Assembly: GCA_963675665.1 (NCBI GenBank)
Contig: OY776510.1
Coordinates: 160,001 to 224,000, forward strand
Length of the DNA stretch: 64,000 bases
DNA from: Spirochaetia bacterium
Lineage (GTDB): Bacteria > Spirochaetota > Spirochaetia > UBA9216
Direction of reading: 5' to 3'
Part shown: positions 1 to 64,000 of the stretch, piece after piece
Layout: every line of letters starts with the position of its first letter
Numbering within the stretch: the stretch's first letter is position 1
The notes under the pieces: generated by a model
What the model saw: the letters and a program-made list of their open reading frames with translations, nothing else
The model's database searches: none
What the model was told of the DNA's origin: nothing
Translations under genes and position numbers: made by a program

Positions 1-500
1 ATTGAACTTACTTTGGCCTCCGCGCCGAAGCTTTCACAGATTTCTTTAATACGCACGGCTGTCTCGTACCCCAGGCGCGGCGGGTCTTCGTTAAAATCAA
101 TGGCCAGATCATATATTCTTGCAAACTGGTCTCTTGCTTTTCTTACAAGCGGAATCTCGGTTTTTACAGCCCGATAAACCTGCTCAAGCTTTTTTATACT
201 TTCACCGTCGGCAACAGAAGGATGGATAAAACTTTTAAGCTGCAAATTATCGAAGAAATAAACAAAAGCGCCGTTCTCGCCGATAACTGCATCAACCGGC
301 CACTGGCGTATTATCATGTCGCACCATCCGGCCGGTCTGCCGGTTACCGGGATGATCTTCATTCCTGCATTTTGAAGCTGCCACAACGCTTTATATGCTT
401 CAGCGCTCAGCTTGCCGTTGTCCGTAAGAGTGTCGTCTATATCCGTAAGTATAAAACGTACACCGTTTGCCGGCGGTAAAAACTCCTTAAGAGGCTTCAT
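1..500 (-). CDS. HAD-IIB family hydrolase (3' end truncated by window edge)
   Basis: Not in the ORF track. Manual translation from ATG at 500 gives MKPLKEFLPPANGVRFILTDIDDTLT...PVTGRPAGWCD...VIGENG, with HAD motif I (DxD) and TGR; the frame stays open to base 1 and overlaps the pgsA stop. Confidence 0.85.
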   Translation of the reverse strand, partial: MKPLKEFLPPANGVRFILTDIDDTLTDNGKLSAEAYKALWQLQNAGMKIIPVTGRPAGWCDMIIRQWPVDAVIGENGAFVYFFDNLQLKSFIHPSVADGESIKKLEQVYRAVKTEIPLVRKARDQFARIYDLAIDFNEDPPRLGYETAVRIKEICESFGAEAKVSS

Positions 501-1077
501 CGCTTTTAAAAATCTTTCTTACGGCAACAATATAGGTGATGAATGATAAAAGTGAAGCAAGCGCTGAAAGAATGAAAAACAGCGTTACAATCGCTTCAAA
601 TATTCCGATGCCGCTGAAACTGAGTTCCAGGCGATAAACCGAAATCAGTAAAATGCCGAGAGCGCTTGATACCGTATAGGTTACAGCCTTGGCCTTGCCC
701 CATATGCTGGCTGCCATTGCAGTGCCGCGTCCCATCATCATCATTCTGACAAATGTTATTCCAAGTTCACGATAAATTATTACAAGCAGGGCCCACAACG
801 GCATAATTCCCGTAAAGGCAAAACAGATAAAAAATGTAACCCTGCTGATTACGTCCGAAAAAGGGTCCAGAATCTTTCCCAGATCGGTCACCATATTGTA
901 TTTTCTCGCTATATAGCCGTCGAGAACGTCCGAGAGTTCCATCACAATCAGCATGGGTATCATTATAAATACCGAAGCAGCAGCAAAACTGCCGGTCCAT
1001 TCCGGAATGAAATATACAAGGAAAAATACAGGAGCAAGAATAATCCTGAAAACAGTTATTTTTGTCGGTAGATTCAT
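487..1077 (-). CDS. pgsA: CDP-diacylglycerol--glycerol-3-phosphate 3-phosphatidyltransferase
   Basis: MNLPTKITVFR start; CDP-alcohol phosphotransferase motif DVLDGYIARKYNMVTDLGKILDPFSD; WGKAK. Confidence 0.93.
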   Translation of the reverse strand: MNLPTKITVFRIILAPVFFLVYFIPEWTGSFAAASVFIMIPMLIVMELSDVLDGYIARKYNMVTDLGKILDPFSDVISRVTFFICFAFTGIMPLWALLVIIYRELGITFVRMMMMGRGTAMAASIWGKAKAVTYTVSSALGILLISVYRLELSFSGIGIFEAIVTLFFILSALASLLSFITYIVAVRKIFKSDEAS

Positions 1078-1083
1078 AATCTG

Positions 1084-1112
1084 AGGTTATGATTTAAACC
1101 GGATTATGTCAA
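1084..1112 (-). promoter_or_regulatory. sigma70-type promoter of pgsA (likely leaderless)
   Basis: TTGACA (1112-1107)-N17-TAACCT (1089-1084), 6 nt before ATG; no SD sequence. Confidence 0.6.
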
Positions 1113-1122
1113 TGTAGGCCTA

Positions 1123-1272
1123 ATTAAATCAACCCATGGCTGCCTTTGAACCATAAATCACAGCCGGAATCATCGCCAGCCGAAAACTACTGTCGAAAGA
1201 CTCCAGATGTTTTCAGCCGTCGATGCTGCCGGCAGTTATACCTGGGAAATTGCAGCCTTAGGTTCAATTAAT
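1123..1272. repeat. ~150-nt imperfect rod-like inverted repeat (structured RNA or MITE-like element)
   Basis: Nested pairings aacc/ggtt, ggctgc/gcagcc, gccgg/ccggc, catcg/cgatg, gaaaac/gttttc, ctg/cag; several C-A mismatches become G-U pairs on the minus strand. Confidence 0.6.
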
Positions 1273-1297
1273 CTATTTATCTGAAATATTACAAGAA

Positions 1298-1588
1298 TCA
1301 GGCATGTTTCCGGGAGGCTTCTTTGAACATTTCCTGATATCTTGTTTTTTTTGCGTAGGAATAAAGAACCTTATAACCCTTTTCGGTACGTTCCCTGAAT
1401 ATTTCACGCAGTTTGTCATCCATTTCACGTCTTGTTTTAAAAGTATAGACCTTTTCACGACCGGAGCCCTGATCCATTCCGTATATGGTACTGAATGAAT
1501 ATTTTGAAAAAAGATGCGACTGCCTGTCATGAATTGAGTAGTAGCGGATGCTTGAATCATTCATAGTCTTGAAAAAGGTAATCATCAT
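1298..1588 (-). CDS. WGR-domain-like small protein
   Basis: RYYSIHDRQSHLF...YG...REK.YTF...RTEKGY pattern resembles the WGR fold. Confidence 0.6.
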   Translation of the reverse strand: MMITFFKTMNDSSIRYYSIHDRQSHLFSKYSFSTIYGMDQGSGREKVYTFKTRREMDDKLREIFRERTEKGYKVLYSYAKKTRYQEMFKEASRKHA

Positions 1589-1624
1589 ACATTTTGAGTA
1601 TCGACCGGTTTGCCTATAAACTAT

Positions 1625-2353
1625 TCACTCGATATGACGAATTATTACAGGTTTATTCATTTTATCAAAGCGAATGCGGTATTCAATGCTTGGTGTAATT
1701 GCGGCGGCTTCAGCCATTCCTGAAGAAACAGAAAACCCCGGCAAAGACAATAATCTTTTTAGAAGGAAACTTCCGGCGGCATCCTGCGGATCAGTCTCCG
1801 ACTGGCTGAAACCCTCAAACCGGTATACAGAGCCGGATCCGGTAATAAAAAAATAATCCGGAAACTCTATAAGAACCAGCTGAGGATAAACCGTTTTGCT
1901 TTCTATACTGTCGATTCCGGTCCGGCCGTCCGGTGTTTCAAACTGAATCCGGGTAAAATCACTTCCTTCCGAAATGGTACGGTAAGTACAGACCTCGGCT
2001 CCCGGCACAACGCACAGCCAACCGTAAAGAGAATACCAGGTACCGCTTATAAACAGCACAAGAATAAACAGCAGCGGAAGTCCTGCTGCTTTCCAGAACA
2101 GAACTCCAAGGTACCCTGCAGCCGTACTTCCCGCCAGCCAGTACAGCATAAAAGAAAGCGCCGTAAAATCAAAACCGGCGACAAACATCGCAGCCAGAAC
2201 AGATAAAATTGCCAGGCTTAACAGAACTGATGCCGCAGGAGCGCTGCGTCTTTTCCGCGGAGACAGAACAAAACTAAGACCGCCTCCGAGCAGCAACCCG
2301 CCGAGGGTCAGCCAAAGATAAGTGTTTCCGGGATCAATTACCCCGCAATTCAT
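1625..2353 (-). CDS. hypothetical membrane protein
   Basis: About 4 N-terminal hydrophobic helices plus a soluble C-terminal domain; overlaps the carboxypeptidase stop. Confidence 0.6.
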   Translation of the reverse strand: MNCGVIDPGNTYLWLTLGGLLLGGGLSFVLSPRKRRSAPAASVLLSLAILSVLAAMFVAGFDFTALSFMLYWLAGSTAAGYLGVLFWKAAGLPLLFILVLFISGTWYSLYGWLCVVPGAEVCTYRTISEGSDFTRIQFETPDGRTGIDSIESKTVYPQLVLIEFPDYFFITGSGSVYRFEGFSQSETDPQDAAGSFLLKRLLSLPGFSVSSGMAEAAAITPSIEYRIRFDKMNKPVIIRHIE

Positions 2354-3857
2354 AGATTCCGCCGTATTTGTTTTCCAGGTAATCGCTGAAATAGCGGGGG
2401 TTCAGGCTTTCCCCTGTTACCCTTCGGCAAAGCTCGTCCGCCGGATAAACCATTCCGTACTGATGAATGTTTTCCCTCAGCCAGCCCAGGATTTTATCGA
2501 ATTCTCCGCGCCGGACCAAAGCATCTAGATCATTAAATTCATTCATCATTGAATTTCTGAACTGTGCGGCATACAGATTGCCGAGCGCGTAAGTGGGGAA
2601 GTACCCTATAAGGCCCGCAGACCAGTGAACATCCTGCAGGACCCCTTCTGAATCGGTTTTTGGTTTAATACCCAGAAGCTCTTTCATTCGCCGGTTCCAC
2701 TCATCCGGAAGCGACGATACTGCAAGCTCGCCCGAAAGCATCGCTTTTTCAATCTCAAAACGCAGGATTACATGCAGACTGTATGTAACCTCGTCGGCTT
2801 CCACACGGATAAACGAAGGAGAAACCCTGTTTACAGCCCGGTAAAAATCATTAATTTCTACGCCTTCAGTCTGACTTCCGAATATTTTCTGAAATTCCGG
2901 AAAAAACAGTTCCCAGAAAGCAAGACTTCGGCCTACCATATTTTCCCAAAACCTGGACTGCGATTCATGAATACCCAGAGAAACTCCTGTTGCAAGAATT
3001 GTCCCTGCAATATTTTTACCCGTTCCAAGCTCATACAACGCATGTCCGCATTCATGAATATTACTGAACAGCCCGCTGGTAACCAGCTTTTCGTCGTAAC
3101 GGGTTGTAATTCGTACATCGTTTGTTCCCAAGGTTGTAGTAAAAGGATGGGCTGATATATCAAGACGGCCCCTGTCCATCGGGAATCCTATTTTGTCTAT
3201 TACGCTTCGTCCGAACCGGTCCTGCAGATCAGCCGGGTAATTCTTTCTAAGAAATGAAGTGTCGACCTGCTTCGATTTTGCAATTCTCGCCGTCAGATCC
3301 GCAAGTTCTCTGCCGAGAGGTCCGAAAACATCCTGGACCTGCGAGGACGTCATCCATGGTTCATATTCGTCAAGCAGCGCATCGTACGGGTGTTCCCTGT
3401 AGCCGATTTTCTCCGCTTTTTCACGGTTCAGCTCAATTATCCTTGTAAGACTGTCCTCAAAAATTGTGAAATCGGCATTTTCCCTGGCGTTCACCCAGAA
3501 GGTATGTGCAAGACCCGTCTGCCTGGCCATCTCGGTAACAAGAGATTCAGGCAAACGTGAAGCACGCCTGTAGTTGCGGTACATTTCGCGAATAAAGGCT
3601 TTATCCTCCGCAGGAAAGTCGCCCTTGCCTTCGGGTTTATCGTCATCCGCGCCCAGCACCGATAACAGGCGGCCGATTTCAGGAGAGGTGAGTTTCTGAT
3701 GCATTATACCCTCAAGAAGCGCAAGCTGATCGGCACGTTCTTCATTACCCGCATCGGGCATATTGGTTTCCTGGTCCCAGGAGACAATTGCCTGAGTATG
3801 CTCAAGCAGATAGAGATCACGCGCAGATTTCTTCAGATTAACAAGGCTGTCTTTCAT
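2334..3857 (-). CDS. carboxypeptidase, M32 (Taq) family
   Basis: HPF, DVRITTRY, HECGHALYE (HEXXH), HESQSRFWEN, IRVEADE, QDVHW, GYFPTYALG motifs. Confidence 0.95.
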   Translation of the reverse strand: MKDSLVNLKKSARDLYLLEHTQAIVSWDQETNMPDAGNEERADQLALLEGIMHQKLTSPEIGRLLSVLGADDDKPEGKGDFPAEDKAFIREMYRNYRRASRLPESLVTEMARQTGLAHTFWVNARENADFTIFEDSLTRIIELNREKAEKIGYREHPYDALLDEYEPWMTSSQVQDVFGPLGRELADLTARIAKSKQVDTSFLRKNYPADLQDRFGRSVIDKIGFPMDRGRLDISAHPFTTTLGTNDVRITTRYDEKLVTSGLFSNIHECGHALYELGTGKNIAGTILATGVSLGIHESQSRFWENMVGRSLAFWELFFPEFQKIFGSQTEGVEINDFYRAVNRVSPSFIRVEADEVTYSLHVILRFEIEKAMLSGELAVSSLPDEWNRRMKELLGIKPKTDSEGVLQDVHWSAGLIGYFPTYALGNLYAAQFRNSMMNEFNDLDALVRRGEFDKILGWLRENIHQYGMVYPADELCRRVTGESLNPRYFSDYLENKYGGIYELRGN

Positions 3858-4002
3858 TCTTCCCCCTATTCCAATTCGATTACATTTTACCGAATTCCCT
3901 GTAAATTCGATGTTGTCTATTTACCGAAGCGTATGTATATTCTACAGATAATTTATGCAAAATTCAAACAATAGATTATTTTTCTGTTATATTGGAGATT
4001 AT

Positions 4003-4728
4003 ATGAATAAAAGCCAGGTTACAAATTTGGCAGCTGCGGGCATTATTGCCGCCGGATACATTGTATCTATTTATGCCAGCCCTGCAATCGGTTCACATAT
4101 TAAAACGGTCGGTTATTTTGCTCTTTCGGGAGCAATAACAAACTGGCTTGCAGTCTATATGCTGTTCGACAAGGTTCCCGGGCTTTACGGTTCCGGCGTT
4201 ATTCCGGCGCATTTTGAGGAAATCAAGGGATGGATTCGCGGAATGGTCATGGAACAGTTCTTTACCAGGGAAAATCTTGATCGTTATTTTGCCGAGGGAC
4301 AGACGCTGCTGCTTGAATCCTTCGACTTTGAAAAAGCTGTCGACAAGCTTGATTATGACCGGATATACGACACAGTAAAGGGCGAGATCCTGTCCAGCAC
4401 CCTCGGAGGAATGCTGGGAATGTTCGGCGGATCAGGCCTGTTCGAAAAATACCGCGATCCGTTTAAAATCAAAATCCGCGAATACATTCTTATCGAAATT
4501 ACATCTCCACAGTTCTTTGAAACCATTACCGCCTCGGGAAACCTGGATATTACATCGATTGTAATGGAAAAGGTAACCGAAATAGTTCAGGCAAGGCTTG
4601 ATGAGCTGACTCCGGTGATGATAAAGGAAATCGTTCAGGAAATGATCAGAGTTCATCTGGGATGGCTTGTAGTATGGGGCGGCGTTTTCGGCGGGGTAAT
4701 AGGCCTTGCAATGAGCTTTGTAAGCTGA
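4003..4728 (+). CDS. DUF445 family membrane protein
   Basis: GAITNWLAVYMLFDKVPGLYGSGVIP and HLGWLVVWGGVFGG motifs; SD GGAG before ATG 4003. Confidence 0.85.
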   Translation: MNKSQVTNLAAAGIIAAGYIVSIYASPAIGSHIKTVGYFALSGAITNWLAVYMLFDKVPGLYGSGVIPAHFEEIKGWIRGMVMEQFFTRENLDRYFAEGQTLLLESFDFEKAVDKLDYDRIYDTVKGEILSSTLGGMLGMFGGSGLFEKYRDPFKIKIREYILIEITSPQFFETITASGNLDITSIVMEKVTEIVQARLDELTPVMIKEIVQEMIRVHLGWLVVWGGVFGGVIGLAMSFVS

Positions 4729-5295
4729 ATGAATTCTGCACTGATTCTTGCCGGAGGTAATAGCTCGCGTTTCGGGAGTAACAAAGCCATTGCCGGATTG
4801 AATGGAAAACCAGTGATTGCACATATTCTATCTCAGCTTGAACCGCTTTTTTCAGAAATAATCATATCAGCAAAAGATTCAGAAGAATATTCTGGACTGG
4901 GCCTTCCTGTCTGTACCGATATTTTGCAAGGATTCGGCCCGCTTGCAGGAATACACGCAGGGCTTAAAGCAGCCTCATCTGAACATGTTTTTGTTACCGC
5001 CTGCGATATGCCGTTTATATCTAAGAAACTTATCCACCGAATGAAGAAACAGATATACAGATCAAAACCGGCAGCAGTCGTTTCCAGTCGTGGAGATTTC
5101 ATAGAGCCCTTTCACGGGTTCTATTCAAAAAGCCTTGTTCCTGTAATTGAAGAAACAGCAAAGACAGGTCACTGTGGAATATTCTCATTCCTGAAAAAAA
5201 TATATCCGGCGGTAATAGAATCTTCGGATGAATATATTTTTTATAATGTAAACCGGCCTGAAGATCTTGAAAAGCTTACTATTACCACCCTGTAA
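4729..5295 (+). CDS. mobA: molybdenum cofactor guanylyltransferase
   Basis: ILAGGNSSRFGSNKA, GPLAGI, ACDMP, EP, NVNRPED motifs. Confidence 0.9.
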   Translation: MNSALILAGGNSSRFGSNKAIAGLNGKPVIAHILSQLEPLFSEIIISAKDSEEYSGLGLPVCTDILQGFGPLAGIHAGLKAASSEHVFVTACDMPFISKKLIHRMKKQIYRSKPAAVVSSRGDFIEPFHGFYSKSLVPVIEETAKTGHCGIFSFLKKIYPAVIESSDEYIFYNVNRPEDLEKLTITTL

Positions 5296-5397
5296 TTCTT
5301 TAAACATAACCATCTGGACCACTTAAATGGTTATTATAGAAGTCTTCTTAAGAACTTTCGCACGATTTATATTTTTTTCACTGTTGTCCATATGGGA

Positions 5398-6330
5398 CTA
5401 TAAAGCACCGATTTTAATTTTTACTCCGCAGTCTCTGCCGATATCAACAAGGTACTGCAGATCTTCCTTCTTTACAGGCTGCAAATCATGCAGTTTGTAT
5501 TTCCTTCCAAGGCCTTTGTATTTCATGTTGCCGAGCCTGTGATACGGAAGGATCTCTATCCAAAGCAAATTCTTCAATTTCGAAGCCCATTCGAAAATTT
5601 CGCGCTGAATATCCGGCTGATCATTAATTCCGGGAATGGAAGGAACCCGTATAATCATTTTCTTATTGAACCCGTCCAGTTTAATGATATTTTTAAGAAT
5701 TTGATCATTATTGACGCCGGTATACTTTTTATGAAGAACGCTGTCACTGTGCTTAATATCAACATAGATCAAATCAGCGTCCCGTAAAATGTGTAACGAG
5801 CTGTCTTCGTTAGTGTAGAGACATGTTTCAACTGCAACATGAAAATGATAGTCTTTGCAGGCTTTAATCAGCTCTGCTAAAAACTTTGACTGAAGAAGAG
5901 GTTCTCCCCCGGAAAAAGTAACACCCCCTCCTGATTCTATATAAAAGTCCCGGTCTTTTAAAACTTCCGCCATAACCTCGTTTACGGACATTTCCCTGCC
6001 TGTAAACTCGCGCGCACCGTAATAACATGCGCTTACACACTCGCCGCATAATACGCATTTTGAAAAATCTGTATAAATTCCGTATTTATCATCGTACCGA
6101 ACAGCCCCGACCGGACATTTTTCAACACACCGACCGCATAGACTGCATTTATTGGGAAAGTATATAATCTGCGGTTTTTTTATCTGAGATTCGGGATTTG
6201 CGCACCAGTCGCATCTTAACGGACAGCCCTTCATAAAAACAACCGTCCTTATTCCCGGGCCGTCTTCAAGACCATAACGTTCAATATTAAAAATTATACC
6301 CTTCATCTGCCCCATCCTGCTTTCAGGCAT
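5398..6330 (-). CDS. glycyl-radical enzyme activating enzyme 1 (radical SAM with 2x[4Fe-4S] ferredoxin insert)
   Basis: DGPGIRT, CPLRCDWCANPES (CX3CX2C), CSLCGRC...CP and CVLCGEC...C inserts, SGGEP, LPYH. Confidence 0.95.
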   Translation of the reverse strand: MPESRMGQMKGIIFNIERYGLEDGPGIRTVVFMKGCPLRCDWCANPESQIKKPQIIYFPNKCSLCGRCVEKCPVGAVRYDDKYGIYTDFSKCVLCGECVSACYYGAREFTGREMSVNEVMAEVLKDRDFYIESGGGVTFSGGEPLLQSKFLAELIKACKDYHFHVAVETCLYTNEDSSLHILRDADLIYVDIKHSDSVLHKKYTGVNNDQILKNIIKLDGFNKKMIIRVPSIPGINDQPDIQREIFEWASKLKNLLWIEILPYHRLGNMKYKGLGRKYKLHDLQPVKKEDLQYLVDIGRDCGVKIKIGAL

Positions 6331-8734
6331 TTACCTCCGCCCTTCCGATAAGATCGTCCTGGCAGGCGCTGTCCAGCAGGGTGAACAGACAGCTGTATCC
6401 GGAAACCCTGACCATCAGGTCTCTGTACATATCCGGATTGGCTTTTGCGGCCTTCAGGGTTGAATTGTCAACAACATTGAACTGGATCTGCTGGCCGTAT
6501 TTATCAAAAAACACCTTTATCAGCGCGGCAATCCGCTTCCGCCCTTCAAGCGATTTCAAAATACCGTTTGCAAGCCTCATATTCAGTATGGCGCCCTTCT
6601 GGAACCATTCCGTCGGCATTTTACTGACGGAAAGCACTGTGGCAGTTGCACCCATTTTCTCCGCCCCGTTGCACGGTGAAATACCGTTGTTGACCGGCTG
6701 ACCGGCTTTTCTTCCGTCGGGAGTTGCTCCGATTAACTTGCCGAACGCAACATTTCCGGTAACGGGGCTGATATTGGTTGAGAAACACCCGGGAACCGGT
6801 CCTTTGCCGTACCTTGAATTCCTGAAATCCTTGTGAAAACTGCTGCCTATAAAGTCGGCGATTCTTACAGACCATTTATCAACTGAATCTTCATCGTTTC
6901 CGAATTTAGGAGCCTTGTTTATCAGAAGCTGCCTTATTTCCTCACCGGTTGGAGATGTTGTCGTATCCTCGAAATTTGAGGACAGGGCATGCATCAACTG
7001 CTCTGAGGTTACCAGATTTTTATCAAATACAGCGTATTCGATTGCCCCGAGAGAATCTCCGGCTGTATTTATTCCGGCTGTCGGCCCTCCGTCTGCGGAA
7101 TAAACGGAACCTCCTTCAATCAGTGAAAGCCCCCGCTCTACGCAGTCTGCTATCAGCGATGATGAAAACGCGTTTATGTCCCGTTCCCTGTGCAGGTCGT
7201 CGCTGATATGTTCCATGATAACAATCAAACTCATGTAATAATTCAGCTGCTTTTTAAACGACTCGAATAATTCTTCAGTACTTTTCAGTTCAGTCAGATC
7301 TCCGTCGCCGGGCAGCAGGGTTATTCCTTTAGCAGGGTCCGTCCCGTTATTCAGGGTTATTTCGAGGACCTTTGCGATATTTAAGCCGCCGCCTTTTGCC
7401 GCAAAATCCCATTTTCCCGGAATAGAAGCTTCAATGCATCCTACCGGGGCCCAGTTTACGGCATCTTCACGGCTAACCCCCATACCTGTAAGGGTTCGTA
7501 TGAAAGCCTTGTCATTATAGAATGCAGGCATACCGCCTTTATGCTTCTGTACAGCCTCCAGAGCCCTTGTTATAAAACCGTCATCGGTACCTTCAAACCA
7601 CTTAACGGAAAGTGATGACGTAAAAAGCTTTACATCCTCATAGGCTTCGATACAGAGCCAGGAAAGATCATTAACAGCGTCCTTTCCGTCAACGGTCTGT
7701 CCTCCGATGGAAAGATTTATTGCCATATGGTAATTCGGCATCATCTGGGTTTCATCCCAGCAGCGCAGTTTATTCAGCGAATTCATTTTTATAACGAACA
7801 GTTCAATTAATACAAGCGCTTCCTCTCTGCTCAAAGAACCGTCTTCAATGTCCGCTGAATACAGCGGATACAGGTACTGATCAAATCTACCGACAGAATT
7901 TGAATGACCGTTGGACTCAATATAATACATCAGAAGTATGAACCAAACGCTCTGAACACCTTCCCTGAAATTCCGCGCGGGATTTTCCGGGACGTTCGCA
8001 CAGCTTTCCGCCATTCGCATCAGTTCCGCTTTTCTTTCAGGATCCTTTTCCTGTTTCGCTTCTTTCAGACATAACTCTGAATAGCGATTTGCAAACCGGA
8101 TAACAGCTTCATTTGAGATAACAACGGCATTTAAAAACCAGTGTTTTTTTATTGCATCCGGCTGCGTCAAATCGAGTTCTTCAAGCTTCTTTTTTGCATG
8201 ATTGATAACATATCTCAATCCCTTCCTGACGACCAGCTCAAAATCAGGAAGCATATTCCCCAGAGCTGCAACTATAACCCAGGTATTGTCTATTACGCCC
8301 ATCTCCCAGGCCTGAGTGCATTCAGGCGGCAGCCGTTTTTTATAGCTTTCAAAAAGGGTCTTTCCTTCCCAGTATTGTATTATTTCCAGCAATTCAGCCC
8401 TTACTTCGTCGCTGCAGATGAACCTGTCGGCAGGTCTCCGGTCCAGCGGATAGGGGATCCCGTTAAGATCATTTTTAAGCCATTCGGTTGAATATTCAGG
8501 GTAGATAGGTGCAGCCCAGGGCCTGCTTGTCTGATTGCCGACAATAAGTTCGCCTTCCGATACAAAAAGCGACATATTATCAAGTACATTTGCAAATGCC
8601 TTTGCTCTTCTTACCGCTATATTTTCGCCCTCGGTCTGCTTCATTGACTGTGTAAAAAACCTGGCCCTTTCGCTGCAGATTTCGGGTACTGTTTCAAAAA
8701 AACGGCTTCGTAAACTTTCGATTCTTGTATCCAT
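6323..8734 (-). CDS. glycyl radical enzyme 1 (YbiW/eliminase-like clade, substrate unknown)
   Basis: IESNGHS, GRFDQY, Cys loop WAPVGCIEASIPGKW, ATPDGR, Gly loop RVSGYS (Gly ~779). A single Cys, so not PFL. Confidence 0.93.
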   Translation of the reverse strand: MDTRIESLRSRFFETVPEICSERARFFTQSMKQTEGENIAVRRAKAFANVLDNMSLFVSEGELIVGNQTSRPWAAPIYPEYSTEWLKNDLNGIPYPLDRRPADRFICSDEVRAELLEIIQYWEGKTLFESYKKRLPPECTQAWEMGVIDNTWVIVAALGNMLPDFELVVRKGLRYVINHAKKKLEELDLTQPDAIKKHWFLNAVVISNEAVIRFANRYSELCLKEAKQEKDPERKAELMRMAESCANVPENPARNFREGVQSVWFILLMYYIESNGHSNSVGRFDQYLYPLYSADIEDGSLSREEALVLIELFVIKMNSLNKLRCWDETQMMPNYHMAINLSIGGQTVDGKDAVNDLSWLCIEAYEDVKLFTSSLSVKWFEGTDDGFITRALEAVQKHKGGMPAFYNDKAFIRTLTGMGVSREDAVNWAPVGCIEASIPGKWDFAAKGGGLNIAKVLEITLNNGTDPAKGITLLPGDGDLTELKSTEELFESFKKQLNYYMSLIVIMEHISDDLHRERDINAFSSSLIADCVERGLSLIEGGSVYSADGGPTAGINTAGDSLGAIEYAVFDKNLVTSEQLMHALSSNFEDTTTSPTGEEIRQLLINKAPKFGNDEDSVDKWSVRIADFIGSSFHKDFRNSRYGKGPVPGCFSTNISPVTGNVAFGKLIGATPDGRKAGQPVNNGISPCNGAEKMGATATVLSVSKMPTEWFQKGAILNMRLANGILKSLEGRKRIAALIKVFFDKYGQQIQFNVVDNSTLKAAKANPDMYRDLMVRVSGYSCLFTLLDSACQDDLIGRAEVNA

Positions 8735-8749
8735 ATAACCCCCCTCTCC

Positions 8750-10276
8750 TCAGGCTCCGCAGGCAGCTAATTCTTCGCTTACCATTGGCGTAAGCAGATC
8801 TGTCTTACACAGGAACCTCTCACTGTTATCAAATTCATGAACAACTTTACCTTTTTTCAGGACAAGTATCCTGTCTGAGAGGCTTAAAATTTCTTCAAGT
8901 TCATCTGATATGAATATTATGGATGTTCCTTCTTTTGCCAGGGAATCGATAAGACTATATATCTCTTCCTTGGCACCGACATCAACACCCCTGGTCGGCT
9001 GATCCAGTATTATCACTCTTGAACCGATGGAAAGCCACTTTCCGATTACTACTTTCTGCTGGTTTCCGCCGCTTAAAAAACGGACTTCCTGTTCTTCCGA
9101 ATGACATTTTATGCAAAGGAAATCTATCATTCTGCGGATCGATTTCCGCATCGCCCCGTAATTTATAACACCATATTTCGTGCTTTTTTTCAGGGATGCA
9201 AGCGAGATATTATCCCTGATTGTTCTTTTCAAAACAAGCCCTTCTGTTTTCCGGTCTTCAGGTATAAATGCCAGTTTGGCCGACACCGCCTTTGCGGGGG
9301 AACTAACATTTATCTTTTTACCGTCGAGGATTATTTCTCCGGAGGCGGTCTCTTCAGCTCCAAAAATCATCCGCGCCAGTTCCGTTCTGCCGGAGCCGAC
9401 AACTCCCGCTATTCCCAGAACTTCTCCCTTTCTCAGGTTAAAAGACACATCCTTTACGATTCCGTTCTTCTGGGTCAACTCCTTTACCTGAAGAACGGAA
9501 TCTTCCGACAGGTTGTCCCGGATATATTTTTTCTCGGAGTCCGAACAGTGACCTATCATGCATTCAACAATCTGCTTTTTTGTAAAGTCTTCGATATTCC
9601 GGGTTGTTACATTCTTTCCGTCACGAAGCACCGTCACCCTGTCCGCCACAGTAAAGATCTCTTCAAGAAAATGTGAAATATAAATAACAGATATACCTTG
9701 ATTACTAAGATCTTTTATTACTGAAAATAATTTTTCCGTTTCGCTGATTGAAAGCGACGAAGTAGGCTCATCCATTACCACAACACTTGATTGAATTGCC
9801 ACAATTCGTGCAATAAGAACAAGCTGCTGCATTGCCGGAGATAACGATTCTACTTTCCGGTTAGCGTCAATTGGAAAACCGAGGGAATCCAGCAGCGCCT
9901 GAGCTTCCTTTCTCATCGAGGGTCTGTCGATTACAGGAATGTTTTGCCCTTTTTTTTCCCTGCCTAAAAATATATTCTCGCTTACATCGAGATTTGTTAC
10001 TAAATCCAGTTCCTGATGAATCATGGTTATGCCGTGGTTAAGTGCATCAATGGGATCATTAAAATTCAATATTTCATTTTTTAAAACAATTTCTCCAGTA
10101 TAATTAACATAGATACCGTTCAGTATTTTCATCAAGGTTGACTTTCCAGCGCCGTTTGCTCCTACAATCGCATGGACTTCCCCTCGTTTAACATCAAGAT
10201 TGACGCTGTCAAGCACCCGCACTTTATCAAATTCTTTTGTGATATTTTTCATCTGAAGAACATAACTGTCATTCAT
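8750..10276 (-). CDS. sugar (CUT2) ABC transporter ATP-binding protein
   Basis: GANGAGKST, MDEPT, second NBD with LSGGNQQKV; RbsA/MglA-like tandem NBD. Start placed at MNDSYVL. Confidence 0.93.
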   Translation of the reverse strand: MNDSYVLQMKNITKEFDKVRVLDSVNLDVKRGEVHAIVGANGAGKSTLMKILNGIYVNYTGEIVLKNEILNFNDPIDALNHGITMIHQELDLVTNLDVSENIFLGREKKGQNIPVIDRPSMRKEAQALLDSLGFPIDANRKVESLSPAMQQLVLIARIVAIQSSVVVMDEPTSSLSISETEKLFSVIKDLSNQGISVIYISHFLEEIFTVADRVTVLRDGKNVTTRNIEDFTKKQIVECMIGHCSDSEKKYIRDNLSEDSVLQVKELTQKNGIVKDVSFNLRKGEVLGIAGVVGSGRTELARMIFGAEETASGEIILDGKKINVSSPAKAVSAKLAFIPEDRKTEGLVLKRTIRDNISLASLKKSTKYGVINYGAMRKSIRRMIDFLCIKCHSEEQEVRFLSGGNQQKVVIGKWLSIGSRVIILDQPTRGVDVGAKEEIYSLIDSLAKEGTSIIFISDELEEILSLSDRILVLKKGKVVHEFDNSERFLCKTDLLTPMVSEELAACGA

Positions 10277-10289
10277 TCCAAACCTTCTT

Positions 10290-11279
10290 TTAATCTCTCT
10301 TTGTATTGGATAAACTGTCAATACCGACTGCACCGAGAATTATCATTCCGGTAATTGCTGACTGCCAGAAGGGATTAACCCCGAGCAGCTGAATAAGATT
10401 GAGTATCAGCCCCAGAATTATAGTTCCTATAACGGAACCCAGGATATTTCCGCGACCTCCTTCCAGCGAAATTCCCCCGACGATACACCCGGCTATTGCA
10501 GTAAGCTCATACCCCTGACATGCGTCCGCAGTCGCCATCAATACCCTTAAATTTAATAAAACCCCTCCGAGAGACGCTAACATTCCACAGTACATAAACG
10601 CCAGAATTCTCAGTTTTTGAGTCTTCACCCCGGAAAGCCATGATGCGTTTTCATTTCCGCCTATTGCATACAGATACTGACCGAAGGTGGTGTATCTCAG
10701 GACAAAGAACAGAACAACAGCAAGAACAATCCATATTGACGCTGAAATTGGAAAAGGTCCTATTTTTCCGAGACCAATCACGCCGTATGCCCTTGGAACC
10801 CCCATTACAGGAAAACCGTTGGTTACAATATAAATAATACCCCTTCCGATAGTCATTGTTCCCAGAGTCGTTACAAAATAGTTGATTTTAGCTTTGGTTA
10901 TTAATAGACCGTTTACAAGACCCATAATGCAGCCTACCGACAGGCCGCCTGCAACACCAATAACAAATCCGAACTCACGGAAAAGGTGTGTTGAAACTAT
11001 TGCCGTCAGCGCTGCCGTTGAGCTGACTGATAAATCAATCGCTCCAGTTATAAGAACAAAAGACATTCCCAGAGCAATGGTTCCATATACTGCATTATGG
11101 TTAAAAATATTAAAAATGTTTTCAATAGAACGAAATGTAGGTGAAATTATTCCGCTTACAATAAACATACCTATTAAAACGAAGAACATGGTATTTTCTC
11201 TTTTCTTCAACACCCTGCCGAGTCCAAGAGCGTTTTGCTTTATAAAACTACCCTCAACTCCGTTTATGATTTCTGACAC
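10290..11279 (-). CDS. sugar ABC transporter permease (RbsC-like)
   Basis: GAIDLSV, FVTTLG, YAIGGNENASWLSGV, IAGCIVGGISLEGGRG motifs. Confidence 0.93.
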   Translation of the reverse strand: MSEIINGVEGSFIKQNALGLGRVLKKRENTMFFVLIGMFIVSGIISPTFRSIENIFNIFNHNAVYGTIALGMSFVLITGAIDLSVSSTAALTAIVSTHLFREFGFVIGVAGGLSVGCIMGLVNGLLITKAKINYFVTTLGTMTIGRGIIYIVTNGFPVMGVPRAYGVIGLGKIGPFPISASIWIVLAVVLFFVLRYTTFGQYLYAIGGNENASWLSGVKTQKLRILAFMYCGMLASLGGVLLNLRVLMATADACQGYELTAIAGCIVGGISLEGGRGNILGSVIGTIILGLILNLIQLLGVNPFWQSAITGMIILGAVGIDSLSNTKRD

Positions 11280-11336
11280 TTTAGCATCTCCTTATCTCAA
11301 CCGGAAAACCGGCTTTTCCTTCATTATGCATCTAAC

Positions 11337-11369
11337 GGGAACCTCAGAACAAAGTGCTCTGAGGTTCCC
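11337..11369. terminator. intra-operon stem-loop between the binding-protein and permease genes
   Basis: GGGAACCTCAGA...TCTGAGGTTCCC, flanked by an outer aaaaccggctt/aagccggtttt pair; typical position for an mRNA stabiliser or attenuator. Confidence 0.65.
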
Positions 11370-11424
11370 TCATTAGAAGCCGGTTTTTCTGAAACCGGCC
11401 CGTTAATATACAATCTTTTGATCT

Positions 11425-12396
11425 CTACCAGGCTGCTCCATAATTCCCGATATTATCAACAGTTACTTTCGGCAAATCAGTCCAGGTCTGTTTTTCTATG
11501 TTCCTGTCTCCGTTTAGGTAGCGAACAGCCACCTCTATACCGAGATTACCCTGTTCCTGTGGATCCTGAAGAACCGTACCGTAGATTTCTCCTTCATGGA
11601 TTGAATCAACAACTTCCTGAGGCAGATCAAAACATACAATTTTACCAAGAAGTTCATCTCTTCCTGAAGACTTTACCGCTTCAACAGCGCCAAGGGCTTC
11701 GTAAGGCCCCTGCAATACGATTGCGTCAATTTCTCCCTTTTTATACTTTAAAAGGAAATTCTCAACTACAACTATTGTTTTAGCCTTATCCCAGTCTTCC
11801 GGCTGTTTTGCAAGGATATTGATACCCGGAGCATTTTTGGAAATATAATCCTCAAGCCCCTGTTCCCTCATTACCTGAGGCGAACTTCCGAGGGAGCCCT
11901 GACAGAGGACGATATTTCCATTACCAGCCAGCAATTCATCAAGGATTTCCCCCTGAATAGAGCCTCCGGTACGGTCATCACATCCTACATATGTTACTAT
12001 ATCAGGACCTTCTCCGAGCTGACGGTTTACTGTTACTATAGGAATACCCGCCGCGATGCATTTATCAGCTACAGGAACCAGTGCATCAAGCTGCGCTGCG
12101 ACAATGATAACAAGATCTTTCTTCTGAATGATAAAAGTTTCAATCTGGCTCATCTGAACATTCGGATCTGATTTTCCGTCCTGAATATCAAGATTTGCGC
12201 CCAACCTGTCTGCAGCACCTTCCATACCCTTCATCATACGAACAAAAAAGGGAATTTTGAAATCGGCCATAGCAACGCCGATGTTATACCCCTGACTGGA
12301 TGTTCCTGTATCTTCCTGTGATCCGTTTGCAAAACTAACCCCGCATACCAGCAGCATTGCAGTTGCCATCACGATTACCAGCATCTTTCTTTTCAT
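11425..12396 (-). CDS. sugar ABC transporter substrate-binding protein (RbsB-like)
   Basis: Signal peptide then ANGSQE; PFF, GIPIVTVNR, YVGCD, GTVLQDP motifs; SD AAGGAGG. Confidence 0.92.
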   Translation of the reverse strand: MKRKMLVIVMATAMLLVCGVSFANGSQEDTGTSSQGYNIGVAMADFKIPFFVRMMKGMEGAADRLGANLDIQDGKSDPNVQMSQIETFIIQKKDLVIIVAAQLDALVPVADKCIAAGIPIVTVNRQLGEGPDIVTYVGCDDRTGGSIQGEILDELLAGNGNIVLCQGSLGSSPQVMREQGLEDYISKNAPGINILAKQPEDWDKAKTIVVVENFLLKYKKGEIDAIVLQGPYEALGAVEAVKSSGRDELLGKIVCFDLPQEVVDSIHEGEIYGTVLQDPQEQGNLGIEVAVRYLNGDRNIEKQTWTDLPKVTVDNIGNYGAAW

Positions 12397-12493
12397 GCTA
12401 ATCCTCCTTAAAATAATTACCCTGCCCTGATTTTCCAGGACTTAATACTTTACGATTACCACGTCATTTCCGGAAATAATTTCTCATGGTTGA

Positions 12494-12562
12494 TGTATTA
12501 TAGATTACGTTTACATATAAGTAAAATAAATATATTTAATGTTTACTATGCATTAAACTTAT
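12494..12562 (-). promoter_or_regulatory. promoter of the ABC-GRE1 operon with LysR-type box
   Basis: TTTACT-N17-TATAAT on the minus strand; T-N11-A box (12549-12561) centred near -65; 34/44 nt identical to 19689-19732. Confidence 0.7.
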
Positions 12563-12576
12563 ACTATAATAATTAT

Positions 12577-13461
12577 ATGAACCTGGATTGGTACAGAGTA
12601 TTTTTTCAATTAGCTAAAAGCGGCAGTTTTTCAAAAGCCTCAAAGGAACTGTTTGTAACCCAGCCTGCCGTCAGTAGAACAATCGCACAACTGGAAGACT
12701 TTTTAGGGTGTGAATTATTTTACAGATCGCGTCAGGGTGTAACTTTAACAGAACAGGGAAAGGTCTTGTATGAGAACCTAGAAAATGCATTCGATTCAAT
12801 CTCAGCTGCGGAAAAAGCTATTGAAGAAATACAAACCCTGAAAAAAGGGGAAATAAAATTCGGAGCAAGCGATATTTTATTTAGAAACTATCTTGTTGAG
12901 ATTCTAAAACTGTTTAAATCGGAGTATCCTAATATAAAAATAAAAATTGTCTCACATAGTACTTCAAATATTATAAACCTGCTAAAAAGAGGAGAAATCG
13001 ATTTCGGCATAGTAAATTTACCGGTTGCTACTGACAAGAAACTAGCATTTAAACCCATCATAACAGTACAGGACTGCTTTATAGTGGGCGAAAAATATAA
13101 ACATCTGGTTGAAAAAAGAATTCATCTTAATGAATTAGTTGATTATCCTTTTATACTATTGAATAATTCAACAAATACCAGAAAACATATAAACCAGCAT
13201 TTTAAAAATAATTCCATCTCGATTATTCCTGATTTTGAATTTGGAAATACTGATTTGCTTGTAGAATTTGCAAAAAATGATTTTGGTATTGCTTATGTCT
13301 GCAAAAATTTTGTTAAACAAAATCTTGAATCAGGCCAGGTTTATGAAATAAATCTTTATGAAGAGATACCTCCACGAGAAATCAGTGTTGCCTGGTTAAA
13401 CAGCATACCTCTTTCGGTAGTGTCAAAAGCCTTTATTGAGATGCTGGATAAACCTGTATAA
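12577..13461 (+). CDS. LysR family transcriptional regulator
   Basis: GSFSKASKELFVTQPAVSRTIAQLE HTH, LFYR..GVTLTEQG; divergent from the ABC operon; TATAAT 6 nt before ATG 12577. Confidence 0.95.
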   Translation: MNLDWYRVFFQLAKSGSFSKASKELFVTQPAVSRTIAQLEDFLGCELFYRSRQGVTLTEQGKVLYENLENAFDSISAAEKAIEEIQTLKKGEIKFGASDILFRNYLVEILKLFKSEYPNIKIKIVSHSTSNIINLLKRGEIDFGIVNLPVATDKKLAFKPIITVQDCFIVGEKYKHLVEKRIHLNELVDYPFILLNNSTNTRKHINQHFKNNSISIIPDFEFGNTDLLVEFAKNDFGIAYVCKNFVKQNLESGQVYEINLYEEIPPREISVAWLNSIPLSVVSKAFIEMLDKPV

Positions 13462-13507
13462 AAACCAGGTGTGAATTATTAACAGTCCAATAAATATCTG
13501 TATCTCT

Positions 13508-14125
13508 CTAGAAATTTAAATCAAATATATCCTGCGGTTGTTTAAAAATATATTCTGCATTAATATCTGTAATTGTTTTAGCACCCCAGGATGCCAAACC
13601 GAAATCTATTTCCGCATTTATGGCACAAAGGCTGTCATACAGAGTATCTCCAATATAGATCACGGAAGACGGATCAGCTCCTGATAATTCCAAATATTTC
13701 AATAATGGAGCCGGCTGCGGTTTATGGTTTAGAGTGTCATCCACACAAACGGTATATTTAAAATATTTTTTTAAATCAAGATTATCAAATAATTTATCCA
13801 GAGCATTTCTCGTTCTGGAGGTTACAATTCCCATAGTGATGTCTTTATTATATAAGGCGTCAAGCATGTTTCTTATACCGTTAAATAAAACAAGCGATTT
13901 ACTTTCATGTCTTAAATAAAAATCCCATTCCTCCTTGGCCTGTTTAATATTCTTAATTCCCAATAGTCTCAAAGCCTCTACGCCGGGAATACCTAATACA
14001 AAAGACAATTCTTTATTTTCTTTTTTTATTCCATATTTTTCGACAACTTTACTCAATGTTGAGATAATTACATTTTCAGAATCAATCAATGTACCGTCTA
14101 CATCGAAAACAAAATTTAGATACAT
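13508..14125 (-). CDS. HAD-IA family phosphatase
   Basis: FDVDGTLID, VTS, HKPQP, YIGDTLYD motifs; SD AAGGA before ATG 14125. Confidence 0.9.
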   Translation of the reverse strand: MYLNFVFDVDGTLIDSENVIISTLSKVVEKYGIKKENKELSFVLGIPGVEALRLLGIKNIKQAKEEWDFYLRHESKSLVLFNGIRNMLDALYNKDITMGIVTSRTRNALDKLFDNLDLKKYFKYTVCVDDTLNHKPQPAPLLKYLELSGADPSSVIYIGDTLYDSLCAINAEIDFGLASWGAKTITDINAEYIFKQPQDIFDLNF

Positions 14126-14222
14126 AAAAACATCCTTATACAACAATAAACAATTGCTATAAACATATACAGGGAGTATCCGGGCGATCATAAATGATAT
14201 ATCCAATCAGGTATGAAGCTTT

Positions 14223-15164
14223 TCATTGGCCGCTGCCGCCAACACTTACCATAAACCCAAAATCCGTGAGAATATTTGCTGTTTTTGTAATCTCTTCAAG
14301 GCTTATCCCCTGCTGGTTTTTAAAACTGTAATCCTTATCCAACCCTTCCCATTTTGTCTCTCCGGCCTGATGGAAAGGCATCAGATGTATTTCCTCAATT
14401 CCCGCAGCTTTACAAAAGTTCCCCATAGTCTCAATTTCCCGTGTCGAATTGTTTACACCGGGAATTAAGGGATATCTTACAATAATCTTTTTCCCCTTGT
14501 CCACGGCATCACGTAAATTTTGCCGGATCAGCTTGTCATCAACTCCTGTATATTCTCTGTGCATATCTGCATTCGGGTGTTTAATATCAAAGAGTATTAA
14601 ATCAGCGGGAAGGATAACACGACGAAAATTTTCAGTTGAAGCATACCCACAGGTCTCTATTGTGATATGGATATCGTCTTCTTTCAGAGAAATTATAAGC
14701 TGTTCCGCGAAAATACTTTGTAAGGTTACCTCCCCGCCGGACAGCGTAACACCGCCGCCGCTGTTCATATAGAAAACAAGATCGCGACTGACAATTTCTC
14801 TGAGCTCATCAACCGTATAAAATTTCCCTATCAGCCTCCGCGCCTCCGACGGACATACTTTTGCGCACTCACCACAGTCGGTACATTTTAAACGATCAGT
14901 TATCAGTTTTTCATCACTGATGTATATTGCGTCAGATTTACAGACTTCGGCACACTTTCCACAACCGATACAGGCATCCTGATCATAAATTATTTCAGGC
15001 ATCATTCTGAACGTTTCAGGATTATGACACCATTTACACCTAAGAGGACACCCCTTGAAAAAAACTGTGGTCCGGAGCCCCGGACCGTCATGGACACAGT
15101 ATCTCTGAATATCCGAAATTACAGCAATGGTGCCGGATTTTATTCTATCTTGCTCCCTCATCAT
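14223..15164 (-). CDS. glycyl-radical enzyme activating enzyme 2 (radical SAM with ferredoxin insert)
   Basis: HDGPGLRTTVFFKGCPLRCKWCHNPET, CIGCGKC and CTDCGEC..VCP inserts, SGGE, MPFH. Confidence 0.95.
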   Translation of the reverse strand: MMREQDRIKSGTIAVISDIQRYCVHDGPGLRTTVFFKGCPLRCKWCHNPETFRMMPEIIYDQDACIGCGKCAEVCKSDAIYISDEKLITDRLKCTDCGECAKVCPSEARRLIGKFYTVDELREIVSRDLVFYMNSGGGVTLSGGEVTLQSIFAEQLIISLKEDDIHITIETCGYASTENFRRVILPADLILFDIKHPNADMHREYTGVDDKLIRQNLRDAVDKGKKIIVRYPLIPGVNNSTREIETMGNFCKAAGIEEIHLMPFHQAGETKWEGLDKDYSFKNQQGISLEEITKTANILTDFGFMVSVGGSGQ

Positions 15165-17437
15165 ATACCATGCTTTACCCTTTTTATCATAATATCCTGA
15201 TGCATCTTCGGCAGTGCGACAAAATACCCCGAATACCCCCCTATGCGCACTCTGAGCCCCTTATAAGCCTCCGGTTGTTTCTGGGCATTACGCATCATTT
15301 CCTCACTGACTCCGGTAACAGTCAAGATGTTTCCTCCCAACTCCATAAAGGAGCGGATAATTCCTGTTAGCCTTTGTATCCCTTCATCACCAGCTGCCTC
15401 ATTTGCATTAATTTGTATATCCAGCGGGCAACCGCCGAAATACGGCAGAAGATCCGGCTTGGTGCATGATAAAATAGCTGCTGTCGGACCGTTTGTATCA
15501 CAACCGACTGACGGAGAATAATTACTGGATATTGTGGTTTCTGCACTGCGTCCGTCCGGAGAAGCCCCGCAGCGACCTCCCAATTTTGCGTAATGCTCAA
15601 ATGTGCCCAACGCGAGAGGAAGCATCATCTTCGGGTCTTCCGCCTGTAAATCCTTCACATAAGCAGCTAAATCACCCAATATACGTATCATCAGCTCATC
15701 CGCATAATTATCATCGTTTCCGAATTTTAAGCCCCTTGATGCAAGTGTTTCACGAAGAACCTCATAACCTTTAAAATTTTCACTGGTAGCATTTATTATC
15801 TGCTTCATAGTGAATTTATTTTCCTCAAAAACAAATTTCCTGATTGCGGCAAGAGAATCGACGGTATTTGCCATTCCGGAGATTATAGGCGGATACATCA
15901 TATACCTGGCCCCGCCGTTCGTAATATCCAGACCGTTTTCAATACAGTCGTCAATAAATATCGACAGCATCGGGTCCGGTGCGATTGTGCTGTGCACCCC
16001 GTAGATATTTCTTCTTGTTCTGATTCCATCGCTTATCGCTTTCTTCATATGGGAAAGATAAGCATCATACAGCTGCTCAAAAGCCGTAAATTCTTTCGCA
16101 TCCCCGGTATCGAGCTCACATTCTCTTGTCTTCCGAACCAGGCTGCAGCCGTTATGAAGCGTATATTCCAGCTGTAGAAGGGATTCAATATCAACATGGT
16201 TGTGATCAGTACATCCGGGGATAAGCGTTTCCCAGCACCCGTCATTTGAATAATCGCGCGCATCCTCCAGCGGCACGCCCTTTTCGGTAAATCCCGGTAT
16301 TATTTTTTCATCATTATAAATGGCAGGTTCGCCGCTTCCCGAACGCAGTATTCGTGCACATTCCTCATATAAACGCGGTGGAGATCCTTTAAAAAACCGG
16401 ACTGACATCACTGGAGCTATCAGTTCAAGCTTATTCCATAACCGCAAGATCATATAAGTCAGCTCGTTTGTCGCATCGTTGCCATCCCTTTTCTGACCGC
16501 CGATTATTGCATTCATAAACCAGGAATTTGCTCCGATTCCGTAGTTCCCGGTTCCGGGCGCAGTAAAATACGGAGGGACCTTTTCTGAAAGATCGATAGC
16601 CTTTCCGCCCGGGGCAAAATCCGTTACCTCTGCATGGCTTTCCCAGGAATCCGGACTTGTCTGGATGCGTTCACTGAATTTTGCAAGCCAGGAGGCTAAA
16701 AGCTCTTCCGCATATTCCTGTGATATCAAACCGCTTTCAGTGTCCTCTTTATAGAAAGGATAGAAGTACTGGTCGCAGCGCCCGACAGGAATCAAATCCA
16801 TTGTGGATTGGAGGGCAATATAAACAATCCAGAAACACTGTAATGCTTCATGAAGCGTCTCCGGCGCATTTTCCGGTGTTTTTTCAAGGATCCTTGCGAT
16901 TTCCAGAAGTTCATTGCGCCTGGCTGCATCGGATTCATTCAACGATTCAAACTGCGCGATTTTAGCGTAACGTTGAGCGAAACGTTTCAGGGCATCCAGA
17001 GATATAAACATCGCTTCATATTCAGATATCTTTCTTTCATCACTTTCAAGCTTTAATTTTTCTAAAATCTTTTCACGATAACCATGCAATCCAAGCTTTA
17101 GAAGCTTCTCAAAATTTATAGGCAGATGAGCCCATACAGAGTTTACCCCGACCCCTTTTTTTGCTGCCTCCTCTTTTTCTTCAGGGGTGGCATATTCAGG
17201 GAATTCACGTCCCAGTTCGCTGCTGGCCATTCCGGCGATGCCGACAATCAATTCGTAAGGTCTGATATATGCCGGCATGTTATTTATCATTAAATCTATT
17301 GCCATTGCCTTGCGTATAACAATCGGCAAAGATCCGGCCTTTTCGTCCGTCAATACAGTGAGCTCACTGCCCCACCATTCTTTTTTTTCTTTGAAACCGT
17401 CAAACATGCTTTTTTTTATTTTTTCTATTCTGGTCAT
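15161..17437 (-). CDS. glycyl radical enzyme 2 (divergent DGCWE-type, substrate unknown)
   Basis: GRCDQY, Cys loop YSNDGCWETLIPG, KFGNDD, ASPDGR, Gly loop LRVRIGGYSGYF (Gly ~734); stop overlaps the activase 2 start. Confidence 0.92.
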   Translation of the reverse strand: MTRIEKIKKSMFDGFKEKKEWWGSELTVLTDEKAGSLPIVIRKAMAIDLMINNMPAYIRPYELIVGIAGMASSELGREFPEYATPEEKEEAAKKGVGVNSVWAHLPINFEKLLKLGLHGYREKILEKLKLESDERKISEYEAMFISLDALKRFAQRYAKIAQFESLNESDAARRNELLEIARILEKTPENAPETLHEALQCFWIVYIALQSTMDLIPVGRCDQYFYPFYKEDTESGLISQEYAEELLASWLAKFSERIQTSPDSWESHAEVTDFAPGGKAIDLSEKVPPYFTAPGTGNYGIGANSWFMNAIIGGQKRDGNDATNELTYMILRLWNKLELIAPVMSVRFFKGSPPRLYEECARILRSGSGEPAIYNDEKIIPGFTEKGVPLEDARDYSNDGCWETLIPGCTDHNHVDIESLLQLEYTLHNGCSLVRKTRECELDTGDAKEFTAFEQLYDAYLSHMKKAISDGIRTRRNIYGVHSTIAPDPMLSIFIDDCIENGLDITNGGARYMMYPPIISGMANTVDSLAAIRKFVFEENKFTMKQIINATSENFKGYEVLRETLASRGLKFGNDDNYADELMIRILGDLAAYVKDLQAEDPKMMLPLALGTFEHYAKLGGRCGASPDGRSAETTISSNYSPSVGCDTNGPTAAILSCTKPDLLPYFGGCPLDIQINANEAAGDEGIQRLTGIIRSFMELGGNILTVTGVSEEMMRNAQKQPEAYKGLRVRIGGYSGYFVALPKMHQDIMIKRVKHGI

Positions 17438-17474
17438 ATTGCTCTCCTGATGTTTAGTTTCATGCCTGCTAAGA

Positions 17475-19370
17475 TTACTGCTGACTTATATACTCCCCGA
17501 CCCAGTCAAGATTTAAGGACATCAGGCGGGTTTTTGAAGGCTCACCTTTTTCTCCGACCCACCCCGCCATTTCGTAATACTGCTCTCTTGTTTCATTAAA
17601 ATCGGCTTCATTAACGACCTTCCCTTCCGAAATACCATCCGCTAAAGGAGTCGACAGTTTAAGCGGTAATTTATCGTCATCCTTATCAAATCCTTCGCGG
17701 ATATTGAATGCGCGCATCATCTGCAAACCGCGCTCTCCAACCATCAGCATCTCGTAAAGATTTGTTTCCCACCCTGTCGCAAAGTTGATAGCGTCCACCA
17801 GTTCATCAAAGCTGTACGCTCCGCCGAAACCGAATATCATAATGCATACCGATGCTGTATCAACCAGAGCGTATGCTCTTTGAGTCCGCCAGAACAATTT
17901 CGCTTTTTCGGAGTTAAGCTCATCAGGAGCTTCAATCCTGTCGAATCCAAAACTTTTCAGCCTATTCGACAGAGGATAGGTCCCAAGGCTCGGATCCATT
18001 TCCACTGAAACATGATCCGAGCCGAAAGATACCAATGCATATGACAACCCTAAAACGGCTTTAGTCTGCGGCATATGCGCAGGAAACTCTTTCTTTTTAA
18101 CCGTGATTAAAAGCTTACTGCTGTTATTTCCGAAAATTCCGGAAAGCCTCTCCGAGCCGAGAGCGATAAGCTTGCCGAATCCAGTTCCAGTACCAGTCAT
18201 TTCAGCCAACCGGATTACTGATTCGGAATTACCGAAATGGCAGTCGAATCCTTCCGTATCTTCCGCAGTGATAATTCCCTTCTCAAAACATTCCATGATA
18301 AAGCCCATTGTTGCACCGAACGAGACTGTATCCATTGCATACATGGCGCAAATCTCATTGATTTTACAGATAGCGAGCTTATCGGATATCCCGAGATTGG
18401 AACCGCACATTCCGATTGTTTCATATTCAGGTCCACCGTACTTTGCATCTATCCGGTCGGTCTTGCTTTTGTCCACATGACGCTTGCAGCTTTGTGCACA
18501 GGCATAACACGTGCCCGGTTTGATTATTTCTTCATTCCAGGCTTCCGGCATCAGTTTATCAACATTTTCGAATGTTCCTGATGTCCAGTTTCTGGTCGGC
18601 AATCCCCCCAGGGCGGAATTTTCCACAACACAGCCTATTGTTCCGTTCTGTTTGAAACTCTGAAGACCGACGCTTTCACGTATTCTGTTAATTCCCTTCC
18701 GGGCAAAGATTTTCATACCTTCCGGATCAAAAAAATCCGGTTTCTGCGTTCCGCGAACGGCAATGGCTCTTAAATTCTTGGAACCCATCACCGCACCGAG
18801 CCCCCCCCTGCCGTTAAAATGCGCAAGTTCATTTACAATATTAGCGTATCTACACAATGTTTCGCCCGCGCAGCCTATTTGTGCTACTCTGATTTTTTGA
18901 TCTTCATGATAATTTCTGATATGTGCTTGCGCTTCTCCTGTTGTTTTTCCCCATATTTCCGCTGCATCAAGCAGTGAATATTCTCCGTCACAGATCCACA
19001 GATACGAAGGAGTTTCCGCTTTTCCGGTCAGAACTATCGCATCAAAACCGGCTTTTTTCATCTCAGGCGCAAAGTAACCGCCGCCCTCACTTGTCGCAAT
19101 CCCGCCGGTAAGCGGAGATTTGGCTGTTACGGAATGCCTGGAAGCACCGGAAATATTTGATCCTGTAAGCGGACCGACTGTAAAAGCAATAACATTGTCC
19201 GGCGATAATGGATCAACACCCTGTTCTGTTCCCTGCATTACATAGTAAACACCCATACAGCTGCCGCCGACATACTTACGATAGAAATCTTCATTTGGTC
19301 TTTCTATTTCAAATTTCTGTTCAGTTAAATTAATATGCAGTATTTTACCGTTGTATCCTTTCATCCTCAC
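17475..19370 (-). CDS. aldehyde:ferredoxin oxidoreductase family (W/Mo-pyranopterin)
   Basis: GYNGKILHINLT, KSPLTG, GRGGLGAVMGSKNLRAI, CYACAQSC, GPEYET, YYEMAGW motifs; start may be 19364. Confidence 0.93.
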   Translation of the reverse strand: MRMKGYNGKILHINLTEQKFEIERPNEDFYRKYVGGSCMGVYYVMQGTEQGVDPLSPDNVIAFTVGPLTGSNISGASRHSVTAKSPLTGGIATSEGGGYFAPEMKKAGFDAIVLTGKAETPSYLWICDGEYSLLDAAEIWGKTTGEAQAHIRNYHEDQKIRVAQIGCAGETLCRYANIVNELAHFNGRGGLGAVMGSKNLRAIAVRGTQKPDFFDPEGMKIFARKGINRIRESVGLQSFKQNGTIGCVVENSALGGLPTRNWTSGTFENVDKLMPEAWNEEIIKPGTCYACAQSCKRHVDKSKTDRIDAKYGGPEYETIGMCGSNLGISDKLAICKINEICAMYAMDTVSFGATMGFIMECFEKGIITAEDTEGFDCHFGNSESVIRLAEMTGTGTGFGKLIALGSERLSGIFGNNSSKLLITVKKKEFPAHMPQTKAVLGLSYALVSFGSDHVSVEMDPSLGTYPLSNRLKSFGFDRIEAPDELNSEKAKLFWRTQRAYALVDTASVCIMIFGFGGAYSFDELVDAINFATGWETNLYEMLMVGERGLQMMRAFNIREGFDKDDDKLPLKLSTPLADGISEGKVVNEADFNETREQYYEMAGWVGEKGEPSKTRLMSLNLDWVGEYISQQ

Positions 19371-19385
19371 CTCAATTCTTTAGAA

Positions 19386-19646
19386 TCAGCCGCCTGATAA
19401 AAAAGGTATTATCATAAAAGAATCCCCTTCTTTTACCGTAATATCTTCCTTAATCGCTCTAGCCAAAGGAATCCCTCTGATCATCATGGTATACGGGGTC
19501 TCGATTCCGTAATTTGTATCCAAAAAACTCGAAACATATTGTGAAGCATTTCTGATTTCATCATCAACATAAAGCGTTTCGAATTTTACACCTGTTATAT
19601 TTTTATATTCACCAATATATTCAATCGTGATTTTGACACCTTTCAT
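19386..19646 (-). CDS. MoaD/ThiS family sulfur carrier
   Basis: 86 aa ending EGDSFMIIPFLSGG (C-terminal GG), next to the AOR gene. Confidence 0.85.
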   Translation of the reverse strand: MKGVKITIEYIGEYKNITGVKFETLYVDDEIRNASQYVSSFLDTNYGIETPYTMMIRGIPLARAIKEDITVKEGDSFMIIPFLSGG

Positions 19647-19688
19647 ATGGCCTTTGTATGAAATTCCTTTTATATCAATAATCTGCTT

Positions 19689-19757
19689 TGTATTATATTT
19701 CAGAATTATATATAAGTAAAATGCATATTTTTTATAATATATATAATTATTATTTAT
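19689..19757 (-). promoter_or_regulatory. promoter of the MoaD-AOR-GRE2 operon with LysR-type box
   Basis: TTTACT-N17-TATAAT; ATA-N9-TAT box at 19743-19757, at the same offset as the box in 12494-12562. Confidence 0.7.
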
Positions 19758-19950
19758 ATATCAGGATATATAAAACAATAATCAATTTCAAATTTGCAAA
19801 CAGAATTTTATCATGTGCATACATTGATACTGCTAACAAAGCCCAACTATGGAAGAAGTTAATAGTAGTATTCATATTGAAGTGTTTTCAATAAAAATCA
19901 GTAACACTAAAAAAATTACAGCATGACACCGGGCCCCGAAAATAAATAAC

Positions 19951-21081
19951 TTAGTAACTTCCCCTGTCGGCGCTGTAGGCATCTTTCTTCAGCTCTTTCG
20001 CCTCGTCTTTGTGCAGTGTAAACCCGTCCCCCTGGTAACAGGCTTTGTAGGCGGCGATTGCCTCCTGACGGCGGCCGGTAATATCAAGCAATTTGCCCAT
20101 CTCAAGGTTGATTTCCGAAGCAGTATAACCGCTTATTTCATCAAAACTCAGCGACTCCCGGTAAAGCTCCACCGCACTGTTATAATCTCCCAGGGCATTA
20201 CACAGGTTGCCCGTCATCTGGATATACCTTGGAAGCCACTTGCCGGCAAGCTCTCCGCTACCCGGAGCCGTCTCATAAAAGGACAGCAGTTTTTCAGCTT
20301 CGGAAAGCCTGCCGGTGCGCAGCAGAAGATCGATATAAAAAAAGCGTACAGACAGGTTTCCCGGGAACTCCCCTAAAAACGACTCCGCAGTCCTGATGGC
20401 GGAATCGTAATCTTTTTCTATGTAGATACAGGAACTGATATACATCAGATTTGCCTCGTACCGGGTCAAACCGCCTTCTTTTGCCGCCCGTGCAATACCG
20501 GCAAGGCCTTCCGCCTGATCAGGTGAAAAATTGAGCCCCTTGAGCAGGGGTTTCAGATAATCCGGGGCCAGTGAAGTTGTGTAATCCTGTTCGCCCAGAA
20601 TAAAATACATTTCGGGCGGAAAATTCCCCCTCTCCAGGAGTTCCACTGAAAGTTTTCGGGCCTCCACAGCAGAGGCTGCAGTATGTATCCATCGCTCACT
20701 GAGAGCATAACTCTTCATGCGGTAATAACAGAGAAAACAGGCGGCAAACGTCCCGTCAACGCCGCCGGAGTTATCCGTTTCATCGACTTTGTCTTCGGCA
20801 GTCTTCAGATCGCTGAAGATTCTGTTGAAATTTTCATCTCCGGGATCCTGCTTGACTTTCAGAAAATCATAGACAACCTGTCCGAGATCTCCCCACACAT
20901 CCGCCGGATTCTCACTTCTATACTCCGCCAGAACCTCTTCAGCCTGATCAAACTTAAGATTGTAAGCCAGCTGAATAGCGTCATCGACCCGAATCGGCGC
21001 GGAAAAGGCCGATATACCCGTCAAAACCATAAAAAGAGACAGTAACAGCCCTGTATTTTTTTTTATTTTGTGGAATTCCAT
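19951..21081 (-). CDS. secreted tetratricopeptide-repeat protein
   Basis: Signal peptide and helical TPR-like repeats (GNLCNALGDYNSAVELYRESL; MGKLLDITGRRQEAIAAYK). Confidence 0.7.
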   Translation of the reverse strand: MEFHKIKKNTGLLLSLFMVLTGISAFSAPIRVDDAIQLAYNLKFDQAEEVLAEYRSENPADVWGDLGQVVYDFLKVKQDPGDENFNRIFSDLKTAEDKVDETDNSGGVDGTFAACFLCYYRMKSYALSERWIHTAASAVEARKLSVELLERGNFPPEMYFILGEQDYTTSLAPDYLKPLLKGLNFSPDQAEGLAGIARAAKEGGLTRYEANLMYISSCIYIEKDYDSAIRTAESFLGEFPGNLSVRFFYIDLLLRTGRLSEAEKLLSFYETAPGSGELAGKWLPRYIQMTGNLCNALGDYNSAVELYRESLSFDEISGYTASEINLEMGKLLDITGRRQEAIAAYKACYQGDGFTLHKDEAKELKKDAYSADRGSY

Positions 21082-21179
21082 TATTAGAATTATAATGACA
21101 GGAATAAGTACCTGTAAATGATTTTCTTCTTTGCCTTATACTTGAACTATGGGAACATTTAAAAGCTGAAGGATGAGAA

Positions 21180-24100
21180 ATGGAAAAAATGATGGAAAGT
21201 CACGGCCCCTTTTATGTCGGCTTCGATGTAGGCTCTGATACAATTCATACGGCAGTGGTTGACTCGCAGGGCCGCCTGGTCTGGAGCCCCGACTCTCTAA
21301 TGCACTTCGGTAACCCTGTGGACGCACTGAAAGAAGCATACGAGGGAATTCAAGAATATTTTGAAAAAGACAGCATTGCATCATATTCGTTTACCGGCAC
21401 GGCCGGGAAGCTGATTGCAGAGGTTTCAGAATCTCCCTTTTATTATGATACCATAGCCATCTCGGAGGGCGCCCGCGTTATAGCTCCCGAGTCGGAATAC
21501 ATCATCCATGTCGGGTCAAAGGACCCGTATTTTTTTGAAAGGGAAACCGATACGGTGATCACCGGCAAATCCTTCATATCGGACCATGGAACAGGAACCA
21601 AATGCGGCGGCGGCAGCGGCATTCTGATAAACAAACAGGTCCGCAGGTTCTTTGCAGAAGATTGTCCCGTGGAACTGGAAGACCCGCAGGCTCAGGGCAG
21701 CGATGGCGCAGCGTACCAGGCCAGGATGCGAAACAGGCGCAAGCTGCAGAAGCAGGTGGAAGAAATTCACGAAAAAGCCATTGAGACCATTAATGCCTCC
21801 AACAAGGATCTTGATGTGGGCGGACGCTGCGGCGTTATCATTCAGTCCGATATGATACACATGCAGAATTCCGGCGAACAGATAAAAAATATCCTGAAAG
21901 GGATGTATGTACGTATAGCACGCAACTACCGAAGCGACGTTCTCGGCACGCGCACAATAGATCCGTCAAAACGGGCGGTAGCTACAGGAGGAATATTCCT
22001 TAACGGCAACCTCGCCGAGATGTTCAGCAGCGAACTAGGCATCAATCTGGAACGGCCCGACGAGCTTGAAAAGATAGGGGCAGCAGGAGCAGCCTTAAAA
22101 GCGCTTGATGATAAAAAGGAATCCGGTTTCACCATTGAATCCCTGGACAAACTAATCGAAGCCCAGATGCGTGAAATAAAATTCGCCCCCGCCCTGAAAT
22201 CAGTCCTTCATAAAGTTAAAAGTTATGATGAAGAAGATGCGGTATTCAAGTCATCCGGGGGGCTTGTAATTTTCAAGGAGCTTTCCGGAACCACAGAGGT
22301 CGTAATCGGTATTGACGGCGGGTCAACCACAACCAAAGCCCTGATAGCCGGAGCGGATGACCTGGACATTATTGCCGAAATCTGTCTTGACACCGACGGA
22401 AAGCCCCTTGAAACGGCCCAGCGGCTTTTCGCAGAAATTCGCACTTATCTGGGGAAAAAAATAAATATTCGGGGAATAGCCTATACCGGATCTTCCGGGC
22501 AGTTTTACCACCGCCTTTTTACCGACTTTTCCCTGCCGGCGGCAGACTGTGAAACCGATATTGTAAAAGACGAAATCACCTGCCATGCACAGGGCGTCAG
22601 GCACTTCAACGACAAGGTTGATACAATATTCGAGTGCGGCGGACAGGATGCAAAATTTACCGTATTCAACAAAGACGGCACGGTAAAAAAAGCCAAAATG
22701 AACCTGTCATGCATGGCAGGAACCGGGCAATCGATGAAGAACATGCTGGACATGCTCGGATATGACTTTAAAACATTCAAAGAGTACGCCCTTGCTGCAG
22801 AAAGAACTCCAATTACGGATGAAATGTGCGCCATATTCACCGAAGCAGGGGTACTGAAACTTCTGGCATTGAACTTTCCAAAAGAAGAGATTGCCGCCGC
22901 CATAGCCCACGGCTTCATGGGCGGTTACGCAAATAAATTTGTCGGCAGCGAAACCTTCGGAGAATTTGCGTCAGCACAGGGCGGGCCCTTTAAGGGCCTG
23001 GACTGCCTGGCGGCGCTGGCGCTTCATACAGGAATTGAAATCCACGCCTTTCCCCACCGGCAGCTTTTCGGCGCCATGGGCGCGGCCATAGTTGTCTATA
23101 ATGAGATCAGACAGGCGGCCGCCGACGGGAAGAAAGCCGGTTCCAGGTTCCGCGGACTCGACCTGGCCGATGCTGCTTTTGAGAAGCGGGTTGAGAACTG
23201 TTCATCAATGATTGAAGATTCCTGCGGAACCCGCGACTGCAAGCTTCAGGTTTACAAAATCGGCGATGACGAGATTTTTTCCGGCGGGCTCTGCCCCAAG
23301 GGAAATACCGAATCTTCAACCAGGCGGAGCCCCGATTACGTCAACCTCTACAAGAAGTTAATGAACCGTGAGCTTGAAAAATACTCGACAAGCCCCGATA
23401 ACATCCTTGAAAGCGACGGAACACGTATTCTGATTCCCAGAACCCTGCACTTCCTTAACCAGCGGGGAATCTTTTTCACCTCTCTTTTTAAAGAACTTGG
23501 ATTCAAAGTTATAGTCAGCCCCGAATCTAACGATGAAATAGCCAACCTCGGGCTGGCGACATCTCATTCCGAGGCATGCTTTCCGTCAAAACTGCAGCAC
23601 GGGCATGTAGCCTATCTTAAAAATTTCCTCCGACCGGGAATCGATAAAATGTTTCTGGTTAACTACCTCGGACAGGGAGAGAAGGGCGCCCCGCAGGACC
23701 AGTCAAAGACCTGCCCCTTCATCTCGGGAGCCGGATATTCCGCAAAAGAAGCTATAAAAATAGCTACCGAAGATGCGCTGCTGCCTTTGATTCTCTTCGA
23801 TGATCCTATCTACAAGCTTGAGGAAGACATCTGGCAGGATTTCAAGCGGGCGTTCCGCAACACCCCGACACCGGGAAAAATAACGAAAAAGATAGTAAAA
23901 AAGGCTGTTATAAAGGCCATGAACAACCAGAACAGCTTTAACCGATCCGTATGGGACCAGGGGGCAAAAATAGTCGAGGGACTCAAAGCAAAGGGCCATA
24001 AAATATTTATAGGAATCGGCCGCGGTTATACCCTTTTCGACGACAAGGCGAACTCAAAGGTCCATGAGCTGTTCGTTTCAAACGGCCTGCATTTCATTCC

Positions 24101-25730
24101 CGCCTTTTTTCTTGAACAGCCGGATATTGATTTTTCGGATATCGTTCATCATATGTACTGGTTCCAGGGAAGGGAAATGACACGTTATAACCTGATGGTG
24201 GCCCTGGATCCCCAGCTTTACGGCGTCCGGGAAACCAATTTCAACTGCGGTCCCGACGCAATGCTCAGTTACCATGAAACGGAAATATTCAACCGTGCCG
24301 ACAAGCCGTATCTTACCCTGCAGACCGACGGCCATAATTCCAATGCCCAGTTCGGCACCCGCACCATGGCCAACTGGGAGGTTGTAAAAAACCATTGCCC
24401 CGGAAACGTCACGCTTGAAGATCTTAAAACAGCCGGTTCCGGCGAAGGAGAACTGCTCAAAAGAGTAATGGGCGTTCCGAATATGGGGCTCCAGAGTTCA
24501 CAGGCCCTGGCGGCTGTCTTCCGTTCGGTCGGCGTGGAATCAGAAGTCATGCCCACAAAAAATACCGAGACCGAATATTACAGCCGGAAATACCTGATCA
24601 CCAACAACTGCCTGCCCATGCATATCCTGTTCGGGGACTGTATGGCCTGGATTCACAACAAGGTAAAAGAAGGCTATGATGCCAATAAGGACCTGGCCCT
24701 GTTTATTCCGATGGCAGGAGGCCCCTGCAGACTGGGCCAGTACCATATTATTACAAGGTATTTCCTGGACCAGAACGGTTATGGCGGGGTGCTGATTGTT
24801 AACCCGGCAGCCTACCTTGACTGGGAAAACATCCCGGTCCCGGCAAAAGAGAGAGGGATGATCCGGAAAGGTCTTGCAAAAGCAACTATAGCCAACGACA
24901 TTCTCTACAATGCAAGGCTTCGCACCCGCCCATACGAGCTTAACCCCGGCGAGACCGACCGGGTAATGGATGAAATCGGCAGAGAGTTTATCGGTATAGT
25001 CAGCAACGGAAGTGATTTTGCAGACATGAAGGCCCTGATGAACAAGGCTGCCGGGGCCGTTCAGAGAATCCCCGTAAGCAATGAGCGTTATCCGAAGGTA
25101 GGTATGTTCGGCGAAATCTTTGTCCGTTCCCACGACGGTTCAAACGAGGAATCTATCCGCAAACTTGAATCTCACAAACTTGAAGTGGCGCCCAGGCTTA
25201 CCGCCGACATGCTTGAGTATAACAACAAAATGCAGCGGGCCGCATATATCAAGGAACGCAGGTTCGGTCACTGGTTTGTCTCCTACATAAAAGGCGTGTA
25301 CATGCATAACGCGGAAACGGCATTCATGAAACCCTTTGAAGAGTACCTGGCGGACCGCAAACAGAAACGCCCCATTGAGATATACGACCTTTTAAGGAAA
25401 TTCAATATTTTCGATATCAGGATCAAGGGAGAAGCCGGAATATCAATAGGAACATCCTATATGTTTATGACGGACAATCCTGAAGATCTCTGCGGGGTTT
25501 ATCATCTTGAGCCCTTCGGCTGTATGCAGGAATGTGTCGCCACATCCAAGATTCAAAGCCTGATAGACGTTCAGCGCGGAAAGGAAACAGATGTTTCACG
25601 GAAGGTAATCCCGTACCTGGTCGGAGTTTTCGGCGATTCGGAATTGCCCAACCTGGAAGCGGAAATGGCCATGTTTGCCGAGAAATGCTACGCCAGGCGG
25701 GAACTGATTCAGTCAAGGAGGGGAGAATGA
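21180..25730 (+). CDS. fused 2x ASKHA activase + 2x reductase/dehydratase (DUF2229/HGD-D-like) protein; plasmalogen synthase PlsA/R or glycerol ester reductase (Ger)-like
   Basis: GFDVGSDT..KCGGGSG..GRCGV; GIDGGSTTTK..GGQDAK..MNLSCMAGTG..MCAIF; then EACFPSK..HGH, TCPF, NFNCGPDA, CLP, GPCRLGQY, PFGCMQ. Confidence 0.8.
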   Translation: MEKMMESHGPFYVGFDVGSDTIHTAVVDSQGRLVWSPDSLMHFGNPVDALKEAYEGIQEYFEKDSIASYSFTGTAGKLIAEVSESPFYYDTIAISEGARVIAPESEYIIHVGSKDPYFFERETDTVITGKSFISDHGTGTKCGGGSGILINKQVRRFFAEDCPVELEDPQAQGSDGAAYQARMRNRRKLQKQVEEIHEKAIETINASNKDLDVGGRCGVIIQSDMIHMQNSGEQIKNILKGMYVRIARNYRSDVLGTRTIDPSKRAVATGGIFLNGNLAEMFSSELGINLERPDELEKIGAAGAALKALDDKKESGFTIESLDKLIEAQMREIKFAPALKSVLHKVKSYDEEDAVFKSSGGLVIFKELSGTTEVVIGIDGGSTTTKALIAGADDLDIIAEICLDTDGKPLETAQRLFAEIRTYLGKKINIRGIAYTGSSGQFYHRLFTDFSLPAADCETDIVKDEITCHAQGVRHFNDKVDTIFECGGQDAKFTVFNKDGTVKKAKMNLSCMAGTGQSMKNMLDMLGYDFKTFKEYALAAERTPITDEMCAIFTEAGVLKLLALNFPKEEIAAAIAHGFMGGYANKFVGSETFGEFASAQGGPFKGLDCLAALALHTGIEIHAFPHRQLFGAMGAAIVVYNEIRQAAADGKKAGSRFRGLDLADAAFEKRVENCSSMIEDSCGTRDCKLQVYKIGDDEIFSGGLCPKGNTESSTRRSPDYVNLYKKLMNRELEKYSTSPDNILESDGTRILIPRTLHFLNQRGIFFTSLFKELGFKVIVSPESNDEIANLGLATSHSEACFPSKLQHGHVAYLKNFLRPGIDKMFLVNYLGQGEKGAPQDQSKTCPFISGAGYSAKEAIKIATEDALLPLILFDDPIYKLEEDIWQDFKRAFRNTPTPGKITKKIVKKAVIKAMNNQNSFNRSVWDQGAKIVEGLKAKGHKIFIGIGRGYTLFDDKANSKVHELFVSNGLHFIPAFFLEQPDIDFSDIVHHMYWFQGREMTRYNLMVALDPQLYGVRETNFNCGPDAMLSYHETEIFNRADKPYLTLQTDGHNSNAQFGTRTMANWEVVKNHCPGNVTLEDLKTAGSGEGELLKRVMGVPNMGLQSSQALAAVFRSVGVESEVMPTKNTETEYYSRKYLITNNCLPMHILFGDCMAWIHNKVKEGYDANKDLALFIPMAGGPCRLGQYHIITRYFLDQNGYGGVLIVNPAAYLDWENIPVPAKERGMIRKGLAKATIANDILYNARLRTRPYELNPGETDRVMDEIGREFIGIVSNGSDFADMKALMNKAAGAVQRIPVSNERYPKVGMFGEIFVRSHDGSNEESIRKLESHKLEVAPRLTADMLEYNNKMQRAAYIKERRFGHWFVSYIKGVYMHNAETAFMKPFEEYLADRKQKRPIEIYDLLRKFNIFDIRIKGEAGISIGTSYMFMTDNPEDLCGVYHLEPFGCMQECVATSKIQSLIDVQRGKETDVSRKVIPYLVGVFGDSELPNLEAEMAMFAEKCYARRELIQSRRGE

Positions 25731-26071
25731 GTCTGAAAGGAGCGCTTTTACTGCTTGCTACGGTTTCCTTCACAGTCACCGGGCAAATTCTGATGAAGAA
25801 AGGAGTAACCGCCGCAGGCAATCTTACAGCAAAAACAGCCCTTGCGTCCCCGTTTATGATCATAGGCATATTATGCTATATTTCCGGGTTTCTGGTCTGG
25901 ATTAATGTTCTCAGCATACTGCCGCTTTCGATAGCCTACCCGTCCTCCAGTATTTCGTACGTGCTTGTTATCTTTGCATCTGCAATTGTGCTGGGAGAAC
26001 CGTTGAATATCTTTAAGGCAATCGGCATAGCTTTTATTCTTGCAGGGGTTTTCTTTATAAGCCGCAGCTGA
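25727..26071 (+). CDS. SMR/EamA small membrane transporter (ArnE/ArnF flippase-like)
   Basis: 114 aa, 4 TM helices, GQILMKKG, LPLSIAYP, LGEP..KAIG; ATGA overlap with the upstream stop. Confidence 0.85.
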   Translation: MSLKGALLLLATVSFTVTGQILMKKGVTAAGNLTAKTALASPFMIIGILCYISGFLVWINVLSILPLSIAYPSSSISYVLVIFASAIVLGEPLNIFKAIGIAFILAGVFFISRS

Positions 26072-26086
26072 ACCGGACTTCGGGAC

Positions 26087-26689
26087 TCAGCTCTTCCTTC
26101 CGGTGAGCCTCGAAAACAGCGACTGCCGCTTTCCCCCTTCGGAAGCTCCGCTTTTCCCGGAAAGTTCCGAATCGGAAGATATGGCTGAAGATGTGTCCCT
26201 GTCGCCTTCTGCGGGAAGCGTGTTATCCGCCCAACCGGTGCCTACCGCAGGCACAATTCGCCTGATGAAGGGCACTGTTCCGTCAAGGCTTCTTCCCGCC
26301 TCCTGCTCACATTCCTGAAGCACTATATGCCAGGCAGGAGCAAACCCCGGGGCTCTTACCGACATTTTTTCTATTGCCGACTGGTAAACCTGAAGCTGAA
26401 GCTTCTCTCTTCTGCCCGGTTTCGCCGAAAGGTTCTGCAGCGATGTCTTAAGGTTCGAGTTCCTGTTTTTCAGGTCGTCCATTTCTTTCTTCATACCGTT
26501 GATTGACGCAGCCTCCAGGTCAATACGGTTGACAAGACTGTTTCGAAGTTCACGAACTTCTCGCTTATTCCTGGATTTAAGCACCAGGATTCTGATCCCG
26601 AAAATAAGCCATGCTATTAAAAACCCGGCTGCAAAAGCATATACTACATTCTGATCAACCGGTCCGATTTCAAATACTGGTACTGCCAC
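26087..26689 (-). CDS. hypothetical membrane-anchored coiled-coil protein
   Basis: N-terminal TM helix, coiled coil, APGFAPAW segment, Ser-rich tail. Confidence 0.6.
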   Translation of the reverse strand: MAVPVFEIGPVDQNVVYAFAAGFLIAWLIFGIRILVLKSRNKREVRELRNSLVNRIDLEAASINGMKKEMDDLKNRNSNLKTSLQNLSAKPGRREKLQLQVYQSAIEKMSVRAPGFAPAWHIVLQECEQEAGRSLDGTVPFIRRIVPAVGTGWADNTLPAEGDRDTSSAISSDSELSGKSGASEGGKRQSLFSRLTGRKS

Positions 26690-26774
26690 CCATCGCTCTC
26701 CTTTAATAAAAATATATCATTTAAAACAGATTTATCACAGTAGATCAAAAACGGTAAAAGAGCTGACCCGACAA

Positions 26775-29700
26775 TTAAAAGAGACCGATCCGGGCTCCGA
26801 CGCTTGGAAGAAGCACTACTTCCGGGCTGACATCCGAGGAGATCAACCAAAGCTGCCCTTCCCAAAAAACCGAAATGTATTTTAAAAAACGCCTATCTTT
26901 AAAACTTATTTTGGGCAATTCAAATTGCCCGACAACTCCAGCAAGAACAACCCCCCAGCTGTCTTCCGAATCAACGGAATTACTGCTGAAATATGAAAAA
27001 TTTGCGCCCAGCGCAGCTGTTGCGGACAATGCGGAAAACTCGGGTCCGAAAAGCCAGGAAAATGGAACCTGCGCAAGGTTTGCAAGAAGCTTGGCCCCAA
27101 ATACATTACCTCCAAAACGGGAGGCACGTTCATACCCCGTATCAGGATCAATCACGGTTTCTGGCGCATAACCGTACTGCATCTGAAGTTTTACGTTGTC
27201 ATCCATAAAGGTCAGACCGAGCCCGGCTGTAAAATATGTAGCGCCAAGCGCCGAGGCGTCAAAGTACATGCCCTGAATAAAACTCGGCGTACTGTAATTA
27301 TCCTTGTCACCATCACGAAGATTCAGCCATACGCCTGTTAATCCGCCGTCATCTGATGCGCTTCCTGATAAAAGCAAATTCCCGAACTGCCGGGAATTTT
27401 CCTCGGGGCTTAACAGATATAAATTCGGAGCTTTTGTATCCATAACTACGCTGCATCGCGAGTATACCATGCTGTCTTCACCGGAAATTCTAACCGCCAG
27501 ATTTAACTCTCCGTCGGGTACTTCTTCGCTGTATAAAGTGAATTCCCATTTCCCGTCTTTTATTCTCAATTTTCTGAAGGTTATGCCTCCGTCAAGGCTG
27601 AATTCCAGTTTGCCCGGCTGCAGTTTTTCAGGATCCTCCGGATCAGATTCAGCCTGTTCATAACCGGCGCTTCCTTCAATTGTAAAACGGTCGGTCACAT
27701 ACTGCTTTTCTGACAGATTGTCAAATGTTACCCACAGGCCGGTATCGGAATAATCAAGTTCGATACTTTCACTTTCAACTTCACTGCCATACTCGTCCGT
27801 CATAAGAGATAATCTGCCCCAACCTGCAGTATAATCATCATCCTGCAGGACGTCACAGCGAAAAAATCCGGAGGAATCTACCTCAACCGTTTTAAACAGC
27901 CTGTCGTTTAATTTAAGATGTACCCTGGAAGCCTTGTCGGGCAAAAACCCCTGAACAGAAAATCTCGGCCCGACTGATTCCCCGGGCAGGGGCGCCAGAA
28001 GTTCAGGCGGCCTGATTCCCTCAGGCAACACTTCTATTACCCTGCTTACAGTACCGGTATTATCTGCTGAATCTACAGCCTCCGCCCTGAAGCTGTAGAA
28101 TCCGGGGGACAAACCATTAATATCAAGAGTCTCCCGGATTGTCCCCCTTGAAGAAATATCTTTTACCGTTTCCATGCCGCTTTCTTTATCATCAAGGGGC
28201 GTCAGAATTGCGGTAAGGCTTTTTAAGCTGCTGTTGTCGAACACCCTTCCGCTCAGCTCAAGGCTGCCCCTGACAGCCTCGCCGTCGGAAGGTTTTGAAA
28301 AGGTTATTTCCGGAGAAGTATTGTCGGTGTTTATAAGAGTTGTAATCATGCTGCTTACCCCGGCATTATCTACAGCCCTGATAAGGATGGATGTTATTCC
28401 GTCGGACAGAAGGCTGGTATCCAGCGGATATGTCCACAGTTCAGTCCCCTCCGCCTTCTGGAAAGTGTTGCCGTTATCATGAGATATTAAAATCGCGGCA
28501 ATCCCGTTTACATCGGAGGATACTCCTTCGAGTAATACGGAACCTTTTACAACCGAATCAAGATCCGGTTTGTTTATTTGTATGAAAGGGGGATCAAGAG
28601 ATACGATAAATTTTCTTTCAACTTCTTCACTCTCAAGACCGTTAAGATCAACAGCTTTGACCCTTACCGTATTAATATCATCTTGCAGTTCGGAAAGCTT
28701 CAACGGAACCGTGAAAAGGTTGCCGCTGCCGGCTTCAAGGTAAGCGCCGTCATTAAGACTGTAACTGACGGAAGCAACACCCTCCTGATCCAGTATCAAA
28801 CCGGACAGCTCAAACCCTGTTTCCGTCGCACTCATTTCTTCGGGAACCTGAATGTCCACAACCGGCATACCCGCAGAAAAATCCAAATCAAGAAGAAGAG
28901 GCTGCTCAACTTTATTTCCTGCATTATCAACAGCTGAAACAAGGACCTGCTCCGGATTAAACCCGAGAGAAGTAAGGTTGACATCAAGATAAAAAACATT
29001 TCCATCCTGTACTGCATCAAAAATAACAGGATCGGTTTCCTGTTTTATAAAGCTTATTTCTATCTTTGAACAGGAATCAATATCGTCCACTTTGCCTGAT
29101 ACGGTTATCTGTTCGGCCCCTTTACTGAACGACGATGTAATAAAAGATAACGAAGGCGCTTTTGTATCCTTCAACAGCGGAATAGAAACAATTTCGGTAT
29201 TACCAAAAATATCCCCGGCTTCAAGTATTACCGTAACTTCACCATCCTCTTGATGTAGTACCGAAACCTCAACCGGATCGCTGCCTGATAAATCGGTATA
29301 AGTTTTTCCCCCGTCGACAGAAAATTTCAGGAAACCGAGAGCGGTGTTATCTGAAGCTGCCGTATCAAGCAGAAAATGTTCGCCTATTATGCTGCCGGGA
29401 GACGGCTGAGTTATTTCTATAACCGGAGAAGTTCTGTCGGAAGCTATATTCATCGGTTTGGATATCAATTCTTTTCCGTTTTCAAGAGTTGCTGTCAAAA
29501 TGATGTCTTCAGCTGCGCCTTCTTCGGAAGCTGTTATCCTGAACCCGTTTCCTGAAAAGGATACATCCAGAAATTCGCCGCCCGACAGATTCATACTTTT
29601 TATCCCGCCGCCGCCCGTCCATCCGCCTAAATAATCCCCTTCGCCCAATACAATATAATCGGACGCAGCAGATTCGGGATATACAAAATACAACCCTTCC

Positions 29701-31418
29701 GGATCAGACAGAGAGTTGTAATAAAAGGTTGTTTGCGCGCTGAATTTCGTTCCGGATCCGTCCTGTCCGGTAACGGAAATATCAATCCTGTCTTCACCGG
29801 CATATCTGGGAAGTTTGATATCAAAATACGCTTCGTCAGGATTATCACCGCTTTTTGGTACAAGCTTTTTTGGAGCGCTATTGTTGAAACTCCATTCCAG
29901 ACCGGAAATTCCGGCGCCCCGGACAGTTCCTGCAAGTTTCGCCTGAATTTCTGAATCAATAACCATACCGGGAAACCATTTTTCATCCTGCTCGTCAATT
30001 GTCAACGAATCAAAGATGATTTCAGGAACCGGATATGCCGTTCTGATATTCCGGCGTATTGTTTCTCCGACCATGCCGAAACTGTCCACCGCACGAATTT
30101 CTATCCGGTTATCTCCGGCGACAACCTGGTCAAGCTGCAAACTCCATGGGCCTGAAACATCAACAGATTTCCAGTCCCCACCGTTAAGTGAGTACTCAAT
30201 CTTTCCGGTAGAACCGTCGTCGTCTTTCATCATGCCGGTCAAAACCGGCATGATGCCGTATATCATTTCATCAACGCTATCGGACACGCCCGGGACAGGA
30301 AGGTCCGCTTCAAGATTCAGCGGGATTCGGAATTTCCCGGATATAACATTGCCGACAATATCAGTCAACAGCATATTGATCCGGGCTTCTTTCTTTTCTC
30401 CCGTTCCGTAATCGAGCGGAAGGACCCATACCGGGTTTCCCGGGCTTAACGAAATCTCGCCTGCAGTCCCGTTGTCAGCCTCGTAGCTTAGAGAAGATAT
30501 TCCTACTTCATCATATGCCCGGCCTATTAGAACAATTCTGCCGTTTACAGATTTTTCAGCTTCCGGATAAATAAGCGTCAATTCCGGCGGCCGATTGTCT
30601 ATATAAAAAAGAAACGACTGTTTTGAGCGTGAACCCAAACCGTCTACTGCTTCCAGCCAGAAAACAAATGAACCGTCCTGATGCAACCGGGTGTCTATCT
30701 TCCTGGAAAATGTCCACTGCCCGTCCGTTGTCCCTTTGGAAAGTTTTATTTCATTATACGTCTTCCCGCCGTCTTCAGAGCATGATAATTTCTCAATACC
30801 GTTTAAATCTGTAACGGTTCCTTCCAGAGCTATCTTTCCTGTTACATAACTTCCGCCGGTATGGGAAATTATATCTATCACAGGTTTAACCGTATCTTTA
30901 AAAAAGGAAACACTTACAGACTCGCTCTCGTTTTGATCCTCATCCCAGGCCCTGGCTTTTATCGTATGTTCTCCATCGTCCCACGCGGAGCAGTCTATAT
31001 TCATTCTCCAGAACGAAGTTCCTTCAGCAGGGCTGAATTCCCCCTCGTCCACCGCAATTTCCACGCGCTCGATTAGTTTATCATCTACGGCCGTGCCGAG
31101 AACATTAAGTGAATTTCCTGCCCGGCTCCCCCGGGAAGGCGTTGAAATTGAAACTTTGGGAATCTGAACAGAGGGATCAATATAAATATTATACGGCCCG
31201 CCCGAACCGGAGTTTCCGGCCTTATCAACTGCATGCAGCAGAATATTATACTCTCCCGGCGGAAGATCCGAAATATCAATACTGTGCTCCCAGTTATCAA
31301 GGCCCGAAACCGGTTGCGTTTCAGAATCATCAGCCTTCCCCATTGCCCACAGGCTGATTGAAAAGAATATAAATATTATTAAAAAACCCAGTCTGCTCCT
31401 GTAGTAATTAATCATCAA
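26775..31418 (-). CDS. giant secreted Ig-like-repeat protein with beta-barrel-like C-terminus
   Basis: Signal peptide; many D..P.i.i..P...G...D / A.D.aGN repeats; C-terminal amphipathic strands ending GARIGLF. Confidence 0.75.
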   Translation of the reverse strand: MMINYYRSRLGFLIIFIFFSISLWAMGKADDSETQPVSGLDNWEHSIDISDLPPGEYNILLHAVDKAGNSGSGGPYNIYIDPSVQIPKVSISTPSRGSRAGNSLNVLGTAVDDKLIERVEIAVDEGEFSPAEGTSFWRMNIDCSAWDDGEHTIKARAWDEDQNESESVSVSFFKDTVKPVIDIISHTGGSYVTGKIALEGTVTDLNGIEKLSCSEDGGKTYNEIKLSKGTTDGQWTFSRKIDTRLHQDGSFVFWLEAVDGLGSRSKQSFLFYIDNRPPELTLIYPEAEKSVNGRIVLIGRAYDEVGISSLSYEADNGTAGEISLSPGNPVWVLPLDYGTGEKKEARINMLLTDIVGNVISGKFRIPLNLEADLPVPGVSDSVDEMIYGIMPVLTGMMKDDDGSTGKIEYSLNGGDWKSVDVSGPWSLQLDQVVAGDNRIEIRAVDSFGMVGETIRRNIRTAYPVPEIIFDSLTIDEQDEKWFPGMVIDSEIQAKLAGTVRGAGISGLEWSFNNSAPKKLVPKSGDNPDEAYFDIKLPRYAGEDRIDISVTGQDGSGTKFSAQTTFYYNSLSDPEGLYFVYPESAASDYIVLGEGDYLGGWTGGGGIKSMNLSGGEFLDVSFSGNGFRITASEEGAAEDIILTATLENGKELISKPMNIASDRTSPVIEITQPSPGSIIGEHFLLDTAASDNTALGFLKFSVDGGKTYTDLSGSDPVEVSVLHQEDGEVTVILEAGDIFGNTEIVSIPLLKDTKAPSLSFITSSFSKGAEQITVSGKVDDIDSCSKIEISFIKQETDPVIFDAVQDGNVFYLDVNLTSLGFNPEQVLVSAVDNAGNKVEQPLLLDLDFSAGMPVVDIQVPEEMSATETGFELSGLILDQEGVASVSYSLNDGAYLEAGSGNLFTVPLKLSELQDDINTVRVKAVDLNGLESEEVERKFIVSLDPPFIQINKPDLDSVVKGSVLLEGVSSDVNGIAAILISHDNGNTFQKAEGTELWTYPLDTSLLSDGITSILIRAVDNAGVSSMITTLINTDNTSPEITFSKPSDGEAVRGSLELSGRVFDNSSLKSLTAILTPLDDKESGMETVKDISSRGTIRETLDINGLSPGFYSFRAEAVDSADNTGTVSRVIEVLPEGIRPPELLAPLPGESVGPRFSVQGFLPDKASRVHLKLNDRLFKTVEVDSSGFFRCDVLQDDDYTAGWGRLSLMTDEYGSEVESESIELDYSDTGLWVTFDNLSEKQYVTDRFTIEGSAGYEQAESDPEDPEKLQPGKLEFSLDGGITFRKLRIKDGKWEFTLYSEEVPDGELNLAVRISGEDSMVYSRCSVVMDTKAPNLYLLSPEENSRQFGNLLLSGSASDDGGLTGVWLNLRDGDKDNYSTPSFIQGMYFDASALGATYFTAGLGLTFMDDNVKLQMQYGYAPETVIDPDTGYERASRFGGNVFGAKLLANLAQVPFSWLFGPEFSALSATAALGANFSYFSSNSVDSEDSWGVVLAGVVGQFELPKISFKDRRFLKYISVFWEGQLWLISSDVSPEVVLLPSVGARIGLF

Positions 31419-31430
31419 GATGTACTCCTT

Positions 31431-34400
31431 CTAATCGGTCAACTCATCAAGCAGCCTTACATACTCCAGTCCGTCGGCAGTATAGCCTACAACCGGCAGA
31501 CCGGCGGAATCTACTCCCATATTAAATCTGTTTGAATCCGTATCCTGAATAAGGTTCGGAACAGTCTGAATCTCCCAGTTCCCTGTAAAAACATCAGACG
31601 TCACGCCGGGGCCTTCAGCGCCTGTATTCCAGGCCACCCTGGCGCTGTTGCCCAAACCTTTGTAAGCTATATAGGGAACTCCGGCTGAACTGACATCGAT
31701 TGTAAGTTTTGAGCCTACAATCAGATAACTGTCGATAGTATATACATCTACATCTGCGGCGGCACTGTTGTATGCCGGAATATACGCATATTTCACATCA
31801 CCGTTATAACTGTCGTAATATGCAAGATGAATATGGTTGCTGCTGTCCACCTTAAGATCAATATATTCAGCATTAATAAAACTCTCTATGGTTATCGGGA
31901 TCGACCAGGTACCGCTGTTGTCCGGGGTTTCATTATAGCTGAATACCAGCTGACCACTGCCGGTGGTATCCAGATAAGCCAGAACGGCTGTTGAACCGTC
32001 CGAAGTAGCCCCGACCGCTGAAAAACTTCCGGAAGAAGATGATACATACTGTGCCCCCGGCGGCGTTGCCCCTGGCTGGGCGGATCCGGCGCTTGCGAAA
32101 CGATTGTCGCCGCTATAATCCGGCCAGGCTCCTCCCCGATCCTGCTGTTCGACATTGGTATAGAGTTCGGTGGAGCTGCCGGTATCATTCAGCATCCCTC
32201 CGGATGAATCGTCGATGGCATCTGATGTTCCGACAAGAAAATGCCTGAATATCAGCCGTTGCTCAAGATTGTCATAGACAGAATAGAAAACATCGGTAGA
32301 TGCCGAATTACCGCTGACGGCAAGATCCGGGTACAGATAACGGTTCAGCACTGCAGACGTTACAGGCACTGTTGTATCAACAAGATTCTCAAGCCATAGT
32401 CCGTTATCAATAAAATCATATGTAAAATCCGAATTACTGAGATCAGTATACGGCGGGGCTGTTGAATCATAAAAGAAATTTGTAAATATACCGCCGTAAT
32501 TACCGGCATTGCTGTCTCCGAAATTACCATTAACTACGTTTACATCAACAAGGGCAGCGTGCTCTCCGTCGGTATTCAAATCAACCGCTGTAAAGGTGAA
32601 AAGGTCCCAGTTTGTCACTACATAATTATTTTCCGTATCATCCAGGTAAAACGCCTGCCCGAAACCTTCCGAATTATTGACATATACAAAATGCGGGTCA
32701 TCTCCGTCCATAACCATAGACGGGTAAACAGCATGATCAGCCGGAGTTATTGTCCGCCAAGGCCTTGTAATATTCCAGACGCTGATATACCTGTCATCAG
32801 AGAGAGCCTGATGCACATCCGAATCTTCCTTGTTATAGACCTCATCATTATCATTTATATTATTGCCGGACGGGACACCGTCCACAATTACGGTAAGATT
32901 ACCTGAACCGGCGGCATCAAGCTCAACGAGGAGTTGTTGATCATTATCGCCCGCATCGCTATGAGCCAGAAGAGTCCCCGTCTGCGTAATACCGTCCTCA
33001 TTCAGGGCATCGGGATCAACACTCAGCCGCACGGACGTCGAGCCGGCTGCGGAAGAATCGATATTCCATCCGTGAACCACAAGGGTTTCAAATGTCGACT
33101 GCGAACTTTCGGTTAATACCGGATATTTCCCTGATGCTGATCGGGCAAAAGTATCTGAAAATGCAGACGACAGCATTGTCTCGATCTTTGAAATATAAGG
33201 CACAACATCATATGTACGGGTAACGGAGTCGGTTCTTCCGGCTGAATCGGTTACAATAAACTCAACCGTTGTTCCCAACCCGGTCGGCAGCGCGGAAGAA
33301 TCCCAGTTGTAGATCCAGTTCGCCCGGTGAAGTATAACACCGGAATCTTCAACAAACCCCGATCCGCTTTCAAGCGGTGTATTGTCGGCGGTATATTCCA
33401 GCCTGTCGTCAACCTCATCCCATTGGGCAAAGACAACAGCTGCCGTTCCATTAATACTGACGGCCAGCGATTCTATCTGTTGATTATCTTCCGCCTGCCC
33501 CGAGAAAGGGGCCGTTCCACTGATAGATATACTTCCGCCCATTTCAATGTGTCCCTCACCGGAAGTTTTTACATTAATAGCATCAGCTGAAGTTAATTCG
33601 TAAAAATCCATATCCGGGTCTGCAATATCAGTATTTTCAACGGTAACAGTCAGAGTGAGAGTCTCTTCATACCCCTTGGGATCGGTTACGGAAAACTCAA
33701 TCTCATAATCGCCGTCTCCGTCGGCAAAAACATCTGTTGATGAAGTATCCAGGGTACCTGTTGAAGAGACTGAACCCAAATCAGTCCAGCTGCCGGCGGG
33801 AAGGGGCCGGATCCGTATACCGTATGTTTCAGCTCCGTTTGCCCCGTCATATACAATATTAAACTGATAATCAAGGTCACCGAAAACAGTGTTGTTTTCG
33901 GTGCTGTCCGTTCCGTATGTTCTGATTTCTCCCGCTTCGATATAAGAGTCATGATCATAATCCCAGCCGGCTTCAACAGAGGTTATTTCAGGCGCATGAT
34001 TCTTGATATTGCCGCCTGTTACAGTTTCCGTGAAAGAATTCCCTGAGTTATCGAAGATCCCGTAAAGAACTTCAAGTGTTCCGTCATCAAATGATGTCGA
34101 ATCAAATTTCGCCCACCATGTCCAGGTAGAACCGGAAATTGCCATTGATTCGTTAAATCCGTCGTCGTCACCATTGCTTGAACCATCATTGCCGACTTCG
34201 GTGCGGGAATCGATAACAATCGGAGTTCGTATCCCTTTGGAATTAAGCGGGTTTACAGGGGTTCCGTCAAGTTCAAATGTAACTTCTATGCGATCAATTC
34301 CGGAAACAGTCCCGGTATCAACTGCAGTCCCCTGTACAAGAGCCGTTCCTGAAAGGTCGGTCACCCCGGCAGTATATGTCCCTGAAGGCAAAAGATTGTC

Positions 34401-36860
34401 TATATTAAGATTAATTCCCGTAAGCGTTTTGTAATCGGCGGTATCGAGAGCTTCAAGTCTTAAATAAAGTATCCCCGAACTGCCGATAATATCATCGGAA
34501 TCAATTGAATGAGAAAAATAATATGTCGCTCCAAGGTTGTTTCCGATAGTAGTCCAGTCAACTCCGCCGTTATAACTTATCCTCAGTCTTTTAACTGAAT
34601 CATCGTCGTTGACATATCCGGTAAGATTAAAGGTCCCTTTTTCGTAATCTCCCGACGCATGACTTAAATCGCTGAAATATGGAACTGTATCATCAAAAGT
34701 AACCTGTACGGTTTCAATATTCCCGGCGAGATCAGGCACTCCGTCTTTCTGGTCTACTGCCCGCACATCAATTTTTACTGTTCCGTTATGATCTATACCG
34801 TTCGGATAAAATTCTCCGTCCGCATTCAGTTCAACCTGCCAGGTTCCTGTTCCGCTTATCTCATACCACGAATCGTCGCCGTATACATCATCAAGACCGA
34901 GCAATGCGTCAAGCTCAAAAAGTTCGGTAAAAACACTTCCTCCGGCAGAGTCCTCTCCTTTCCAGATTCTAAGTTCAATATGATCCAGCGCCTCGTCCAA
35001 CTCGTTTTTGTCATCCCAGGCACTTCCCGAAAGCATTACAGAACCGGCAAGAATTGCTCCATCCGATGGTGATGCAATATTTATTCCGGGACGGTCAAGA
35101 CTGTTGTCTATATAAATTCGGTGTTCCGCAAGTGTAATATTATCCGCCTTGTCTGTTGCTTCCGCCCAGATCTTCAGCTCCCAGATACCTGTGCCTGATT
35201 CAGGCAATCCCGAACCGTTCACCTCTACGGCCATACTGGTGTTCTCATAATCAGAACTGACTATACTCCGCTGCCAACTGTAAAATTCCGAAGGCGAAAG
35301 AACTTCTGCTGCCGCGGGTGCCCAGGCCAGGCCGCCTATCTGAAGTTTTACCTGCTTAAGAGACCAGTTATCTGAAGAAACTCCCTGAAGAGTTGTTGTT
35401 CCGTTTATAAAAAGATCCGCTGCAGGCGAAAGGAATTCAACCGAGGGAGCTGAAATATCTACAAAAACCTGCATACTGTAATGAGAGGTTTTCCCTGAAT
35501 TGTCAATTGCATCAACTCTGATATCTACAGCTCCGGCTGCAGCATCTTCCACGTCATGGCTCCAGCTTATACTCTCTCCGGGAACAATGGAAACTTCTTC
35601 ATATTCATTGTTATTAATGCTGATTTCAATGCTTTGAATAGCTCCGCCTGTATCCTCGGCAGTTCCGGTAATCGTAAAATTGCCTGAAGAAAGATAAGCG
35701 CCCTGAGCCGGCGAATCAACATTTACAGACGGAGCCGTTTTATCGATTGTAAACGGGACCACTGAGGAATAGCCGGTAAGCGAAGCATCCCCCGCTGATT
35801 TGCCGGTATCTGCAGCTTTTACCTGTAAAGCATAAATTCCGTTATCAAGAGAAGAAAGATCATAACTCCAGCGGACAAAACCGCCGCTTCCGTTAAGCTG
35901 TTCTCCGCTTAGAGACTGCCAGGAACTTCCGCCGTCCGTGCTCAACTCAACCGAATCAACATCCACTTCATCATCATCTTCTATATAACCTACCGCTACC
36001 GAAGTACCGCCCATGATATTGTCTTCCGCACTTCCGCCCTCTTCAGGATTGCTGATTACGACCCTTGGTTCATCAAGACTCAGATCAACTTCAACTTCCT
36101 GCTCAGTCATCCTTAAAGGAGCCAGGTTCTGGGTTCCCAGTTTGCCGCTGAGCTCTGCAGCCGCAATGTCTTCAATCTTTGCATCAGAGGTAAAATCCGA
36201 GGAATGATAAAGCCAGCTGTTTGAATTTCCGGCCGAGTCATAAGCTTTAATCCTTACAGAGTAGGTTCCGGTGCCGATGGTATTAAGAACAAAGCTCCAT
36301 CCGTTTGTACCCTGAAAGGATGAAACTGTTGCAGAACCGGTGACTACTGTTGCTTCAAGATGATCTATACGGCTGAAAAGATAATCATATGCTTCACCCC
36401 GGATTACCGGAGAATTCGTTGAAGCGCCCGAGGTAATACCCTCGCTGCTTGTAACCAAAACAGTAGGCGGCGTATTATCAAAATAAAGCAGAAGTCTTTT
36501 TTCGGTTTCACGTCCTGAGGAGTCGGTTATATACAGGATTATTGTATATTCTCCGTCATCGTATAATGACGTATCCAGGGCCAGCGACCAAAGGGTTATT
36601 TCTCCCTGCAGCAGTTCTGCATCGAAAACCTCTGTTCCAAGCACCATTCGAACAGATTCAATTTTAACATCATCAGTTGAAGTTCCGTTAAGAACAATTT
36701 TTCCGCGTACGTAATCACCGTTTTCATAGGTATCAATTACACCGGTCGGGTTTTCTATATCGGCGGCAGGGCCAAGACCCAAAATTGGATTTTTACATCC
36801 TGAAGTAAAAACTGCCGTAATTAGTAACGTTAAAACAAGTAAATATATTATTTTTTTCAT
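31431..36860 (-). CDS. giant Ig-like-repeat lipoprotein with propeller-like C-terminal region
   Basis: Lipobox FTSGC; repeated D.t.P.v.i.sP..G..l.G...D units; acidic composition; C-terminal IDLKVDSSNHIHLAYYD-type blades. Confidence 0.75.
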   Translation of the reverse strand: MKKIIYLLVLTLLITAVFTSGCKNPILGLGPAADIENPTGVIDTYENGDYVRGKIVLNGTSTDDVKIESVRMVLGTEVFDAELLQGEITLWSLALDTSLYDDGEYTIILYITDSSGRETEKRLLLYFDNTPPTVLVTSSEGITSGASTNSPVIRGEAYDYLFSRIDHLEATVVTGSATVSSFQGTNGWSFVLNTIGTGTYSVRIKAYDSAGNSNSWLYHSSDFTSDAKIEDIAAAELSGKLGTQNLAPLRMTEQEVEVDLSLDEPRVVISNPEEGGSAEDNIMGGTSVAVGYIEDDDEVDVDSVELSTDGGSSWQSLSGEQLNGSGGFVRWSYDLSSLDNGIYALQVKAADTGKSAGDASLTGYSSVVPFTIDKTAPSVNVDSPAQGAYLSSGNFTITGTAEDTGGAIQSIEISINNNEYEEVSIVPGESISWSHDVEDAAAGAVDIRVDAIDNSGKTSHYSMQVFVDISAPSVEFLSPAADLFINGTTTLQGVSSDNWSLKQVKLQIGGLAWAPAAAEVLSPSEFYSWQRSIVSSDYENTSMAVEVNGSGLPESGTGIWELKIWAEATDKADNITLAEHRIYIDNSLDRPGINIASPSDGAILAGSVMLSGSAWDDKNELDEALDHIELRIWKGEDSAGGSVFTELFELDALLGLDDVYGDDSWYEISGTGTWQVELNADGEFYPNGIDHNGTVKIDVRAVDQKDGVPDLAGNIETVQVTFDDTVPYFSDLSHASGDYEKGTFNLTGYVNDDDSVKRLRISYNGGVDWTTIGNNLGATYYFSHSIDSDDIIGSSGILYLRLEALDTADYKTLTGINLNIDNLLPSGTYTAGVTDLSGTALVQGTAVDTGTVSGIDRIEVTFELDGTPVNPLNSKGIRTPIVIDSRTEVGNDGSSNGDDDGFNESMAISGSTWTWWAKFDSTSFDDGTLEVLYGIFDNSGNSFTETVTGGNIKNHAPEITSVEAGWDYDHDSYIEAGEIRTYGTDSTENNTVFGDLDYQFNIVYDGANGAETYGIRIRPLPAGSWTDLGSVSSTGTLDTSSTDVFADGDGDYEIEFSVTDPKGYEETLTLTVTVENTDIADPDMDFYELTSADAINVKTSGEGHIEMGGSISISGTAPFSGQAEDNQQIESLAVSINGTAAVVFAQWDEVDDRLEYTADNTPLESGSGFVEDSGVILHRANWIYNWDSSALPTGLGTTVEFIVTDSAGRTDSVTRTYDVVPYISKIETMLSSAFSDTFARSASGKYPVLTESSQSTFETLVVHGWNIDSSAAGSTSVRLSVDPDALNEDGITQTGTLLAHSDAGDNDQQLLVELDAAGSGNLTVIVDGVPSGNNINDNDEVYNKEDSDVHQALSDDRYISVWNITRPWRTITPADHAVYPSMVMDGDDPHFVYVNNSEGFGQAFYLDDTENNYVVTNWDLFTFTAVDLNTDGEHAALVDVNVVNGNFGDSNAGNYGGIFTNFFYDSTAPPYTDLSNSDFTYDFIDNGLWLENLVDTTVPVTSAVLNRYLYPDLAVSGNSASTDVFYSVYDNLEQRLIFRHFLVGTSDAIDDSSGGMLNDTGSSTELYTNVEQQDRGGAWPDYSGDNRFASAGSAQPGATPPGAQYVSSSSGSFSAVGATSDGSTAVLAYLDTTGSGQLVFSYNETPDNSGTWSIPITIESFINAEYIDLKVDSSNHIHLAYYDSYNGDVKYAYIPAYNSAAADVDVYTIDSYLIVGSKLTIDVSSAGVPYIAYKGLGNSARVAWNTGAEGPGVTSDVFTGNWEIQTVPNLIQDTDSNRFNMGVDSAGLPVVGYTADGLEYVRLLDELTD

Positions 36861-36958
36861 AAACCAGGTTTCCTGCTTAAGATTACATATAATTTATCTC
36901 ATTAAAATATAAATTCATTAATCTTTTAATTTTCGGCATGATTTTTGTTATGGATTAG

Positions 36959-36990
36959 AAAAAAAGCCGACTTCTCAATAGCAGTCGGCT
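36959..36990 (-). terminator. intrinsic terminator of thrS
   Basis: AGCCGACT-loop-AGTCGGCT followed by a T tract on the minus strand. Confidence 0.75.
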
Positions 36991-37042
36991 GAGTAAAAAA
37001 GAATATATTTTTGTAAAAACGAAACAATTACTTTTATCGGTT

Positions 37043-38788
37043 CTATTCCTTGTTCTCTATCTTCTCATTTATCATTGACAGAAAATCGGCAAAAGGTACG
37101 CCGTTTGTCTGTTTCCCGGTGCGCAGCCTGACGGAAACAGCTCCTTCCAGTTCTTCCTTTTCGCCGATAATCAGCATATACGGAATCTTCTGGTTCTGGG
37201 CGTTTCGTATCTTTGCATTCATCCTTGAATCGGAAAGGTCCGCATCAACCCTGATTCCTTCAGCCTTAAGGTCCGCCGCCACTTTTTTGGCATAGTCGTC
37301 AAAGGCTGAGGCAACCGGGATCACACTGACCTGTACCGGCGAGAGCCAGACAGGAAAGGCGCCGCCGAAATGCTCGATAAGAACACCGAAAAACCTTTCT
37401 ATTGAACCCAGCAGGGCACGATGAACCACGTACGGCTGCTTTTCCTTTCCGTCGTGATCAACAAAAGTCATTTTAAACCGCTCGGGCAGGTTAAAATCAA
37501 ACTGTATTGTCGAAAGCTGCCAGTCGCGGCCCATGGCGTCTTTAACCTTGAGATCAATCTTGGGACCGTAGAACGCCCCGCCGCCCTCGTCAACATCGTA
37601 ATCGAGCCCCTGTGCCTCAATGGCCTTTCGCAGCGATTCGGTTGCCGCATCCCACTTTTCCGGAGCGCCCACGCTCTTGTCTCCCAGCGGCATTGTAGAG
37701 AGATATGCCTTGAATTCGGAAAAACCGAATGATCGCAGCATAAACAGCGAAAACCGAAGGGTCTCGGCAATTTCGTTCTCCATTTGCTCCGGAGTACATA
37801 TTATATGCGCATCATCCTGGGTGAATCCCCGGACACGCATAAGCCCGTGAAGAACTCCGGATTTTTCATAGCGGTAAACCGTTCCCAGCTCGGCCCACCG
37901 GCATGGAAGCTCGCGATATGAACGCTTTGAGTTGTTGTAAATCATAATATGAAAAGGACAGTTCATCGGCTTTGCGTAATAGTCGCTGGCATCCATTTCC
38001 ATCGAGTTGAACATTCCTTCCTTGTAAAAATCAAGGTGTCCGGAAGTTTCCCACAGCCAGGACTTGCCGACATGGGGTGTATAAACCATCTCGTAACCGT
38101 TTTTGTAGTGTTCTTTTCTCCAGAAATCCTCGATGGCAAGTCTTATTCTGGCGCCTTTTGGGTGCCAGTAAACAAGCCCCGGACCGGCATCTTCATGCAA
38201 GCTGAACAGATCAAGCTCTCTGCCCAGTTTGCGGTGATCGCGCTTTTCCATTTCTTCAAGGTGCTGCAAATGCATACGCAGGTCTTTGGGATTGGTCCAG
38301 GCGGTTCCGTAAATTCGTTGCAGCATAGGGCGGCTCTCGTCGCCGCGCCAGTACGCGCCTGCAATACTCAACAGTTTAAATGACTGCGGGTTAAGCTTTC
38401 CCGTATTTTCCACATGCGGGCCTCGGCAGAGATCGGTAAACCCGCCCTGGTTATAGGTTGTGATAACCTCGTTTTCGGGCAGTTCATTGATGAGCTCAAT
38501 CTTATAAGGCTGATCCTTGAACATTTCAAGGGCCTCGGTTTTGGTAACCTCTTTTCTGATGAAATCCTTGCCGGCTTTCATGATCCCGCGCATACCGTCG
38601 CTGATTTCTTCCAGATCTTCCGGCGTCAATGATCTGGGCAGTTCAAAGTCATAGTAAAAACCGTTTTCAATCGAAGGCCCGATTGCAATCTTTGCCTCCG
38701 GGAATTTCTCAAGAACAGCCTCCGCCATGATATGCGCGGTAGAATGCCTGATCAAATCAAGTTTTCCCTGTTTCTCGTCGTTTTTCAT
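37043..38788 (-). CDS. thrS: threonine--tRNA ligase (short form lacking the N-terminal TGS domain)
   Basis: RHSTAH, DLCRGPH, RDHRKLG, KPMNCP, RVRGFTQDDAH, GAFYGPKID, HRALLGSIERF motifs. Confidence 0.98.
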   Translation of the reverse strand: MKNDEKQGKLDLIRHSTAHIMAEAVLEKFPEAKIAIGPSIENGFYYDFELPRSLTPEDLEEISDGMRGIMKAGKDFIRKEVTKTEALEMFKDQPYKIELINELPENEVITTYNQGGFTDLCRGPHVENTGKLNPQSFKLLSIAGAYWRGDESRPMLQRIYGTAWTNPKDLRMHLQHLEEMEKRDHRKLGRELDLFSLHEDAGPGLVYWHPKGARIRLAIEDFWRKEHYKNGYEMVYTPHVGKSWLWETSGHLDFYKEGMFNSMEMDASDYYAKPMNCPFHIMIYNNSKRSYRELPCRWAELGTVYRYEKSGVLHGLMRVRGFTQDDAHIICTPEQMENEIAETLRFSLFMLRSFGFSEFKAYLSTMPLGDKSVGAPEKWDAATESLRKAIEAQGLDYDVDEGGGAFYGPKIDLKVKDAMGRDWQLSTIQFDFNLPERFKMTFVDHDGKEKQPYVVHRALLGSIERFFGVLIEHFGGAFPVWLSPVQVSVIPVASAFDDYAKKVAADLKAEGIRVDADLSDSRMNAKIRNAQNQKIPYMLIIGEKEELEGAVSVRLRTGKQTNGVPFADFLSMINEKIENKE

Positions 38789-38821
38789 ATTTATCTCCTA
38801 CAGGCAGGATTACCCGGACAT

Positions 38822-39150
38822 AAAAAAACCCTTATACCTGCCGTCCTTACATTATTGTAAGGACGAAAAGCATAAGAGCTCTAAAAAGCCCCGCTTTCCG
38901 CGGTCCCACCTTACTTCGAAAAACTAAAGTGAGGCGTAGCCGAACTTTAGTTTTCGCACTCTCAGAGTTTACGCCTTCAGGGCGGCCTGAATTACTGGAA
39001 ACATTCGAAGGATGACAGCATCCTGAGAATGTCTCGTTCCGACAGGCAGCTCGGGAGTGGTTTTCACAGGGTATCGGTCCACATCTTCCAGCCGCAGGAT
39101 GCGTTCTCTGTTCACCGGAAAGCCCTCTTACTCGTCTCCGTCAATGCTGT
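38822..39150 (-). ncRNA. T-box riboswitch (Thr, specifier ACC) with transcription terminator
   Basis: Stem I GGAGACGAGTA...AGAGA...GCTGGAA...GAAAACCACTCC (ACC at 39061-39059); stem III 38920-38954; T-box AAGGTGGGACCGCG (38912-38899); antiterminator 3' side CGTCCTT; terminator CGTCCTTACA/TGTAAGGACG plus T7; TTGACA at 39186-39181. Confidence 0.93.
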
Positions 39151-39246
39151 TGTTTATAATATGCTCATTTGAAACAAATCTGTCAAGATGATCTTCTTCA
39201 GCTTATATTCTTCAGCGAAGCCCCGCAAGACAACAGGGGTTGATTA

Positions 39247-40131
39247 TCAGTTGATTTCGGAAGTCAGTTCAACGGATATAAAATGTATATCAACAGGTTC
39301 TTCATTAAAATCCGTCCAGCTGTCGGTTAGTCTCTCGACACCCAGATACAATGCGGCCCTGCCTGTTTCTCCTGAAACGGCGATCCCTCCGCGCAGGCTG
39401 CAGTCGATTCCCAGGGGCGCCAGACCTGTTACCAAAGTGTCTTCCGTTCGTTGTGTAAGTGAAACGGAACCGTCGGCCAATACGGCCAGCTGCGGTTCCG
39501 ATAAAAACTCGCCGCAAATCCTGAAAAATCCCGCGGCATGCCGCAAATCCGGCTGGGGCGGAGCTTCCTGAAAAACCGCGGGCAGGTTGATTCCTCCCTC
39601 AACCGCCATGTTTGCGGTTAAAAGAAACCGTCCGGCATCAACAAGTTTAAAATCGTCCCCTGGTCTGACGGCAAGGAACAGGAGATCATGAATCTGCAGC
39701 CGGACGGAACGCCGGTCAACCTCATGTTTGCAGTCGTGCTGAAACCCGGATTCAATTAGTACAGGGTTCAGATTGATGTACATTAAAAGACGTAAATCGG
39801 AAATAATCGAGCCTGCATTGAATATCCATTCACTTAAAGGTTCGGGCGCCGCGGAGAAATGAAAAGTTTCTTCGGCAAGCCCTGAAACTGCAAAAAAACT
39901 GCTCGAGAATATGTTGATATTAACTCCGCATTTCCAGTCATGGCCGAAATCCGGAACCTGCTGCTGATTAAGAACATGCCGGAAAGAAACCCAGCTGCCT
40001 GCTCCCGTCATTACCCCGGGGGTTTCGGAAAAAACAGGGGTATAAAAGATTTGAGGAGTTTTTACTACCTGGGCAAAGAGGGGGATAGCCATAAGCAGTA
40101 ATAAAAATGATATGTATGTTTTCTTTCTCAT
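39247..40131 (-). CDS. hypothetical secreted/outer-membrane protein
   Basis: Signal peptide (PLFA-Q), alternating beta-strand pattern, HDCKHEVD motif. Confidence 0.55.
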   Translation of the reverse strand: MRKKTYISFLLLLMAIPLFAQVVKTPQIFYTPVFSETPGVMTGAGSWVSFRHVLNQQQVPDFGHDWKCGVNINIFSSSFFAVSGLAEETFHFSAAPEPLSEWIFNAGSIISDLRLLMYINLNPVLIESGFQHDCKHEVDRRSVRLQIHDLLFLAVRPGDDFKLVDAGRFLLTANMAVEGGINLPAVFQEAPPQPDLRHAAGFFRICGEFLSEPQLAVLADGSVSLTQRTEDTLVTGLAPLGIDCSLRGGIAVSGETGRAALYLGVERLTDSWTDFNEEPVDIHFISVELTSEIN

Positions 40132-40204
40132 TCTTTTATCATATTATATCATATAAAATATCGGGAGCGACAATCTTCAACATTAGAGCGAGGTTCTATC
40201 AGCA

Positions 40205-41230
40205 ATGTACAGTTTTAAAAATGATTACTCCGACGGTGCACATCCGGCAATACTGAAAGCGCTTGCCGAATCAAACGATGTTCAAACGGAAGGCTACGGC
40301 GAAGACAGGTTCAGCCTTGAAGCGACAAACCTGTTAAAGCGTAAAATCGGCAGGAAAGATGTTGATGTTCATTTTATAACCGGAGGGACTCTTACAAACC
40401 AGGTCGCAATATCAGCTTTTCTGAAGCCGCATGAGGCGGTGATTTCAGCAAAATCAGGGCACATCTACGTTCATGAAACCGGAGCAATTGAAACAACCGG
40501 GCACAAGGTTATCCCGGTAGAGTCTTCGGACGGCAAGCTTTATCCAAAACAGATTGTGGATGTAGTTACGGAACATCATTTTGAGCATATGGTTAAACCC
40601 AGGCTTGTATATATTTCACAGCCCACGGAAACAGGAACCCTTTACTCCAGGACGGAACTTGAAGAACTTTGGAAATTATGCGGCAAACTCAACCTTCTGT
40701 TATACATCGACGGTGCAAGACTGGCTTCGGCAATTGCTTCCCGAAAAAGCGATACAACCTTACCCGATTATGCAAATCTGTGCGACTCTTTTTACATCGG
40801 AGGAACAAAAAACGGAGCCCTTTTCGGAGAGGCTCTTGTAATATGCAACGATCATCTTAAAAAAGATTTCAGATATCACCTGAAACAGAAGGGGGCTCTC
40901 TCGGCAAAAGGAAGGGTTCTGGGAATCCAGTTTCTGACGCTTTTCACTGATGATCTATATCTGAAGCTTGCAGCCCATTCAAATAAAATGGCCGAAAAAC
41001 TGCAAAGCGGGATAGAATCGGCGGGTTTTAAAATGCTGTTTCATTCATATACCAATCAGATTTTTCCAATCATGCCGGAAGAGGTTATTGCCGGGCTTGA
41101 AAAGAAATATCTTTTTTACCGCTGGGAAAAAACAGCAGACGGCAGCCCGACTATCAGGCTTGTATGCTCATGGTCTACGGAAGAAAAATACATAGACGAC
41201 TTTATCAAATCCTGTTCGGAATTCTCATAA
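40205..41230 (+). CDS. ltaE: low-specificity L-threonine aldolase (PLP, beta-eliminating lyase family)
   Basis: FKNDYSDGAHP, GYGED, GGTLTN, HETGAIE, YIDGARL, GGTKNG motifs. Confidence 0.88.
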   Translation: MYSFKNDYSDGAHPAILKALAESNDVQTEGYGEDRFSLEATNLLKRKIGRKDVDVHFITGGTLTNQVAISAFLKPHEAVISAKSGHIYVHETGAIETTGHKVIPVESSDGKLYPKQIVDVVTEHHFEHMVKPRLVYISQPTETGTLYSRTELEELWKLCGKLNLLLYIDGARLASAIASRKSDTTLPDYANLCDSFYIGGTKNGALFGEALVICNDHLKKDFRYHLKQKGALSAKGRVLGIQFLTLFTDDLYLKLAAHSNKMAEKLQSGIESAGFKMLFHSYTNQIFPIMPEEVIAGLEKKYLFYRWEKTADGSPTIRLVCSWSTEEKYIDDFIKSCSEFS

Positions 41231-41231
41231 C

Positions 41232-41258
41232 AGGAGAAGCGCAGACCACGCTTCTCCT
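41232..41258. terminator. stem-loop between convergent genes
   Basis: AGGAGAAGCG-loop-CGCTTCTCCT immediately after the ltaE stop. Confidence 0.65.
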
Positions 41259-41308
41259 CCGGCTGTTTATACCTTTTCAAGCATTTTTATTTGCATCCAG
41301 GTTAATAT

Positions 41309-42139
41309 TTACTTCATTACATCACAGTCTGCGGTAAACTCCTGATTGACCCCGTATTCCCAGGGTTTATTGGGAGTTTCAGTTACATCGAAATATTTGA
41401 AACCTTCTTCATAATCGATGAGCTTTACATCCATGCCTTCATCTTCCGCTTTTTCCATAAAACTGCTTATTGAACTTTTAATGTTGTCTTCAAGCCCCTT
41501 TCCGGGTTTAACTACAAGCATCGAAGTATCCTTTCGTAGTTCATCATTCCAGGGCATCGTACCATAAAGAAAAACACCTGTATTCAGACAGTCCGAAAAC
41601 GGGCAATCCTCGCCGATGAAGGCCCTCAAAACATCAGGGCAGCACCCGCAATAGCCGACCATTCCAAGATTATCAGCTTGTATACAGAGTTCGTCAGTTC
41701 TGTTGACGAGATCGGTTATAAGCAGCTCCAGATCTTTGTCCGGATACGTAGGGTCATAGGTTACGGCAATCATTCCGTGTGCAGCAACAAGCGCCCCCCA
41801 GTCAATATGCCTGCCTGTATTCTTGGCTTTCAACCCGGCAAATCCATTATAAATCACAACTGCCGGAAGCTTGCTGTCAAACGAGAAACCTGGCGGATAA
41901 TAAATATCCATAAATTTATCCTGTGCATAACGGTCATTAACTTTAACCTGCACAAGATCCATCTGCGGTACCGTGTAAACTGTGCTTGCAACATTCAGCA
42001 ACAGCTCCTTCTCTTTCTGGCTTCGCCTTTTTGCTCCCGAAATTAAAGCTGTACCCGAATCGTCCCCGCTGCAGGCCTGTAAAACAAGTATTGATATCAT
42101 AACCAGGCCAAACAGTTTTTCTTTTTTCAAGATTTTCAT
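41309..42139 (-). CDS. alpha/beta-hydrolase-fold lipoprotein (possible premature stop; frame continues to 41267)
   Basis: Lipobox LQAC; MDIYYPP..LPAVVIYNG; GMVGYCGCCP at the nucleophile elbow; in-frame ILTWMQIKMLEKV* after the TAA. Confidence 0.65.
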   Translation of the reverse strand: MKILKKEKLFGLVMISILVLQACSGDDSGTALISGAKRRSQKEKELLLNVASTVYTVPQMDLVQVKVNDRYAQDKFMDIYYPPGFSFDSKLPAVVIYNGFAGLKAKNTGRHIDWGALVAAHGMIAVTYDPTYPDKDLELLITDLVNRTDELCIQADNLGMVGYCGCCPDVLRAFIGEDCPFSDCLNTGVFLYGTMPWNDELRKDTSMLVVKPGKGLEDNIKSSISSFMEKAEDEGMDVKLIDYEEGFKYFDVTETPNKPWEYGVNQEFTADCDVMK

Positions 42140-42602
42140 GCTTTCCTCCTCATGAATTGTGTTATTTTACATTCCGGGCGCACCACAAGCATAACACTGA
42201 ACGTACCCGTAAGCATATCCAGCAATTCTAATTATTAGCTTCGGAAGCGTTTGAATAATTATAGAATCTCTGAAAGATTATTAAAATTCTCTTTTCCTAG
42301 CATTTATTAGTACAAAATCACGCTTCCGGGCAGTCAGTATTACTCAATATGGCTGCAGCTGTGTGCCGCAGCTGGGGGCCCCTGTGCTGACGGAAAACAT
42401 AGCAGGCTTCTGCTCAAGTTTTTCGTCAGTGCAGGGGTCAGTAAGGGCTGTGTATTCATTTGATCGCAAGCCATATTGAGAATTGCTGAAGAATATCAAT
42501 ATGAATTGTAAAAATTTTGGTTTCCATTTATAATTTTAGTACGGAAACCTCTAATAACTGCAGTTTTTAGAATTTCCCATATATAAAAGAGGAAATTTTA
42601 TT

Positions 42603-43907
42603 GTGAAGGATATTTATATCCGGTGCATGGGTTGCCCTTCCCTTCAGATAAACGGAACCCCGATCAGCTTTCATAGAAGCAAAGCTTTCGTATTGATAGC
42701 CTATCTTCATATCACCAGCCGGGCATACAGCAGGGACGAGCTTGGCGCCTTTTTCTGGCCCGATCTGGACTCCAAAAAAGCAAAAGCCAACCTGAGGAAT
42801 ATATTATCCGAATGCAGGACAATTCTCGGCCCGGAAGTTCTGAAGACGGACAACCGGACGGTTTCTCCCGGATCATTTGAGATAAAAAGCGATTATTCGG
42901 ATTTCTTGCGTCTTGCAGAATCCAGGGATCTGGAGGATCTGCAAAGAGCTTCAGAAATCTACCGGGAAGGATTTCTCAAAGGTATTGAGATCAGCAAGGC
43001 TCCGCAGTTTGACGACTGGCAGTTTGAAATCCAGCAACAACTTGAAGTCAGATATATTAACCTGCTGGAAAAACTTGTATCCGAAGCTCATAAATGTAAA
43101 AATATTTCGTTGGAAATTTCCTGGTTAAGGAAACTTATCCATACCAACCCGCTTTATGAAGAATACCACAGGTTACTTATTCAACGCTTTTCCGAATCAG
43201 GAGACTATAATTCGGCTGTTCATCAGTATGAAATACTGAAAAAATACCTGAAAGAAGACGGCAGCGGGCCGCCTGAATCCGAAACAATGAAATTGATTCA
43301 AATAATCAGAAAGGGGAAAAAGCAGAAAAACAGAACACAGGCAGATTCTCCGGATATAGAGAAAAATCCTAAAAAAAGGAATTCAATACCCGGAAAAAGG
43401 ACATATATCGGAATTGCTTCTATCTGCATTCTTATAATCTCCATATTTCTCCTGTTAGTGATTCATCCATGGTTACCATCTCCACAGCAAAAAATTTCAA
43501 TCGCTGTTTTACCCTTTGATTTTCTTTGTGATGATGACAATGCTCAAAAATTCGCAGAAAACTTCACTATAGAAATGATTAACAGCCTGGCAAAAGAAAC
43601 TTATATATCGATAACTCCTGCACAATCAGTTGTTAAATACAAAGAATCGATACTAAGTGTTAAACAGATAGCCGATGAGCTGGATGTTGAGTATATCATC
43701 GACGGTTCAGCTATGAGCTTTGCAGAATGTGTAAGATTTTCTGTTCAATTGATTGATATATCCACCGACGAATGCATCTGGACCGGTTCATATAACTGTG
43801 ATATGGACAACAGTCTTAAAACCCAACTTGAGGTGATACTATATCTGAAAACAAATATTAAAGAATCTTTAAAAACTGCGGCTTTCAGAGATTTACCCCA
43901 GATTTAA
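42603..43907 (+). CDS. SARP/BTAD transcriptional regulator with TM helix and C-terminal TolB-N-like (SIAVLPF) domain
   Basis: KAFVLIAYL..SRDELGAFFWPD..ANLR wHTH, YREGFL..FDDW BTAD, a hydrophobic helix, SIAVLPF..ELDVEYIIDGS. Confidence 0.8.
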   Translation: MKDIYIRCMGCPSLQINGTPISFHRSKAFVLIAYLHITSRAYSRDELGAFFWPDLDSKKAKANLRNILSECRTILGPEVLKTDNRTVSPGSFEIKSDYSDFLRLAESRDLEDLQRASEIYREGFLKGIEISKAPQFDDWQFEIQQQLEVRYINLLEKLVSEAHKCKNISLEISWLRKLIHTNPLYEEYHRLLIQRFSESGDYNSAVHQYEILKKYLKEDGSGPPESETMKLIQIIRKGKKQKNRTQADSPDIEKNPKKRNSIPGKRTYIGIASICILIISIFLLLVIHPWLPSPQQKISIAVLPFDFLCDDDNAQKFAENFTIEMINSLAKETYISITPAQSVVKYKESILSVKQIADELDVEYIIDGSAMSFAECVRFSVQLIDISTDECIWTGSYNCDMDNSLKTQLEVILYLKTNIKESLKTAAFRDLPQI

Positions 43908-43947
43908 TTGCATCTGCAAAACAAAAACCTGACGGGTTTATATTGTT

Positions 43948-45489
43948 TCAGCTGATCGATATCCTGTTTCTTCCGTTCTTTTTGGCTGTATAAAGTTCCC
44001 TGTCTGCATCATGAATTAAGCTGTCAATTGAAGAAGTCTCATCCTTTTTAATTCTGCTTATCCCAATACTGATAGTTATCTTTACTTCGGCTTCCGCCCA
44101 GTAAATTATCATTTTTTCCGTAAGACTGCGAATTCTTTCGGCAATCATTTCAGCGGTAATATGGTCAGTGCCGGGCATCAGAACAATGAACTCTTCTCCT
44201 CCGTACCGGCCGAATATATCTACCTCCCTGATATTGTCTTTTACCAATCCTGCAAAAACCTTTAAAACATGATCTCCGCATTGGTGACCATATGTATCAT
44301 TTACTGTTTTAAAATGATCAATATCCATTATTATTATCGAAAGATCACTATTATTGCGGCAGGCGCGTTTTACTTCCATCTCAGACAGAATTATAAGTTG
44401 TCTTCGGTTAAATATTTCGGTCAAAGAATCAATAGAAGCCAGATTTTCAAGTTCAGACTGATATCTTTTCTGCTCCGTTATATCATGAAAGGTAAGAATA
44501 CTACCGGTCATTTTTTTTCTGTTTCCGTAAAGATGCTGCAGAGACAGTTTAAAATGATAGATCGCAGAATCATTGGAATATTCAAAATCGTCTTCCGGCG
44601 GACATTGCGTTTGAAAAACATCAATGAGAACCGGATAACTTTTAAACACTTCATTAATTTCTTTTCCGATTCCGTACCGGATTATATTATCAAATAATTC
44701 GAGACATCTCCTGTTATAATCTACAAGTCTGAGCCCTGGATCAACAACAATTACCGCATCCTGCATTTCTTCAAATACTATTGATCTTGCTACCGGAATA
44801 ATATCAAAAAGAGAAAATCTGTAAATCCCGACCGCATAAAATATTGAGCTGACGGTAAAAAGGAACGGATTGATGTCAAGACCGTCCGGGCTCAACCCTG
44901 CGATATAGACCAGTAAAGCTATCCATTGAATTAATACTGCACCAATCATCAGCAATGCCTGGTTACGGTATACTTCAGAGGATCTGCGCAGGTAGAGGAT
45001 CAGGAAAACAGTCGATAAAAAAAGCACAAGCACAAGATATGTTATATGCAGAATATAAAACGGACCGGGTGAAAAACTCAATAAAGGTCCCATTGATGAA
45101 TTTATAACTGAAGGATCCATGTAAAAAAGAAAATGGTACTGATTTGTCCAGCGCATTATAAAAGTAATTACCGGAATAACAAACAGAAGTGCCAATCCTG
45201 GAAAAGACAGAATCCTGTCCCTTCCGGTATAACAGAGTATGAAGGTTGCAAAAAGACCTGCCTGAAAAGGTATTCCCAAATACTGAATTTTTGACCAGAA
45301 CAGCATTTCCTCTATACCGGAACTCATTAATTCAAAACTGTATCCGAATGCGTAGAAAGCACATGTCAGTGCAAATAATCCGAAACTGATATTCAGAAGA
45401 GTCTTTCTTCTTGTAAGAGTATAGACAAATAATGCCAGGGTACATGCGCAGGATATAAAAAGAAAATAATTTATTGCACCGGTTTTCAT
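43948..45489 (-). CDS. diguanylate cyclase with N-terminal 7TM (HisKA_7TM) and PAS domains
   Basis: 7TM region, MQDAVIVVD PAS, DSLTEIFNRR, DIDHFKTVNDTYGH, RYGGEEF, REVD I-site. Confidence 0.92.
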   Translation of the reverse strand: MKTGAINYFLFISCACTLALFVYTLTRRKTLLNISFGLFALTCAFYAFGYSFELMSSGIEEMLFWSKIQYLGIPFQAGLFATFILCYTGRDRILSFPGLALLFVIPVITFIMRWTNQYHFLFYMDPSVINSSMGPLLSFSPGPFYILHITYLVLVLFLSTVFLILYLRRSSEVYRNQALLMIGAVLIQWIALLVYIAGLSPDGLDINPFLFTVSSIFYAVGIYRFSLFDIIPVARSIVFEEMQDAVIVVDPGLRLVDYNRRCLELFDNIIRYGIGKEINEVFKSYPVLIDVFQTQCPPEDDFEYSNDSAIYHFKLSLQHLYGNRKKMTGSILTFHDITEQKRYQSELENLASIDSLTEIFNRRQLIILSEMEVKRACRNNSDLSIIIMDIDHFKTVNDTYGHQCGDHVLKVFAGLVKDNIREVDIFGRYGGEEFIVLMPGTDHITAEMIAERIRSLTEKMIIYWAEAEVKITISIGISRIKKDETSSIDSLIHDADRELYTAKKNGRNRISIS

Positions 45490-45600
45490 GTGTTGTCATA
45501 CTATGTCATGAAATAATTTAAGTCAATTCTGGTTTTAACCATCAAAAATAATACTATATAGAAAATTGACTTTTAGATCGAATAAACTATAATTAAGTTT

Positions 45601-47235
45601 GTGGTCAATTATATCGGCAAAGAAATACTGCTTGTTGAAGACGAAGCCATTATCGCAATGACTGAGAAAGCAGAGCTGGAATCCTACGGCTATACTGTCG
45701 AACATGCGCTTTGCGGTGAGGATGCGATTGATGCCATCAGACAACACACACCTCTGTTTGATTTAATCCTTATGGATATAGACCTCGGCAACGGCATTGA
45801 CGGAACTGAAGCAGCCCGGCAAATTCTTGAAATTGTTGAGGTGCCGATAGTTTTTTTATCAAGCCACACCGAACCGGATATTGTAAATAAAACGGAAACA
45901 ATAACATCGTACGGCTATGTTGTAAAAAACTCCGGTATTACAGTTCTGGATGCCTCAATTAAAATGGCCTTTAAACTGTTCAATGCCAATCAGTTAAACA
46001 AAAGAACTGAAGAAGCTTTGCAAAAGCAGATTTTAGCGTTGACACAGCCTTTTAATAAATCTGACGAAATTACGTTTGAAGAATTATTTAATCTTGAAGA
46101 TATCCAGAAACTTCAGGATGAATTTGCCTCTGCAGCAGGCATTGCGTCCATAATTACTCATAACGACGGAACACCAATTACGTCTCCCAGCAATTTCTGC
46201 AGGCTGTGCAATGATGTTATACGTAAAACAGAGAAAGGAAAGCTGAACTGCTTCAAATCGGACGCGTACCTGGGAAGATATAATCCCGAAGGACCCGTCA
46301 TCCAGCTATGTCTAAGCGGCGGGCTCTGGGACGCCGGCGCGTCGATTTCTGTCGGGGGAAACCATATTGCCAGCTGGCTGATCGGGCAGGTCCGCGACTC
46401 ATCGCAGAGTGAAGAAAAAATTCGCTCCTATGCAAGAATAATCGGCGCGGATGAAGACCTTGCGGCTGAGGCTTTCAGGGAAGTACCCGCAATGTCAAAT
46501 GAAAGGTTTACGCAGATCTCACAGGCCCTTTTTACACTGGCAAACCTGCTTTCCAATATCGCTTACCAGAACATCCAGCAGGCACGCTTTATTACTGACA
46601 GAAAGGCTGCCGAGAATGAAATAAAAAAACAATTGAAGGAAAAGGAGCTGCTTCTAAAAGAGGTCCACCATCGCATAAAAAACAATATTGCTTCGATAAG
46701 CAGTTTGCTGAATATCAAATTAAATGAAATCGATGACTTAAAATCAAAAGAAATCTTTCAAAATACAATATTACAGGTTGAAGGAATGGAGGTCCTTTAC
46801 AGCAAACTTCTTCGGGCTGATAAAAATACGGATATTCCAACGGATGAATTCGTTTGTGATCTGCTGAATTCAATCGAATCAATTTTTACCGACCGCATAG
46901 CAGTATCAATACAACACGACATTGAACCTTTCAGCCTTGATTCTTCAAGAATGTTTCCGCTTGGAATGATTATAAATGAGCTTGTTACAAATTCCATACA
47001 GCATGGATATGATGATAAATCATCCATGAATATCAATCTTTCACTGAAAAAAACCAATAAAAATATTTTTCTTTCCGTTCAGGACAGCGGCAAGGGTCTG
47101 CCGGACGGATTTAATATTGAAGAATCAACTGGCTTCGGCCTGATGCTGGTAAAGATGCTCGCCGATCAATTAGAAGGTTCGTTCAGTATTAAGAACAAAA
47201 ACGGAACAGTTTCCACGGTTGTATTTGAAATTTAA
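45601..47235 (+). CDS. REC-PocR-HisKA_2/HATPase hybrid sensor kinase
   Basis: ILLVEDE..LMDI receiver; PSNFCRLC..C..SD..CLSGGLWDA..IASWLIGQ PocR; KEVHHRIKNN, NELVTNS, DSGKG, GFGL. Confidence 0.88.
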   Translation: MVNYIGKEILLVEDEAIIAMTEKAELESYGYTVEHALCGEDAIDAIRQHTPLFDLILMDIDLGNGIDGTEAARQILEIVEVPIVFLSSHTEPDIVNKTETITSYGYVVKNSGITVLDASIKMAFKLFNANQLNKRTEEALQKQILALTQPFNKSDEITFEELFNLEDIQKLQDEFASAAGIASIITHNDGTPITSPSNFCRLCNDVIRKTEKGKLNCFKSDAYLGRYNPEGPVIQLCLSGGLWDAGASISVGGNHIASWLIGQVRDSSQSEEKIRSYARIIGADEDLAAEAFREVPAMSNERFTQISQALFTLANLLSNIAYQNIQQARFITDRKAAENEIKKQLKEKELLLKEVHHRIKNNIASISSLLNIKLNEIDDLKSKEIFQNTILQVEGMEVLYSKLLRADKNTDIPTDEFVCDLLNSIESIFTDRIAVSIQHDIEPFSLDSSRMFPLGMIINELVTNSIQHGYDDKSSMNINLSLKKTNKNIFLSVQDSGKGLPDGFNIEESTGFGLMLVKMLADQLEGSFSIKNKNGTVSTVVFEI

Positions 47236-47316
47236 CTTGAAATACGAAGCTTCCCCGGATAATTGCCCGGCCGGTTTTTATTTGACACCCGCAACCCGCG
47301 GGATTATCATGAAATC

Positions 47317-47454
47317 ATGAAAAAAAGAATTTTTCCTTTAATCCTGTTCCCGACAGTCGCATTGCCCGCATTAGCAAACCGGAACCCCGCGCTGAGCGTG
47401 CTTGATTTCAGGGGCAGCGGAATGTCAGAGTCGGAGGTTTATATCAGTTTATAA
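47317..47454 (+). pseudogene. 45-codon remnant of a secreted CsgG/FlgO-like protein gene
   Basis: Signal peptide then ALSVLDFRGSGMSESE, ending abruptly; intact TTGACA-N17-TATCAT promoter 6 nt upstream. Confidence 0.45.
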
Positions 47455-47743
47455 CCGTAATCTTCTTAATCCCGTCCGGAACAGCATAGATGCCGAGCAT
47501 TTTTTTCATATCGTCAACTGTTTTCATTCCGGCGCCGCTCAGTTTATTGTAGGCTTCAAGAACAGATTTCATTTCGGATTCATTGTTATCAAAAATTGCG
47601 GAGCAGAAAGCCGCCCTGAACAAACCTTTTTCCGTAAGTTGCGCGGTATTGAGATTTTTATTTTCCTTGCGGGCTTTACCGTCGACAATGGCCGCTTCGC
47701 CCTGAAAACCGATTGAAAAAACAAATTCCTCTCTCGTCATCAC
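47444..47743 (-). CDS. hypothetical protein
   Basis: 99-aa ORF with SD-like GAGGGAG upstream. Confidence 0.6.
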   Translation of the reverse strand: MMTREEFVFSIGFQGEAAIVDGKARKENKNLNTAQLTEKGLFRAAFCSAIFDNNESEMKSVLEAYNKLSGAGMKTVDDMKKMLGIYAVPDGIKKITVIN

Positions 47744-47954
47744 CTGCTCCCTCTTTAAAAGATTCCTGCCGTGGACGCCAGGCAGGTAAAAATCATGGAC
47801 TTTTGGAAAAAGAAAACTGCAGCGCAGTTTTTAAATTTTCAAACTCCTTATTTTTTAAAATACAAGGATGTGTTTCAAAAAATAAACCCCACCCAAAACC
47901 GGGCAGGGCGTTAATTTCAATTCCCTAACGGGGTTATTTTAAGGGCGTTTTCCG

Positions 47955-48051
47955 ACGAAAACATCCAGAACTAACCACCATAGGTTATTTTTTTGGATGT
48001 TTCGATGCTTTGCATCGAAACTCCAGAAAGTAAACGGCTGAGCCGTTTACT

Positions 48052-48053
<2 letters not shown>
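47955..48053. terminator. cluster of stem-loops downstream of groEL
   Basis: AAAGTAAACGGCT/AGCCGTTTACTTT, GGA(T)GTTTCGATGC/GCATCGAAACTCC, and an alternative GAAAACATCCA..TAACC/GGTTA..TGGATGTTTC hairpin. Confidence 0.6.
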
Positions 48054-49695
<1,642 letters not shown>

Positions 49696-49935
49696 TTATT
49701 AATACCTCTCTTGTTTAGTATAAGCGCAGGGCGCGGTTGTAAACCACCGCGTTAAAATTAAGACCCCACTAACCCCCTCATTATTTACGGAGGTTCATGT
49801 TTATTGTTGATTTTCTGGTACTAAGATACAAATTTTATTTCCAATCATCAACAGAAAAATAAAAAATCTTTCCATAGTCTTTCAATTCTCTACAGCGCTT
49901 GACTTTATACCCTTTTCAGTGCAAAAAGTATAGCT

Positions 49936-50832
49936 GTGATTGATAAAATGCCTGTGAAAATCATGCAATTACTGAAATTTCCCGCAGTAAACCGAAGCAA
50001 TTGGGCAGGTTCGGTATATTCAGCGGAAGAAAAACCTGATATTGCTGACTTTCCCGCCGGACGAAAACCCTCAAACGGCGCAGTTCAGGTAAAAGAAAGA
50101 AACCTGACATCAAATATGACCGGACAGATCACCTTGACCGGGGCGTCCCTTGATCTTCATTTCAATAAGGGATCTCTCAGAAGAATAAACAGCAACGGAA
50201 CAATTCTGTTTGACAAACTGAACAGCCGGACCCGCTTTGCGACATCTTCCGGCAATATAAAATTCAGAAATGAAAGCGCTTTTGCTTTTGAAGACAACAG
50301 GGAATACGGTCTCAGGACGCTTCAGATTCCTGAAAATAAAAAAATCCGTGAGTACAGGCTTATTACGGATTTTATTCAGAACCGTGAATCAAATGAATTA
50401 TTTTTAACCTTCGCCGTAAATTATCCCGAATTTGAGAAAAATACGATAATATTCGAATCAGCGGTCTGTGAATTAAAGATTCCGTTCAAATCCGAGTCGG
50501 GCGTGGAAATAATATCTGACAGCCAATCCTCCGGAAACCTTTTAATAAAGGACGATCCGGATGATAATATTTTCATTCCCGGAAGGTCATTCACAATAAA
50601 AACATCATGCGGGAATCTTTCAATCGTCTATACTGATCCGTCTGAACTGCCGGAATTATATGATTCTGAAAACTTCTCAACTATCTCAGGCTTGTCTGTA
50701 AAGAACAGAACACAAAAAGGGAAACATGTACTTTATATAAATCCGGGCGGCAGTTATACCCCCGCTCCGGCGGAGTATTACAGCGGAATAAGCGAAAAAT
50801 TCAGTTTTAAACTTGATGTAACGTCCGGTTAA
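49936..50832 (+). CDS. hypothetical protein
   Basis: 298-aa ORF divergent from groEL; no motif recognised; start uncertain. Confidence 0.55.
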   Translation: MIDKMPVKIMQLLKFPAVNRSNWAGSVYSAEEKPDIADFPAGRKPSNGAVQVKERNLTSNMTGQITLTGASLDLHFNKGSLRRINSNGTILFDKLNSRTRFATSSGNIKFRNESAFAFEDNREYGLRTLQIPENKKIREYRLITDFIQNRESNELFLTFAVNYPEFEKNTIIFESAVCELKIPFKSESGVEIISDSQSSGNLLIKDDPDDNIFIPGRSFTIKTSCGNLSIVYTDPSELPELYDSENFSTISGLSVKNRTQKGKHVLYINPGGSYTPAPAEYYSGISEKFSFKLDVTSG

Positions 50833-50840
50833 AACGGCTT

Positions 50841-51647
50841 CTAAACAAGAAATTCTCCGTTATTAACGGAAACCCGGCCCTCAGATGTCTCGATAAGCAA
50901 CGCCCCGCTCTGATCTATTCCCGCCAGCCGTCCTTCAATAATATCATTCCGAAGCTCCAGCTCTTCAGGCAAACCCCTTTTCATCCTGACTGTTTCATTA
51001 CGGCAGTACAGGCGTCGCTCTATTTCGTTTCGCCATCCGCTGCTCTTCAGGGCGGCTTCAAGATGCTTCAGTACCGAAAGGAGCACTACCGGGCCGCTTA
51101 TTATGCCGCCTCCAATCATCCGCAATGAAGCCGCAGGACGGCGCAGGTCGTCGGCAAAACCGGTCTGGTTCAGATTTACTCCAATTCCGGCATAAACATG
51201 ACTTCCCGAAGCTTCACACAGAATCCCGCAGATCTTTCGGCTGTTCAATAAAACATCATTAGGCCATTTGATACGTATATCATCAGCATTTCCGCCGGAA
51301 TTCAAAGCGTACCGCTCGATAGTTTCAGCCGCGGCAAGGCCGCATAACAGGGGCAGCAGAGTAAAAGGTTTGCCGCTCATCCGCACAGACAAGTCATCTT
51401 TTGTGAATATGATCGTAAAAAGCAGTCCGTCGCCCGGGTTCTCAATCCAGCGCCGGCCGGTGATTCTTCCCCTGCCGGCAGTCTGATGATCGGCCCATAC
51501 AACCGTTCCGGACGCCGTGCCGGGTTTTGGGTCCTTTCCGGCGGACTCTATCAGCCGCCTGGCCTCAGCCATGGTCGAATCAATACTCTGATAATGGTAA
51601 ACTCCGGCACCCTCGCCGAAAGGGTTCCGTATTTTATAATTCAGCAT
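50841..51647 (-). CDS. birA: biotin--[acetyl-CoA-carboxylase] ligase (no HTH domain)
   Basis: IDST, QTAGRGR, IKWPNDV, KICGILCE, GIGVN motifs. Confidence 0.93.
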   Translation of the reverse strand: MLNYKIRNPFGEGAGVYHYQSIDSTMAEARRLIESAGKDPKPGTASGTVVWADHQTAGRGRITGRRWIENPGDGLLFTIIFTKDDLSVRMSGKPFTLLPLLCGLAAAETIERYALNSGGNADDIRIKWPNDVLLNSRKICGILCEASGSHVYAGIGVNLNQTGFADDLRRPAASLRMIGGGIISGPVVLLSVLKHLEAALKSSGWRNEIERRLYCRNETVRMKRGLPEELELRNDIIEGRLAGIDQSGALLIETSEGRVSVNNGEFLV

Positions 51648-52758
51648 CAGCCGGCCTGCTTATGATACCCCCGCCGATAACGATATCGCCGTCGTAGAAA
51701 ACCGCCGACTGGCCCGGGGTGGCTGTTGCCGCCCGATCCATTTCAACAGACAATAACCCTTGATCAGCCCCGGCGGTAACGCGACAATCATATTCCGTTG
51801 AGTTGTACCGAACCTGGACTCTGCATTCCAGTGTTCCGGCCGGTCCGGTAAAAGGTTTATCGATAAACCAGTTGGGATCTTTGACAAAAAAGCTCTTAAC
51901 TCCAAGCTGCTGTCTTCGGCCAACGTGCACAATATTTTTTTTGGCATCTACCTGCGTTACGTACCACGGTCCGTTTCCAAGACCAAGCCCTTTTCGCTGC
52001 CCTATCGTATAATGTAGAAAACCGCGGGACGGCCCGAGAAAATTACCTTCCATATCAAAGATTTTTCCCGGTTTGTCATAACGATTCAGGGCTTCGGGAG
52101 TCAGGTGTCGTTTAAGAAAAGAGATATAATCATCATCAATAAAACAGATATCCTGGCTTTCTTTTATCGCAGTTCCGAAAAATCCGTGTTCGTCCGCAAT
52201 ATTTTTTATATGTTCTTTTGTGTATGATCCCAGAGGGAAAATACAGTTATTAAGGACCCCGGAAGGGATCCTGTAAAGCATATATGACTGGTCTTTCGAC
52301 GAGTCCACGGCTTTTTTAAGAAAAACCCTGCCGTCGCGCTCTTCCGTCTGCACATAATGACCGGTGCAGAATCTGAATTCCACCGGACAGAAACCCGGCA
52401 TTGCCGAGGCTGCGTTGAAACACCGGTTATAGAACTCATTGAACCTTATACGTTCATTGCACCGTATACAGGGATTGGGGGTCTCTCCGTGCGTATAGTT
52501 TTCAGCGAAATCGTTCATCACCGAGGCCCTGAAAGAACTGCCTAGATCAATAACATGATAAGGGATGTCCAGCGTTCTACAGACGGTCTCCGCCCGCTCC
52601 TGCAGCCCCGGGCTTGAAAGTCTCAACTCATCCCACCAATGAGTAACGCCTATAAGCCGGTTATCAGGATATAATCCGGCGAAATGGGGATCGTTCTTAA
52701 GAAGCCAGGCGGCGGCGCTTGAATCGACGCCTCCGCTCATCGCGATAGCAGTAATCAT
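51634..52758 (-). CDS. mnmA: tRNA 2-thiouridine(34) synthase
   Basis: AMSGGVDSS, TPNPCIRCN, TGHY, KDQSY, ESQDICF, YTIGQRKGLG, TPGQ motifs. Confidence 0.96.
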   Translation of the reverse strand: MITAIAMSGGVDSSAAAWLLKNDPHFAGLYPDNRLIGVTHWWDELRLSSPGLQERAETVCRTLDIPYHVIDLGSSFRASVMNDFAENYTHGETPNPCIRCNERIRFNEFYNRCFNAASAMPGFCPVEFRFCTGHYVQTEERDGRVFLKKAVDSSKDQSYMLYRIPSGVLNNCIFPLGSYTKEHIKNIADEHGFFGTAIKESQDICFIDDDYISFLKRHLTPEALNRYDKPGKIFDMEGNFLGPSRGFLHYTIGQRKGLGLGNGPWYVTQVDAKKNIVHVGRRQQLGVKSFFVKDPNWFIDKPFTGPAGTLECRVQVRYNSTEYDCRVTAGADQGLLSVEMDRAATATPGQSAVFYDGDIVIGGGIISRPADAEL

Positions 52759-52806
52759 GATTGAATTATATTAAATACCATAAGGAAAATAAAGACGAAG
52801 CATCAA

Positions 52807-52840
52807 CAAAGAACAGCCCCGTTAGTGCTGAACGGGGCTG
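52807..52840 (-). terminator. intrinsic terminator of the ABC operon
   Basis: CAGCCCCGTT-loop-AACGGGGCTG followed by TTCTTT on the minus strand. Confidence 0.7.
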
Positions 52841-52930
52841 CTCATAGAGATTTATATAAAACAAAACATCTTCATCTGCTGTTGGAAGGAATCAAGAGGC
52901 TTTGTTTCATTTTCTTTTACGCATTAATGC

Positions 52931-53893
52931 TTAGACTTTTTCCCTTTTTCGTTTAATTGAGTACAATTCCATACCAATAATTATTACTATTAATGCACCC
53001 ATAATTGTCTGTTGCGTATATGAACCAAGCGCTAACAGATTCATTGAGTTTTCTATAACATTGAATAAAATTATTCCAACAACAGACGGCAGAATACCTC
53101 CGACTCCGCCGGCAAATGATGTGCCGCCTATTACAACACTGGCATTCACAATATATGCAGTTGTGTCTCCATATATGGCGGAAGCTGAAAAGAATCGTGC
53201 CGAAAGCATGATTCCGCCCAATGCTGCCGTCATACCGCTGATAACAAATGCTATCCATTTCTGTCTCACAGCATTTATTCCCGAATATACAGCAACATCA
53301 TAATCACCGCCGATAGCATATAAATTACGTCCATAGGAAGTCCGGGTCATTAACAAATGGAAGAGAACTACAAGTATAATCGTAATAATTACTACATAAG
53401 GTATTCCAAAAACCTCTGCCTGTCCAAATTCCATTAAAGCCATATCCCGGCCTCCTATGGCTCTTCCGTTTGTTAATTGGAGATTAACTCCCTTTAGTAA
53501 CAAACCCATACCCAAAGTTATAATGAACGGCTCGGTTTTTTGGTGGACCGACAAAAACCCGTTTATAAACCCGATAGCGCCTCCGACTGCAACAGCAATA
53601 ATTCCCGCTGCCCATGTAGGCATAGAAGGATACAGCCCGATTGTGATAACACCTGCAAGACACATCACCCCGCCGATAGAAAGGTCACAGGCTGCCGCGA
53701 TAACAGTCAAGGTTACACCAAGCGCCAATATTGTATACGCTACAGACTGGTTCAATAAACCAAGTATATTTTCTGCTGTAAAGAAATTCGGTGTGGCAAT
53801 TGACATACCGACACTCAATACAACCAATGCCATAAAAGCTTTATTTCTGACAAGTTTATTTATTTCTCTTGATAATATTCCGCTGTAATTCAT
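52931..53893 (-). CDS. sugar ABC transporter permease
   Basis: DLSIG, PFIITLG, YAIGG, VVIGGTSFAGGVG motifs. Confidence 0.92.
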   Translation of the reverse strand: MNYSGILSREINKLVRNKAFMALVVLSVGMSIATPNFFTAENILGLLNQSVAYTILALGVTLTVIAAACDLSIGGVMCLAGVITIGLYPSMPTWAAGIIAVAVGGAIGFINGFLSVHQKTEPFIITLGMGLLLKGVNLQLTNGRAIGGRDMALMEFGQAEVFGIPYVVIITIILVVLFHLLMTRTSYGRNLYAIGGDYDVAVYSGINAVRQKWIAFVISGMTAALGGIMLSARFFSASAIYGDTTAYIVNASVVIGGTSFAGGVGGILPSVVGIILFNVIENSMNLLALGSYTQQTIMGALIVIIIGMELYSIKRKREKV

Positions 53894-53901
53894 ATCTACT
53901 C

Positions 53902-54882
53902 CTACTTTCTGCGGTAATCAAGCCATATGGCGATTACTAATATTGCGCCTTTCGCAACACCCTGCATATTCACAGGAACACCCATCAGATTTAATGCATT
54001 GGCCATTATTGTAACAAGAAGAACACCAATTGTTGTTCGAATAACACTTCCAAGACCGCCTTTCAGTCTTGTTCCGCCTATTACAACAGATAAAATGGAA
54101 TTCATCTCGTATCCTTTCCCGACAACCGGAGCAGCAGTAGTTGTACGGGAAAAAGCAATAATCGAACCGATAGCTACAGTAAATCCGAGTATCATAAAAA
54201 CGAGAATAGTAACCTTACCGGAGGAAATTCCGCAAAGTCGTGCTGCATCCCTGTTACCTCCGACCAATCTGATTTCTCTGCCTGTTCTTGTTTTCATTAA
54301 TAGAATATGAGCCAAAAACATCACTATTAAAAAAATAAAGAACGACACCGGCAAAAAGAATATCTCACCTTTTCCTATAAATGAAATAATTGCTGAATGT
54401 TCAGGCAGACGAATCGTCGTACCCTTACTCCAGATTAAAGCCATGGCATAAAAAAAGGTACTCATGCCAAAAGTAACAAACACAGCATCGGCATCGCTTC
54501 TTGCCCCGATAAAGGTTAAAATTATCCCGTCAACCAATCCGCAAAGCATACCCATCCCAATACCAAGAATCAGTGCGGGCACCTCTCCAAAGACAGGAAT
54601 AAGGGAAATTGTGAACACGGACACAAACGAAAACATTCCGACAATAGACAAGTCGATCAATCCTGCGATTATAACAAATGTCATTCCAATCGCTGTAAGG
54701 CTCAATGCTCCAAATTGACGCATTATATTCTGCATATTTCTCCCGGTCAGAAATGCCGGTTCCATAATAGCAGCATATATTGCAAGAATAATCAGCATGA
54801 TGATAATCACATATGGATTCAACCTGGCCCAAATATCAGTCCAGTTAACTTTTCGATTTATAGTTGCTGTTTGTACATTCAT
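53902..54882 (-). CDS. sugar ABC transporter permease
   Basis: IDLSI, VGGNRDAARLCGI, GYEMNSILSVVIGGTRLKGG motifs. Confidence 0.92.
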   Translation of the reverse strand: MNVQTATINRKVNWTDIWARLNPYVIIIMLIILAIYAAIMEPAFLTGRNMQNIMRQFGALSLTAIGMTFVIIAGLIDLSIVGMFSFVSVFTISLIPVFGEVPALILGIGMGMLCGLVDGIILTFIGARSDADAVFVTFGMSTFFYAMALIWSKGTTIRLPEHSAIISFIGKGEIFFLPVSFFIFLIVMFLAHILLMKTRTGREIRLVGGNRDAARLCGISSGKVTILVFMILGFTVAIGSIIAFSRTTTAAPVVGKGYEMNSILSVVIGGTRLKGGLGSVIRTTIGVLLVTIMANALNLMGVPVNMQGVAKGAILVIAIWLDYRRK

Positions 54883-54897
54883 TCTCTTCCGTTCCCC

Positions 54898-56376
54898 CTA
54901 ACCTATTGCCTTATCCATGATTTCATTAGCCTCGGCGGTTGTCGGATCAAACTCTCCGGTAATACGTCCCTCGCTAATTGTAATTACCCTGTTACTCATG
55001 TTCAGCACCTCGGGCAATTCGGAAGAAATGAAAATGATGGAACCGCCAGCTTCGGCCACCTGCTTCATAAGCAGATAAATTTCATATTTAGCTCCAACAT
55101 CAATTCCCCGGGTCGGTTCGTCCATCAGAAGTATCATTGAATTTTTTTCCAGCCAACGACCTACTATTACTTTCTGCTGGTTTCCTCCGGACAAATTAAC
55201 AACTTTGAACAGTCGGCTGGGTGTTTTTATCTTCAGATTTTCAATTTGTCTATCGGCCATATTTTGTTCTAGTTTTTTATTTAAAAACCCGTTCTTTTCT
55301 ATTTTCTCAAAACAACCCATGGAAATATTACTCTCTACCGAGAACTTGAGAACTAATCCCTCTTCCTTACGATCTTCGGATATAAAACCCATTCCGGCTT
55401 TAATCCCATCCTTCGGAGTTCGCAATTTTACGAAATTATTATTAACTTTTATTTCACTTCCGGCAACTTTGTCTGCCCCAAAAATAGCTCTGACAATTTC
55501 TGTTCGTCCTGAACCCACCAGACCAACAAGGCCTAGAATTTCACCTTTCCGTAACTCAAATGAGATATCTTTAAGCTTTGTCGTGCAAAGATTTGATACT
55601 GTCATAACCGTATCGCCGATATTACATGCTCTTTCCGGATATTCCTGATCAATGGAACGCCCAATCATTTTCGCAATCATCTCTTCACGCGTGATTTCCG
55701 AAACAGGCTTGGTGTCAATCAGCTTTCCGTCACGCATAACAGTAACCGTATTGCACAGTTCAAATATCTCATCAAGTTTGTGGCTGATATACAGCAACGT
55801 AATCCCTTTATCCCGCAGGTCGTGAATAATCTTTTTTAATCGCATCATTTCACCCACAGTAAGACTGCTGCTTGGTTCATCCATGATAATCAACTTTGAA
55901 TTAAACGAAAGGGCCTTTGCTATTTCGATCATCTGTTTTTCAGAGACACTTAAATCATTCACCATGGTATGTGTATCAATTGTACTTCCGATACTGTCAA
56001 GGAGTTTTCTGGCTTTATCATGAGTCCCTTTCATCCCGCCGACATCCTTGAACCGGCCGAGAAAAATATTCTCTCCCACAGTCATGGTCTTAACGAGATT
56101 AAATTCCTGATATATTATGCTTAATCCAAGATGCAACGATTGTATTGGGGTTATATGATTTATTATTTTCCCGTCAAATAAAAAGTCTCCAGAATCAGGC
56201 GCATAAACACCAGACAAAATTTTCATCAAAGTGGATTTTCCCGCTCCATTTTCTCCAACTATGCCGTGAACTTCTCCCTTTTTAACCTTAAGGGAAATTT
56301 CGTCGAGGGCTTTTACACCCGGGAAAGTTTTTGTTATACAATTTATAGATAAAATGGTTTCATCCCGTGTATCCAT
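54898..56376 (-). CDS. sugar (CUT2) ABC transporter ATP-binding protein
   Basis: GENGAGKST, MDEPS, LSGGNQQKV, DEPTRGIDVGAK motifs. Confidence 0.94.
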   Translation of the reverse strand: MDTRDETILSINCITKTFPGVKALDEISLKVKKGEVHGIVGENGAGKSTLMKILSGVYAPDSGDFLFDGKIINHITPIQSLHLGLSIIYQEFNLVKTMTVGENIFLGRFKDVGGMKGTHDKARKLLDSIGSTIDTHTMVNDLSVSEKQMIEIAKALSFNSKLIIMDEPSSSLTVGEMMRLKKIIHDLRDKGITLLYISHKLDEIFELCNTVTVMRDGKLIDTKPVSEITREEMIAKMIGRSIDQEYPERACNIGDTVMTVSNLCTTKLKDISFELRKGEILGLVGLVGSGRTEIVRAIFGADKVAGSEIKVNNNFVKLRTPKDGIKAGMGFISEDRKEEGLVLKFSVESNISMGCFEKIEKNGFLNKKLEQNMADRQIENLKIKTPSRLFKVVNLSGGNQQKVIVGRWLEKNSMILLMDEPTRGIDVGAKYEIYLLMKQVAEAGGSIIFISSELPEVLNMSNRVITISEGRITGEFDPTTAEANEIMDKAIG

Positions 56377-56413
56377 TTCAAACACCCCAAATTCTTTTTA
56401 TAGTATTTCATTG

Positions 56414-56451
56414 ATAAGATCCCCGCTCTTTTTCAGCAGCGGGGATCTTAT
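56414..56451. terminator. stem-loop between the binding-protein and ATPase genes
   Basis: ATAAGATCCCCGCT...AGCGGGGATCTTAT, perfect 14-bp stem. Confidence 0.7.
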
Positions 56452-56473
56452 TTTTTATTATTTTTGTTCTAAT

Positions 56474-57442
56474 CTACCAGCCCGGATCGAAATCCGCATT
56501 CTCTTTTGTAATTGTTGTCCATGGAACAAAATTTATCGGCTCAACAGATTTACCTTCCAGAACGTCATACGCCCCCTGAACAGCTTTAAAAGACTGACCA
56601 GCCATATCCTGATAAATTGTACTGGCAATACGGCCTTCATTTACAAGCTTGAAACCTTCGCGGCAACCATCAACACTAACGATGAAAATACCATCCATGC
56701 CGGCAGCTTCAATGGCCTGAACAATTGCAGTAGAACCGTTATCCCAGTGAGAATATACATACTGGATTTCATCGCCGAATTTCGTAATAAAATCCTCCAT
56801 GTTAATTAATGCTTTAGCAGGATCCCAGCCTTCGCATGCCTGTTTTCCGAGCAATTCAATGTTCGTACCCTTAATAGTTTCTTCAAAACCGGTTTCACGT
56901 TTAACCATTGGATCTTCTCCGGGGCCGCCCATGATCATTACCCCTTTTGCACCATCAGGAAAGGCTTCCATAATTGCTTTCGCAGCACGTTCTCCTGCTT
57001 CAAGGTCATCCGGTCCGGCAAAAAGGTCACGATACTGCTGCCCCATTGGTGCTATATCTCCGCCGAACAAGGCAATAGCAACACCTGCATCATGCGCTTT
57101 CTTAAGCGCAGGAATCAAAGCTTCTCTATCCAGTGCCTGCATAATAATTGCATCACAACCGGAAGCTACTGCATCATTAACCATGTTTGCCTGACGCTGA
57201 ACATCTCCCGACGGATCAAAAACAACCATTTTTACGCCGAGTTCTTCTGCTTTGGTTTGAGCATTTTTCATAAACCACTGCATAGACTCATCAACATTTG
57301 ATGTTCCAATCCAGGCAAATTTGTAAGCCCCGGCTTCATCTGAAGCATCATTCTCCTGAGCACCGTTCGCACAAACTGTACCGGCAACGCCAACCAGCAG
57401 TACTAAAAGAACTACTGTCATCAATTGAATCTTCTTTTTCAT
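56474..57442 (-). CDS. sugar ABC transporter substrate-binding protein
   Basis: Signal peptide then ANGAQE; periplasmic binding protein type I pattern (VSVDG, STIYQD); SD GGAGG. Confidence 0.92.
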   Translation of the reverse strand: MKKKIQLMTVVLLVLLVGVAGTVCANGAQENDASDEAGAYKFAWIGTSNVDESMQWFMKNAQTKAEELGVKMVVFDPSGDVQRQANMVNDAVASGCDAIIMQALDREALIPALKKAHDAGVAIALFGGDIAPMGQQYRDLFAGPDDLEAGERAAKAIMEAFPDGAKGVMIMGGPGEDPMVKRETGFEETIKGTNIELLGKQACEGWDPAKALINMEDFITKFGDEIQYVYSHWDNGSTAIVQAIEAAGMDGIFIVSVDGCREGFKLVNEGRIASTIYQDMAGQSFKAVQGAYDVLEGKSVEPINFVPWTTITKENADFDPGW

Positions 57443-57466
57443 TTTTTGAACCTCCATTTGTTCTTG

Positions 57467-57512
57467 ATATACTAATATATTTTCATACTAATATATTACA
57501 ACGATTTGTCAA
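57467..57512 (-). promoter_or_regulatory. promoter/operator of the ABC operon
   Basis: TTGACA-N16-TAGTAT overlapped by ATACTAATATATT in two direct copies (57469-57481, 57485-57497). Confidence 0.7.
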
Positions 57513-57568
57513 GCTTTTTCTGCTTTTTTATTTGTGCTTAACCTATATAAAAAGAAACCACAAAAAAA

Positions 57569-58357
57569 TTAATTCATCTCCTGTCCACCGGAAACATTTA
57601 CGGCCTGGCCGGTCATATAATCAGCATATTCGGATGCCAGAACAACAAACACTGCTGCTATTTCCTGCGGTGTAGCCAATTTCTTCATGGGTACTGAGTC
57701 TGTCCATTCCTGCTTAATTACGGCAGCAGGACGTCCTGTTTTTTCCGAAACGATTTCAGCTTCCATATCCGTCATGTCAGTATCAACTGAACCCGGACAT
57801 ACAGCATTTACATGAATTCCGGTCTCTGCAAGCTCAAGCGCCATTGTTTTCGTAAGCATGATTACAGCAGCTTTTGTTGCACAGTAGTGACCCAACAGGG
57901 GGATTCCCTTCTTTCCTGCCTGAGATGCCGTGTTTATTATTCTTCCGTATCCCTGCTTTTTCATTTGTGGAACAACAGCTTTACAGCAGAGGAATACCCC
58001 TCGTGCATTAACAGCAAACATTTTTTCCCATTCGTCAAGAGTAATCTCATCGACTGTCTTCATTGAAGTTATTACTCCCGCGTTGTTACAGATTATATCG
58101 AGACGACCGAATTCTTTTACCACAGTATCAACCATTGCGTTAACCTGCGCTTCATTCGTAACGTCAACATTAACGGCTATACTGTTCAGTCCCATTGCCC
58201 GAATTTCAGAGGCCACCGATTCGGCTTTCGACATGTCCCCGATGTCGCATACGGCGACATTTGCGTTATGGGCTGCAAATTCCATGCATATCGCTTTTCC
58301 TATACCCCCGCTTCCGCCGGTTACTACCACTGTTTTTCCTGTAAAATCCATTTTCAT
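57569..58357 (-). CDS. SDR family NAD-dependent oxidoreductase (polyol/cyclitol dehydrogenase-like)
   Basis: TGGSGGIG, NNAG, ASQAG, YCATK, VCPG..DT motifs. Confidence 0.92.
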   Translation of the reverse strand: MKMDFTGKTVVVTGGSGGIGKAICMEFAAHNANVAVCDIGDMSKAESVASEIRAMGLNSIAVNVDVTNEAQVNAMVDTVVKEFGRLDIICNNAGVITSMKTVDEITLDEWEKMFAVNARGVFLCCKAVVPQMKKQGYGRIINTASQAGKKGIPLLGHYCATKAAVIMLTKTMALELAETGIHVNAVCPGSVDTDMTDMEAEIVSEKTGRPAAVIKQEWTDSVPMKKLATPQEIAAVFVVLASEYADYMTGQAVNVSGGQEMN

Positions 58358-58361
58358 CTGA

Positions 58362-59393
58362 TTATGCTCCCGTAACTTCAATAATAACTTTTATGCCTGC
58401 CCCTTTCATTGCGACATCGATCCCTTCCGCAGCCGATTCAAGGGGGAATACATGAGAAACCAGTTTTTCGATCGGGATCTTTTTATCCTCGATAAGTTTT
58501 ACTGCAAGCGGAAATGTTCCTTTTGCAATAAACTTGCCGTGAATATTGAACTCGCCGAAAACAACCGGCGCCTGGTTAAGTTTAACGTTTACTGCTTCGT
58601 TTATACCGAAAAGAACCACGTCGCCGCCTTTTTTTACTGTTTTTATTGCCTGATCAGAAAGAAATCCTACTGCATCGACTGCAATATCAGCTCCGATTCC
58701 GGTTTTTGCCTTTATTATCTTTCCAACATCTTCCGTCTCGGGATTCAGAACGAAATCCGCTCCCGCTTCAAGTGCAAACTGTCTTCTTTTTTCAGATATA
58801 TCTACAACAAAAACATCGGCACCGGAAGCCTTGTAGAGCATGGTAAATATCATCCCTATAGGACCTGCGCCGAAAACAACAACATTCTGTCCCGGATGCG
58901 CTTTTACCGAAGTAGTGGCGTTAAGCACGCATGCAAGAGGTTCGGCAAGGCAGGCGGTCTGCTCAGGAACATCAGCCTTAATCCGGTAAACAAGTTTTTC
59001 CGGAACATTCAGGTATTCCGCCATAGCACCGTCGCGACTGTCTCCTACATGCAGAAAGTTCTCACACAGATTAAGCCTACCCGTCCGGCAGTAGTAGCAC
59101 TTTCCGCACCACAGGTTCGGATGAACGACTACCTTGTCGCCTACGTTTACGTTTGTCACGTCACTTCCTGTTTCAACCACTATACCGCAGCATTCATGAC
59201 CTATAATTACCCCGGGTTTGAAATGAAACTTGGGCGGAACCGACAGCCCGCCGGTATCGGTCCCGCAAATACTCACAGTTTTTACCTGAATAAGAACTTC
59301 GTCGGAATTTTGAATTTCCGGAATATCTTTTTTTTCAACACTCAGAAGCCCTTCGCCTTTAAAAACTGCAGCCATCATCTGTCTTTTACTCAT
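58362..59393 (-). CDS. Zn-dependent (MDR) alcohol/polyol dehydrogenase
   Basis: ICGTD, GHE, CGKCYYCRTGRLNLC, EPLAC, GAGPIG motifs. Confidence 0.92.
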   Translation of the reverse strand: MSKRQMMAAVFKGEGLLSVEKKDIPEIQNSDEVLIQVKTVSICGTDTGGLSVPPKFHFKPGVIIGHECCGIVVETGSDVTNVNVGDKVVVHPNLWCGKCYYCRTGRLNLCENFLHVGDSRDGAMAEYLNVPEKLVYRIKADVPEQTACLAEPLACVLNATTSVKAHPGQNVVVFGAGPIGMIFTMLYKASGADVFVVDISEKRRQFALEAGADFVLNPETEDVGKIIKAKTGIGADIAVDAVGFLSDQAIKTVKKGGDVVLFGINEAVNVKLNQAPVVFGEFNIHGKFIAKGTFPLAVKLIEDKKIPIEKLVSHVFPLESAAEGIDVAMKGAGIKVIIEVTGA

Positions 59394-59450
59394 AAAAATC
59401 CCTCTATTTTTCAAAACTATTAAGCTTAAACAAAACGTATGCCTAAATTT

Positions 59451-60857
59451 CTACAATCTACCCTCAATTTCCGTCAAAATCTCATCCATTACGCTGAAAA
59501 CCCTGTCGTAATCTTCTCTGGGGATATTGATCGGCGGCAGGAATGATATTCTGTTCATGTGGTACCCGTTCAGCTGAGCAAGAACACCCTTTTCCCTCAT
59601 TTTGTTTACGATTATCTTTGTTTCTTCGATAGCCGGTTCCCTGGTTTCTGCATCGCGCACAAATTCAATTCCGAGGAAGATTCCCCGGTTGGTATATGAG
59701 CCAACCAGCGGATGGTCCTTCATCAGTTTCTCAACCAGACCGGTGAGATAGACTCCCGTCTCTGCACAATTCTCAACAAGATTATCTTCCTCATAAATGT
59801 CCAGAACCTTATTCGCTACTGCGCAACCGAGGGCAGACCCTGCGTAAGTACTGACGATATAACCGGGGGCAAGACTGTCAAAAATCTCGGCTCTGGCTAC
59901 AACCGCGCTCATCGGAACTCCGGCCCCAAGGGCTTTGCCGACAAGGAGTATATCCGGAGCGATTCCGCTGTGCTCACAGGCAAACATCTTCCCGGTCCGG
60001 CCCATCCCGGTCTGGATTTCATCGGCAATGAGAAGAAATCCGTACTTGTCAGCCAGTTCGCGCAGTTTTTTAAGAAACCCGACCGGCGGGGTGATATACC
60101 CGGACGAAGACTGTGCAGGTTCAACAATCATGGCAGCTACATTATTGATTTTGGAATAAGGATTGCCCATGCTTGTCTGACCTGTAGACATCAGATTATC
60201 AATTGCCTTAACACAGTACATGTCGCATGAACATTCTTCCTTGTCATAAGGACACCTGTAGCAGTAAGCATATGGAAACCTTTCAATGCAATGGTCCGCC
60301 GGCGGCACGGGGTTATACATGCTATGCATGGCCCCGGAGCCTGTCAGGCCCATTGTTGCAACACTCTGCCCGTGATATGCGCCGTAAAATGAGATTATCT
60401 GCTGTTTGCCGGTATAGCTCCTTGCCGCCCTTATCGCATTTTCTACAGCATCGGACCCGCTCAAACCGAGCCGTACTCTTTTGGGGAAATCTCCCGGGGT
60501 AAGAGCTATCAGCCTCTCTATAAGCTTCTGGCGTTCGGGCGTCGGGAAATCAAACCAGTGCGCGAGTTTTTTGTACTGTTCAGAGAGAACTTCCGCCACC
60601 CTGTCGTCACCATGCCCGATGTTCATCGCGGACATGGCAGAGATGCAGTCAATATACTCGTTTCCGTCTACATCCCACACCCTGGAACCTTTCCCCCTCT
60701 CCATAACGGGAGGATCAGTCCATTTTGTAAAAAGTACGTCTCCCGGATGTTCTTCATCGAGAAATTTAATCAGGCCTTCCTTGTTGCCTTTGGTATTTTT
60801 TGTAGAAGCCAGAACTCCGTCTTTTAATGCTTCATATGGTTTCTTGTTCATTTCCAT
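59451..60857 (-). CDS. class III PLP aminotransferase
   Basis: WDVDGNEYID, SGSDAVE, GAYHG, EPAQ, ADEIQTGMGRTG, VGKALG motifs; start may be 60851. Confidence 0.93.
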   Translation of the reverse strand: MEMNKKPYEALKDGVLASTKNTKGNKEGLIKFLDEEHPGDVLFTKWTDPPVMERGKGSRVWDVDGNEYIDCISAMSAMNIGHGDDRVAEVLSEQYKKLAHWFDFPTPERQKLIERLIALTPGDFPKRVRLGLSGSDAVENAIRAARSYTGKQQIISFYGAYHGQSVATMGLTGSGAMHSMYNPVPPADHCIERFPYAYCYRCPYDKEECSCDMYCVKAIDNLMSTGQTSMGNPYSKINNVAAMIVEPAQSSSGYITPPVGFLKKLRELADKYGFLLIADEIQTGMGRTGKMFACEHSGIAPDILLVGKALGAGVPMSAVVARAEIFDSLAPGYIVSTYAGSALGCAVANKVLDIYEEDNLVENCAETGVYLTGLVEKLMKDHPLVGSYTNRGIFLGIEFVRDAETREPAIEETKIIVNKMREKGVLAQLNGYHMNRISFLPPINIPREDYDRVFSVMDEILTEIEGRL

Positions 60858-60921
60858 TCCTCCGGTTGATATCGGTAAATCTCTGATAATCCCGATTCAG
60901 GGTTATCAGAGATGTCCATCA

Positions 60922-62058
60922 TTAAGCCGACCTTGAAAGATCTTGATCTATAAGACTGCAAATTTCATGATTTGCAAGTCCGAATGCTTTTGCGACACCT
61001 TCGCATGTACACATGCCGTTATAACAGTTTACACCTTCTGCCAATCCACTGTCAGATAAAACAGCATCCTCAAAACCCATTCCTGCCAGTTTCAGCCCGT
61101 ACCTGAGCGTAGTATTTGTCAATGCAATCGTTGAAGTCCTTGATACGGCACCCGGCATATTGGCGACGCAATAATGAACAACATCATCAACAATGAATAC
61201 AGGATCCTGATGAGTTGTCGCTTTGGTAGTTTCGATGCATCCGCCCTGATCAACTGCAACATCAACTATCACTGCGCCTTTTTTCATTCCGGAAAGCTGC
61301 TTTTTAAGGATCAGTTTCGGCGCCGCTTCCCCTTTCAATAGAACCGCGCCAATAACCAGATCTGCGTCCCGGATCGAGTCCTGAATATTTGCTTTCGTAC
61401 TGTATAAAGTATTTACGCGTGAACTGAAAATGTCGTCTATATACGCCAGCCTTCTGGCGCTGAGATCAAGAACGGTTACGTTAGCGCCCAGACCGACTGC
61501 CATTTTGCAGGCGTTCATGCCTACGGCCCCCGCACCGATTATCACGACATTGGCTTTCTGTACTCCCGGAACACCGCCGAGAAGAACTCCCCTTCCTCCG
61601 AAAGGTCTTTCAAGGTATTTTGCGCCTTCCTGTATTGACAGTCTGCCCGCAATCTCGCTCATGGGCTGAAGGCAGGGAAGGCCGCCTGCTGCATCTGTTA
61701 TCGTTTCATACGCAACCGCTTTCACCTTGTTGTTCAACAGTACATCAGTCAGGGGTTTATCCGCAGCAAGATGCAGATATGTATAAAGTACCAGATCTTC
61801 TCTCAGGTATTTATATTCAACTTCGATAGGTTCCTTGACTTTTACTATCATTTCCGCCGTGTTCCAGACTTTCTCTGCGCATTCAAAAATTTCAGCGCCG
61901 GCTTCGATATATTCCGAATCCTCAAACCCTGAACCTTCTCCGGCGCCTTTCTCTACCAGCACCTTGTGGCCATCATTTATATAAGCTTTTACACAACTCG
62001 GCGTTAAACCGACCCTGAATTCATTATTCTTAATTTCCTTTACCAATCCGACGACCAC
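60922..62058 (-). CDS. ald: alanine dehydrogenase
   Basis: KEIKNNEFRVGLTP, KVKEP, TYLHLA, PMSEIAGR, DVAVDQGG, HYCVANMPGAV motifs; GTG start with SD GGAGG. Confidence 0.96.
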   Translation of the reverse strand: MVVGLVKEIKNNEFRVGLTPSCVKAYINDGHKVLVEKGAGEGSGFEDSEYIEAGAEIFECAEKVWNTAEMIVKVKEPIEVEYKYLREDLVLYTYLHLAADKPLTDVLLNNKVKAVAYETITDAAGGLPCLQPMSEIAGRLSIQEGAKYLERPFGGRGVLLGGVPGVQKANVVIIGAGAVGMNACKMAVGLGANVTVLDLSARRLAYIDDIFSSRVNTLYSTKANIQDSIRDADLVIGAVLLKGEAAPKLILKKQLSGMKKGAVIVDVAVDQGGCIETTKATTHQDPVFIVDDVVHYCVANMPGAVSRTSTIALTNTTLRYGLKLAGMGFEDAVLSDSGLAEGVNCYNGMCTCEGVAKAFGLANHEICSLIDQDLSRSA

Positions 62059-62106
62059 CTGGCCCTCCTCCTGCATGACTCTATTCATGCTCATCCTGAT
62101 TTATTC

Positions 62107-62137
62107 ATATACTAATATATTAGTATATTTTTGTCAA
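62107..62137 (-). promoter_or_regulatory. promoter/operator of the ald operon
   Basis: TTGACA-N17-TAGTAT overlapped by the perfect 22-bp palindrome ATATACTAATATATTAGTATAT (62107-62128). Confidence 0.75.
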
Positions 62138-62180
62138 ATTAATTCTGCCTTTTTCTTTATAAAATTACTTCTGTGTGATT

Positions 62181-62570
62181 TTAAACCGTTATTTCGATCC
62201 TGTTCTTTTCGGGATCAAAAATGCAACTTTCAAAATATCCGTCCCCGGTTTTGCGCGGCATGCTGACAACCTCATATCCGTCATTTTTCAGCCGCTCTGT
62301 CAAATCAAGTACGGCTTCCTCGCTTCCCGCAGAAAAGACAATGTGACTGAACCCGATATTCTGATATACGGGATCATTTTTATTCTCAGGTATATCAGGT
62401 CGCTGCATTATTTCCAGCTGGTTTTCATCGTCAAACGACAGAAAATAAGACTGAAAATTTTCCGTTGCGTTTACATATTTTTCATTAGCCCTGGCATTGA
62501 AATATTTTATGTAAAAATCCTTTACAGTTTCCAAATCTTTTACCCATAATGCCGAATGTTCAATTCTCAT
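62181..62570 (-). CDS. VOC/glyoxalase family protein
   Basis: MRIEHSALWVKDLE..FY, LEIM, SHIVFS, GDGYFES..DPEKNRIE motifs. Confidence 0.88.
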   Translation of the reverse strand: MRIEHSALWVKDLETVKDFYIKYFNARANEKYVNATENFQSYFLSFDDENQLEIMQRPDIPENKNDPVYQNIGFSHIVFSAGSEEAVLDLTERLKNDGYEVVSMPRKTGDGYFESCIFDPEKNRIEITV

Positions 62571-62575
62571 ATTTT

Positions 62576-63586
62576 TTATTCCGTTAATTGTTGCGCCAGC
62601 TGACGAACCTTTCCAGCGGCTTTTCTGAGCCTTTCTTCCGACAGCATACTGCTTTCCACGCTTTCGACAATAAAATCTGCAACCTCATGGAGATGAGCCC
62701 CTGCCGCAACAAGCAGCAAATCTGCACCTGCACTAAGCGAATCCACAGCCGTCTGCTCAAGACTGCGGCCCATCAGAATGCTTTTCGAATCGAGATCATC
62801 GCTGATTATCAGCCCTTCAAAACCAAGCCCGTGCGTGAGCAGATTGACTGTCTTAACGGATGTTGACGCGGGTTCTCCGTCATCGACAGCCTCAACTATT
62901 GCAGGGCCGAGCATTACCGTTTTTACCCCGGCCTTTATCCCGGCCCGCATTATGTTCATTATCGGTTCAAGTTCTTCAGGCGAAGCCTTGCATACGGCTT
63001 CTTCAATCGCAGGATCACCTGTAATGTTCGGATAACCCGGAAAATGCTTCAAACTTGCTGATACGCCGGCCGACTGAACGCCTTTAATGTAAGTACTGAT
63101 TATCCTGAGCGCTTGTGCAGCGTCATTTCCCGGAGTCCGTCCCTGAAGCCAGGGATTACTTCCTGTCAGAATATCCGCTATCGGGGCAAGAAACAGGTTA
63201 ATCCCCAGCTTATGCGCATCAGCAGCGGTTTCGGCGCATACGGCTGCAAGCTCCGAATCAGTCATCCGGGCAGCTCCATCTATGTCGGGCAGGGGACTTA
63301 CAAGTTTATGCAGCCTTTTTATTCCGCCTATTTCCTGGTCAACGGCGATTATTGCCGAACCGCAGATCGACTTTACTGCATCAATAATTTCCAGAAAATC
63401 TTCCGGTGCTTCGGTCCCTACCCTTGCATCGCTCATTCCGCGTCCGACATATTCTTCCCTCGATTCTCCGAGCAGTACAGACACACACCCCCTGTCGAGC
63501 ATTTCCTTAACAGGATCTGCAAGAGCAAGGCTGTCGAAAGCCGGAAACATAACTGCGTAGGCCTCTTCTTTTAATGTTCTTTTCAT
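62576..63586 (-). CDS. GH3 N-terminal-domain-only glycosidase (NagZ-like, atypical)
   Basis: AVDQEIGG, APIAD, GR, KHFPGY, ISDDLD, AGADLLL motifs; lacks the D-S/T-H His. Confidence 0.8.
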   Translation of the reverse strand: MKRTLKEEAYAVMFPAFDSLALADPVKEMLDRGCVSVLLGESREEYVGRGMSDARVGTEAPEDFLEIIDAVKSICGSAIIAVDQEIGGIKRLHKLVSPLPDIDGAARMTDSELAAVCAETAADAHKLGINLFLAPIADILTGSNPWLQGRTPGNDAAQALRIISTYIKGVQSAGVSASLKHFPGYPNITGDPAIEEAVCKASPEELEPIMNIMRAGIKAGVKTVMLGPAIVEAVDDGEPASTSVKTVNLLTHGLGFEGLIISDDLDSKSILMGRSLEQTAVDSLSAGADLLLVAAGAHLHEVADFIVESVESSMLSEERLRKAAGKVRQLAQQLTE

Positions 63587-63596
63587 AAATATACCC

Positions 63597-64000
63597 TTAT
63601 ACCTTCTCATCCCATATTTCAGCATTGTCTTCAAGCATCCATAAATGCTCTTCAAGATCGATCCTGGTCTTCTTCCAGGGGTTACCGTCAAGATGCCTTA
63701 TACCCCAGACATAGTACAGAGCGTAACCCGGAGCCGCCGCCTGGGAATGAAAATCATCAGTAATCAGAAGCAGGCCGTTATGGTGCGTCTCAAAAACCTT
63801 TCCGTTGGTAAATCCCGCACCGAAGCCCTGGGGCTTGTCGTATCGGTAAAAATATACCTCAGGCTGCGGGTGCCAGTGCGGCGGGTAGCTTGACCATGTT
63901 CCCGGAAAATTGACAACTTCGCCGAGCACCATTGTTGAATACGGAGCAGTCGAGTAATCAAAAACCGTTCTTATATTACGTCTCATCTTGCCGCCGATTT
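63597..64000 (-). CDS. iolB: 5-deoxy-glucuronate isomerase IolB/KduI-like (5' end beyond window)
   Basis: GEVVNFPGTWSSYPPHWHPQPEVYFYR..PQGFG..H..AAPGY; the frame is open upstream of the listed Met to the window edge. Confidence 0.8.
   Translation of the reverse strand, partial: IGGKMRRNIRTVFDYSTAPYSTMVLGEVVNFPGTWSSYPPHWHPQPEVYFYRYDKPQGFGAGFTNGKVFETHHNGLLLITDDFHSQAAAPGYALYYVWGIRHLDGNPWKKTRIDLEEHLWMLEDNAEIWDEKV

Follow-up and report, generated by a model that had tools for sequence, protein, structure and literature searches.

The gene cluster described here probably, on balance, serves the breakdown of one small polyol or anhydro-polyol (C4-C6) that carries no phosphate. It would form a single anaerobic catabolic regulon under LysR control, in which the compound is deoxygenated in two radical steps without a kinase. 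It encodes two intact CxE-type glycyl radical enzymes (GRE1 and GRE2), each with its own activase (AE1 and AE2), behind two promoters of one design, and the pair recurs elsewhere. The conserved core is LysR, GRE2/AE2/HAD, GRE1/AE1 and some CUT2 importer; the AOR and the binding protein are exchangeable. A preliminary description had proposed that an imported polyol- or sugar-like compound is processed by two radical steps and that an aldehyde product is oxidised by the AOR; this interpretation is supported. Both outcomes named there as refuting it were looked for and neither did so: the GREs lie outside the characterised families, and the two operons recur together.

All 11 genes of that description are present and intact in the window, the 64,000-nucleotide stretch analysed, and in the stated order (11/11; Table 1). 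The plus-strand lysR gene lies between two minus-strand operons, MoaD-like-AOR-GRE2-AE2-HAD and SBP-permease-ATPase-GRE1-AE1. The listed LysR reading frame begins at TTG 12490; the closest homologue has 294 residues and matches a start at ATG 12577. The two GREs are indeed very dissimilar (27.8% identity). Each activase gene sits directly 3' of its GRE gene, AE1 overlapping the GRE1 stop by 8 nt and AE2 the GRE2 stop by 4 nt; the activases share 39.2% identity, and AE1 has the radical SAM triad and two ferredoxin-type 4Fe-4S motifs. As described, 5398-19757 holds no ORF for a shell protein, PTS, kinase, aldolase or acylating dehydrogenase. A search of the cluster for GRM-type locus genes (shell, acylating aldehyde dehydrogenase) returned none, and the cluster has no Fe-ADH. 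Four BMC-domain matches in the genome lie at genome 370.8-373.1 kb, some 190 kb from the cluster.

Table 1. Features of the twin GRE cluster, by position in the window.
Feature	Position	Strand	Details
AE1, GRE1 activase, 310 aa	5398..6330	-	TIGR02494 336 bits (cut-off 174)
GRE1, 803 aa	6323..8734	-	uncharacterised clade, YbiW side of tree; C433, E435, G779
CUT2 sugar ABC ATPase	8750..10276	-	likely start ATG 10276; ORF extends to 10333
CUT2 sugar ABC permease	10290..11279	-	PF02653
CUT2 solute-binding protein (SBP)	11425..12396	-	PF13407
Promoter, operon 1	12497..12571	-	-10 12497-12502; -35 12520-12525; T-N11-A boxes 12527-12539, 12549-12561
Divergent lysR promoter-like site	12542..12570	+	consensus match only; overlaps distal box
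LysR-type regulator, 294 aa	12577..13461	+	PF00126 + PF03466; start ATG 12577
HAD-family phosphatase	13508..14125	-	PF13419; likely start ATG 14125, ORF extends to 14206
AE2, GRE2 activase, 313 aa	14223..15164	-	TIGR02494 339 bits (cut-off 174)
GRE2, 758 aa	15161..17437	-	uncharacterised 'GCWE' clade; H104, C401, W402, E403, G734
AOR (AOR/WOR family)	17475..19364	-	PF01314 + PF02730; ATG 19364 likelier than GTG 19370
MoaD/ThiS-like sulfur-carrier candidate, 86 aa	19386..19646	-	C-terminal GG; no Pfam match
Promoter, operon 2	19692..19766	-	-10 19692-19697; -35 19715-19720; T-N11-A boxes 19722-19734, 19744-19756

One LysR probably co-controls both operons. The locus has the features of such a regulon, a divergent LysR-type gene and T-N11-A boxes before both operons, and these boxes are putative binding sites (the motif as defined in PMC8407307). 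The hexamers TTTACT-17-TATAAT are identical in the two promoters. That the promoters are related, as first described, is real; 'near-identical' overstates it, since they agree at about 75% (33/44 of the core; 77% over 47 nt). Both strands of the whole 5.15-Mb genome were searched with each core, the self match left out. The operon-1 core found the operon-2 core as its best match (33/44; next 29) and the operon-2 core found the operon-1 core (33/44), the next being close at 32. Since each core is the other's best match in 5.15 Mb, the likeness exceeds chance. The -10 of the lysR promoter-like site ends 6 nt upstream of the ATG.

The same design occurs on a metagenome contig, L002. There the LysR, the two GREs (76%), their activases and the HAD are all present in another gene order, and each GRE operon is preceded by T-N11-A boxes and a promoter of matching architecture. 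In all four promoters, two from the window and two from L002, the boxes lie at about -65 and -43, upstream of the -35; -65 is the typical position of a LysR-type box. Over 75 nt the four have 29 columns in common, and their upstream part shares 15 of 46 columns against a shuffle mean of 2.7, a value of 15 being reached in 0 of 20000 shuffles. With an L002 promoter as genome probe the window promoters rank first and second (49/75 and 44/75; next 43).

Other features of L002 count against the favoured reading. In the 22 kb analysed of this 46-kb contig there is no AOR or ALDH. The L002 binding protein is non-orthologous, being only 25% identical to the window SBP, and passes the D-allose cut-off (369.6 against 335), a sign that its ligand is more likely a ribo-configured C5/C6 compound than a tetritol. 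A PfkB-type kinase gene before lysR and a Zn-dehydrogenase gene after the ABC genes have no close counterpart in the window cluster, their best matches in the genome (45% and 29%) lying elsewhere. The proposed co-occurrence holds for the two operons with their LysR-type boxes, with an exchangeable AOR and binding protein. Among 91 listed matches to LysR, the eight at 63% or more (one the window's own) are all apparently co-located with a close GRE1 or GRE2, and two relatives closer than L002 appear to carry LysR, GRE1 and GRE2. Another study yielded a 7.2-kb contig that is collinear with 12769-19992 at about 91%. On the 75,954-bp contig GRE1 is split in two. Exact copies of the twin layout are rare.

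Both GREs fall outside the characterised families. Both exceed the PF01228 cut-off and have a single cysteine in the CxE loop (GCIE in GRE1, GCWE in GRE2) and a Gly loop. GRE1 C433/E435 and GRE2 C401/E403 align to C433/E435 of glycerol dehydratase (GD) and C441/E443 of YbiW, a numbering confirmed in PMC13450708; G779 of GRE1 (134/134 in its family) and G734 of GRE2 (20/20 in the clade rows) align to GD G763. As candidates, HypD, CutC, HpfG, HpsG, PflD, IAD, HPAD and PFL were rejected, the NCBIfam equivalog cut-offs being missed; the best named model gave 521 for GRE1 and 396 for GRE2, each against 1100. The subfamily model TIGR01774 was also missed (640 and 420 against 678). The sulfite lyases IslA, IseG and HpsG, which hold the sulfonate in an Arg-Gln-Arg clamp, rank low among the sequence matches of both.

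GRE1 and its family (at least 120 relatives at 56% identity or more) form one side of a branch with the YbiW-like rows (support 100/99). Its AlphaFold model (pLDDT 80) has the 10-stranded barrel fold, with VIA Z of 43.6-40.5 to eliminases and isomerases (8IOF: Z 43.6, rmsd 2.8, 769 aligned). A grouping with GD and 1,2-propanediol dehydratase (PD) was rejected (p-AU 0.0006); of the six positions compared, H164 and what we take to be the pocket residues H281, S282, Y/F339, D447 and Y640, GRE1 keeps two. Nor is GRE1 a YbiW, the AG6P C-O lyase: identity is 34%, and H165, H334 and R453, which we take to be the phosphate ligands, are replaced by N160, E328 and A445. The YbiW-like protein of this genome is another gene, at locus L014. 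N160, K447 and S656 are invariant in the GRE1 family (N160 in 134/134).

In the wider GRE1 family the operons run LacI-GRE-AE-kinase-ABC-aldolase; 11 of 12 loci have a rhamnulokinase-like kinase, and 11 of 12 a class II (fuculose-phosphate-aldolase-like) aldolase. These neighbours suggest that GRE1 makes a ketone. The kinase+aldolase operons contain no isomerase ORF, and their kinase and aldolase fall below the RhaB and FucA cut-offs; that the family is a radical aldose-to-ketose isomerase filling this empty slot seems distinctly unlikely. The window subclade is without the family's kinase and aldolase, and several of its pocket residues have changed jointly with those of L002 GRE1, from which it follows that its product needs another outlet.

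GRE2 belongs to the GCWE clade (at least 100 relatives at 42% or more, gut Firmicutes among them). Its AlphaFold model (pLDDT 73; below 50 in the insert of about 40 residues at roughly 258-300 and in several active-site loops) has the barrel fold and a Foldseek TM of about 0.8 to GRE eliminases (0.81 to 5I2G). It was rejected as a glycerol or propanediol dehydratase, only H164 and an aromatic residue at 339 being kept of that pocket. H104, kept in 20/20, aligns to GD His164, which protonates the leaving OH (PMC13450708, section 5.6.1). An ALDH or AOR lies within 7 kb in 29 of 43 GCWE loci, close kin included and so non-independent; both occur together in only one and neither in 14. The control counts are 1/11 GRE1-family loci and 1/13 other GRE loci. 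This excess suggests that GRE2 makes an aldehyde and lends independent support to the aldehyde-to-acid step first described. In L001 an ALDH occupies the position of the window AOR. Two GCWE loci combine DeoC, above its cut-off, with a ROK-type gene. A precedent for C4 compounds comes from several loci of the clade that contain genes for Fe-ADH and for AbfD-like and 4-hydroxybutyrate CoA-transferase-like proteins.

The AOR (aldehyde:ferredoxin oxidoreductase) is, as judged from its sequence, a candidate tungsten-dependent aldehyde-oxidising enzyme. AFOR_N and AFOR_C exceed their cut-offs, the Fe-S and pterin-site motifs of the AOR/WOR family are present, and alignment to P. furiosus AOR 1AOR (E 2e-102) matches the Fe-S cysteine, GPEYE and DH motifs. 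Its nearest relatives outside its own genome, among those compared (47-65%), are seven AORs beside GCWE GREs. The genome has at least 16 AOR matches, one a 63% paralogue in an unrelated cluster, and a TupA-like protein (215 bits, below the cut-off of 400) that is circumstantial for tungsten. The MoaD label of the upstream small protein stands on its C-terminal GG, its likeness (34-41%) to the small proteins that related AORs have directly upstream, and the sub-threshold ThiS matches of two homologues (19.5 bits against 22.5), and is weak. The SBP is not a canonical ribose binder: RbsB scores 136 bits against 337 and contact residues differ. In PDB alignments the Asp and Phe of RbsB are replaced by Asn and Trp, residues also present in 4RSM, whose ligand is presumably D-threitol. 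The best other 50%-cluster representative is 48% identical.

In the pathway we favour, the CUT2 system would import a C4-C6 polyol or anhydro-polyol, and GRE1 and GRE2 would act on the same carbon skeleton; its substrate and the order of its radical steps are what we infer. From gene context and phylogeny, GRE2 would abstract H from a terminal carbinol and eliminate the neighbouring OH to give a 2-deoxy aldehyde, which would then be oxidised to the acid by the AOR, with reduction of ferredoxin; other hosts would use an NAD-type ALDH for this step. By the same reasoning GRE1 would, like YbiW, take H from a secondary carbinol and cleave the adjacent C-O bond, giving a deoxy-ketone. The two GREs thus more likely differ in regiochemistry (ketone versus aldehyde) than in stereochemistry alone. 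Against the proposal, GRE1 lacks a His164 equivalent; the split GRE1 of the 75,954-bp contig, the 14 GCWE loci with neither ALDH nor AOR, and the AOR paralogue and further AOR matches of the genome also count against it. For the HAD, the likeliest role is to remove phosphate that other kinases have put on substrate or product. A tetritol (erythritol, threitol or an anhydro ring), as the simplest kinase- and aldolase-free version, is at best an unlikely exact substrate; it would lose two oxygens to give acetoacetate, via 3-oxobutanal or 3,4-dihydroxybutyrate. Homology points to thiolase, CoA-transferase and AbfD-like genes in the genome able to take up C4 acids. The complete scheme, in which GREs of opposite regiochemistry act in series on an unactivated C4 polyol or anhydro ring and a tungsten AOR yields acetoacetate and reduced ferredoxin free of kinase, aldolase and microcompartment, is rather unlikely.

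A parallel arrangement, in which one inducer calls up two GREs for two related compounds (stereoisomers, or a ring and an open polyol) and the AOR receives product from the GRE2 branch alone, we regard as unlikely. Each GRE has its own promoter and activase, and the two clades mostly occur apart: GRE1 was not found in five of five genomes with more distant GCWE GREs, and no close GRE2 occurs in the 12 wider GRE1-family loci (12/12). There is precedent in HpyG and HpzG, which handle two isomers (PMC13450708, section 5.6.1). A single importer serves both GREs, however, the close GRE subclades travel together with one LysR clade, and the altered window GRE1 needs an outlet for its product.

A phosphorylated route with genes elsewhere is quite unlikely. 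Here a pentitol or hexitol (ribitol/allitol type) would become a 2-deoxy-aldose or 1-deoxy-ketose, be phosphorylated and be split by a DeoC- or FSA-type aldolase, with the AOR oxidising acetaldehyde and the HAD acting as overflow valve. In favour, GRE2 keeps a neighbouring HAD, much as YbiW has YbiV next to it; the window HAD is 45% identical to the one that follows AE2 in L002 and 39-41% identical to those close to GCWE GREs in L044 and L083. L002 also has its PfkB-type gene and D-allose-type binding protein. Four DeoC homologues are encoded in the genome, and DeoC adjoins GCWE GREs in L020 and L023. No third promoter copy was found before a kinase or aldolase, however, none of three next-best matches checked by reading-frame starts leading into one, and GRE1 has exchanged the three putative phosphate ligands of YbiW. 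The conserved HAD and the L002 kinase beside LysR mean that the favoured pathway itself may include a phosphorylated intermediate.

It is highly unlikely that the substrate is an amino alcohol, hydroxy-amino acid or organosulfonate, with chemistry of the CutC, HypD/HplG or IslA/HpfG type. CxE GREs include such enzymes, the pocket region has conserved charged residues (K447 and E328 in GRE1, E614 in GRE2), and several contact positions of the SBP differ from those of ribose binders; yet window and L002 alike have a CUT2 importer, the genes around family members encode sugar kinases, aldolases, transketolases and polyol dehydrogenases, and all named-enzyme models are far below cut-off. That two unrelated cassettes came to lie together by chance is extremely improbable. 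The genome is rich in GREs, with 10 loci of which several adjoin CUT2 importers, the two promoters are AT-rich, and one probe's margin is a single base; but the reciprocal best promoter matches, the reshuffled recurrence in L002 and the tie of one LysR clade to both GRE subclades largely refute this reading.

In its available sections, a 2026 review of the GRE family (PMC13450708) describes entire clades without experimental validation and lists characterised eliminases and isomerases, none of them from the GRE1 or GCWE clade. Neither a serial two-GRE pathway nor a GRE product feeding a tungsten AOR was found in the literature searched, which lay mostly outside subscription journals. If the serial reading is true, the cluster would represent a new kind of radical-only sugar-alcohol fermentation, and two GRE clades that are widespread but unstudied would gain functions together. 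The rarity of the exact arrangement suggests a small ecological weight. With the binding protein, the effector domain of LysR and the substrate range of the AOR as three independent ways to the ligand, and with reconstitution of two gene pairs, both GRE reactions become directly testable.

Among known systems, YbiW and PflD of E. coli, which are 'anhydroglycolysis' C-O lyases (PDB 8ID7, 8ID0; PMC13450708, section 5.7), resemble GRE1 in being CxE GREs with a long activase, in their GKW and RYG.GP features and in a Ser at GD-Y640; the YbiW cluster also has a HAD phosphatase. GRE1 is only 32% identical to PflD, and the cluster differs in that its importer is of the ABC type rather than a PTS, an FSA aldolase is missing, and a second GRE, an AOR and control by LysR are added. 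Fucose- and rhamnose-type ketose-1-phosphate pathways use an isomerase, a RhaB/FucK kinase and a FucA aldolase. The wider GRE1 family is like these in its kinase and aldolase operons and unlike them in the missing isomerase and sub-threshold scores; the window subclade has neither kinase nor aldolase. The best sequence matches of both GREs are GD (1R8W/1R9D) and PD (5I2G, 9RCO), at 37-38% for GRE1 and 28% for GRE2. Relative to GD, GRE1 has H164>N, Y339>A, D447>K and Y640>S, and GRE2 has H281>D, S282>L and Y640>G, with a CxE loop that contains a Trp and with its insert. GD and PD loci differ from the cluster in their microcompartment, acylating dehydrogenase and Fe-ADH. Their terminal-diol-to-aldehyde chemistry is that proposed for GRE2, which keeps the His164 equivalent. 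Tungsten AORs (1AOR; 9MQX, 8C0Z) share with the window AOR two AFOR domains, the Fe-S cysteines and the active-site motifs; it differs from them in being encoded by a single gene, in its MoaD-like partner and in belonging to a subclade whose members occur next to GCWE GREs.

The eleven genes of the cluster are all intact and lie in the order that the preliminary description had given (see table), with the stop of each glycyl radical enzyme (GRE) overlapped by its activase gene. The recurrence of the GRE pair elsewhere, to which that description had tied its reading, is found on a metagenome contig (L002) that carries the same LysR in another gene order. All L002 genes lie on one strand, running LysR (63% identity to the window), GRE2 (76%), AE2 (63%), HAD (45%), GRE1 (76%) and AE1 (63%), with CUT2 importer and Zn-dehydrogenase genes after them. 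All eight LysR matches at 63% identity or more (of 91; the window's own included) sit on a contig equal in bp to one carrying a close GRE; DNA was read for L002, and the others were paired by equal size. Both GREs were matched for three of the seven other contigs (5,378,709, 75,954 and 46,460 bp, the last being L002), GRE2 only for three short ones (8,088, 8,332 and 14,462 bp) and GRE1 only for one (44,790 bp); on the 75,954-bp contig GRE1 is split in two pieces. Run X7, from another study, has a contig collinear with the window between lysR and the operon-2 promoter (~91%) and a second one that spans most of GRE1 (~87%).

Coordinates and gene content of the features discussed (window positions unless a locus or genome is named)
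Feature	Position	Strand	Content
Cluster	5398..19757
Operon 1		minus	SBP, permease, ATPase, GRE1, AE1
Operon 1 promoter	12497-12571
LysR		plus
lysR -10 and start region	12542-12579
Operon 2		minus	MoaD-like, AOR, GRE2, AE2, HAD
Operon 2 promoter	19692-19766
mobA	4729-5295
1516-aa protein	21180-25730		two BcrAD/BadFG ATPase stretches, DUF2229
Gene with counterpart in G006	26087-26689
Second CUT2 importer cluster (L013)	52931-64000 and just beyond		CUT2 importer, SDR, Zn-dehydrogenase, MoaD-like/AOR pair; without GRE
Fermentation-type cluster	G000:C1:4923238-4933859		Fe-ADH, 3-hydroxyacyl-CoA dehydrogenase, thiolase, crotonase, CoA-transferase, AbfD-like, aminotransferase
GCWE locus with PTS gene	L044:6835-13220		GCWE GRE, PTS EIIC, HAD 39% to window HAD
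D-allose operon (CP069395.1, Chloroflexota plasmid record)	L121:1-11325		alsK, rpiB, alsB, alsC, epimerase-like gene, ROK; YbiW-side GRE and activase at its end
469-aa protein	L011:6197-7606		class II aldolase domain in first 200 residues; C-terminal half unassigned

Both operons begin at TTTACT-17-TATAAT sites. With 33 positions in agreement, their 44-nt promoter cores are reciprocal best non-self matches genome-wide, the next-best scoring 29 with one probe and 32 with the other. When the L002 promoter before GRE2 was used as probe on the window's genome, the two window promoters scored highest (49 and 44 of 75; next 43). Compared in turn with L002, each window promoter has its second-best plus-strand match immediately upstream of GRE1. 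Of the 46 columns upstream of the -35 hexamer, 15 are common to the four promoters (shuffle mean 2.7; 0 of 20,000 shuffles), a statistic that is optimistic because the fourth promoter was chosen by similarity. Among these columns are T-N11-A boxes with centres at about -65 and -43; T-N11-A is the recognition motif of LysR-type regulators (PMC8407307). This sharing between the window and the reshuffled L002 argues that the design of two operons under one regulator survives changes in gene order. The -10 hexamer of lysR stops 6 nt short of the ATG and there is no ribosome-binding site, which suggests a leaderless transcript overlapping its own predicted binding box. A terminator scan gave nothing above chance (10 vs 12.6).

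The cluster is missing from the mobA site in both congeners with a mobA match (five searched), as judged from the genes next to mobA: in G006 (100% complete) mobA is directly followed by the counterpart of a gene beyond the cluster, and in G007 by unrelated genes. mobA itself was rejected as a cluster member, being convergent and kept with its neighbours in these two congeners without the cluster there. In samples of relatives, partly incomplete, no GRE2 match at E<=1e-150 came up in 10 other family genomes, and no LysR in 20 relatives. GRE1 had one match in 10 family genomes at E<=1e-200, of the 54% paralogue type, and none at E<=1e-250 in a sample of 400 other phylum genomes with candidates scored in part only. 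The loci returned by a GTDB scan with the GRE2 alignment were all at 50% identity or less; a viral-contig scan gave three loci, all irrelevant, and the ESM Atlas generic GRE clusters only. The simplest reading is a patchy island, probably acquired. The nearby 1516-aa protein, which may resemble the fused anaerobic plasmalogen synthase PlsA, is also missing from the site in G006. The AOR of the second CUT2 cluster is 63% identical to that of the cluster under study.

GRE1 has glycerol dehydratase (GD) as best match (38%). In trees its family falls with YbiW-like proteins, a split supported at 96/93 with the long PFL row included and at 100/99 when it is left out, and grouping with GD and 1,2-propanediol dehydratase (PD) was rejected (p-AU 0.0006). 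GRE1 and YbiW have in common an RYG.GP loop that GD, PD, PflD and HypD lack. N160, W326, Y335, K447 and S656 are invariant in all 134 family rows. The residues at GD-Y339 and Y640 are smaller in GRE1, which suggests a larger pocket; active-site loops are low-confidence in the structure models of both GREs. K447 was dropped as evidence of anion binding because E/D328, a conserved acid, is a possible partner for it and because the phosphate residues of YbiW are not kept.

Twelve loci at 56-62% (L106-L116 and L011) came from wider matches to GRE1, namely eight in 401 genomes of one Firmicutes order, four in 400 of the class and the 56% paralogue of the host; a 44% match (L117) and the 3.7-kb L102 were left out. 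A rhamnulokinase-like kinase, a fuculose-phosphate-aldolase-like gene and LacI each occur in 11 of the 12, many of whose genomes are close kin. Their operon layout is LacI-GRE-activase-rhamnulokinase-like kinase-CUT2 ABC-class II aldolase, and no isomerase was apparent in the ORF lists, as read. The GRE could take over the aldose-to-ketose step or serve to open an anhydro ring. YbiW abstracts hydrogen from a secondary carbinol to give a 1-deoxy-ketose (PMC13450708, section 5.7), and the GRE1 family would be predicted to yield ketoses or deoxy-ketoses. The subclade of the window and L002 has several pocket positions changed and is without the kinase-aldolase pair. L117 has a xylulokinase gene, over cut-off, among its neighbours, together with a 2-oxoacid/acetoin dehydrogenase E1-E2-E3 set; this context would fit a 1-deoxy-ketose split to acetyl-CoA. 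On the plasmid record L121, a YbiW-side GRE and its activase end an annotated D-allose operon. In L011, the AOR and the GRE1 paralogue's activase flank a 469-aa protein.

GRE2 has a CWE Cys loop and an insert of about 40 residues, and its GCWE rows form a clade with 100/100 support. Its H104 corresponds in the alignment to GD His164, which acts as acid towards the leaving OH (PMC13450708, section 5.6.1). Of the 145 loci confirmed by the GTDB scan, 80 were returned; 68 of the latter with L001, L002 and L012 made a survey of 71 (12 loci at 29-32% identity left out), and the count used the 43 with a GCWE ORF flanked by 5 kb or more on either side. Within 7 kb, 19 had an aldehyde dehydrogenase (ALDH) only, nine an AOR only, one both and 14 neither (18/9/0/16 under stricter clustering), counts inflated by kin among the loci; among control loci, either gene was present in one of 11 from the GRE1 family and in one of 13 around other GREs. 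L001, with a GRE2 at 78%, has an ALDH directly before it. Seven AORs adjoining GCWE GREs (47-65%) group with the window AOR, as does a 63% paralogue from an unrelated cluster. GRE2 would be expected to act as a terminal 1,2-dehydratase yielding a 2-deoxy aldehyde. Elsewhere in the clade, L020 and L023 have DeoC (over cut-off) and a ROK-type gene near the GRE. The PTS-linked arrangement of L044 suggests dephosphorylation ahead of the radical step. A 40% subclade (L039, L043, L055, L065, L068, L050) has Fe-ADH, AbfD-like and 4-hydroxybutyrate CoA-transferase-like neighbours, the last two labelled by homology only, and often a split transketolase.

We propose, with moderate confidence and from gene context and phylogeny, that a small neutral polyol or anhydro-polyol is most likely imported and undergoes two radical cleavages of C-O bonds that differ in regiochemistry by being opposite, the aldehyde then being oxidised by the AOR while ferredoxin is reduced. 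For a tetritol, the cluster's own enzymes would suffice to reach acetoacetate with the steps in either order; the host genome has thiolase and CoA-transferase genes. The only arguments for a C4 substrate are enzyme parsimony and the 4-hydroxybutyrate genes of distant GCWE loci. Genome G000 also holds what is apparently a 4-aminobutyrate/4-hydroxybutyrate fermentation cluster.

The window SBP, a CUT2 protein far under the RbsB cut-off, has Asn and Trp at two positions that are Asp and Phe in ribose binders, like PDB 4RSM, presumably a D-threitol complex. The L002 SBP is 25% identical to it and over the D-allose cut-off, and this mismatch is what speaks most against one fixed substrate, or else for a ribo-configured one. 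Parallel branches rather than a series are unlikely, the two GREs keeping company on L002 as well. Less likely again is a phosphorylated C5/C6 route completed elsewhere in the genome. A non-sugar substrate is improbable. The 5.15-Mb, spirochaete-type host genome carries 10 GRE loci and at least 16 AOR matches, so that nearness alone is little proof; chance juxtaposition, set against the conserved promoters and pair, is very improbable.

Both GREs are members of the PFL-like family, 27.8% identical to each other; GRE2 is 28-30% identical to GD, PD, YbiW, PflD and HypD. Both lie outside the characterised enzymes, failing the membership tests of every named enzyme tried. Neither of the two clades, nor a GRE pair with AOR, is described in the parts of PMC13450708 and PMC8407307 covered or in searches with most subscription journals outside their scope. 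Three Clostridium species (L085, L088, L090) have another twin-GRE cluster, comprising ALDH, GCWE GRE, activase, RpiB, PFK, second GRE and MFS, whose second GRE is 36% identical to GRE1 and related to the L015 GRE of the window's genome. On the sequence evidence, the cluster is a real, conserved and uncharacterised twin-GRE regulon.

Follow-up and report, generated by a model that had tools for sequence, protein, structure and literature searches.

A glycyl radical enzyme with an NDGCWE cysteine loop in a Spirochaetia bacterium: member of an uncharacterised clade and putative eliminase of a sugar-like compound

Introduction

Whole clades of glycyl radical enzymes (GREs) still lack experimental validation according to excerpts of a 2026 review (PMC13450708), which define the GRE 1,2-eliminases by a C-x-E motif on the Cys loop (section 5.6) and give YbiW and PflD, through which an overlooked glycolytic route was revealed, as the only characterised GREs that act on carbohydrates. 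The Glu of that motif has a His partner in B12-independent glycerol dehydratase (GD), B12-independent 1,2-propanediol dehydratase (PD) and trans-4-hydroxy-L-proline dehydratase (HypD), though not in every eliminase, and the roles of these His residues are described in parts of PMC13450708 and of PMC7077986, the latter also presenting Asp278 of HypD as a catalytic residue that handles the substrate amine.

The described systems closest to GRE2, the enzyme analysed here, are PD of Roseburia inulinivorans (5I2A/5I2G; also 9RCO-9RCR), which is its best sequence match at 342 bits, GD of Clostridium butyricum (1R8W/1R9D), HypD of Clostridioides difficile (6VXC/6VXE) and choline trimethylamine-lyase CutC (5FAU, 5A0U, 9F3W), the last being the top match of a profile built on the GRE2 clade (580 bits to 9f3w) and likewise bearing the CXE motif. 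With PD, GRE2 shares the ten-stranded barrel, the Cys and Gly loops, C-x-E, a His aligned with PD His166 and a dedicated activase with two ferredoxin domains; with GD, the residues Cys433, Glu435 and His164 (C401, E403 and H104 of GRE2); and with HypD, an acid-base trio (His160, Asp278, Glu436) that is paralleled across the clade by H104, E/D214 and E403. Identity is nevertheless low for PD (28-29%) and GD (27%, Foldseek), and PD differs further in reading C-V-E, RVAGYS and SSGHSIS where GRE2 reads C-W-E, RIGGYS and STMDLIP, in lacking some 30 residues that GRE2 carries before beta3, in possessing some 45 N-terminal residues that GRE2 does not, and in its genomic context, which for GRE2 is a sugar importer and an aldehyde:ferredoxin oxidoreductase (AOR). 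HypD-type Cys loops read GGTSGCVETG against YSNDGCWETL in GRE2, while CutC, whose aldehyde product resembles that proposed for GRE2, has a Thr and no acid at the sixth position ahead of the GR arginine (by count along the alignment) and choline and microcompartment genes that the GRE2 context lacks; microcompartment genes were absent from the annotated neighbours of GRE2 and its clade alike. The YbiW/PflD isomerases (of 1,5-anhydroglucitol-6-P and 1,5-anhydromannitol-6-P; 8ID7, 8ID0, 8YJO) are embedded in sugar metabolism as the clade is, yet structures of this type match GRE2 more weakly than PD does (8id0 283.6, 8yjo 271.1, 7vua 262.6 and 8id7 260.9 bits), and neither the PDB bit scores nor our tree place GRE2 close in sequence to the GRE isomerases YbiW, PflD or HplG.

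Results and discussion

GRE2 and its genes

GRE2 is encoded by a single open frame of 758 aa (15161-17437, minus strand) in the window, the whole 64,000-nt stretch of a Spirochaetia bacterium that was analysed (contig OY776510.1, positions 160,001 to 224,000) and to which all coordinates refer. The frame begins with an ATG 6 nt downstream of a Shine-Dalgarno AGGAGA, and its product matches the PFL-like (PF02901, 439.6 bits) and Gly_radical (PF01228, 62.2 bits) domains above their cut-offs. All motifs that an initial annotation had listed for this frame were recovered in the translation, and the domain scores speak against a chance origin. Its AlphaFold2 model (mean pLDDT 94.6) was matched by solved GREs at TM 0.82-0.86, the best being PD, GD, HypD and CutC, with PD 5i2g at the top of the Foldseek search (29% identity, TM 0.85); the high identity to a characterised enzyme that would have spoken against novelty was therefore not seen.

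The operon opens with an 86-aa MoaD/ThiS-like protein ending in Gly-Gly (19386-19646, minus), preceded by a promoter-like match to consensus (19692-19720, minus; 10/12 hexamer matches). This small protein aligns with others found beside clade GREs in two further loci (L006 and L004), all of which end in GG and one of which (L004) matches Pfam ThiS. There follow a tungsten-type AOR (17475-19370, minus; AFOR_N and AFOR_C) that lies 37 nt upstream of GRE2 and has genuine AORs as its top PDB matches (9mqx, 1aor, 8c0z), GRE2 itself, and the radical SAM activase AE2 (14223-15164, minus), which adjoins GRE2, overlaps its stop by 4 nt and is identified as its cognate activase (TIGR02494 339.1 bits, cut-off 174.35; Radical_SAM and two Fer4 domains). 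Next comes a HAD-IA, phosphoglycolate-phosphatase-like protein (13508-14125, minus; HAD_2 135.5 bits, best PDB match 2hdo) that likely starts at ATG 14125, whereas the raw ORF list has TTG 14206.

A LysR-family regulator assigned by Pfam and NCBIfam (12490-13461, plus; true start probably near 12577) separates this operon from a second GRE operon. The latter holds a CUT2 (ribose-type) ABC importer (8750-12396, minus; binding protein 11425-12396, permease 10290-11279, ATPase 8750-10333), a canonical GD/PD-like enzyme, GRE1 (6323-8734, minus; VGCIE, RVSGYS and ESNGHS), which is the conserved partner of GRE2, and its activase AE1 (5398-6330, minus; TIGR02494 336.1 bits, above cut-off). A second GRE locus of the genome, with a paralogue of GRE1, likewise carries an AOR.

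The NDGCWE clade

Phylogeny had been proposed as a check on the novelty of GRE2, and our tree resolves a monophyletic clade (SH-aLRT 100, stem 0.63) from which HypD equivalogs, a PflD-like enzyme and the canonical GREs of this genome are all excluded. Clade members are recognised by a Y(S/A/T/C)NDGCWE Cys loop and an R(I/M/L)GG(Y/L/F)S Gly loop; NDGCWE occurs in 118 of the best 120 homologues of GRE2 and Y[ST]NDGCWE in 316 metagenome stretches, and the clade spans several phyla, with records from human-gut metagenomes or Lachnospiraceae. The odd motifs of GRE2 are thus markers of a large uncharacterised clade and not private oddities.

Evaluated against NCBIfam equivalog models, GRE2 falls far below every cut-off, scoring (bits against cut-off) 396/1100 for HypD (NF043068), 333/1050 for CutC (TIGR04394), 383/1000 for HpsG, 334/1000 for HpfG, 321.5/1109 for the PflD type (PRK09983), 281/1100 for IAD, 212/1150 for HPAD and 45.7/994 for PFL. 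For the PFL2/GD subfamily model TIGR01774 the cut-off is 678.2 bits; GRE2 reached 419.5, compared with 440.8 for a paralogue in the same genome, 639.6 for GRE1, which falls just short, and 689.8-994.5 for the canonical GREs that were scanned; taken for itself, the low score of GRE2 is a point against an eliminase. Literature searches, the PDB, NCBIfam and the excerpts of the 2026 review (PMC13450708) yielded no characterised member of the clade, consistent with the earlier statement that no characterised GRE has DGCWE.

Cys loop and Gly loop

The Cys loop YSNDGCWE (residues 396-403; 16229-16252, minus) has its Cys401 codon at 16235-16237, exactly as first annotated, and Glu403 completes the eliminase motif C401-W402-E403. 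N398, D399, C401 and E403 do not vary among 119 homologues, 118 of which also have W402, and C401 aligns with the Cys of 'GCVE' in PD, GD, HypD and CutC. The Gly loop RVRIGGYSGYF was likewise located (residues 729-739; 15221-15253, minus) and aligns to 'vrvaGYSalf' of PD, so that the radical residue is presumed from alignment to be Gly734 (codon 15236-15238). Relative to R-V-A-G-Y-S of PD, the segment R731-I-G-G734-Y-S is a variant in which V gives way to I/M/L and A/S to G; Gly733 takes the place of an Ala or Ser found elsewhere among GREs, and both glycines are present in 119/119 homologues. The earlier statement that characterised eliminases mostly show GC(V/I)E and RV(A/S)GYS fits our sample: of 70 non-clade GREs whose motifs were parsed by our patterns, 65 combine C-V/I-E with an A/S that precedes the radical Gly. 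The side chain of Trp402 is probably packed on the Gly loop and not in contact with substrate, and the clade-wide change of Ala/Ser to Gly at 733 may make room for it.

Retained catalytic residues and a rebuilt pocket

Equivalences between GRE2 and GD, PD, HypD or CutC residues rest on sequence alignments, not on distances in the model. By alignment His104 (17126-17128, minus), which pairs with GD His164, PD His166 and HypD His160 and is His in 106/119 clade members, would be the partner of Glu403. The initial annotation had entertained possibly new chemistry, and this is where we part from it: with Cys401, Glu403 and His104 all kept, GRE2 retains known 1,2-eliminase machinery (as the review excerpts describe it; PMC13450708), and because this catalytic set and an acidic residue 214 persist, new chemistry is less likely than a new substrate. 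A reaction outside the eliminase and isomerase repertoire would suit the deep branching of the clade, the score below the TIGR01774 cut-off, the unique W beside the thiyl Cys and the GG at the radical site; it appears very improbable to us, since GRE2 retains the CXE motif and its His partner, which the same excerpts (PMC13450708) present as eliminase hallmarks, and since the 36 loci show no additional subunit or cofactor gene that regularly accompanies clade GREs.

The surroundings of these residues are altered. QSTMDLIP (residues 210-217; 16787-16810, minus) stands in for the (E)SxGHSIS strand, a replacement claimed earlier and upheld here because STMDLIPVGR of GRE2 lies opposite SSGHSISPGR of propanediol dehydratase 5i2a. 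Counted from the conserved GR Arg, Asp214 lies six residues towards the N terminus, which is also where HypD Asp278 and GD His281 are found (register from alignments), and position 214 is E in 97, D in 9 and N in 12 of 119 clade members; we take positions 214 (Glu/Asp) and Leu215 to correspond to GD His281/Ser282. A clade-specific insertion precedes beta3 (residues about 262-305; 16523-16654, minus) with a conserved W-E-x-H motif and N304 (E266 110/119, H268 109/119, N304 119/119; block-mean pLDDT ~75-91). The stretch first reported as ~45 aa (SWESHAEVTDF...GIGANSWFMN) is indeed present, with 46 residues (264-309), but the net gain over PD, GD, HypD and CutC is only ~30 residues in profile alignments, which also show the offsetting N-terminal deletion of ~45. 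In the beta8 segment GTFEHY (residues 611-616; 15590-15607, minus; placed by alignment to solved GREs) position 611 is Gly/Ala, Thr612 invariant and Glu614 present in 116/119. The two segments that had been singled out as His-rich, TDHNH (410-414) and GTFEHY, both exist but are not clade features, as TDHNH occurs in just 7/120 homologues (its third position is His in 14/119) and His615 in 17/119. Taken together, the clade-conserved changes at 214, 611, 612, 614 and before beta3 fall on pocket-lining eliminase positions and agree, at the level of sequence, with the different substrate pocket first suggested.

Could GRE2 merely duplicate glycerol or 1,2-propanediol dehydration on a divergent scaffold, its motifs odd but its specificity not new? 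In both fold and sequence PD and GD match it best, it has not lost the catalytic residues, and the AOR could oxidise propionaldehyde or 3-hydroxypropionaldehyde. Against this, clade-wide Gly/Ala611 occupies the position of GD Tyr640, which we take to contact small diols, a different strand stands in for (E)SxGHS, seven GREs of the GC(V/I)E type are already encoded in the genome, among them the GD-like GRE1 of the same module, and a C3 diol is ill-matched to ribose-type importers, kinases, transketolases and DeoC, so that we hold such duplication to be quite improbable.

Charge offers a further constraint. R729 is the sole clade-specific basic residue among invariant positions, which makes an anchor for phosphate, sulfonate or carboxylate less likely. 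Acidic positions are by comparison abundant (D399 and E403 invariant, E/D214 in 106/119, E614 in 116/119), and such a pocket would equally suit an amine-bearing substrate.

Neighbourhoods of clade members

The closest long relative of the locus (L091), whose GRE2 is 76% identical, has the gene order PfkB-LysR-GRE2-AE2-HAD-GRE1-AE1-binding protein-ATPase-permease. It thus retains GRE2, the activase, the HAD phosphatase (45% identical, directly after the activase), LysR (63%, directly upstream of GRE2), GRE1 (76%, adjoining the GRE2 orthologue) and the ABC importer together; AOR is absent from this locus. The conserved HAD phosphatase and the PfkB of L091 hint at a phosphorylated intermediate, which would fit a sugar-phosphate isomerase as well.

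Clade loci with flanks of 6 kb or more, 36 after removal of redundancy and related rather than independent, were compared with 55 mostly HypD-type GRE loci from another collection. A CUT2 ribose-type importer was found in 20/36 clade loci against 3/55 controls (the other 16 clade loci had no ABC importer), aldehyde dehydrogenase (ALDH), AOR or Fe-alcohol dehydrogenase (Fe-ADH) within 8 kb in 14/36 against 4/55 (none of these in 22 clade loci), and split transketolase in 7/36 against 3/55; DeoC, ROK and PfkB kinases, Zn-ADH, SDR and Gfo/Idh/MocA enzymes also recurred in the clade. These counts bear on the proposal that co-transcription with AOR points to an aldehyde product: the wider set of aldehyde genes lends it support, but the AOR taken alone does not, being missing from L091 and having 16 paralogues in this genome, which makes its adjacency to GRE2 cheap evidence.

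Two further readings concern the substrate. In one, GRE2 would be a YbiW/PflD-type sugar-phosphate isomerase or C-O lyase, with a kinase phosphorylating an imported sugar-like compound, GRE2 opening or deoxygenating it to a keto-phosphate and the HAD protein acting downstream. HAD stays with GRE2-AE2 in L091 with PfkB upstream, other clade loci carry PfkB, ROK, PFK and DeoC genes, split transketolases are users of keto-sugars, and YbiW and PflD, whose substrates are sugar phosphates, have a loop of the CXE type too (excerpts of PMC13450708). We nevertheless consider it unlikely: with R729 the only conserved clade-specific basic residue there is no obvious phosphate clamp, the aldehyde genes of 14 loci point to a free aldehyde, HAD and PfkB each occur in just 2/36 loci, and PD is a nearer solved relative than YbiW/PflD (342 bits against ~261-284), the PflD-like enzyme grouping apart from the clade. 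In the other, by analogy with CutC or ethanolamine ammonia-lyase, GRE2 would be a C-N lyase releasing an amine and an aldehyde from an amino alcohol or amino sugar/polyol. An amine would fit the unusually acidic pocket, position 214 being that of the amine-handling HypD Asp278 (parts of PMC7077986), and its aldehyde would still fit the AOR and ALDH neighbours; but Asp, Glu and Asn also commonly bind sugar hydroxyls, sugar-type importers and dehydrogenases dominate the neighbourhoods and amine-handling genes are rare (amidohydrolase, 2/36 loci), which leaves a C-N lyase improbable.

Proposed reaction

Eliminase residues that are kept, a pocket that is rebuilt and a context of sugar-uptake and aldehyde genes together indicate that GRE2 probably dehydrates a sugar-like compound. 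Our preferred reading is that GRE2 is an intact, functional, oxygen-sensitive glycyl radical enzyme acting as a C-O 1,2-eliminase that converts an imported polyol or sugar to an aldehyde; we give these parts jointly a probability of about 0.55. It likely shares with GD the overall chemistry of polyol dehydration to an aldehyde, and its retained residues suggest that it acts like the known C-O-cleaving 1,2-eliminases. AE2 would install the radical on Gly734, the Cys401 thiyl radical would then take a hydrogen off the carbinol carbon, Glu403, tuned by His104, would accept the hydroxyl proton, the neighbouring hydroxyl would depart with help from acidic residue 214, and the product radical would regain hydrogen to give an aldehyde or other carbonyl. 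The substrate would be uncharged and rich in hydroxyls, for instance a sugar alcohol or (deoxy)sugar, delivered by the adjacent ribose-type importer and perhaps processed in series with the GD-like GRE1, and the tungsten AOR of the operon would oxidise the aldehyde to an acid, reducing ferredoxin.

More tentatively, the clade as a whole might dehydrate sugar alcohols or (deoxy)sugars by an undescribed radical reaction, for example at the terminal diol of a tetritol or pentitol to yield a 2-deoxy-aldose; in this organism GRE1 and GRE2 would dehydrate a single imported polyol twice in succession, and the AOR would couple this to the reduction of ferredoxin. We see this as possible but doubtful. 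If true, lineages would route the product differently (AOR/ALDH to a deoxy-aldonate, reduction by Fe-ADH, kinase plus DeoC aldolase, or split transketolase), and the pathway would be an oxygen-free, B12-free route of polyol fermentation.

Significance

The clade combines retained eliminase residues with a rebuilt pocket, and a signature as sharp as NDGCWE makes it easy to find. The conserved module of GRE1, GRE2 and one importer offers a concrete system in which to look for sequential radical dehydrations. Once found, the substrate of the clade would give a name to proteins that annotation pipelines at present call just 'pyruvate formate lyase family protein', and it would probably reveal another anaerobic pathway by which sugar alcohols or deoxy-sugars are broken down.

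GRE2 is an intact gene paired with its activase

GRE2, the glycyl radical enzyme (GRE) under study, is a single open frame of 758 residues on the minus strand (15161-17437), and its translation contains every string quoted in the initial annotation: the Cys loop YSNDGCWE (residues 396-403, minus strand, with the Cys401 codon at 16237-16235 as reported), the Gly loop RVRIGGYSGYF (729-739), the strand QSTMDLIP (210-217), the segment SWESHAEVTDF...GIGANSWFMN (264-309), and the His-rich TDHNH (410-414) and GTFEHY (611-616). This open frame represents a genuine gene: it carries PFL-like (439.6 bits) and Gly_radical (62.2 bits) Pfam domains, an AGGAGA site 6 bases ahead of its ATG, and an activase, AE2 (14223-15164, minus strand), which overlaps the GRE2 stop by 4 bases and scores above the cut-off of the curated GRE-activase model TIGR02494 (339.1 vs 174.35 bits). 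At the level of sequence, an intact GRE is thus seen together with its activase.

GRE2 belongs to a distinct and widespread NDGCWE clade

Comparing GRE2 with known GREs, we found no curated protein model whose cut-off it reached: it scored 419.5 bits vs a cut-off of 678.2 for TIGR01774 (glycerol dehydratase (GD)/PFL2 subfamily), and fell far under every threshold of the equivalog models for trans-4-hydroxy-L-proline dehydratase (HypD), HpsG, HpfG, choline trimethylamine-lyase (CutC), PflD type, IAD, HPAD and PFL. Among all PDB sequences, its best match was the Roseburia 1,2-propanediol dehydratase (PD; 5i2a, 342 bits), followed by CutC, HypD and GD. An AlphaFold2 model built with 119 homologues (mean pLDDT 94.6, pTM 0.93) gave a similar neighborhood by Foldseek, with PD, GD, a second PD (9rco/9rcp), HypD and CutC ranking highest at TM 0.82-0.86, and structure-based identities of 23-29%, the best being 29%. 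ESM Atlas clusters offered only a generic 'pyruvate formate lyase family', and the motif strings, used as literature queries, returned only unrelated acronyms. The initial annotation knew of no characterized GRE with DGCWE, and our searches agree: none was found in the PDB or the curated models, no characterized clade member appeared in the literature (bioRxiv from 2024 on included), and the accessible text of a 2026 superfamily review that lists the characterized enzymes (PMC13450708) describes no characterized GRE with Trp at the middle position of C-x-E.

Among the best 120 protein matches to GRE2 (~750-806 residues, 41-88% identity), those with names bear no label beyond 'pyruvate formate lyase family protein' or the like; their sources include Lachnospiraceae, Desulfobacterota and a Tetrasphaera MAG. 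NDGCWE is present in 118 of these 120, the other two reading NDVCWE and NDGCTE, and the Gly loop consensus is RVR(M/L/I)GG(L/F/Y)S(A/G)YF; a pattern scan of the metagenome collection found Y[ST]NDGCWE in 316 stretches. In a quick IQ-TREE maximum-likelihood tree of 48 GREs, with SH-aLRT as the sole branch support, all 27 clade members (two of them with SDGCWE) fell on a single branch (SH-aLRT 100, stem length 0.63), leaving outside it three HypD equivalogs, a PflD-like enzyme, several TIGR01774-positive enzymes and this genome's eight other GREs. The clade is distinct and widespread, and patchy: only 3 of 401 genomes of the window's phylum, this genome counted, had a match at E <= 1e-150. Adjoining the clade on a long branch, and outside it, is a short 691-aa GRE (L021:7773-9848, plus strand) with the Cys loop A-A-C-W-E and the Gly loop R-V-W-G-W-S.

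Eliminase residues are retained in a predicted altered pocket

We read residue register from printed phmmer/hmmsearch alignments, such that all pocket assignments below are alignment-based, and counted columns in a 119-sequence clade alignment under GRE2 numbering. N398, D399, C401, E403, G733, G734, N304, T612 and N639 are invariant (119/119), with W402 in 118, E614 in 116, H268 in 109 and His at position 104 in 106; position 214 is E in 97, D in 9 and N in 12. Where known GREs have the strand (E)SxGHSIS, the clade has (H/Q)S(T/C)(M/L)(E/D)x(I/V)P, bearing out the earlier observation of QSTMDLIP in place of ESNGHS. Within that strand, residue 214 lies six before the conserved GR arginine, as do HypD Asp278 and GD His281. 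Because residue 214 shares the place of Asp278 before this arginine, the clade has a HypD-like arrangement of His, acid and Glu. In beta8, the clade has Gly/Ala611 where GD has Tyr640, followed by the invariant Thr612 and Glu614.

His104 aligns with PD His166, GD His164 and HypD His160, and the C-x-E motif is kept in GRE2 as Cys401 and Glu403. According to PMC13450708, this motif is common to all C-O eliminases and is given for CutC and C-S lyases too, and GD His164 is a proposed proton donor to the leaving hydroxyl; PMC7077986 describes HypD His160 as essential and tuning the Glu, and Asp278 as an essential acid/base. The alignments thus show the eliminase residues to be retained in the clade, and the earlier proposal of a different pocket and possibly new chemistry holds in part: 'new chemistry' is its least supported element, and 'new substrate, known chemistry' fits better.

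Several features set the clade apart. Among 70 non-clade GREs with readable loops, 65 pair C-V/I-E with Ala or Ser before the radical-site Gly, in line with the GC(V/I)E and RV(A/S)GYS that the initial annotation took as usual, whereas every one of the 119 clade sequences has Gly immediately ahead of Gly734. A side chain set between Cys and Glu in a beta-hairpin is expected to face away from the substrate, which suggests that Trp402 may pack on the Gly loop, with Gly733 giving room; the Trp402/Gly733 correlation is lineage-wide and so is no proof of packing. Relative to PD, GD, HypD and CutC, the clade has ~30 extra residues (about 262-305) ahead of beta3, with a conserved W-E-x-H motif and N304, and lacks a counterpart to ~45 residues of the PD N-terminal region; the insertion noticed earlier is therefore real in location (segment 264-309) and shorter than the ~45 aa first proposed. 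The His-rich TDHNH and GTFEHY, also flagged earlier, are present in GRE2 and confined to its closest relatives, and we rejected them as metal or catalytic motifs of the clade.

Gene context in the window and in relatives

On the minus strand, a promoter-like site (19720-19692, a consensus match only) precedes an 86-aa gene (19386-19646), a tungsten aldehyde:ferredoxin oxidoreductase (AOR), GRE2, AE2 and a HAD phosphatase gene. The distances are 15 nt between the 86-aa gene and AOR, 37 nt between AOR and GRE2, the 4-nt overlap of GRE2 with AE2, and ~97 nt from AE2 to HAD if the HAD start is shifted to the ATG at 14125. The 86-aa protein has no Pfam match and a Gly-Gly C-terminus. Small ThiS/MoaD-like proteins adjoining clade GREs or AORs in two other loci (L006 and L004) align with it, the L004 copy matching Pfam ThiS, and it is a predicted MoaD/ThiS-like carrier. 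Such carriers often accompany pterin enzymes. The best PDB matches of the AOR are bona fide aldehyde:ferredoxin oxidoreductases (9mqx, 1aor, 8c0z) rather than formaldehyde or benzoyl-CoA types.

Downstream of HAD are a plus-strand LysR regulator and then a second minus-strand operon encoding the binding protein, permease and ATPase of a CUT2 (ribose-type) ABC importer, followed by GRE1 and its activase AE1. The binding protein (11425-12396, minus strand) best matches ribose-binding and unlabelled CUT2 proteins in the PDB (110-148 bits), a substrate hint that is not decisive. GRE1 (6323-8734, minus strand) is a conventional GD/PD-like enzyme, with VGCIE, RVSGYS and ESNGHS, and matches GD 1r8w at 540 bits, but its Asn at the GD His164 position and its score slightly under the TIGR01774 cut-off (639.6 vs 678.2) make it, like GRE2, unlikely to be a simple glycerol dehydratase.

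The only long contig from a close relative (L091, 76% identity to GRE2) carries, all on one strand, a PfkB kinase, LysR, GRE2, AE2, HAD (45%), GRE1 (76%), AE1, binding protein, ATPase and permease, and no AOR was found in this module. The conserved module thus comprises both GREs, their activases, HAD, LysR and the importer, with AOR added in this genome.

We then evaluated neighborhoods across the clade by calling and clustering ORFs within 8 kb of each GRE, annotating cluster representatives, and repeating the neighbor count by tblastn for clade and control loci alike. The clade set was 36 non-redundant loci with >=6 kb of flank, which are related rather than independent, and the control set was 55 generic GRE loci, mostly HypD-type, drawn from another collection (the non-clade loci of a genome-collection scan covering 5 of 64 parts, in which L001-L007 alone were clade members). 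Against these controls, sugar-type importers and aldehyde-handling enzymes are enriched around clade GREs: a CUT2 importer lay within 8 kb in 20/36 clade vs 3/55 control loci (absent from 16 clade loci), an ALDH, AOR or Fe-ADH in 14/36 vs 4/55 (absent from 22), and a split transketolase in 7/36 vs 3/55. The aldehyde-handling enzymes divided into 9 ALDH, 5 Fe-ADH and 3 AOR by ORF clusters, and 10, 3 and 3 by tblastn. Also recurrent were Zn-ADH (7), SDR (7), DeoC (3), ROK (3) and Gfo/Idh/MocA (3), while HAD and LysR occurred only in the window and L091. A second clade member in this genome (42% identity to GRE2) sits in an operon of Zn-ADH, binding protein, permease, ATPase, permease, GRE, activase, transketolase N, transketolase C, SDR and GntR. 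Another member, also 42% identical (L087, G120:C126), lies near a TauE/SafE sulfite-exporter-family gene and an MFS transporter rather than an ABC importer. Together, the GRE2 group is an uncharacterized, signature-bearing clade of eliminase-like GREs tied to carbohydrate uptake.

The genome and other parts of the window

The host is an anaerobe unusually rich in radical and tungsten enzymes. Its 10 PFL-like GREs include one true PFL equivalog, seven GC(V/I)E loops, one GCLEN and two NDGCWE-clade members, and tblastn found 16 paralogues of AOR and 11 of the split-transketolase N subunit. Outside the window (G000:C1:5038000-5062000), an 803-aa paralogue of GRE1 (56% identical) has as neighbors an AOR (29% identical to the window AOR), an activase, CUT2 ABC components and a LacI regulator, so a 'GRE plus AOR' pairing recurs in this genome.

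The window also holds a 1516-aa fusion of two BcrAD/BadFG ATPase stretches and DUF2229 ('CoA enzyme activase' type; 21180-25730, plus strand), divergent from a TPR protein gene (19951-21081), and tandem giants of 1547 and 1809 aa (26775-31418 and 31431-36860, minus strand) with bacterial Ig-like domains (Big_7, Big_13, Big_3_3) that are presumably surface proteins. A second CUT2 importer operon (52931-60857, minus strand) with SDR, Zn-ADH and a class-III aminotransferase possibly serves an amino-sugar or aminocyclitol route, and is followed by an alanine-dehydrogenase-like gene (60922-62094, minus strand).

A proposed function for GRE2

We infer that GRE2 is a C-O 1,2-eliminase, i.e., a dehydratase. 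Among the conserved basic residues R729 alone is clade-specific, an argument against any anchor for phosphate, sulfonate or carboxylate groups and in favor of a neutral, hydroxyl-rich substrate. The conserved HAD, and the PfkB kinase in L091, would instead suit a sugar phosphate, a less likely substrate, and the predicted acidic pocket of the clade would suit an amino alcohol, which seems less probable still. The product of GRE2 would be an aldehyde, oxidized here by AOR, and a tidy but speculative scheme would have GRE1 and GRE2 carry out two successive radical dehydrations of a single imported polyol. Among the many GRE clades that lack an assignment, this one is large and cleanly defined by its signature, and it comes with a testable two-GRE module.
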